Below, in pieces: positions 1 through 38,244 of a DNA stretch of 38,244 nucleotides. The notes beneath the pieces were generated by a model. That model had not been told where the DNA came from, searched no databases, and worked only from the letters and a program-made list of their open reading frames with translations. A program made the position numbers and the translations under genes. How positions within the stretch are numbered: position 1 is the stretch's first letter; each line of letters opens with the position of its first letter. Source of the stretch: Macrostomum lignano (taxonomy: Eukaryota); NCBI GenBank assembly GCA_002269645.1, contig NIVC01004683.1, positions 1-38,244 on the forward strand, in the 5' to 3' direction.

Positions 1-1628
1 ATGGCTGATTCCGTAGATCCGTTGATGCGGCTTGTCGACGATGATTTCAAAGCACTGGTAACGATGCTCTTCAGCTGGAGCAGTTGCTCTCGCTGCTTCC
101 CGGTGGCATGGTGCTTGACGGAGTCGGGACAGGAGTTGAGTACTCCAGCTCACATGTCACCGGTTGCGCGATATGAACGATGAAGAAAATCAAAAGAAAT
201 AGTTTAAATCTGCTGAAAACTCTAACAGAGTTTGTCAAAGGTGGCTTCACCATCTTCTAATCCGAGTCTTGACAGCAGAATCTCTTTCACTGCTTTGAGA
301 GTTTACGCTTTTATGACAAAGATTTCTTTACCTTGACCCATTCAATATCAGCTAAAATTGGACTGCCTAAAGGTAGATGCTTGAATGAAGCGAAGAATCT
401 AAATAATATAGACTTTATTGTGCTCTGGCCAGATGCAGAAAGTTGTTGCAGTATAAATCTCAAAATTCTTCTTATTGTCCAGTCCACCTAATTTGCCTAT
501 CTTGAGTGTCTCAGACCTCGACTGGGCCTGGCTGGCAGCGCAGCGACAAAAGAAGCACGTTAAAGCAGAGCAATGTGCAGAGCTGCTCAACTTTTCCGGC
601 CCACTCCCCCTTATTTACATTTACGCCCCACTGCGCCTGCATACCTGCAATTGTTGCTAGTTTGAAGCAACCTCGTTAATCTAAGCATGCTGCTTGTTGT
701 TTCGCCGACAACTTAAAAAACGAATATTTTACTACTAGTAGCGTATATAAAATACATTTTCATTGTCTTTTGGATCGTGGGAAAGAATCACTGTAGAACG
801 ATGGTTTCGCAGGGAAGTGACTTCGAATGAATTCAATATTGCTGAGTATTTGGCTGCCTATCCTTAACTCTTCTTAACTGTCGTGCGATTTACACCCATA
901 AAGACACCCTACAGCCCTCCTCGAACATGATTACTAGCCTAAAGCTTCTGTCCTTACGTTTGTGGAGTCGTGGATTCGTGTGGATTCTTGTGGAGAACGT
1001 GTGAATTCTACCTCGTCAGTCAGGACAGCCTACCTGATCTCTGAAAGAATCTGCGGCGTTGCTTGCAGGGTTGCCCTTCACTCTATGAGAGCGGTCCTGC
1101 AGTCTGAGGCGCTACCAAACCACCAGAGGGGCTGGTCCAGACCGTCTTGTTTTGCAACAACGATGAGATTTTGGGCCGACGGACGTCGATCTTTGGGCAT
1201 AGAAGTCACGGCAAGTCACACCGGGCTGGTCCATCTAATCGACCTTTTCAAGCTATATCAACTGCTTCTAGTCCTCCTAAAGTCTAAAATTTGAACTTCA
1301 ATTCAAACATAGATTCTTTCTGTAGAATTAAATTGTCTGCATCAGAAAATCAATTCCAATCCAGTCCTATCCAAGAATTAACCACATAAAGAGACAATCC
1401 GGTGTGGAGCATGTACATGTAGATAAACACAGACTTCTTCAACACGACTACACTACTGCAGTTAAGTAGCAACATGAGATTGTTTATGACTGCGTGTTTC
1501 TCATACTAGACATATACAATAGAGTCTATAAAAGCTTGAGCAGTCAAAAGCCTCCGCTCTCAGCTCAACACCAGGCAATAGCAGTTCAATTTTTCCTCTC
1601 GAAAAAATCCGCTTGTTTCCAAACGATA

Positions 1629-4600
1629 ATGGGCTCTGGTAGCTCAGTAAATTCCCAGGTAAGAAGCTTATGAAGCACGTCTAAGTACCATTCTTTTACA
1701 ATAGTCAAGATGTATTAAAGGTATAATGCTATTTGAGGATCGTTATTACAGGCATATTGCCGTTTGAGGATCGTTAGTACAGGCACAATCCCGCTTGAGG
1801 ATCGTTAGTACAGGCACAATCCCGCTTGAGGATCGTTAGTACAGGTACAATGCCGCTTGATAATCGTTAGCACAGGTACAATGCCGCTTGAGGATCGTTA
1901 GTACAGGTACAATGCCGCTTGAGGATCGTTAGCACAGGTAAAATGCCGCTTGAGGATCGTTAGCACAGGTACAATGCCGCTTGAGGATCGTTAGCACAGT
2001 TACAATGCCGCTTGAGGATCGTTAGTACAGGTACAATGCCGCTTGAGGATCGTTAGAACAGGTACAATGCCGCTTGAGGATCGTTAGTACAGGTACAATG
2101 ACGCTTGAGGGTCGACTGACGAAGCTCTTTTTAGAACGTATCATTCTTTCGCTTTGAATCTTAAACTTTATTCTTAGGCAAAATCTGACACGGTTGATGA
2201 GTCAGCAGCCTTGCAGCGACTCGCTAAGCTTGTCATTCAAGGCGACTTTGGACAAGTGCGACAGCTGGCGATGCGCCGGTTAGTAAAGTCAAAAGATGGA
2301 AGTGGACGCACCGTTTTGATGCTAGTGGCTGACACTCGTGGAACTCCTTTGCAAGCTGAAAAGTGCATCTTGTACTTGTTTGAGCTCGGCGCGGATCCTA
2401 AAGCATCTGACGCAGAGGGCAACACGGCTGCTCACCTGGCAGCCCGCCGGGACCACGTGCGAGTGCTGGCGCTGCTGCCTTTCGAGGCGAAGTGGCTGCA
2501 GAACGAGCGGGGACGCACTCCGCTGATGGAGGCGGTGCTTTTTGGCAGCTGGAAATGCGCCAAGCACCTGCTGCACCTGCTGAGGCAGGAGAGGTTCATA
2601 GACGAGTACAGAGGCGTCAGTACAGCACGACAACTAGGCAGGTTTCTAAAGGCCAGCTACACTGGCGATATGAGTCGAAACCCGATGAGGCAGAAGTTTT
2701 TTGGAATGAAGGACCAAAATGGTCAGACGGCGCTGGAGCTGGCGAAATTCAAGGGCTACTCAGAGCTGGCCAGCTATATAGAACGGTGAGTGAGTCTGGT
2801 GTGTAATCTGCCCTGCTTTACTTTCTGGCTTTACAGAATATCATTCTCAAGAATAGCTGGTTTTGTCAATACGAGCGTATAACACGAGATTTTTTGGATT
2901 TTTTCTGCAGCGAGATGCGTCTGGATGTGGTCGCGATTGGGTTAATCAACGGTCTGACGAAGCAGGTAAGCCTCGTTCGCTGGTGCGTGTCTCTTATTTA
3001 CCATGTGGCAATGCATCTACTACTTAAGGGATCGGCAAACTTTTTTACCTCAAGGAAGGGCCAGATAAAGAACCTAGCTGCGGTCTAGATGAGAGAGGAA
3101 ATGAGATAATAGATGAGGGAGAAGATGGGGAGAGAGGAGAAAAGAGAGTTGAGAAGAAACCTCCTGATCTACTTAACGTCGATTTCCTGTTAACTAATCG
3201 CTGCAGGAAGAGGCCGACAGAGAGAAGCTGGAGTGCCTGGCCCGGGAGGGCAACGTGGCGACGCTGCTGCGGCTGGTGACGCGCGCCAACTGCGATCTGC
3301 CTAGCAGAGCCGGTCACACCATGCTGATGCATCTAGTTCGGAGTGTCGAAATTGAAAACGCGTCCGTTTGGAAGCAGCTGCTGAACCTGGCTGACCCAAC
3401 CTGCGCCGATATAAATGCCAACACCTGTGTGCATCACGCAGCCGAGGCAGGAAACGACTCGGCGATTGTCGCACTGCTAAATGCAGGAGCCGCCGCCAAT
3501 GCCACAAAGGACAACGGCGAGACTCCCCTGATCGCGGCAGCCTCCAACACGCCCATTCGAAGAGCCTTCTTGACAGGGTGGTTCCTGTTGGCTGGAGGCG
3601 CCGATTGGAGTCTGAAAGACTCCCGTGGCTGCACTGCCTATGAAATTGCCCTCGAATATGATAAGGAGGATCTGACCGACTTACTGCAACCGTGAGTTTA
3701 CATTTACCGCTCTTTATGGGCAAGTAATTTGCTCTGAAGGTGTTTCTACGAGCGTAAGTTGCCCTTGACTTCACTTGCTGATCGAAGTGACACGGGAAGA
3801 TATTAATATAACAATCAAGTTCAATATAGCTCGCATGACCTGCAACATCGAAAAGTCGCCATCACAGAAGATTCCGTCTGTGGTCGCTACTTTCGAAAGC
3901 GCTGGTAAAGTTTCTCAATCTTTGCGAGTGACGCAACTCAGCTACGCCACGGCAGACTTGAGTTGAGGAATGAAGTGGGGGGAAGCGGTGTGCGAGGGTT
4001 GGACGGATTAAAGCTACCCGAGTGGCGACGTTGCTATGTTGCTGAGTATATTTTAGGACTTTCGGATGTTTTAGTACATTTCCCATCGAAAAAAGGTTAT
4101 CAAAGAGTTGATTTTGTACTTGGCTCATATTGTCCAACTGCAAAACTGCTTGACACAATCTAACCGTGGATCAGTAACAATTACCTTTTCGCTTGCCTGT
4201 TTCAGGTACCAATCGAAAAAATTCTTTGACGAGACTCCGAATCTGTCGTAAGTGTTGATTGAGATTTGTCTTGTACTTATAGCTCGTACTAGTAATTTTA
4301 AGTATAGGCGGATTGTTTAGAACAATGCTCTCATCCTTGTAGATGGAAAACGCGGCGAGGAGCTCAGACAGACGACATCTGGGACGAAGATGAGAGCTGG
4401 CAAGTCATACTACTGCAGATTGAGAGTTGGACCAGTGAAGGACACTCTGGTTTTATAGATTTATGCGACCTATTTCTAGATTCAGAAAGCTAAAAATTGA
4501 TAAAAAGCAACAGGTTAACGAGTATAGTTAGTACTTGAATTTAATCTGATTTAATCAATTTCAGGTCGCCTGAAAGAGCGGAATTTCCGGAAGTTCAGCC

Positions 4601-6167
4601 GTCAACAGGCTCTCAAAGCGGTGCTACGACCAGACAGACGAACTGGTAAGCCACGAGGTCTCGCTTGCTTGCTTAAATGTACTATTGAGATTTTTTATTT
4701 GAGACATCGTCCGAGACTATAAATAAGGTCTAAGTTAGGCTTAGTGTTCTTTTATTGGCTTAAAAAGACTGAATCTGAGGAAGTCCATAGACCCGAGGAA
4801 GGCCAATGATCTAATGAAGTCCATAGATCTGAGGCTATGGAAGCCCATAGACCTGAGAGGAAGCCCATAGATCTGAGGAAGCCCATAGACCTGAGAGGAA
4901 GCCCATAGACTATAAACTTTTAAATCTGTGAAAGCAGCTTTTCTCGTGAATAAATTATATGAACCCGCGAAATTATTTTAACTTTTTATAAAAACTATTA
5001 GGTAAATAAATAATAAAATATAGAAAAATATATAAGGCTGGAGAGAATTTCTCGGGTTTGGTAATATATAATTCAGTTTCAATCGCTATGCCCAATTCCA
5101 GGAGCGAAGAGGAGTTCTACCCAGTTACGAATCCGCAGGGATTCTGCATCATCATCAACATTGGCAAATACGAAGAGTTAAAGCACAAGGAGGGAGGCAC
5201 AGCCATCATCGATCCAGAGATACGTGAAGGATCGGCGAAGGATGTGCAGCTAGTGAGACAAGTATTCGAGGAGCTTTGTTTCATTGTCAAAGTTCGGGAA
5301 GACCTCAAAACTCAGGAGATCGACGACTATCTCAATGACGTAAAGAGATCAGAGGAGCTCAACAAGCACGGCAGTTTTGTCTGCTTTTTAATGGCTCACG
5401 GCAGCCACGACTGCATCTACGGAGCCGATTGGGTTCCTTATCCCATCGATAGGATCGTTGATAAATTTCAGGTAATTTAAAAATGCAGATTTTTATTGAC
5501 AAAAACTACGATAATTAGTCTATCAGTCTTATTGTCGTCAATGGTAATTATTTGTATTATACTGAGTATCTGGGTGGTCTTAAGCGGGTTGAGGGACGCT
5601 ACACAATCGCAAAAAATGTGTAATTTGTTACTCTAGGGAAAAATCTGCAAACTAATTTTCACGAATTCGCTGTTTCAGTCCTACTTCTGCCAGGCTCTGT
5701 CCAGGAAACCGAAAATCTTCTTCATTCAAGCCTGCCGCACCAACACTTTAGCCGCCGCACGCTCCACCATTCGCTCCGACCGAGTCCCAGCCATGGGACA
5801 AGGCCAGACTCGCTCCACTCAAGAAGCTGGAGAGTCCAGCGTGACCTTCGATGCAGCCGCACTTGCTCCCCTGAGAAACCGAGACTTATGTCCGGCCGAA
5901 GGCGACTTTCTGCGCTGCTTCGCCAGCACACCGGGCTCCGTCGCCATAAGAGACACCCACAGGGGCTCGCCATTTGTGCAGATTCTTTGCCGCTTCCTGC
6001 AGCAGCACTACAAGGTGCACGACGTGTCGCACATCATGACCAAAGTGAACAACTTTCTGCAGAAGAATTCTGTTGAGACCGGCGATGGCAAGTTGCAGTC
6101 TATTGTGACGCAGAAGGTGGACCAGCTGGCACGCCGGGTCAGCTTTGATCCCAGCAGGGCCAACTAG
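1629..6167 (+). CDS. Ankyrin-repeat-caspase fusion protein, copy 1 (predicted N-myristoylated; about 8 ANK repeats + C14A caspase p20/p10), 738 aa, 9 exons
   Basis: Manual splice model: 1629-1658 (MGSGSSVNSQ, donor gtaaga), 2178-2785, 2911-2965, 3207-3691, 4206-4247, 4343-4399 (GC donor), 4565-4645, 5102-5471, 5679-6167. All phases are compatible; total 2217 nt = 739 codons. ANK motifs: GRTVLMLVA, GNTAAHLAA, GRTPLMEAV, GQTALELA, GHTMLMHLV, ANTCVHHAA, GETPLIAAA, GCTAYEIA. Caspase motifs: PQGFCIIIN, REGSAKDV, FLMAHG (His codon 5397-5399), KPKIFFIQACRT (Cys codon 5733-5735), EGDFLRCFASTPGSVAIRDTHRGSPFVQ. Exon 1 and the linker exons are the least certain parts. Confidence 0.85.
1735..2111. repeat. 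31-bp minisatellite, about 12 copies, in intron 1 of ANK-caspase copy 1
   Basis: Unit gaggatcgttagtacaggtacaatgccgctt; gaggat recurs at 1735, 1766, 1797 and on to about 2107. Confidence 0.95.
4774..4910. repeat. Short 18-20-bp tandem repeat, about 7 copies, intronic
   Basis: Unit approximately ctgag(ag)gaagcccatagac/at. Confidence 0.85.
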
Positions 6168-6360
6168 GCCTCTCAAAGCCGGGTGACGTCTCAGTGAAGA
6201 TTTTTTTCTGGAGGAACTTGTTGTCAAATTGTTGTTAAAATGTACCCCTTATTCAGAATTTGACAGACCGTGATGATACGAAGTACGTTTTTTCACCAGT
6301 TTTCTGCCCTTTAGGCCTATTTAATCTCGTCTTTTACGTCGTACTTTTTCGGTAGATTGA

Positions 6361-6366
6361 ATTAAA
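6361..6366 (+). terminator. Possible polyadenylation signal (ATTAAA) of ANK-caspase copy 1
   Basis: ATTAAA about 195 nt after the TAG at 6165-6167, followed by a T/GT-rich stretch. Confidence 0.35.
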
Positions 6367-7467
6367 CAGTGTTTATTTGTTAAATTTTTTGTTTGTATTC
6401 TTGAAATCTCAAAAACTGATTGCTGTTTTTTCGTTCTTGTTTTAGATGTGAAATCGAGCATCTTAAGATTCTGTGAGCTGTGCTTTTGTCCTTAAAAGAA
6501 TATTTATTTGTAACTACGCAATAATATATCTGCTTATTTCAAAATATTTATCAATTTTGCCCCCACCCTTGTGTTGTCGCTAAGGAAGAAAATTGTGTCG
6601 CTAAAAGTGCATAAAAATGACGATGCTGTAAATATTTGAAACCGTTTTTTATTTATCCAAAATCCTTAGATATAGATTAATGCCTTAATTCATAGTCTTT
6701 CATGTGGTAGCACGCAGTGTGTGCGATGAAATGCAAGCTGCTAGACAATGAATGGAGCGGCTTCTCCGTCAGATCTGATGTTGCCGAAAAGGTGATTGGC
6801 ATATTTTTACAACCCTGGGTCGCGCTTGGCCCAACCAACAAAAGGCTTGCACAACAATGGGCATAGAGTGAGTTCAATACCGGCTTTAACTGCAAGCGGT
6901 TACCATAGTAACTGTACAGGAAATTGTCCAGGCCTCTCGGGCGCTGCTATGCTGATGTTCAATATTAAATTATAACAGTACTGTACAGTTTAACTGCCAC
7001 ACACTTCCGTCTCCTCTCCCTGTACTGTACACACCGCTTTATCGATCGTCCCAAACCCCTTCTTGACTCCTAATTCCAGCCACCCCTGTCCCTTTATCTC
7101 TAAATAGGATGTCATTGGTTACGCTCAGGACAGGCTTCTTGCTCCAATACCTGGCTGCTCTCTGCATTCTCGTTAATTTCACCCAGTAACAATAACAATA
7201 AAAAATAGGTCTGCCCGCGACTCTATAGACCATAGCGCTCACGTGATTTAAATTATTTTTGTGCTTTAAAAGTACGTATAGAGGGAAACCATCTGCATGC
7301 ATTACTGTTGTTAGTAGGCATTTGTGATTCGTTGTTGGCTTTAGCACCAGGGGCCTTAGCACAAGGGGGCTTTAGCACCACGGGCTCAAGCACCAGGTCT
7401 CCAGCTCATTTCTAAGAAAATAATTGTTATCGTCACTTTATCCTCTCTTCTTCCTCTCGGAAAGAAC

Positions 7468-8110
7468 AGGAGAGGAGAGATGAGGAGAGGAGAGAGGAGG
7501 AGAGGAGAGAGGAGGAGAGGAGAGAGGAGGAGGAGAGAGGAGGAGAGGAGAGAGGAGGAGAGGAGAGAGGAGGAGAGGAGAGAGGAGGAGAGGAGAGAGG
7601 AGGAGAGGAGAGAGGAGGAGAGGAGAGAGGAGGAGAGGAGAGAGGAGGAGAGGAGAGAGGAGGAGAGGAGAGAGGAGGAGAGGAGAGAGGAGGAGAGGAG
7701 AGAGGAGGAGAGGAGAGGAGAGGAGAGGTGAGTTGATGAGAGGAGAGAGGAGAAAAGAGGAGAGGAGAGAGAAGGAGAGGAGAGCAGAGCAGAGGAGATG
7801 AGAGAGGAGGAGAGGAGAGAGGAGGAGAGGAGAGAGGAGGAGAGGAGAGAGGAGGAGAGGAGAGAGGAGGAGAGGAGAGAGGAGGAGAGGAGAGAGGAGG
7901 AGAGGAGAGAGGAGGAGAGGAGAGGAGAGGAGAGGTGAGTTGATGAGAGGAGAGAGGAGAAAAGAGGAGAGGAGAGAGAAGGAGAGGAGAGCAGAGCAGA
8001 GGAGATGAGAGAGGAGGAGAGGAGAGAGGAGGAGAGGAGAGAGGAGGAGAGGAGAGAGGAGGAGAGGAGAGAGGAGGAACGGAGAGGAGAGAAAGGAAGA
8101 GGGGAGAGGA
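7468..8110. repeat. Purine-rich (GGAGA/GAGGA) repeat, 15-bp unit, with an internal 207-bp duplication
   Basis: Unit ggagaggagagagga. The interrupting motif gtgagttgatgag occurs at 7728 and 7935. Confidence 0.95.
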
Positions 8111-8600
8111 GATTCGACTAGGGAGCTGCAAAAAGACACAAACCTCGAGCAGGCCGGATTGCAATGCTATTGTGAAGTTTTAAAGGACCAGAGAGCCAGA
8201 CAAAGCTTACTTAACAACAAGAAGGTTAAGTAGTCCTTGGAGCCGGATAGAGAGGCTTCGCGGGCCGCATGTGGGCCGCGGGACGATGTTTGCTGTCCCC
8301 TATCTTAAAAGACAAATAAAAGTGCATTTATGACGCATTGCAAAATTGTACAATTTAATTCTCTATCCCCTACTTACGTCAGTAGCAAAAAAGCTGGTGC
8401 ACGAAAAAAGAAATGACAAGTAGTGTACTTTTAGAATAGAGTAAGAGATGATAGGATAAAGTAACCCCCATTGTCATGGCAACCTGCACAAGCATACAAA
8501 ATCAGTCACTGGGGCAGGTGCGCTAGTGGAGCGGATTCTTATTTTGCTCAACACTTGTGCAAGCCAGGTCAGCAAAAAGATTTGACAGGTCCATGGCTAG

Positions 8601-9168
8601 CTGACTGACTGACTGACTGACTGACTGACTGACTGACTGACTGACTGACTGACTGATTGACTGACTGACTGACTGACTGACTGACTGACTGACTGACTGA
8701 CTGACTGATTGACTGACTGACTGACTGACTGACTGACTGACTGACTGACTGACTGACTGACTGACTGACTGACTGACTGATTGACTGACTGACTGACTGA
8801 CTGATTGACTGACTGACTGACTGACTGACTGACTGATTGACTGACTGACTGACTGACTGACTGACTGACTGACTGACTGACTGACTGACTGACTGACTGA
8901 CTGACTGACTGACTGACTGACTGACTGACTAACTGACTGACCGACTGACTGACTGACTGACTGACTGACTGACTGACTGACCGACCGACTGACTGACTGA
9001 CTGACTGACTGACTGACTGACTGACTGACTGACTGACTGACTGACTGACTGACTGACTGACTCACTCACTCACTCACTGACTGACTGATTGACTGACTGA
9101 CTGACTGACTCATTCACTCACTGACTGACGGACTGACTCATTCACTCACTGACTCACTGACTCACTGA
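8601..9168. repeat. (CTGA)n tetranucleotide microsatellite, about 570 bp
   Basis: Near-perfect ctga array with ttga/ccga variants, decaying to ctca at the 3' end. Lies in putative intron 1 of copy 2. Confidence 0.98.
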
Positions 9169-9715
9169 ATTCCTATATACAGTAATATATTCGCATCAGA
9201 AAATTATTTAAACTTTCCAATTCTGCAGGAATTCACTCAGCTCGAGTGCGATTTAGAGAAAATTCGGGCCAGGTTCGAGTCCGACCGGTATTATGCAGGC
9301 AAACTGATGACAGCAACAGACATGGATTATCGAAACCCAGTGATGTAGCTCGCATGGGCTAAAAAGATCCCTGCTAACGTTGAAAAGTGCATCGCGTACG
9401 TTGACGAGCATGAGAAAAACGCACTGACCTCGGTGTCACCTGGTCAGTCAGGAGGGGCAACCTGAAGGTGCTGGCGTTGCTGTATGTCGGAGTAAAGTGC
9501 TGTCAGAATAAGCGAAGCGCCACCCCGCTGATGGAAGCGGTATGGAGGGACTGGAAATCGGTCCTCCTTCACGAAAGAAGATGCCTGGCATGAAAAATAT
9601 CAAAGGTCGTACAGCCTTTGAACTGGCGAGGCTTAATGGACACTCGGAGATGGCGAAAAATATTGAGCTGTGAGTGGCCGGTGTGACGATTTATGTAGCT
9701 CCCGTATTAAAACAC

Positions 9716-9910
9716 GGGGTTGTAGCTAAAGCCTAGTGGCTGGAGCGTGGAATTCACGATTGAGAAGTCTGGAGTTCGATTCTCGAGCTACTCAGAAAAA
9801 TTTTTGTCCTTTAGCAAGACATTTAACTCTACATTGCCTCAGTTCACCCAGCTGTAAAATGGGTTCCAGCATTAGCTGGTGTAATTAAGGGGTGCGTGTG
9901 GCGACCCCTC
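9716..9910 (+). mobile_element. tRNA-derived SINE with CORE-like central domain, copy A
   Basis: tRNA-like head with A-box-like sequence and B-box ggagttcgattc (9771-9782). Then ttagcaagacatttaactctacattgcctcagttcacccagctgtaaaatggg, similar to the CORE domain (gggcaagtcacttaacctct...cctcagtttc...ctgtaaaatggg). A close second copy lies at 12798. Confidence 0.75.
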
Positions 9911-10270
9911 AAATTATTGCTTCGACAGTCATTAAAACTTTTGCTTGACTTGTCAACATTTTTTCCGATCTCGAATCAAGATGGGATTAAAAGTATTTGT
10001 AAGTAGTCAGAAAGAGTGCCGGCATGACTCAAATTTCGAAATAATTTTAGAGAGATGCGTCTGCAGATCAGCAAAGAAAGCAAAATTAGCGGCCTAACGG
10101 TCGAGGTGAGTTGTTATCTCCGTACTCATATTGCGAACAGCTGGGAACTTTTCCCTCAAAAAGTTAGCACAAAAATCACCCCTTTCCCAACAGCAGAACG
10201 TTTGACGAGAAGGGCCGAACGGCCGTCATGTGGGCGGCCAGCAACCGCGACTGCAACGACGCGACTCTCT

Positions 10271-12633
10271 TGGAAGCAGCTGCTGCAGTTGACCGACCCA
10301 ACTTGCGCCGACACCAGCAGCAAAAGCTGCTTGCACTACGCCGCAGACGGCGGCAACTTTGCCGCGGCTACAGCTCTTCTAGCAGCCGGAGCATGCGTGA
10401 ATGCCATCGCTGAAGGCTTAACGCCTTTATCGAATCTAGCCAAGAATGCGCCAGATGACGCTGAAACGGTTGGGTTCGCTTGGCTCCTGTTGTTGGCTGG
10501 TTCGGATTGGAGCTTGACCAGCTGGGATGGAAAGACGGCGCTCGAATTGGCCATTGACAGGACAAACAGCGGCCTGGTTGAGCTGCTGTCCCAGTGAGTT
10601 CAGCTTCAACCGCAGCTTGGGTCACTTTTTGGGGGAGGGGGGGGGTTGTCTCGCATCAAAGCTCCCAGGTCACATTAAGTTTGGACTTATGCACAAATTG
10701 TGGGTTGTCGTACGATCCTCGCCAACTTTTAAGGTAGAGAATATGTGCATGTATGTGCAATAATAGAGTCAGGGTCGCTGTACAACCTAAGAGTGTTTGC
10801 CTGCGTCCGTGTAATGAACGATGACCAGGCTTGCCTCCTACTTGCTTCAAACTTACGACGGCTCATATAGTTTTTTCCAGATACGAAGGCAAAAATACTT
10901 TGAAGTCACATCAAATAAGTCGTAAGAGGATCTTTTATAAATGCACTTCTACCTGATCGGAATTTTAGGAGCTGCAGAACTCTACTGCATAAATTAATTT
11001 CAGAGATCATTCAGGGACTAACAACGCGGCTATTAAAAAGCCCAATGAGTCTTCTAAAAGAACCACTTGTGTTGGAAGTGTTGCAGCAAAGCTTAGCGGC
11101 ACTACACGGTCCACTAGCCAATCTTCTGGTAATTATTCGACCCGAAGAACACAGGTTGACGATGTGGATGAGCTATCAAATGACGAGGAACAGGAAAATT
11201 AGTATGTTTTTTACACAAATTTTGAAGAAGTCTCGTATTTTTCGTCTTTAAAAAGTTAATAAAATTTGGCCAATATTGTTTGAGCAGCCGGAGTACTTCG
11301 TACGCAAAACCTCGGGAGACGGACATTAACAATCCTGGGAGTTACGAGAGTCCAGACCTGTATCCACAAGGTGCCACCGGAGTCTCTCGAAAAAGAGGAG
11401 GACCGTCAATATGGTAATCTCAGAAGCTTCTCTCTGAAACTCTCTGAGTGTTCACTGAATGATTTCTTTCGTACTCGTATTTTAGGCTAGACGAGGACTA
11501 CTACAAAGTGACCAATCCTCAAGGATTCTGCATCATTGTCAACATCAACAAGTACACGGCTACTAGCGATATCACAGTCAGCCACGAGGATCGCGAAGGT
11601 TCCCAGCGGGATGTAGATCGAGTGACCGAACTCTTTGGGAAGCTCCAATTCCGCGTCAAAAAGCAGGAGGACCTCACTGCCGAGGAGATCGACGACTTTC
11701 TCAGCGAGGTGAAGCGATCGAAAGAGCTGGCCAGACACGGCAGCTTTGTTTGCTTTTTTATGGCTCACGGCAGCCACGACTGCATATACGGCAGCGACGG
11801 CGTCCCGTATGAGATCCGTAAACTTACCGAGAGGTTTCAGGTTAGCATTGAACATTCTGTCTGAACTCCTTGTTATTAGCAATTGGAAGAATGATCTTGC
11901 CCGACATTTGAGCACGCAGCCAAACCCAGAATTCCACACAGCTGGTGCACATATACATCGTCTCTTTCATCGACGGACCTCTCGGCTGATGACGGTACAT
12001 GTACAGTGTTCTACATACTCTATCACATTGGTGGTATGAGTCAAAGAAGCTTCCACTTGCTGAGATGCCGTTGAATTTACTTTTTCTCTGGTCTGCTTTT
12101 GCAAAAACATGTTTTGTTCAAGAAATCTTAGCCTATGCTCAACCATACCTTCTCAGGCCTCCGTCTGCAAAAGTCTGGCTGGGAAGCCAAAGATTTTCTT
12201 CATCCAGGCCTGCCGCGGCAACAGAATCGGTAGTCGGAGCTCAAGAATGAAAACTGACAAGCTTTCTGCGCCAGCCTGCCGAAATGCTGCATCGGCAGTC
12301 GAATACTCCACTATGAGAACTGATGAGCCGCCAGCCCCAGTGCTCGACCCGGCCATCCACCCCGCCGAAGGAGACTTCCTGCTCTGCTTCGCCAACACCC
12401 CGGGCTCAGTGGCGTTCCGAGACACCGCCGAAGGCTCCGTATTTGTGCAGACTCTGTGCAGTTATATTGAAACAGATTTCAAGCGGCACGATCTCGGCTA
12501 CATCATGACCAAGGTGAACCGGCACCTGCAGAAGGAGCCAGTCCAGATCGATAACAAACTGTACCACGTCGTACCGCAGAAGGTTGACCAGCTCGCGCAT
12601 AAAGTCAGTCTCGATCCCAGGAGGGCTTTTTAG
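10271..12633 (+). CDS. ANK-caspase copy 2, intact 3' portion (about 3 complete ANK repeats + linker + caspase with QACRG)
   Basis: Open segments 10271-10593, 11004-11201, 11288-11413, 11486-11840, 12157-12633, with canonical AG/GT sites and consistent phases. Motifs: SCLHYAADGGN, GLTPLSNLA, GKTALELA; PQGFCIIVN, REGSQRDV, FFMAHG (His codon 11766-11768), KPKIFFIQACRG (QACRG 12205-12219), EGDFLLCFANTPGSVAFRDTAEGSVFVQ. The real start is uncertain because the 5' exons are damaged. Confidence 0.8.
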
Positions 12634-12680
12634 AAACTGAGACTGCAGCTTAAATGATAGCAAAAGTTTGACAAAAACAA

Positions 12681-12686
12681 AATAAA
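12681..12686 (+). terminator. Polyadenylation signal (AATAAA) of caspase copy 2
   Basis: AATAAA 48 nt after the TAG at 12631-12633, followed by T-rich sequence. Confidence 0.55.
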
Positions 12687-12797
12687 CTTTTTTTGCTCGA
12701 TCAAAACTTTTTTATCCGTTTGTAACCTTCTGTAACCAGCATATTGATACATATCTGCGAGTATATTCAATTTATGAACAAGTTAAGTATAACCCAA

Positions 12798-12990
12798 GGG
12801 GGTTGCAGCCTTTGTGGTTAGAGCGTCTGACACACGACTGAAAGGTCGGGGGTTCGATTCTCGACCCACTTGCGACAATTTTTGTCATTGAGCAGGACAC
12901 TTAACTCTACATTGCTTCAGTTCAACCAGCTGTAGAATGGCTGCCAGCATTAGCTGGGGTAATTGACTGTGGCGACCCCCCCCCCCCCCA
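12798..12990 (+). mobile_element. tRNA-derived SINE with CORE-like central domain, copy B
   Basis: A-box-like tgtggttagagc, B-box gggttcgattc, body ttgagcaggacacttaactctacattgcttcagttcaaccagctgtagaatgg...ccagcattagctgg...gtggcgacccc. Aligns by eye with 9716-9910. Confidence 0.78.
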
Positions 12991-13786
12991 GTGCTTGGAC
13001 TGAACAGCCGTACGCAACCTTCAGATGCGCCGCTCAATAGCTGTCGGTTGCTCATCCGCCTATTTGGGCAAATGTAATTAAATAATGTTTTAATTTTAAT
13101 TTTAATAATTATACCTTAAACCTTTTAGCCCCTATAAAACTCTAACAAATGCCTCGTATTCCCTGGTTTTAAATTTTGCAACGCACCGTACAATGTATAC
13201 AATATGTTTGCCTCTAATATAAATGTATTAGCGATACCAAATCCCGCGAATTTACTGATGGAACGGCAAATTTTGTTTGGGATTTGTTCCCTAATTCTGT
13301 TCTCAATCTATCAAGCGCTGAGGCAAGATCTACCGCTATTATACAGCGTTGAGTAAATTAAACCTGACAGAGATGTATTCCTTGGTCCCATTCCTTGGCT
13401 ACAACCCACACCCACACATGGGAGTTCTCGGGTTCGCTAACGCTTTCTATCTCAAATTCCATCCTGCATCAGAAAGCCCTGGCGTGCTCACAATCAGAAT
13501 CAAATATATTGCTCTGACGGCAATATTGATGGAGATGATGGATATTGGGATAACAATGGCTCTATTGCCTAGTTAAGAATTTACACCATCAACTGCAGGC
13601 TGCCTAACTAAGGCTATTGCATGAGTGCACACCGGCCACTAGGGTAAACCGAACCATGCTCTGCATCTGCTCTAACATTATATCCAGTTGCGTACACAGC
13701 AACTTTAACTGGAGAAGTGGCAACATTAATTGGGGTACCAATATTTGGTTTCTTAGTTTGCGCATCTATCTCGTACTTGTAGTTTG

Positions 13787-14636
13787 GTGCCCCTGTCTCT
13801 TGGTGTGGGTGCACTGTCTCTTGGTGTGGGTGCACTGTCTCTTGGTGGGTGTCCCTGTCTCTTGGTGTGGGTGTCCCTGTCTCTTGGTGGGTGTCCCTGT
13901 CTCTTGGTGTGGGTGTCCCTGTCTCTTGGTGGGTGCCCCTGTCTCTTGGTGGGTGCCCCTGTCTCTTGGTGTGGGTGCCCTCTATCTCTTGGTGGGTGCC
14001 CTTATCTCTTGGTGGGTGCCCCTGTCTCTTGGTGTGGGTGCACTGTCTCTTGGTGGGTGTCCCTGTCTCTTGGTGTGGGTGCACTGTCTCTTGGTGTGGG
14101 TGCACTGTCTCTTGGTGGGTGTCCCTGTCTCTTGGTGTGGGTGTCCCTGTCTCTTGGTGGGTGTCCCTGTCTCTTGGTGTGGGTGTCCCTGTCTCTTGGT
14201 GGGTGCCCCTGTCTCTTGGTGGGTGCCCCTGTCTCTTGGTGTGGGTGCCCTCTATCTCTTGGTGGGTGCCCTTATCTCTTGGTGGGTGCCCCTGTCTCTT
14301 GGTGTGGGTGCACTGTCTCTTGGTGGGTGTCCCTGTCTCTTGGTGTGGGTGCACTGTCTCTTGGTGTGGGTGCACTGTCTCTTGGTGGGTGTCCCTGTCT
14401 CTTGGTGTGGGTGTCCCTGTCTCTTGGTGGGTGTCCCTGTCTCTTGGTGTGGGTGTCCCTGTCTCTTGGTGGGTGCCCCTGTCTCTTGGTGGGTGCCCCT
14501 GTCTCTTGGTGTGGGTGCCCTCTATCTCTTGGTGGGTGCCCTTATCTCTTGGTGGGTGCCCCTGTCTCTTGGTGTGGGTGCACTGTCTCTTGGTGGGTGC
14601 CCCTGTCTCTTGGTGTGGGCGCACTGTGGGTGCACT
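13787..14636. repeat. GT-rich 20/22-bp minisatellite with a 270-bp higher-order repeat (x3)
   Basis: Units gtctcttggt(gt)gggtg(c/t)(a/c)ct. The diagnostic variant tctatctctt occurs at 13981, 14251 and 14521. Confidence 0.95.
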
Positions 14637-14649
14637 GATAGGGAGACAC

Positions 14650-14995
14650 TCTCCCTATCTGCCTCTCTCCCTCCCCGTCTCTCTATTTCTATCTGCCCGC
14701 CTCTCTACATGTATCTCTCCCTCCCGCCTCTCAACTCTCCCTCCCGCCTCTCTATCTCCCCCTCCCCGCCTCTCAACTCTCCCTCCCGCCTCTCTATCTC
14801 CCCTCCCGCCTCTCTATCTCTCCCTCCCGCCTCTCTATCTCCCCCTCCCGCCTCTCTATCTCTCCTTTTCCGCCTCTCTATCTCCCCCTCCCGCCTCTCT
14901 ATCTCTCCCTTTCCGCCTCTCTTATCTCCCCCTCCCCGCCTCTCTATCTCTCCCTGCCCGCTTCGATCTCTCCCCCTCCCGCCTCTCTATCTCTC
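14650..14995. repeat. Pyrimidine-rich degenerate ~20-bp minisatellite
   Basis: Recurring ctcccgcctctctatct(c)cc. Confidence 0.9.
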
Positions 14996-15690
14996 CTAGC
15001 TCTCTTCAGTTTCGGGTAAGGGTTAATATCGAAGTTTTTATAAGATACTCTCGTAGTATTATACGCTCGTAATGATGTAAAATTTCGAGTTTATTAAATT
15101 GCTCCCTACTCGTGGATAGAGAAATTTTATTTGACTGCTTTTGTTTTGATTTTTTCAATTCAACATTTTTTAAGTTAGGTTAAGCAGTAACGTCAGTAAT
15201 CCAAAACAATATCTTAAACGAGCAAAATCGTGTTTGTCCGAGAATGCGGGTTTTCTTGAGAATTTACACACTTCGGGGGGCCGTCATTATGGGGGCGCGG
15301 GTCTGAATGTACAGTCTATATCGTCTCTATAACCCCTCCCCACTGGGTCGGGTCCGTTAGCCCGCCTCCCCCTGCCACAGCGTACACTCGCGCACAAGCT
15401 GTCTCAGTGTACATTGGAGACAAGAAAGAGAGAGAGAGTTTTTATTACTGAACTTCCAAACCCAGAGGGCTGGGTGACCCCCTTTTCCAACTATTTATTA
15501 GTCGTTTTCAAGCGCAGCGTTCCTCCAGGCAATTACTATTTAGTTCCCTCTTCCCAATATTAAGCCCCAGCTCACACAGGTAAATGACGCTTAGATTACG
15601 AAAATAAGAAAGGAGATAACGTCAAAGAAGAGCAGAAGATCACAGCGCGCAGAGCAGGAGACGCAACAGCTGTTGCCTTTGCCTTGCTGC

Positions 15691-15781
15691 GTAAGCTTTT
15701 GCGGTTAAAATGATTTGCAATGCGAGTATTGCTTGTTCTGACTGCGGCTCAACACGCATAGTTCTGTCATTTTCCAATCAG
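15691..15781 (+). other. Possible 5'-UTR intron (or trans-splice acceptor) of HHAT
   Basis: Donor-like gtaagc at 15691 and acceptor ttttccaatcag ending at 15781, 32 nt before the ATG at 15814. Confidence 0.4.
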
Positions 15782-15813
15782 AAATCGTTCATCCAGCCCA
15801 TAGCAGCAAAGTT

Positions 15814-18800
15814 ATGAGCAGTGCAACTATTAAAAGTCAACAATCTGTATTGGAGCAGTCGCTTCCATCGATTGAACTGCTAGCATATGCTGCATGGTTT
15901 GTCATCGTGCTGGCTAGCGTGGGCCATGCTTTCAAGACTCAGATTATTCCTGAAAGCCGTGAGTAGCTATTTCTATTTTAGCTCTGAATCCTGTTGATTC
16001 ATGCTCCGTTCCTAGATCCCCAGTTGCTGGGCCAGCCTCCCAGATCCCCAGTTACTGGGCCAGCCTCCCAGATCCCCAGTTACTGGGCCAGCCTCCCAGA
16101 TCCCCAGTTGCTGGGCTGCCAGCCTCCCAGATCCCCAGTTACTGCGCTGCCAGCCTCCCAGATCCCCAGTTGCTGGGCCAGCCTCCCAGATCCCCAGTTG
16201 CTGGGCTACAGCACTCAAGATCACTGCAAGACCCGGAGACCGTATCACCTTCCAGTTCTTCGCCTGGACGCGGCAGGTCTGACTGACGGTATGTTCGGAT
16301 ACAAAATGGTATGAAAATCAAATTCGTCATAATTTGTTCTTAAGACCGTTTTTTTAAAGCACGACTTCAATCGATTAAATCGCGCGCAATTATTGCAGGA
16401 CAACACCTTTATTGACTGGAATCTCTACCTGAGTATGTTCGCGCCCATGCTGGCCCTGCTCGCCTTGCACCTGCTAATTAGCAGATTAACGATGCGCTAC
16501 TGCAACGCCCAGGTACGAAAAGGGTCAAATAAGGTCATTTCAGTCGAAAGAAAAACGCAATTTAGGTTTATTTTACTGAAATACTGTGATATTTCGGGTT
16601 TATGATATTTCGGGTTTATGATATTTCGGGTTTATGATATTTCGGGTTTGTGTGATATTTCGGGTTTATGATATTTCGGGTTTATGATATTTCGGGTTTG
16701 TGTGATATTTCAGGTTTATGATATTTCGGGTTTATGATATTTCGGGTTTGTGTGATATTTCGGGTTTATGATATTTCGGGTTTATGATATTTCAGGTTTT
16801 TGTGATATTTCGGGTTTGTGATATTTCAGGTTTGTGATATTTCGGGTTTGTGATATTTCAGGCTTGTGATATTTCGGGTTTGTGATTTTTCGGATGTGTG
16901 ATACTTAGGGTTTGTGATATTTCGGGTTTGTGATCTTTCAGGTTTGTGTGATATTTCGGGTTAGTGAAATTTCAGGTTTGTGATTTTTCAGATGTGTGAT
17001 ATTTCGGGTTTGTGTGATATTTCGGGTTTGCGATATTTCGGGTTTGTGTGAAATTTCAGGTTTGTGATATTTCGGGTTTGTGTGATATTTCGGGTTTGTG
17101 ATATTTCGGGTTTGTGTGATATTTCGGGTTTGCGATATTTCGGGTTTGTGTGATATTTCGGGTTTGTGATATTTCGGGTTTGTGTGATATTTCGAGTTTG
17201 TGATATTTCGGGTTTGTGTGATATTTCGGTTGTGTGATATTTCGGGTTTGTGTGATATTTCGAGTTTGTGATGTTTCGGGTTTGTGTGATGTTTCGGGTT
17301 TGTGATTTTTCGGGTTTGTGATTTTTCGGATGTGTGATACTTAGGGTTTGTGATATTTCGGGTTTGTGATCTTTCGGGTTTGTGATTTTTCAGATGTGTG
17401 ATATTTCGGGTTTTTGTTATATTTCGGGTTTGTGATCTTTCAGGTTTGTGTGATATTTCGGGTTAGTGAAATTTCGGGTTTGTGATTTTTCAGATGTGTG
17501 ATATTTCGGGTTTGTGTGATATTTCGGGTTTGCGATATTTCGGGTTTGTGTGAAATTTCGGGTTTGTGATATTTCGGGTTTGTGTGATATTTCGGGTTTG
17601 TGATATTTCGGGTTTGTGTGATATTTCGGGTTTGCGATATTTCGGGTTTGTGTGATATTTCGGGTTTGTGATATTTCGGGTTTGTGTGATATTTCGAGTT
17701 TGTGATATTTCGGGTTTGTGTGATATTTCGGTTGTGTGATATTTCGGGTTTGTGTGATATTTCGAGTTTGTGATGTTTCGGGTTTGTGTGATGTTTCGGG
17801 TTTGTATGATATTTCGGATTTGTGATATTTCGGGTTTGTGATATTTCGGGTTTGTGATAAATCGGGTTTGTGATGTTTCGGGTTTGTGAGATATTTTAGG
17901 TTTGTGATGTTTCGGGTTTGTGTGATATTTCGGGTTTGTGATTTTTCGGGTTTGTGATATTTCGGGTTTGTGTGATATTTCGGGTTTGTGATGGCGACCC
18001 GTATTCACTGCACATTCAATTTCTCCACTACTTTTTTTTCGCTCAGGTGCACAGCTTACTGTCGGCAATTTTCACCTTATTTGTCAGCTGTCAGGTGCTG
18101 TCAGCTCGCTGTACACTGCTGTATCTCTGCCTGCACCTCATCTGTATTACGACAGCCTCTCTGCTCGGCCACCTGGCTGTCTGGCTGTCCATCGGCCTGG
18201 CGTTCTGGCAGTTCAGCGGTGCCGCATTTGGCGACAACCATCAGCTGAGATCGGCACTCCAGCTGGACTCGAGAGGCGCTCACCTGTACTACCCCGTCAC
18301 TGGCTACCTGTACTGCAGATTCCTGTCAATGGGACTGTGCCTGGCTGCCAGTCCCGCTTTCCTGTCTGACAGCAACCCTGTCAGACGGATAGTCAGATAC
18401 TTACCGTTGTCTCTGCACTATGCATTCTATCTGCCTAACTTCCTCGGCGCCCCGGTGGTCACTATGGATGAGTTTCTGCGGCAGAAACAGGCCCCGAACC
18501 CCGCCGCTGTCCCAGTCCGCCAGATTTTATCTCGTCTGTTGCGCCTGTGCTTCTGGTTGGCATTTACCGTGTTCGTGCTGCACTGCTTTCATGCTGGAGC
18601 CTACCTGGAGACTCTGGGGATTAGACAGGTGAACTGGTGGTGTATTTTGCAGATCTGGTGCATCTCCATTGATTCCCAGTTTATCATGTTCTTGTTTTCC
18701 AGGGGAATCCCACAAGAATCCCGATCTTAGATCCCCACAAGAATCCCGATCTTAGATCCCCACAAGAATCCCGATCTTAGATCCCCACAAGAATCCCGAT

Positions 18801-21650
18801 CTTAGATCCCTAGAAGAATCCCGATCTTAGATCCCTAGAAGAATCCCGATCTTAGATCCCTAGAAGCCATCCCGATCTTAGATCCCCACAAGATCCCGAT
18901 CTTAGATCCCCAGGAAAGTCCCGATCTCAGATCCCCACAAGAATCCCGATCTCAGATCCCTATGAGAATCCTCGAAATCGAATCGCAAATCTTTAAATTG
19001 CTAATCTTCTATGTTCTCCCCCTACAGATCCGGCACCGCGGGCCCATAGACCCGGCGCACCTGGGCTTTGCACTGTACACCCGTGGCCAGCTGTTCCACC
19101 TGGAGTACCTGCAGTACTACGGCTGGCCGGCGTTGTTCGCCAGCCTGGAGGGAGTCCAGCTGCCACACTGGCCCGCCTGCATCTGTGGCGTGGTCTCCTA
19201 CAGGGAGATGTGGCGCCTCTTCGACCGCGGCTTGTTCGCTATCGTCCGCGACCACGTGTACATCCCGCTGGGGGGCAGCCGGCTCAGTCTGGGCCGCCAG
19301 CTGCTCGCCACCGCAGCCTCCTTCGGCTTCATCTGCGTTTATCATGGCAACTATGACTCAGTGCAGGTCTGGATACTGCTCAATCTGGGGCTCGTCTGCG
19401 CTGAACTGCTGGCTGTCCGACTCTACAGAACTGCGCTCAGGGAATCTTTGGTGAGAGCCACCATCAGCCTCCCAGGTCCTCAGTTGCTGGGCCAGCCTCC
19501 CAGATCCTCAGTTGCTGGGCCAGCCTCCCAGATCCTCAGTTGCTGAGCCAGCCTCCCAGATCCCCAGTTTCTGGGCCAGCCTCCCAGATCCTCAGTTGCT
19601 GGGCCAGCCTCCCAGATCCTCAGTTGCTGTGCCAGCCTCCCAGATCCTCAGTTGCTGGGCCAGCCTCAGATCCTCAGTTGCTGTGCCAGCCTCCCAGATC
19701 CTCAGTTGCTGGGCCAGCCTCCCAGATCCTCAGTTTCTGGGCCAGCCTCCCAGATCCACAGTTGCTGGGCCAGCCTCCCAGATCCTCAGTTGCTGGGCCA
19801 GCCTCCCAGATCCTCAGTTGCTGGGCCAGCCTCCCAGATCCTCAGTTTCTGGGCCAGCCTCCCAGATCCTCAGTTGCTGGGCTAGCCTCCCAGATCCTCA
19901 GTTGCTGGGCCAGCCTCCCAGATCCTCAGTTTCTGGGCCAGCCTCCCAGATCCTCAGTTGCTGGGCCAGCCTCCCAGATCCTCAGTTTCTGGGCCAGCCT
20001 CCCAGATCCTCAGTTGCCGGGACAGCCTTCCAGATCTTCAGTTGCTGGGCCAGCCTCCCAGATCCTCAGTTTCTGGGCCAGCCTCCCAGATTCTCAGTTG
20101 CTGGGCCAGCCTCCCAGATCCTCAGTTGCTGGGCCAGCCTCCCAGATCCTCAGTTGCTGGGCCAGCCTCCCAGATCCTCAGTTTCTGGGCCAGCCTCCCA
20201 GATTCTCAGTTGCTGGGCCAGCCTCCCAGATCCTCAGTTGCTGGGCCAGCCTCCCAGATTCTCAGTTGCTGGGCCAGCCTCCCAGATCCTCAGTTGCTGG
20301 GCCAGCCTCCCAGATCCTCAGTTGCTGGGCCAGCCTCCCAGATCCTCAGTTTCTGGGCCAGCCTCCCAGATCCTCAGTTGCTGGGCTAGCCTCCCAGATC
20401 CTCAGTTGCTGGGCCAGCCTCCCAGATCCTCAGTTTCTGGGCCAGCCTCCCAGATCCTCAGTTGCTGGGCCAGCCTCCCAGATCCTCAGTTTCTGGGCCA
20501 GCCTCCCAGATCCTCAGTTGCCGGGACAGCCTTCCAGATCTTCAGTTGCTGGGCCAGCCTCCCAGATCCTCAGTTTCTGGGCCAGCCTCCCAGATTCTCA
20601 GTTGCTGGGCCAGCCTCCCAGATCCTCAGTTGCTGGGCCAGCCTCCCAGATCCTCAGTTTCTGGGCCAGCCTCCCAGATTCTCAGTTGCTGGGCCAGCCT
20701 CCCAGATCCTCAGTTGCTGTGCCAGCCTCCCAGATCCTCAGTTGCTGGGCCAGCCTCAGATTCTCAGTTGCTGTGCCAGCCTCCCAGATCCTCAGTTGCT
20801 GGGCCAGCCTCCCAGATCCTCAGTTGCTGGGCCAGCCTCCCAGATCCTCAGTTTCTGGGCCAGCCTCCCAGATCCACAGTTGCTGGGCCAGCCTCCCAGA
20901 TCCTCAGTTGCTGGGCCAGCCTCCCAGATCCTCAGTTGCTGGGCCAGCCTCCCAGATCCTCAGTTTCTGGGCCAGCCTCCCAGATCCTCAGTTGCTGGGC
21001 CAGCCTCCCAGATCCTCAGTTGCTGGGCCAGCCTCCCAGATCCTCAGTTGCTGGGCCAGCCTCCCAGATCCTCCGTTGCTGGGCCAGCCTCCCAGAGTGT
21101 CATTTGCTGGGATTACTCAAATATTGCCGTCACCCCCATCCCGCTCTTCAGCTCCAATGGCTCAGCCCGGCGTGTCTCCGCCGTCTGGTGGCGGCTTTCG
21201 CGGCGGCAAATCTCATTCCGCCTTCGATGGGGATTTTCTTTTTATTCTACGGCACCCCAATTGGGTGGCTGGTGATGAGGGAGATGCTGTGGCTGCCGCT
21301 GACGGGACAAGGTGAGTCCGGTTTGAGTCAGACGGATCAGTTGTCGATTTGTCGGGTCGAAACGCGACTCAAACAACTGGGGTCGATTCGGGTCAAGCTA
21401 TAAATACATATGTACTTTAATGTGTTTGGGACTGATTTAGATCGGGTCAAAGTACTGCAATAAAGGTCAAGTCAGTCAGTCCGGGTGAATTATCATTTGA
21501 GATTACTAATACAGAGCATTCCGCATTGAAATCAACAAATTTTCAGGCTCCATCAAGGCATTCCTGGTGCTTTATTCCGGCTTCTATTGCACTGTTCAGC
21601 TGGCTTTTGAGTACAAACGGAGGCGAAGCCAAGATTCGAACAAAGACTAG
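15814..21650 (+). CDS. HHAT: Hedgehog acyltransferase / GUP1-type MBOAT, complete, 7 exons, 526 aa
   Basis: Exons 15814-15958, 16256-16308, 16399-16512, 18047-18628, 19028-19450, 21152-21311, 21547-21650 (1581 nt, phases compatible). HHAT-like motifs in order: LPSIELLAY, DGMFGYKM|DNTFIDW, YAFYLPNFLGAPVVTMDEF, PACICGVVSYREMWRLFDRG, VYIPLGGS, FGFICVYHG (MBOAT catalytic His), WILLN, SPACLRRLVAA. HHAT versus HHATL/rasp/GUP1 needs a phylogeny. Confidence 0.88.
16013..16206. repeat. 28-bp minisatellite, about 7 copies, HHAT intron 1
   Basis: Unit gggccagcctcccagatccccagttgct; same family as 19474-21093. Confidence 0.95.
16583..17990. repeat. 16/18-bp minisatellite filling HHAT intron 3
   Basis: Unit (gt)gtgatatttcgggttt. 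Rare variants recur about 501-502 bp apart (gggttagtgaaa near 16958 and 17460; ttcggttgtgtg near 17226 and 17727). Confidence 0.97.
18705..18962. repeat. 25-bp minisatellite, about 10 copies, HHAT intron 4
   Basis: Unit aagaatcccgatcttagatccccac. Confidence 0.95.
19474..21093. repeat. 28-bp minisatellite, about 57 copies, filling HHAT intron 5
   Basis: Unit gggccagcctcccagatcctcagtt(g/t)ct. 504-bp (18-unit) duplication shown by ccgggacagccttcc near 20017 and 20521, and gctag at 19881 and 20385. Confidence 0.97.
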
Positions 21651-21656
21651 TCAAAC

Positions 21657-21662
21657 AATAAA
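21657..21662 (+). terminator. Polyadenylation signal (AATAAA) of HHAT
   Basis: AATAAA 6 nt after the TAG at 21648-21650. Confidence 0.5.
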
Positions 21663-21738
21663 GACTATGGTTTGTTACAATTGCTTTTGTAACATCTACT
21701 AGATGCTAGATGCTTGAACAAAGACTTCACATATCTGA

Positions 21739-22350
21739 TGATCCAGAACAAATACTATAAATAGCTGAGAATCCAGAACAGACTATAAATAGCTGAGGAT
21801 CCAGAACAAAGACTATAAATAGCTGAGGATCCAGAACAAAGACTATAAATAGCTGAGGATCCAGAACAAAGACTATAAAAAGCTGAGAATCCAGACCAGA
21901 CTATAAATAGCTGAGGATCCAGAACAAAGACTACGAGTATAAATAGCTGAGAATCCAGAACAGACTATAAATAGCTGAGGATCCAGAACAAAGACTATAA
22001 ATAGCTGAAGATCCAGAACAAAGACTATAAAAAGCTGAGAATCCAGACCAGACTATAAATAGCTGAGGATCCAGAACAAAGACTACGAGTATAAATAGCT
22101 GAGAATCCAGAACAGACTTTAAATAGCTGAGGATCCAGAACAAAGACTATAATTAGCTGAGAATCCAGAACAAACTATAAATAGCTGAGGATCCAGAACA
22201 AAGACTTTAAATATGAATAGCTGGGGATCCAGAATAAATACTATAAATAGCTGAGCATCCAGGACAAAGGCTGTAAGTAGCCGAGGATTCAAAACATAGA
22301 CTATACATAGCTGAGGATCCAGAACAGACTATAAATATTCTAGCTGGGGA
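21739..22350. repeat. ~30-bp minisatellite, about 20 copies, downstream of HHAT
   Basis: Unit gatccagaacaaagactataaatagctgag, with 28-37-bp variants. Confidence 0.95.
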
Positions 22351-22709
22351 TTTCAGAACAAAGATTTAGTGCAGTACGTTAGCAGTTTACACAAAATTTT
22401 ACCCTGACTTGCATGTTATAATTTCATTTAGTCTAATTATATTTAAACTTTCTTCCTATCAACATATTGACTGCAACTGCATCCTGCACTGCATGTGAGC
22501 AAAATTTTCTGGTTGAAAAATTGTCTTTTGCAATTACTTCCTCGAATAAAGTACATTGTAAGCATAACTGTTTGTATGAGTATATTTAATTTCGATATAA
22601 TTCGCGTGAATGCTGGCGTGAATTTTGCTAGTTTAATGACATCGAGACACTGTAATTGACAAAATGACCATAGAAAAAAGTATTGAATTATACAAAAGCA
22701 AAGTGCTTT

Positions 22710-23668
22710 CATGACTTCTAGGGATCAGGGGTCATGACCTCATGATTCTAGGGATCAGGGGTCATGACCTCATGATTCTAGTGATCGGGGGTCATGACCT
22801 CATGATTCTTGGGATTAGGGGTCATGACCTCATGATTCTAGTGATCGGGGGTCATGACCTCATGATTCTTGGGATTAGGGGTCATGACCTCATGATTCTA
22901 GTGATCGGGGGTCATGACCTCATGATTCTAGGGATTAGGGGTCATGACCTCATGATTCTAGGGATCAGGGGTCATGACCTCATGATTTTAGGGATCAGGG
23001 GTCATGACCTCATGATTCTAGTGATCGGGGGTCATGACCTCATGATTCTAGGGATTAGGGGTCATGACCTCATGATTCTAGTGATCGGGGGTCATGATCT
23101 CATGATTCTAGGGATCGGGGGTCATAACCTCATGATTCTAGGGATCAGGGGTCATGACCTCATGATTTTAGGGATCAGGGGTCATGACTTCATGATTCTA
23201 GGGATCAGGGGTCATGACCTCATGATTCTAGTGATCGGGGGTCATGACCTCATGATTCTAAAGATTAGGGGTCATGACCTCATGATTCTAGTGATCGGGG
23301 GTCATGATCTCATGATTCTAGGGATCGGGGGTCATGATCTCATGATTCTAGTGATCAGGGGTCATGATCTCATGATTCTAGGGATCGGGGGTCATGACTT
23401 TATGATTCTAGGGATTAGGGTCATGACCTCATGATTCTAGGGATTAGGGTCATGACCTCATGATTCTAGGGATTAGGGGTCATGACCTCATGATTCTAGG
23501 GATCGGGGGTCATGACCTCATGATTCTAGGGATCGGGGGTCATGACCTCATGATTTTAGGGATTAGGGGTCATGACCTCATGATTCTAGGGATCAGGGGT
23601 CATGACCTCATGATTCTAGGGATCAGGGGTCATGACCTCATGATTCTAGGGATCAGGGGTCATGACCC
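22710..23668. repeat. 30-bp minisatellite, about 32 copies, each with a palindromic GGTCATGACC core
   Basis: Unit gggatcaggggtcatgacctcatgattcta; successive 60-nt lines show the exact 30-bp phase. Confidence 0.97.
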
Positions 23669-23726
23669 GTGGGTCCAGAGTCCACAGATCCCGAACTACA
23701 AAACAGGCAGAATGTATAATTCAGTC

Positions 23727-25514
23727 TCAAGACTTGAGCACCTTGATGAAAGCGTCGCGAGGAATTTCAACGTTGCCGACCATTCTTAGGCGTCGCTTGC
23801 CTTCACGTTGAGCGGCCAGAAGCTTCTGTCGCCTAGTCCTGTCCGTGCCGCTTTTCTGCATCAAAATAATTGCAGCAACGCGTGAAAATTCAGGCCCTCT
23901 TATCTTAGATGTCTGCTGTACCCCTCTGGGCGATTCGATTGGCTGCGGCCATGTCAGCTCTCTATTGGTTATGCCTGCAGCCTGTTTTGGCTGCCTAAAC
24001 CCCTCTAAGCAATTTGATTGGCTGCGGCCAAATCTCTATTTGGGTATGTCTGTCTTGGCTGCCCCGAACCCTTCTGAGCGATTTGATTGGCTGCGGCCAA
24101 AACTCTATTTGGGTATGTCTGTCTTGGCTGAACCCGAACCCTTCTGAGCGATTTGATTGGATGCGGCAAAAATTCTATTTGGGTATGTCTGTCTTGGCTG
24201 CACCGAACCCATCTGAGCGATTTGATTGGCTGCGGCCGATTGCTACAACAGATTTAAAAGCATTATCTGGATTTGGAACTCACAATTTTCTGCACAACAT
24301 CCTTTCTGAACGGCTTGATCTGACTGCTTGCCACCACCTTGTTGTTGCCAGCTTTAATTTGCACTTTGATTAGAAACTGCTGTCGAGGCAACTCCTCGGC
24401 CAGCTTAGTTGCCATGACAACAGCCCTCTGCCTGGCCCTATCAGCCGGGATCATCAGCGTGAGCTCGTCCACCGGTCGGTCATTCAGATGAGGCACCAGC
24501 TTCACCAGCTGGCAGCTCTGCCAGCCGGCCTCCTCGTAGTGGAAGCTGGCATAGCCGGAACTGCGAGTTTTCAGCACGTCCACCAGGTCGATGACGATCT
24601 CGCTGAGCGGCAGGCGGGCCTCCAACAGGATGCGATCGGAGTCGATGTAGGACTGGCTGAGGATGCTGCCGCGGCGCTCCTGGATTCGGGATGTGGGTCG
24701 GTGAGGATTGGAGCGAGTTGGTGAGGATTGGAGTGGGTTGGAGAGGATTGGAGCGGGCTGGAGAGGATTGGAGCGAGTTGGTGAGGATTGGAGTGGGTTG
24801 GAGAGGATTGGAGCGGGCTGGAGAGGATTGAAGCGAGTTGGTGAGGATTGGAGTGGGTTGGAGAGGATTGGAGCGGGCTGGAGAGGATTGGAGCGAGTTG
24901 GTGAGGATTGGAGTGGGTTGGAGAGGATTGGAGCGGGCTGGAGAGGATTGGAGCGAGTTGGTAAGGATTGGAGTGGGTTGGAGAAGATTGGAGCGGGCTG
25001 GAAAGGATTCGAACGAGTTGGAGGATTGGAGCGAGTTGGAGAGGATTGGAGCGGGCTGGAGAGGATTCGAGTGCATCGCAGCACATGTGCAGCTGGTAGC
25101 CAGCGCACTCACTAGCATGAGCTGAGCTACAGCATCCAGATACTTGGCCGGGGTGATGACGGTCGCCCTACACAGCGGCTCAAAGTGCTCGGCCACCTCC
25201 GAGTCTGGCGGCATCACGGACGGGCTGGTGACGTCAACAATGCTGCCAGAGTGCAGCTGCACTCGGTAGGGAATCGAGGGCGCGGTCAGGATGACGTCAG
25301 CGTTGTACTCCAACTCCAGGCGCTGCCGGAAGACGTCCATGTGCAGCAGGCCGAGGAAGCCAAGCCGCCAGCCGCGCCCCAAAGCCGGATTCGAGTCCGG
25401 GGCCACCGACACGGATGCGTCGTTAAGGGTGAGCTTGGACAGGGACGCCTCGAGGCTGTCGATGTCCTCTTGGGACACGGGGAACAGGCCGCAGAACACC
25501 ATGGGATGGGCCGG
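23727..25514 (-). CDS. GUF1: Mitochondrial translation factor GUF1 (LepA/EF-4), last three exons (C-terminal 308 aa); 5' half not in window
   Basis: Exons 25514-25113, 24679-24284, 23855-23727, all phase 0 with gtgagt donors and cag acceptors. Motifs: [116 protein letters not shown]. Confidence 0.93.
23930..24240. repeat. ~69-70-bp tandem repeat, 5 copies, in the last GUF1 intron
   Basis: gattgg(c/a)tgcgg at 23937, 24016, 24085, 24155 and 24224. Confidence 0.9.
24700..25070. repeat. 20-bp minisatellite organised as a 60-bp trimer, GUF1 intron 24680-25112
   Basis: Lines at 24721, 24781, 24841 and 24901 are near-identical: gtgaggattggagtgggttggagaggattggagcgggctggagaggattggagcgagttg. Confidence 0.95.
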
Positions 25515-25579
25515 CTGGGGAAGGGGGGGGGTCAATTAGGTTGGGAGGTAGGTATCCGGGCATGAAAAAAACTAGGACT

Positions 25580-26755
25580 ACCCGGAAATCCACCTCTAGT
25601 TCCTGAAGATCCGCCCCTAGATTTCTACCAAATCCGCCCCTAGATTCCCTGAAAATCCGCCCCTAGATTCCCCGAAAATCCGCACCTAGTTTCCTTAAAA
25701 ATCCGCCCCTAGATTCCCCGAAAATCCGCGCCTAGTTTCCTTGAAAATCCGCCCCTAGATTCCCTGAAAATCCGCCCCTAGATTCCCCGAAAATCCGCGC
25801 CTAGTTTCCTTGAAAATCCGCCCCTAGATTCCCTGAAAATCCGCTCCTAGATTCCCCGAAAATCCGCCCCTAGATTACCGGAAAATCCGCCCCTAGATCA
25901 CCCTAAAATCGCCCCTAGATTCCCCGAAAATCCGCGCCTAGTTTCCTTGAAAATCCGCCCCTAGATTCCCTGAAAATCCGCCCCTAGATTCCCCGAAAAT
26001 CCGCCCCTAGATTCCCCGAAAATCCGCCCCTAGATTCCCCGAAAATCCGCCCCTAGATTCCCCGAAAATCCGCCCTAGGTTTCCCTAAAATCCACCACGA
26101 GATTCTCCGAAAATCCGCCCCTAGATTCCCCGAAAATCCGCCCCTAGATTCCCCGAAAATCCGCCCCTAGATTCCCCGAAAATCCGCCCCTAGATTCCCC
26201 GAAAATCTGCCCCTAGATTCCCCGAAAATCCGCCCCTAGATTCCCCGAAAATCTGCCCCTAGATTCCCCGAAAATCTGCCCCTAGATTCCCTGAAAATCC
26301 GCTCCTAGATTCCCGAAAATCCGCCCCTAGATTCCCCGAAAATCCGCCCCTAGATTCCCCGAAAATCCGCCCCTAGATTCCCCGAAAATCTGCCCCTAGA
26401 TTCCCCGAAAATCTGCCCCTAGATTCCCTGAAAATCCGCTCCTAGATTCCCGAAAATCCGCCCCTAGATTCCCCGAAAATCTGCCCCTAGATTCCCCGAA
26501 AATCTGCCCCTAGATTCCCCGAAAATCTGCCCCTAGATTCCCCGAAAATCTGCCCCTAGATTCCCTGAAAATCCGCTCCTAGATTCCCGAAAATCCGTCT
26601 TTAGATTCCCGAAAATCCGCCCCTAGATTCCCTGAAAATCCGTCCCTAGATTCCCGAAAATCCGCCCCTAGATTCCCCGAAAATCTGCCCCTAGATTCCC
26701 CGAAAATCTGCCTCTAGATTCCCCGAAAATCTGCCCCTAGATTCCCTGAAAATCC
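25580..26755. repeat. 22-23-bp minisatellite, about 50 copies, in the upstream GUF1 intron
   Basis: Unit gaaaatccgcccctagattcccc. Confidence 0.96.
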
Positions 26756-26761
26756 TCTCTA

Positions 26762-29504
26762 TCTATATACTAAAGCTGACGTCGTGGTCCGGTGGTAGGG
26801 TGGGCCGGTGGGCCGGGTTTGTCGACGATCTCCTCCTAGGATTCTTGCAACTCAACTTTCAAACCGGTACCAAAACATGTCAAATGTCCCGACGATGCTA
26901 CAATTTAAAATTCATTTTCAAATTTCAATTTTAAGTGCTTCAAAAAAGCAGAAAACAGCACAAACCAGACAGCCAGACCAGATGTCTATATATCGCATTC
27001 CATGGACTTCCCACTTGACGCTATTTTGTATGGTTGCGCCACAACTTTTCTCCTATCTCTGCAGTGTATTTCATTTCAGCTGGGGGAGGGTCGCCGGCAC
27101 TTGAGAATTGGCGGCCTACTTGCTCAGTGTTAAAAAGGGGTGGAGGTGCACACTGCGCGAGAATGGATGGCTTGATTTTTTAACTCATCACAGAGTGTAC
27201 ATTGCGCTCTGCAAGTAAGAAACGGGAAAACTTGCACCTTAATTTCTGCTTTAAGGTTGGGAAGATTGGAAATTATCCGAGGTCGGCTATAGGCTATTTT
27301 AATTCTGAAATTTTAATTTCTAAGATCCTCAAAAAAGCAGAAAACTGCCTTTTTGACCCCCAATAACCTTCTTTTGCTACTCTGCCTGGGGCTTCAGCCA
27401 GTTTGTAAAAATAGCCACCCCAACCTCCGCCCGCGGGCCGCTGTGTATTGAGGGGTGGTGGGTGCGCGTGTTCTGCGTTCAATGCAAATAAAACCCCGCG
27501 AGTTGAGGGGTTGAGTTAAATTTAATGATTCCCCGGAACGGGGGGTTGGGCTTGGGCTGAGTGTACATAGCTGTTGTAAACAGATAGAACTGTGCCGAGA
27601 TTCAATTGGTTTTATTATCGGCCCTGTGTATTAGCTGGGCAGTGAATTTCAATGAATAAACTTGCGAGCTTCTCTAGCAAGCAGTTGGGAAATCGGTAAA
27701 TTTCAAACGCTAACTGTTCCTCGAGTTTTAAACTTTGAGAAGAGAAACTTATATTGCTGGAAAGATCTTGCAACGCTGAGTTCGGGGATATAAGTTGTTT
27801 GCTTTAAATATGAAAAGAAAAAGCACAGCATTTGAAAAACTATTTCCTTACTTTTAACTTTCTGCAAAGATTGTACTCAGTTTTGCGAGACGTAATAGAT
27901 AAAGTTGGGGGGAGGGTTCAACTTCTCACTGCTGCTGTGTATTGGAGGGTTGATTTAGATTGCGCAATGTTTTTGTTAACTTTAACTGAGACTGGTACTG
28001 ACTGACTGTGAAATCGGTTGCGCAATGAATTGATTCAATTAGTTCAATATTCTTATCAGTGCCTTTTAACACAAACCTGTGCGTAGTTCTAACCCTAACC
28101 CTAACCCTAACCCTAACCAATGAATCCGGAGTTGAGTTGTTTGACGGAAAAAATTCGATTGAGTCCAGTTTAGCGGAGACGATTTCAATGTTTTAATTTT
28201 GACGGAGAGAATTTCTGTTTCGTGGAGATAATTTATGATTGATTTCTGTTTTATGGAGACCATTTTGATGGATTTAAGTTTCAAGGAGAGGATTTCGAAG
28301 GAGTCCAGTTTCACGGAGAGGATTTCGATGGTTTTCAGTTGCACGGACAGGATTTCTGCTTCGCGCGGAGAGGATCTTGATGGATTTGGCATCTTCAATC
28401 AGTTAGAGAAGAGAGTAAAGAGAAGAATGAAAAGAGAAGAGAGATGAGATGATAGAAAACAGAGTAGAAATGAGTGGAGAGATTAGACATGACAGATGGG
28501 AGAAAAAAGGGGAGTAAGGCGGGAACGAAGGAGAGAGAAGAGAAGAGGAGAGAGGAGATGAGAGGGGAGATATGAGATAGCAAAGGGATACAAGAGAGAT
28601 AATAGGAGAGAGAATAGATGAGGGATAAGAGCGTACAGAGGAAATAGAAGAGAGGGAAGAGTAGAGGAGAAAGAAAGAGTGAGATGAGGGATGAGGGATG
28701 AGAGAGCAGGGGAGAGAGGAGAGAGAAGAGAGGAGAAAAGAGGGGAGAAAGGAGAGAGAAGCGAAAGGAGAAGAGAGAGAGGAGAGAGGAGAGAGATGAA
28801 AGATCATAGATGAGAGAGTTAAGAGAGGAAAGTAGTGCGGAGAGGAGAGATGAGAGATGCGATGAGAAGAGATGCGTGAGAACATAAGAGAGAAGAGATT
28901 AGAGATTAGAGATTAGAGAAGAGAGGGGAGAAGATGAAAGGAGCAAGGAGAGGAGAAAAGAGAGAATGGAGAGGATAGAAAAGAGAGAAGAGAAGAGACA
29001 GGGGATAGTGGAAAGAAGGAAAGAAAGATGGGAGACAAGAAAGTAGAGTGTGAGAGCGTATTTGAGATATGAGAAATGAGAGCTGAGAGAAGAGAAAAGA
29101 GAAGAGAGAGAGAGGGTTAAGAGAGACGATAGATAAGTGAGTAGAGATGATATATGAGAGAGAAGAGAAGAGGGAGAGATAAGAGAGAAGAGAGGAGACA
29201 GGAGACAGGAGAGGGTACAGACGAAAGACGAGGGAGAAGAGATAAATAAGGGAGTAGGGGTAGAGATAAGATGAGAGAGAGGAGAGAGAAGAGAGTCACG
29301 ATAATAGCGAAGAGAGTAGAGAGGAGATATGATAGACGTGAGAGTCTTTGAGCTATGGTCTTTTAAAGGTTTTGTAAAGAATTTGGAGACGATTTGGAAG
29401 ATAGGGTTCAAGGCATGGAATTTCAGTTGATGGATATTTCAGGAAATGGAATTCCGGTGATGGGAGTTCTTCCCCTTTCTCCTCCGAAGGAGGAGTTCCA
29501 CTCG
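26762..29504 (+). mobile_element. 2.74-kb non-autonomous Helitron-like element, copy 1 of a head-to-tail pair
   Basis: 5' A|TCTATATACTAAAG. 3' perfect hairpin CTCCTCC-GAA-GGAGGAG (29479-29495), then TTCCA-CTCG|T, a variant of the CTRR end. No Rep/helicase ORF. Repeated at offset 2741-2742. Confidence 0.6.
28089..28118. repeat. Interstitial telomere-like (CTAACC)5, i.e. TTAGGG repeat, inside element copy 1
   Basis: ctaaccctaaccctaaccctaaccctaacc; duplicated at 30830-30859. Confidence 0.85.
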
Positions 29505-32246
29505 TATATACTAAAGCTGACGTCGTGGTCCGGTGGTAGGGTGGGCCGGTGGGCCGGGTTTGTCGACGATCTCCTCCTAGGATTCTTGCAACTCAACTTT
29601 CAAACCGGTACCAAAACATGTCAAATGTCCCGACGATGCTACAATTTAAAATTCATTTTCAAATTTCAATTTTAAGTGCTTCAAAAAAGCAGAAAACAGC
29701 ACAAACCAGACAGCCAGACCAGATGTCTATATATCGCATTCCATGGACTTCCCACTTGACGCTATTTTGTATGGTTGCGCCACAACTTTTCTCCTATCTC
29801 TGCAGTGTATTTCATTTCAGCTGGGGAGGGTCGCCGGCACTTGAGAATTGGCGGCCTACTTGCTCAGTGTTAAAAAGGGGTGGAGGTGCACACTGCGCGA
29901 GAATGGATGGCTTGATTTTTTAACTCATCACAGAGTGTACATTGCGCTCTGCAAGTAAGAAACGGGAAAACTTGCACCTTAATTTCTGCTTTAAGGTTGG
30001 GAAGATTGGAAATTATCCGAGGTCGGCTATAGGCTATTTTAATTCTGAAATTTTAATTTCTAAGATCCTCAAAAAAAGCAGAAAACTGCCTTTTTGACCC
30101 CCAATAACCTTCTTTTGCTACTCTGCCTGGGGCTTCAGCCAGTTTGTAAAAATAGCCACCCCAACCTCCGCCCGCGGCCGCTGTGTATTGAGGGGTGGTG
30201 GGTGCGCGTGTTCTGCGTTCAATGCAAATAAAACCCCCGCGAGTTGAGGGGTTGAGTTAAATTTAATGATTCCCCGGAACGGGGGGTTGGGCTTGGGCTG
30301 AGTGTACATAGCTGTTGTAAACAGATAGAACTGTGCCGAGATTCAATTGGTTTTATTATCGGCCCTGTGTATTAGCTGGGCAGTGAATTTCAATGAATAA
30401 ACTTGCGAGCTTCTCTAGCAAGCAGTTGGGAAATCGGTAAATTTCAAACGCTAACTGTTCCTCGAGTTTTAAACTTTGAGAAGAGAAACTTATATTGCTG
30501 GAAAGATCTTGCAACGCTGAGTTCGGGGATATAAGTTGTTTGCTTTAAATATGAAAAGAAAAAGCACAGCATTTGAAAAACTATTTCCTTACTTTTAACT
30601 TTCTGCAAAGATTGTACTCAGTTTTGCGAGACGTAATAGATAAAGTTGGGGGGAGGGTTCAACTTCTCACTGCTGCTGTGTATTGGAGGGTTGATTTAGA
30701 TTGCGCAATGTTTTTGTTAACTTTAACTGAGACTGGTACTGACTGACTGTGAAATCGGTTGCGCAATGAATTGATTCAATTAGTTCAATATTCTTATCAG
30801 TGCCTTTTAACACAAACCTGTGCGTAGTTCTAACCCTAACCCTAACCCTAACCCTAACCAATGAATCCGGAGTTGAGTTGTTTGACGGAAAAAATTCGAT
30901 TGAGTCCAGTTTAGCGGAGACGATTTCAATGTTTTAATTTTGACGGAGAGAATTTCTGTTTCGTGGAGATAATTTATGATTGATTTCTGTTTTATGGAGA
31001 CCATTTTGATGGATTTAAGTTTCAAGGAGAGGATTTCGAAGGAGTCCAGTTTCACGGAGAGGATTTCGATGGTTTTCAGTTGCACGGACAGGATTTCTGC
31101 TTCGCGCGGAGAGGATCTTGATGGATTTGGCATCTTCAATCAGTTAGAGAAGAGAGTAAAGAGAAGAATGAAAAGAGAAGAGAGATGAGATGATAGAAAA
31201 CAGAGTAGAAATGAGTGGAGAGATTAGACATGACAGATGGGAGAAAAAAGGGGAGTAAGGCGGGAACGAAGGAGAGAGAAGAGAAGAGGAGAGAGGAGAT
31301 GAGAGGGGAGATATGAGATAGCAAAGGGATACAAGAGAGATAATAGGAGAGAGAATAGATGAGGGATAAGAGCGTACAGAGGAAATAGAAGAGAGGGAAG
31401 AGTAGAGGAGAAAGAAAGAGTGAGATGAGGGGATGAGGGATGAGAGAGCAGGGGAGAGAGGAGAGAGAAGAGAGGAGAAAAGAGGGGAGAAAGGAGAGAG
31501 AAGCGAAAGGAGAAGAGAGAGAGGAGAGAGGAGAGAGATGAAAGATCATAGATGAGAGAGTTAAGAGAGGAAAGTAGTGCGGAGAGGAGAGATGAGAGAT
31601 GCGATGAGAAGAGATGCGTGAGAACATAAGAGAGAAGAGATTAGAGATTAGAGATTAGAGAAGAGAGGGGAGAAGATGAAAGGAGCAAGGAGAGGAGAAA
31701 AGAGAGAATGGAGAGGATAGAAAAGAGAGAAGAGAAGAGACAGGGGATAGTGGAAAGAAGGAAAGAAAGATGGGAGACAAGAAAGTAGAGTGTGAGAGCG
31801 TATTTGAGATATGAGAAATGAGAGCTGAGAGAAGAGAAAAGAGAAGAGAGAGAGAGGGTTAAGAGAGACGATAGATAAGTGAGTAGAGATGATATATGAG
31901 AGAGAAGAGAAGAGGGAGAGATAAGAGAGAAGAGAGGAGACAGGAGACAGGAGAGGGTACAGACGAAAGACGAGGGAGAAGAGATAAATAAGGGAGTAGG
32001 GGTAGAGATAAGATGAGAGAGAGGAGAGAGAAGAGAGTCACGATAATAGCGAAGAGAGTAGAGAGGAGATATGATAGACGTGAGAGTCTTTGAGCTATGG
32101 TCTTTTAAAGGTTTTGTAAAGAATTTGGAGACGATTTGGAAGATAGGGTTCAAGGCATGGAATTTCAGTTGATGGATATTTCAGGAAATGGAATTCCGGT
32201 GATGGGAGTTCTTCCCCTTTCTCCTCCGAAGGAGGAGTTCCACTCG
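29505..32246 (+). mobile_element. 2.74-kb non-autonomous Helitron-like element, copy 2 (direct tandem duplicate)
   Basis: Near-identical to 26764-29504; the differences I saw are 1-nt indels, mostly in homopolymers. Same terminal hairpin at 32221-32237, followed by TTCCACTCG|T. Confidence 0.6.
30830..30859. repeat. Interstitial telomere-like (CTAACC)5 inside element copy 2
   Basis: Duplicate of 28089-28118. Confidence 0.85.
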
Positions 32247-32852
32247 TATATACTAAAAATGAAAATCTTGCTTGCTTGTAATCGATTAGAGAAAAAATGG
32301 CTTAACCGATTTTTATGAGACTTGCACTGTTCGATCAGAAATTTTCCCGTGACGGTACATGCATCGTGGCTAAGAAATTGCTCGATGCTAAAGGCATTAA
32401 ATATTCGAAAAACATGCTTTTTTGCAAAGGTCAAGCAAACTTTTCGACTTGAAATGCATTGTAAGAATGCTAGAGAAAAAACTGACTGGTTGAATTCTGA
32501 TTCTGAAATAGATTGCATCATAACTGAATTGTAACTCCGACTTGAATTGAAAATGCAGTGTGGAAGCGTAGCACAGACTTGATTTAAATTGCGTAACCAT
32601 AATTGTTAACTGATACTGACTGACTGAGAAACTGATTATGTCATAACTGCTTCGTGTGATTTACTCTATGCTTGGATTTTAAAGTGTTGAATTATATAAG
32701 TGCAAAATTTGATGTTATCAAAACGATGAGAGCTAGCCTAGAGGTGAACAAACTGAACTGCTAAATGCAGCGACGGTGGTTCGAATTTTCATAGAGTATA
32801 ATTTTTTTAATTAAAGCTTTTCAACGTCCGGAAAACTAAAAGACTTTTTAAA
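32247..32852 (+). mobile_element. 5' part of a different Helitron/HINE-like element abutting copy 2
   Basis: Starts with the same TATATACTAAA and then diverges. Contains cttgcttgcttg and aaaaatggcttaaccgatttttatgagacttg, which from recollection resembles the 'aaaacggctgaaccgattttgatgaaa' block of invertebrate non-autonomous Helitrons. No 3' end seen. Confidence 0.4.
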
Positions 32853-35800
32853 AAGAAGCGTCATGTAAAAATCATAGAAGCGTCATGTAAAAATCATAGA
32901 AGCGTCATGTAAAAATCATAGAAGCGTCATGTCAAAAATCATAAAAGCGTCATGTAAAAATCATAGAAGCGTCTTTTAAAAAAATCATAGAAGCGTCATG
33001 TAAACAATCATAGAAGCGTCATGTAAACAATCATAGGCGCGTCATGTAAACAATCATAGAAGCGTCATTTAAAAAAATCATAGAAGCGTCATGTAAACAA
33101 TCACTGAAGCGTCATGTAAACAATCATAGAAGCGTCATGTAAACAATCATAGAAGCGTCATGTAAAAATCATAGAAGCGTCATGTAAACAATCACTGAAG
33201 CGTCATGTAAACAATCATAGAAGCGTCATGTAAACAATCATAGAAGCGTCATGTAAACAATCATAAAAGCGTCATGTAAAAATCATAAAAGCGTCATGAA
33301 AAAATCATAGAAGCGTCATATAAACAATCACTGAAGCGTCATGTAAACAATCATAGAAGCGTCATGTAAACAATCATAGAAGCGTCATGTAAAAAATCAT
33401 CGAAGCGTCATATAAACAATCACTGAAGCGTCATGTAAAAAATCATAGAAGCGTCATGTAAAAAATCATAGAAGCGTCATGTAAAAAATCATAGAAGCGT
33501 CATTTAAAAAAATCATAGAAGCGTCATATAAACAATCATGAAAGCGTCATGTAAACAATCATAGAAGCGTCATATAAACAATCATAGAAGCGTCTTTTAA
33601 AAAAATCATAGAAGCGTCATATAAACAATCATAGAAGCGTCATATAAACAATCACTGAAGCGTCATGTAAAAAATCATAAAAGCGTCATGTAAAAAATCA
33701 TAGAAGCGTCATTTAAAAAAATCATAGAAGCGTCATTTAAAAAAATCATAGAAGCGTCATATAAACAATCATAGAAGCGTCATGTAAACAATCATAGAAG
33801 CGTCATATAAACAATCATAGAAGCGTCATGTAAACAATCATAGAAGCGTCATGTAAAAAATCATAGAAGCGTCATGTAAACAATCATAGAAGCGTGATGT
33901 AAACAATCATAGAAGCGTCATGTAAACAATCACTGAAGCGTCATGTAAACAATCATAGAAGCGTCATGTAAACTATCATAGAAGCGTCATGTAAAAATCA
34001 TAGAAGCGTCATGTAAACAATCACTGAAGCGTCATGTAAACAATCATAGAAGCGTCATGTAAACAATCATAGAAGCGTCATGTAAACAATCATAGAAGCG
34101 TCATGTAAAAATCATAAAAGCGTCATGAAAAAGTCATAGAAGCGTCATATAAACAATCATAGAAGCGTCATGTAAACAATCATAGAAGCGTCATGCAAAC
34201 AATCATAGAAGCGTCATGTAAAAATCAAAGAAGCGTCATATAAACAATCATAGAAGCGTCATGTAAACAATCATTGAAGCGTCATGTAAAAATCATAAAA
34301 GCGTCATGAAAAAATCATAGAAGCGTCATGTAAACAATCATTAAAGCGTCATGTAAACAATCATAGAAGCGTCATGTAAAAATCATAAAAGCGTCATGAA
34401 AAAATCATAGAAGCGTCATATAAACAATCATAGAAGCGTCATGTAAACAATCATAGAAGCGTCATGTAAACAATCATAGAAGCGTCATGTAAAAAATCAT
34501 CGAAGCGTCATATAAACAATCACTGAAGCGTCATGTAAACAATCATAAAAGCGTCATGTAAAAAATCATAGAAGCGTCATGTAAACAATAATAGAAGCGT
34601 CATTTAAAAAAATCATAGAAGCGTCATATAAACAATCATAGAAGCGTCTTTTAAAAAAATCATAGAAGCGTCATATAAACAATCATAGAAGCGTCATGTA
34701 AACAATCACTGAAGCGTCATGTAAAAAATCATAGAAGCGTCATGTAAACAATCATAGAAGCGTCATGTAAAAATCATAGAAGCGTCATGTAAACAATCAC
34801 TGAAGCGTCATGTAAACAATCATAGAAGCGTCATGTAAACAATCATAGAAGCGTCATGTAAAAATCATAGAAGCGTCATGTAAACAATCACTGAAGCGTC
34901 ATGTAAACAATCATAGAAGCGTCATGTAAACAATCATAGAAGCGTCATGAAAAAGTCATAGAAGCGTCATATAAACAATCATAGAAGCGTCATGTAAACA
35001 ATCATAGAAGCGTCATGCAAACAATCATAGAAGCGTCATGTAAAAATCAAAGAAGCGTCATATAAACAATCATAGAAGCGTCATGTAAACAATCATTGAA
35101 GCGTCATGTAAACAATCATAAAAGCGTCATGAAAAAATCATAGAAGCGTCATGTAAACAATCATTGAAGCGTCATGTAAACAATCATAGAAGCGTCATGT
35201 AAAAATCATAAAAGCGTCATGAAAAAATCATAGAAGCGTCATATAAACAATCATAGAAGCGTCATGTAAACAATCATAGAAGCGTCATGTAAACAATCAT
35301 AGAAGCGTCATGTAAAAAATCATCGAAGCGTCATATAAACAATCACTGAAGCGTCATGTAAACAATCATAAAAGCGTCATGTAAAAAATCATAGAAGCGT
35401 CATGTAAACAATAATAGAAGCGTCATTTAAAAAAATCATAGAAGCGTCATATAAACAATCATAGAAGCGTCTTTTAAAAAAATCATAGAAGCGTCATATA
35501 AACAATCATAGAAGCGTCATGTAAACAATCATAGAAGCGTCATGTAAAAAATCATAGAAGCGTCATGTAAACAATCATAGAAGCGTCATGTAAAAAATCA
35601 TAGAAGCGTCATGTAAACAATCACTGAAGCGTCATGTAAACAATCATAGAAGCGTCATGTAAACAATCATAGAAGCGTCATGTAAAAATCATAGAAGCGT
35701 CATGTAAACAATCACTGAAGCGTCATGTAAACAATCATAGAAGCGTCATGTAAACAATCATAGAAGCGTCATGTAAACAATCATAAAAGCGTCATGTAAA

Positions 35801-38244
35801 AATCATAAAAGCGTCATGAAAAAATCATAGAAGCGTCATATAAAAATCATAGAAGCGTCATGTAAACAATCATAGAAGCGTCATGTAAACAATCATAGAA
35901 GCGTCATGTAAAAAATCATCGAAGCGTCATATAAACAATCACTGAAGCGTCATGTAAAAAATCATAAAAGCGTCATGTAAAAAATCATAGAAGCGTCATG
36001 TAAAAAATCATAGAAGCGTCATTTAAAAAAATCATAGAAGCGTCATATAAACAATCATAGAAGCGTCATGTAAACAATCATAGAAGCGTCATATAAACAA
36101 TCATAGAAGCGTCATGTAAACAATCATAGAAGCGTCATGTAAACAATCATAGAAGCGTCATGTAAAAAATCATCGAAGCGTCATATAAACAATCACTGAA
36201 GCGTCATGTAAACAATCATAAAAGCGTCATGTAAAAAATCATAGAAGCGTCATGTAAACAATCATAGAAGCGTCATTTAAAAAAATCATAGAAGCGTCAT
36301 ATAAAAATCATTGAAGCGTCATTTAAAAAAATCATAGAAGCGTCATGTAAAAATCATAGAAGCGTCATTTAAAAAAATCATAGAAGCGTCATGTAAAAAT
36401 CATTGAAGCGTCATTTAAAAAAATCATAGAAGCGTCATGCAAACAATCATAGAAGCGTCATGTAAAAATCAAAGAAGCGTCATATAAACAATCATAGAAG
36501 CGTCATGTAAACAATCATTAAAGCGTCATGTGAAAATCATAAAAGCGTCATGAAAAAATCATAGAAGCGTCATGTAAACAATCATTGAAGCGTCATGTAA
36601 ACAATCATAGAAGCGTCATGTAAAAATCATAACAGCGTCATGAAAAAATCATAGAAGCGTCATATAAACAATCATAGAAGCGTCATGTAAACAATCATAG
36701 AAGCGTCATGTAAACAATCATAGAAGCGTCATGTAAAAATCATAGAAGCGTCATGTAAACAATCACTGAAGCGTCATGTAAACAATCATAGAAGCGTCAT
36801 GTAAACAATCATAGAAGCGTCATGTAAACAATCATAAAAGCGTCATGTAAAAATCATAAAGCGTCATGAAAAATCATAGAAGCGTCATAAAAATCATAGA
36901 AGCGTCATGTAAACAATCATAGAAGCGTCATGTAAACAATCATAGAAGCGTCATGTAAAAAATCATAGAAGCGTCATGTAAACAATCATAGAAGCGTCAT
37001 GTAAAAATCATAGAAGCGTCATGTAAACAATCATAGAAGCGTCATGTAAAAATCATAGAAGCGTCATGTAAAAAAATCATAGAAGCGTCATATAAACAAT
37101 CATAGAAGCGTCATGTAAACAATCATAGAAGCGTCATATAAACATCATAGAAGCGTCATTAAAAATCATAGAAGCGTCATATAAACAATCATAGAAGCGT
37201 CATATAAACAATCATAGAAGCGTCATGTAAAAATCATAGAAGCGTCATGTAAAAATCATAGAAGCGTCATGTAAAAAAATCATAGAAGCGTCATTTAAAA
37301 AAATCATAGAAGCGTCATTAAAAATCATAGAAGCGTCATGTAAACAATCATAGAAGCGTCATGTAAACAATCATAGAAGCGTCATTAAAAATCATAGAAG
37401 CGTCATTAAACAATCATAGAAGCGTCATGTAAACAATCATAGAAGCGTCATGTAAAAATCATAGAAGCGTCATGTAAACAATCATAGAAGCGTCATGTAA
37501 ACAATCATAGAAGCGTCATGTAAACAATCATAGAAGCGTCATGTAAACAATCATAGAAGCGTCATGTAAACAATCATAGAAGCGTCATGTAAAAATCATA
37601 GAAGCGTCATGTAAACAATCATAGAAGCGTCATGTAAAAATCATAGAAGCGTCATGTAAACAATCATAGAAGCGTCATGTAAACAATCATAGAAGCGTCA
37701 TGTAAAAATCATAGAAGCGTCATGTAAAAATCATAGAAGCGTCATGTAAACAATCATAGAAGCGTCATGTAAAATCATAGAAGCGTCATGTAAACAATCA
37801 TAGAAGCGTCATGTAAACAATCATAGAAGCGTCATGTAAAAATCATAAAGCGTCATGTAAACAATCATAGAAGCGTCATGTAAACAATCATAAAGCGTCA
37901 TGTAAAAATCATAGAAGCGTCATGTAAAAATCATAGAAGCGTCATGTAAAAATCATAGAAGCGTCATGTAAACAATCATAGAAGCGTCATGAAAAATCAT
38001 AGAAGCGTCATGTAAACAATCATAGAAGCGTCATTAAACAATCATAGAAGCGTCATATAAAAAATCATAGAAGCGTCATGTAAACAATCATAGAAGCGTC
38101 ATGTAAAAAATCATAGAAGCGTCATGTAAACAATCATAGAAGCGTCATGTAAACAATCATAGAAGCGTCATGTAAAAATCATAGAAGCGTCATGTAAACA
38201 ATCATAGAAGCGTCATGTAAAAATCATAGAAGCGTCATGTAAAA
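32853..38244. repeat. Satellite DNA, 22-25-bp unit (mode 23), more than 5.3 kb (about 230 units), runs off the window
   Basis: Unit atagaagcgtcatgtaaacaatc with variants. Larger block duplications at offsets of about 822 bp and 2520 bp. Confidence 0.98.

What the first reader, a model, noticed from the sequence alone, without database searches (positions are those of the whole stretch)
1629..6167. Ankyrin-repeat prodomain caspase: an unusual initiator-like architecture
The ORF track shows ANK fragments and caspase fragments separately. The apparent stops at 2787 and 3693 overlap gtgagt donors, and all intervening exons join in phase, giving one 738-aa protein: about 8 ANK repeats in two blocks, an S/T/D/E-rich linker, then p20 and p10. 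Established: well-characterised metazoan initiator caspases use CARD or DED prodomains. I do not know of a characterised ANK-prodomain caspase pathway, but I cannot search for one. The S1-pocket residues appear retained (Arg in REGSAKD, Gln of QAC, Arg in VAIR), so Asp specificity is expected. Candidate intersubunit cleavage sites are IRSD and VTFD. Inference: the ANK array is a ligand or pathogen sensor that triggers proximity activation.
Basis: partly seen in the sequence, partly recalled or inferred. Interest (0 to 1): 0.88.

Follow-up and report, generated by a model that had tools for sequence, protein, structure and literature searches.

The report
Flatworm caspase with ankyrin-repeat prodomain
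The window holds a real nine-exon gene of the free-living flatworm Macrostomum lignano for a cell-death protease (caspase) with a long ankyrin-repeat front end; this kind was named in 2024 but reported only from parasitic flatworms, so the gene is a new member of a known but untested class.

Summary
Nine exons (1629-6167, + strand) join in frame into a 738-aa protein. It has a ~390-aa ankyrin (ANK) solenoid, a disordered ~50-aa linker, and a caspase domain with all catalytic and S1 residues kept. The model is identical to GenBank BOX15_Mlig009377g1 (Macrostomum lignano, contig NIVC01004683.1), whose annotation came from RNA-seq assemblies. One intron (6) uses a GC donor.

The novelty claim is only partly right. 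"ANK caspases" were first noted in Schistosoma (2014) and named as a platyhelminth clade in 2024 (PMC11463336). They remain functionally untested. That paper says free-living flatworms lack them, and this gene and at least five paralogue clusters in M. lignano contradict that.

New here:
- The same ANK module, with the same exon structure including a 42-nt microexon, is fused to Ser/Thr kinases, to kinase+caspase and to SH3 in this species.
- The M. lignano long-prodomain caspases (ANK, ANK-kinase, Ras/Roc, LRAT) form one clade.
- Three of four complete ANK-caspase N-termini carry an MGxxxS myristoylation motif.
- A decayed, unannotated tandem copy lies at 9.4-12.6 kb.

The "pathogen sensor" idea has no support. 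A conserved recruitment module is more likely. Orthology with the parasite ANK caspases could not be tested.

The parts
1527..1534 (+). TATAAAAG, candidate TATA box about 36 nt upstream of the annotated transcript start (1563)
   Evidence: The annotated gene starts at 1563.
1563..1628 (+). 5' UTR of the annotated transcript. It contains no ATG. GenBank translates it as 22 extra residues because the frame is open, hence the 'partial' label.
1629..1658 (+). Exon 1: start codon in the context ATAATGG, encoding MGSGSSVNSQ, which carries the MGxxxS N-myristoylation consensus
1719..2114 (+). 31-bp tandem repeat x12.8 inside intron 1 (non-coding)
2178..2785 (+). Exon 2: aa 11-213, the first half of the ANK module. 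It includes a gene-specific ~20-aa insertion with low pLDDT (about aa 150-178).
2911..2965 (+). Exon 3 (55 nt): EMRLDVVAIGLINGLTKQ, the connector between the two ANK halves. It is conserved in the paralogues.
3207..3691 (+). Exon 4: aa 232-393, the second half of the ANK module
4206..4247 (+). Exon 5: 42-nt microexon YQSKKFFDETPNLS. It is the last piece of the shared ANK module. The same 42-nt exon is present in ANK-caspase paralogue P0002 and in ANK-kinase P0009.
4343..4399 (+). Exon 6: acidic linker (…TDDIWDEDESW), followed by the non-canonical GC donor GCAAGT at 4400
   Evidence: The junction is the same as in the GenBank CDS.
4565..4645 (+). Exon 7: Ser/Thr/Pro-rich linker, predicted disordered
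5102..5471 (+). Exon 8: caspase large subunit (p20) part, with R494 (5223-5225) and H552 (5397-5399)
5679..6167 (+). Exon 9: QACRT active site (Q593 5727-5729, C595 5733-5735), the intersubunit linker with D610 and D634, p10 with R667 (5949-5951), and the stop codon at 6165-6167
6361..6366 (+). ATTAAA, candidate poly(A) signal 194 nt after the stop codon
   Evidence: It is a sequence match only.
9444..12633 (+). Unannotated tandem paralogue. The ANK part is decayed (frame changes, stops, deletions). The p20 exon (11486-11840) and p10 exon (12157-12633, QACRG) are intact, with the same intron phases as in the main gene.
   Evidence: No database protein matches it at 70% identity or more.

Best explanation
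Shown: the locus is a single, transcribed, nine-exon gene of Macrostomum lignano (BOX15_Mlig009377g1). It encodes a caspase zymogen that looks catalytically competent and Asp-specific. Its prodomain is a ~390-aa ankyrin-repeat solenoid joined to the protease by a ~50-aa disordered acidic/Ser-Thr linker.

Shown: it belongs to a Macrostomum-lineage clade of caspases that lack a death-fold prodomain and instead carry other modules (ANK, ANK+kinase, Ras/Roc GTPase, LRAT). Its ANK module, down to a 42-nt microexon, is also the N-terminal module of a large set of Ser/Thr kinase genes in the same species. This points to exon shuffling at the intron after the microexon.

Inferred: the ANK module acts as a recruitment or oligomerisation domain, the role CARD and DED play elsewhere. 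The MGSGSS N-terminus is myristoylated and holds the zymogen at a membrane. Binding of an unknown ANK partner brings protease domains together. They then autoprocess at Asp residues in the long intersubunit linker (D610, D634), and possibly in the acidic prodomain linker, which would release the active protease.
For: Gene model and transcript support:
- The nine exons join in frame.
- The model is 100% identical to the GenBank CDS.
- That annotation derives from genome-guided RNA-seq assemblies (StringTie/TACO/TBONE; PMC5730564).

Domains, residues and fold:
- Pfam finds both domains.
- The catalytic and S1 residues are kept.
- AF2 gives the ANK solenoid pLDDT >90, with disordered segments at 408-456 and 597-650 and a caspase fold.
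- Foldseek matches DARPin/AnkB/tankyrase for the N-terminus and caspase-7/-3/-8/CED-3 (TM 0.74-0.81) for the C-terminus.

Conservation of the architecture:
- The same architecture occurs in independent paralogous loci (P0002-P0006, P0020, the P0130 cluster, P0140).
- Intron positions are conserved in P0002.

Shared module:
- The ANK module is 50-55% identical to those of the ANK-kinases.
- The ANK-kinase gene P0009 has the same exon 4 and 42-nt exon 5 structure.
- ANK+kinase+caspase (P0187), Ras+caspase (P0132) and LRAT+caspase (P0143, P0154) exist in the same species.

Clade:
- The M. lignano caspases form one clade, with 81% of 200 NJ bootstraps on 143 taxa and 60% on 34 taxa.
- A family profile scores members at 257 bits or more and all other caspases at 202 bits or less.

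Myristoylation motif:
- MGxxxS is present in three of the four ANK-caspases with a complete N-terminus, and in none of about 10 ANK-kinases.
Against: - No functional data exist for any ANK caspase.
- Position 597 is Thr where 126 of 143 caspases have Gly, which could weaken activity.
- Paralogue P0002 has lost the catalytic Cys (QAGRG) and the tandem neighbour is decaying, so some family members are not proteases.
- The closest solved structures by sequence are the effector caspases-3/-7.
- The placement relative to initiators and effectors is unresolved.
- Myristoylation, membrane binding, the ANK partner and the cleavage sites are all predictions.
- I did not see RNA reads myself. Transcript support is indirect, through the published annotation method.
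Confidence: 0.62

Rival explanations
1. One reading: the ANK array is itself a sensor of a ligand or pathogen molecule, and binding triggers proximity activation of the caspase.
For: - The family is expanded, tandemly duplicated and sheds pseudogenes, as many immune gene families do.
- ANK arrays can bind diverse proteins.
- This gene has a private ~20-aa insertion in the first ANK half.
Against: - The module is strongly conserved across paralogues that carry different effector domains. Long identical stretches include RTVLMLVAD, DTAAHLAARRD, TPLMEAA, WKCAKHLLHLLRQ and CDLPD. It is about as conserved as the protease domain.
- No hypervariable surface was seen, although I ran no formal dN/dS or surface-mapping test.
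- No expression or infection data are available.
Confidence: 0.15
2. It is an effector-type caspase. The ANK region is a localisation or auto-inhibitory prodomain, and activation comes from cleavage by an upstream caspase (for example the CARD caspase-2 homologue with APAF-1 that flatworms retain), not from ANK-driven dimerisation.
For: - The best sequence matches among solved structures are caspase-3/-7 (E ~4e-27).
- Asp sites are present both in the intersubunit linker and in the prodomain linker (QTDD, DEDE).
- Platyhelminths keep a CARD caspase and APAF-1 (PMC11463336).
Against: - The published tree places platyhelminth ANK caspases, and the M. lignano kinase-prodomain caspase, next to the DED initiators.
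- Many of the nearest named database hits are caspase-8-like DED caspases.
- Very long prodomains are typical of initiators.
Confidence: 0.2
3. The protein is a weak or inactive protease that acts mainly as a scaffold or decoy, or the gene is drifting towards pseudogenisation.
For: - It has QACRT instead of QACRG.
- Paralogue P0002/P0124 has QAGRG.
- The neighbouring tandem copy is decayed in its ANK part.
- The genome is recently duplicated and redundant (PMC5730564).
Against: - The full 738-codon frame is intact across nine exons.
- Every catalytic and S1 residue is kept.
- Thr at position 597 occurs in 8 of the 143 caspase domains compared.
- The gene is in the RNA-derived annotation.
Confidence: 0.1
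4. The model is an annotation artefact: an ANK gene and a separate caspase gene have been joined wrongly.
For: - The three linker exons are short (42, 57 and 81 nt) and one uses a GC donor.
- An in-frame ATG at 5088 in AT-rich intron 7 could start a caspase-only product.
- An older gene prediction (P0133) skips exons 5-6.
Against: - The same ANK-linker-caspase arrangement, with conserved intron positions, occurs in a paralogue at 45% identity on another contig and in several further clusters.
- The GenBank CDS comes from assembled RNA-seq.
- All phases match with no stop codon.
Confidence: 0.04

Closest known systems
ANK caspases of parasitic Platyhelminthes (Horkan et al. 2024, Genome Biol Evol, PMC11463336; first noted in Schistosoma by Lee et al. 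2014)
   Same: - An N-terminal ankyrin-repeat prodomain on a C14A caspase.
- Found in a flatworm that apparently lacks a DED caspase.
- No CARD or DED prodomain.
- Function untested.
   Different: - The clade was reported as restricted to parasitic flatworms, with free-living ones said to lack it. This gene is from a free-living macrostomid.
- I could not retrieve any parasite ANK caspase, so common origin versus convergence is untested.
- Here the family is multi-copy, and its ANK module is shared with kinases.
M. lignano 'protein-kinase prodomain caspase' (BOX15_Mlig018903g1-3, P0187 cluster), placed as sister to the ANK caspases in PMC11463336
   Same: - Same species and the same caspase clade.
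- Its N-terminus carries a homologous ANK module (phmmer E 4e-49; Pfam).
   Different: - It has a Ser/Thr kinase domain between the ANK module and the caspase.
- Its caspase domain is encoded in one exon, whereas here an intron splits it after the p20 part.
- Its caspase domain is only ~35% identical to this one.
DED initiator caspases (caspase-8/-10 and invertebrate caspase-8-like)
   Same: - A long non-catalytic prodomain followed by a linker and p20/p10.
- Many of the nearest named database neighbours are DED caspases.
- The literature places flatworm ANK caspases as sister to them.
   Different: - There is no death-fold domain (Pfam).
- The pentapeptide is QACRT rather than QACQG.
- The relationship is not resolved in my trees.
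Effector caspases-3/-7
   Same: - They are the best sequence matches among solved structures.
- The fold match has TM 0.76-0.81.
- The same S1 triad is present, and an Asp lies about 12-15 residues after the catalytic Cys.
   Different: - The prodomain here is 450 aa, against about 25 aa.
- The intersubunit linker is about 54 aa.
- The equivalents of W206 and W214 are Ile and Pro, so the S2-S4 pockets should differ.
Ankyrin-repeat + kinase proteins (the ILK and TNNI3K type architecture; named from my own knowledge, not tested here)
   Same: The M. lignano paralogues P0008-P0016 have N-terminal ANK repeats followed by a protein kinase domain.
   Different: No specific sequence relationship to those families was tested. 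The M. lignano module is species- or lineage-specific. Its nearest outside hits are generic bacterial ANK proteins at about 25% identity.
Prokaryote-like C14 + ANK proteins (e.g. P0116)
   Same: Peptidase_C14 and ANK repeats occur in one polypeptide.
   Different: The order is reversed (C14 at 153-356, ANK at the C-terminus), the C14 match is weak (36 bits), and it is unrelated to the metazoan caspase clade.

Membership tests
Caspase (MEROPS C14A / Pfam PF00656) | Profile match above the curated threshold | tested here: met
   Peptidase_C14 scores 138.6 bits against a cut-off of 21.4, at aa 466-707.
Caspase (MEROPS C14A / Pfam PF00656) | Catalytic His-Cys dyad with the oxyanion Gly (H-G … Q-A-C-x-G) | tested here: met
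   H552, G553, Q593, A594 and C595 are present. The fifth residue of the pentapeptide is T597 instead of G (G in 126 of 143 sequences, T in 8 of 143).
Caspase (MEROPS C14A / Pfam PF00656) | S1 pocket Arg/Gln/Arg, which confers Asp specificity | tested here: met
   R494, Q593 and R667 align with caspase-3 R64, Q161 and R207. These columns are R in 140 of 143, Q in 136 of 143 and R in 138 of 143 sequences.
Caspase (MEROPS C14A / Pfam PF00656) | Caspase-hemoglobinase fold with p20 and p10 | tested here: met
   The AF2 model matches caspase-7/-3/-8/CED-3 in Foldseek with target TM 0.74-0.81.
Caspase (MEROPS C14A / Pfam PF00656) | Proteolytic activity after Asp | not testable with these tools
   This needs recombinant enzyme and substrates.
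Ankyrin-repeat domain | Profile matches above threshold and an α-solenoid fold | tested here: met
   Ank_2 84.1 bits (cut-off 27.3), Ank_5 62.4 and Ank_4 61.1. AF2 pLDDT exceeds 90 over aa ~20-400. Foldseek matches DARPin fusions, AnkB R13-24 and tankyrase ARCs with E down to 1e-17.
ANK caspases sensu Horkan et al. 2024 | ANK prodomain N-terminal to the caspase domain, with no CARD or DED | tested here: met
ANK caspases sensu Horkan et al. 2024 | Membership of the monophyletic clade that contains the neodermatan (Schistosoma etc.) sequences | tested here: inconclusive
   No parasite ANK caspase appeared among the top 150 of 4504 HMMER hits or in the profile search, and the paper's supplements are not held. 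The only link is indirect. The paper puts the M. lignano kinase-prodomain caspase as sister to the ANK caspases, and that protein groups with this gene in my trees (81% and 60%).
ANK caspases sensu Horkan et al. 2024 | Restricted to parasitic flatworms (as described) | tested here: not met
   The source organism is the free-living M. lignano. This is a property of the published description, which this gene contradicts, rather than a structural criterion.
Initiator (apical) caspases | Long protein-interaction prodomain | tested here: met
   About 455 aa precede the protease domain.
Initiator (apical) caspases | Monomeric zymogen activated by induced dimerisation on a platform | not testable with these tools
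   This needs biochemistry. No partner is known.
Initiator (apical) caspases | Phylogenetic affinity to the caspase-8/-9/-2 lineages rather than -3/-6/-7 | tested here: inconclusive
   All deep nodes have under 20% bootstrap. PDB sequence matches favour -3/-7, while the nearest database neighbours include many DED caspases.
N-myristoylated proteins | M-G-x-x-x-S/T at the true N-terminus | tested here: met
   The sequence is MGSGSS. The ATG at 1629 is the first ATG in the annotated transcript, with A at -3 and G at +4. The motif is shared by paralogues P0004 (MGSAAS) and P0006 (MGSWFS). The modification itself was not tested.

The most novel reading that the evidence does not exclude
In Macrostomum the lost death-fold network (no DED caspase or FADD) has been replaced by an ankyrin-based one. 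A single ~390-aa ANK module, moved by exon shuffling onto caspases, Ser/Thr kinases, a kinase-caspase fusion and SH3 proteins, would act as a common recruitment domain. It would assemble kinase and protease effectors on one platform, which is membrane-bound for the myristoylated caspases. In that case ANK caspases arose before the split of macrostomids from the lineage leading to the parasitic flatworms, rather than as an adaptation to parasitism.
Probability: 0.25. Interest if true: 0.7.

Novelty: new member of a known kind. Interest (0 to 1): 0.5.

Why it matters
Flatworms have lost the extrinsic (FADD/DED) death pathway, and what replaced it is unknown. ANK caspases are the leading candidate, but no functional test of one has been published. 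They have also been interpreted as an adaptation to parasitism (PMC11463336).

An intact, transcribed ANK caspase in M. lignano matters for two reasons:
- It shows that a free-living flatworm has this architecture, so the link to parasitism needs re-examination.
- It places the question in an organism where the pathway can be tested directly. M. lignano is a free-living laboratory model with established transgenesis (PMC5730564).

The shared ANK module on kinases and caspases gives a concrete hypothesis for how such a pathway could be wired.

Tried and rejected
1. My first exon boundaries were off by one, and the model broke at exons 5-8. It was fixed by requiring a GTAAGT donor at 4248, a GC donor at 4400 and a donor at 5472.

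2. A word-index homologue search with the caspase domain alone found only 9 proteins, all Macrostomum apart from one contig assembled from a public sequencing run of unknown organism. It was too insensitive to reach other flatworms.

3. I tried to find parasite ANK caspases in three ways: a full HMMER scan, local ANK detection in its top 150 hits, and a family-profile search. None was retrieved. The 2024 paper's supplements are not held. Orthology therefore remains untested.

I scanned 30 selected proteins instead.

5. The NJ phylogeny with named vertebrate and invertebrate caspases left the deep position of the clade unresolved. I make no initiator or effector call from phylogeny.

6. The sister group in the large tree (P0155, P0161, P0173) turned out to be intronless genes from ENA assemblies (the one I looked up is a metagenome assembly) of unknown organism. 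Their N-termini have no Pfam hit, so they gave no taxonomic information.

7. A literature search for the locus tag found nothing.

8. The bacterial promoter/terminator scanner and the RNA tools were not used because they do not apply to a metazoan protein-coding gene.

9. I considered and rejected the idea that the tandem copy is simply mis-assembled. One frameshift lies in an A-run and could be a sequencing error. But the first ANK half shows several frame changes, stops and about 170 nt of missing sequence.

Full report
**Source and gene model**

The window is the whole 38,244-bp contig NIVC01004683.1 of the Macrostomum lignano Mlig_3_7 assembly (GCA_002269645.1). M. lignano is a free-living macrostomid flatworm.

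I assembled the candidate exons by eye and then by script. The nine exons are 1629-1658, 2178-2785, 2911-2965, 3207-3691, 4206-4247, 4343-4399, 4565-4645, 5102-5471 and 5679-6167. They give a 2217-nt CDS and a 738-aa protein with no internal stop.

Seven introns are GT-AG. Exons are GC-richer (0.55) than introns (0.33-0.45).

The protein is identical, residue for residue, to residues 23-760 of GenBank BOX15_Mlig009377g1. The extra 22 residues there are the open 5' UTR from 1563. That stretch has no ATG, so 1629 is the first ATG, with A at -3 and G at +4. A TATAAAAG lies at 1527-1534, about 36 nt upstream of the annotated transcript start.

The GenBank annotation of this assembly was made from genome-guided RNA-seq assemblies (StringTie, TACO and the TBONE boundary pipeline), not ab initio (PMC5730564). 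The identical junctions, including the GC donor, are therefore indirect transcript evidence that the ANK and caspase exons are on one mRNA.

**The protein**

Pfam finds Peptidase_C14 at 466-707 (138.6 bits) and ANK families well above threshold.

AlphaFold2, run with an alignment of 29 paralogues, gives:
- a continuous helical-repeat solenoid over residues ~20-400 at pLDDT >90, with a low-confidence gene-specific insertion at about 145-178
- a disordered segment at 408-456
- a caspase fold
- a disordered 597-650 segment between the large and small subunit parts

Foldseek matches the N-terminus to DARPin fusions, ankyrin-B repeats and tankyrase ARCs. It matches the C-terminus to caspase-7, -3, -8 and CED-3 with target TM-scores of 0.74-0.81.

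Against caspase-3 and against 143 aligned caspase domains, R494, H552, G553, Q593, C595 and R667 are all retained. Asp specificity is therefore the reasonable expectation. The pentapeptide is QACRT, where 126 of 143 sequences have Gly at the last position and 8 have Thr. The equivalents of caspase-3 W206 and W214 are Ile and Pro, so the S2-S4 preferences probably differ from DEVD-type enzymes (inference).

IRSD610 and VTFD634 lie in the disordered intersubunit segment. Paralogues also have Asp residues at comparable positions. QTDD418 and DEDE424 lie in the prodomain linker.

**Family context**

The full-length search returned paralogues in M. lignano with the same ANK + C14 architecture (P0002-P0006 and P0020).

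An exhaustive HMMER scan of 1.84 billion representatives with the caspase domain gave 4504 hits. The best were all M. lignano:
- further ANK caspases (the P0130 cluster with six members, P0140, P0124)
- an ANK + protein kinase + caspase protein (the P0187 cluster, BOX15_Mlig018903g1-3)
- Ras/Roc + caspase (P0132, P0279)
- LRAT + caspase (P0143, P0154)

Domains are, and names.

In a 143-taxon NJ tree these form one clade with 81% bootstrap, and with 60% in a 34-taxon set. Besides M. lignano sequences, the clade includes one short sequence from an unidentified sequencing run (P0129, SRR31628394). A profile of the family scores members at 257 bits or more and every other caspase at 202 bits or less.

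The nearest outsiders are a taxonomically scattered mix of caspase-8-like (DED) and caspase-3-like proteins at about 30-35% identity. The deep position of the clade is unresolved.

**The ANK module is shared with kinases**

The first ~405 residues are 50-55% identical to the N-terminal parts of many M. lignano proteins that continue into a Ser/Thr kinase domain (P0008-P0016 and others), and 40% identical to that of an SH3 protein (P0031).

The shared region ends at a conserved Y-x-G-K-x-Y-F-D-E-P motif. In this gene that motif is exon 5, a 42-nt microexon.

Mapping paralogues onto their own loci shows the same exon pattern in ANK-caspase P0002: large exon, ~55-nt exon, large exon, 42-nt exon, then linker and caspase. 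The ANK-kinase P0009 has the same exon 4 and 42-nt exon, followed by kinase exons. The effector domains are thus attached after the same intron, which is what exon shuffling would produce.

The P0187 protein is evidently the "protein-kinase prodomain caspase" of the 2024 survey. It also carries the homologous ANK module (phmmer E 4e-49; Pfam).

**A membrane anchor?**

The protein starts MGSGSS. Paralogues P0004 and P0006 start MGSAAS and MGSWFS. All three fit the MGxxxS/T N-myristoylation consensus. P0002 starts MSSS, and about ten ANK-kinases start MA…. This is a prediction from sequence only.

**What is already known**

A full-text search found one paper that names this class: Horkan et al. 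2024 (PMC11463336). [quoted passage not shown] It says they were first seen in Schistosoma (Lee et al. 2014), are present in all parasitic flatworms sampled, and are absent from free-living ones (Schmidtea and Dugesia, which keep a DED caspase). One annelid is noted as an exception.

For M. lignano the paper reports only a kinase-prodomain caspase, placed as sister to the ANK caspases, and states that no other unexpected prodomain was detected in platyhelminths. No function has been tested for any member.

The architecture itself is published, and this gene is in the public databases with both domains recognised.

What the present analysis adds:
- A free-living flatworm has several ANK caspases.
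- The "kinase" caspase is itself an ANK-kinase-caspase of the same clade.
- The ANK module is shared with a kinase family.

I could not test whether the Macrostomum and parasite ANK caspases share an origin. None of the parasite sequences surfaced in any search, and the paper's supplements are not held.

**Mechanism**

Shown:
- The gene is intact, is in the RNA-seq-derived annotation, and encodes both domains.
- The catalytic machinery is present.
- The linkers are flexible.
- The clade is lineage-specific with swapped N-terminal modules.

Inferred:
- The ANK solenoid is a recruitment or oligomerisation domain that takes the role of the missing death-fold domains.
- The zymogen is membrane-tethered by myristate.
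- Clustering leads to autoprocessing in the intersubunit linker.

It is disfavoured by the strong conservation of the module across paralogues with different effectors. An effector-type model, with activation by an upstream CARD caspase, remains a serious rival. A decoy or decaying-gene model draws on QACRT here, on QAGRG in P0002, and on the neighbouring pseudogene-like copy.

**Surroundings**

About 3.3 kb downstream on the same strand lies an unannotated tandem paralogue (9444-12633).
- Its p20 and p10 exons are intact, with QACRG and the same intron phases as the main gene.
- Its first ANK half is broken by frame changes, stops and deletions. The second half and the microexon each carry a frameshift, one of them in an A-run.
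- It is the closest relative of the main gene in the trees, with weak support (50%).

The rest of the contig is largely satellite and minisatellite DNA. It also holds fragments of an MBOAT-family gene (18962-19546, + strand) and of a LepA/GUF1-type GTPase (24263-25535, - strand).

**Verdict**

The gene is a new member of a recently named but functionally unexplored class, found in an organism where the class was said to be absent. Interest is moderate. It would rise if the shared ANK module proves to be a death-fold-like recruitment system, or if orthology with the parasite ANK caspases is shown.

Noticed in passing
window 9444-12633 (+): There is an unannotated tandem paralogue of the ANK caspase. 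Its p20 exon (11486-11840) and p10 exon (12157-12633, QACRG) are intact. Its ANK part carries frame changes, stops and deletions. No database protein matches it at 70% identity or more.
   Followed up: partly
window 5088-5101 (intron 7, + strand): An in-frame ATG lies 14 nt upstream of exon 8, in an AT-rich stretch with TATA-like sequences around 4990-5040. A transcript starting in intron 7 would encode a prodomain-less caspase beginning MPNSRSEEEFYPV. There is no expression evidence.
   Followed up: no
P0002/P0124 (M. lignano paralogue; locus L004 10001-15978): The closest full-length ANK-caspase paralogue has QAGRG in place of QACRG, so the catalytic cysteine is lost. It is probably a pseudo-caspase.
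   Followed up: partly
loci L005 (P0009) and L006 (P0187); proteins P0132, P0143, P0154: M. lignano caspases of the same clade carry ANK+kinase, Ras/Roc or LRAT N-terminal domains. A large ANK-kinase family shares the ANK module and its 42-nt microexon. The P0187 caspase domain is encoded in a single exon, unlike the split domain here.
   Followed up: partly
window 1719-2114 and 4773-4910: Introns 1 and 7 contain tandem repeats: a 31-bp unit x12.8 at 92% identity, and ~20-bp units x4-7.
   Followed up: no
window 32854-38243: A 5.4-kb array of a 23-bp satellite (AGAAGCGTCATGTAAACAATCAT, about 237 copies, 91% matches) runs to the contig end. Other long arrays lie at 7468-8112, 8601-9168 ((CTGA)n), 13786-14996, 16585-17992, 19465-21111, 21716-22337, 22709-23667 and 25581-26755. 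About half of the contig is tandem repeat.
   Followed up: no
window ~28089-32150: Repeat features recur at an exact 2741-bp offset (for example (CTAACC)5 at 28089 and at 30830, and identical ORFs at 28899-29411 and 31641-32153). This indicates a ~2.7-kb tandem duplication. (CTAACC)5 is a short run of the TTAGGG-type telomeric repeat at an internal position.
   Followed up: no
window 18962-19546 (+) and 24263-25535 (-): There are ORF fragments with an MBOAT acyltransferase match (56.5 bits) and with LepA_C and EF-G domain III/C matches (a GUF1/LepA-type GTPase). Minisatellites interrupt or flank them. No gene was called in the first 16 kb other than the caspase. I did not look up the annotation of these two regions.
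   Followed up: partly
P0133 (2968 aa, UniRef/MetaClust, older M. lignano gene set): A giant predicted protein contains a 96-100% identical copy of this gene's exons 2, 4, 7 and part of 8. It is fused to unrelated upstream sequence and skips exons 5-6. It is probably a merged gene prediction from the earlier assembly.
   Followed up: partly
P0116 (contig assembled from a public sequencing run, 923 aa): This protein has the reverse arrangement: a weak Peptidase_C14 match at 153-356 followed by a long C-terminal ANK array and a bacterial Ig domain. It is probably prokaryotic and unrelated to the metazoan ANK caspases.
   Followed up: partly
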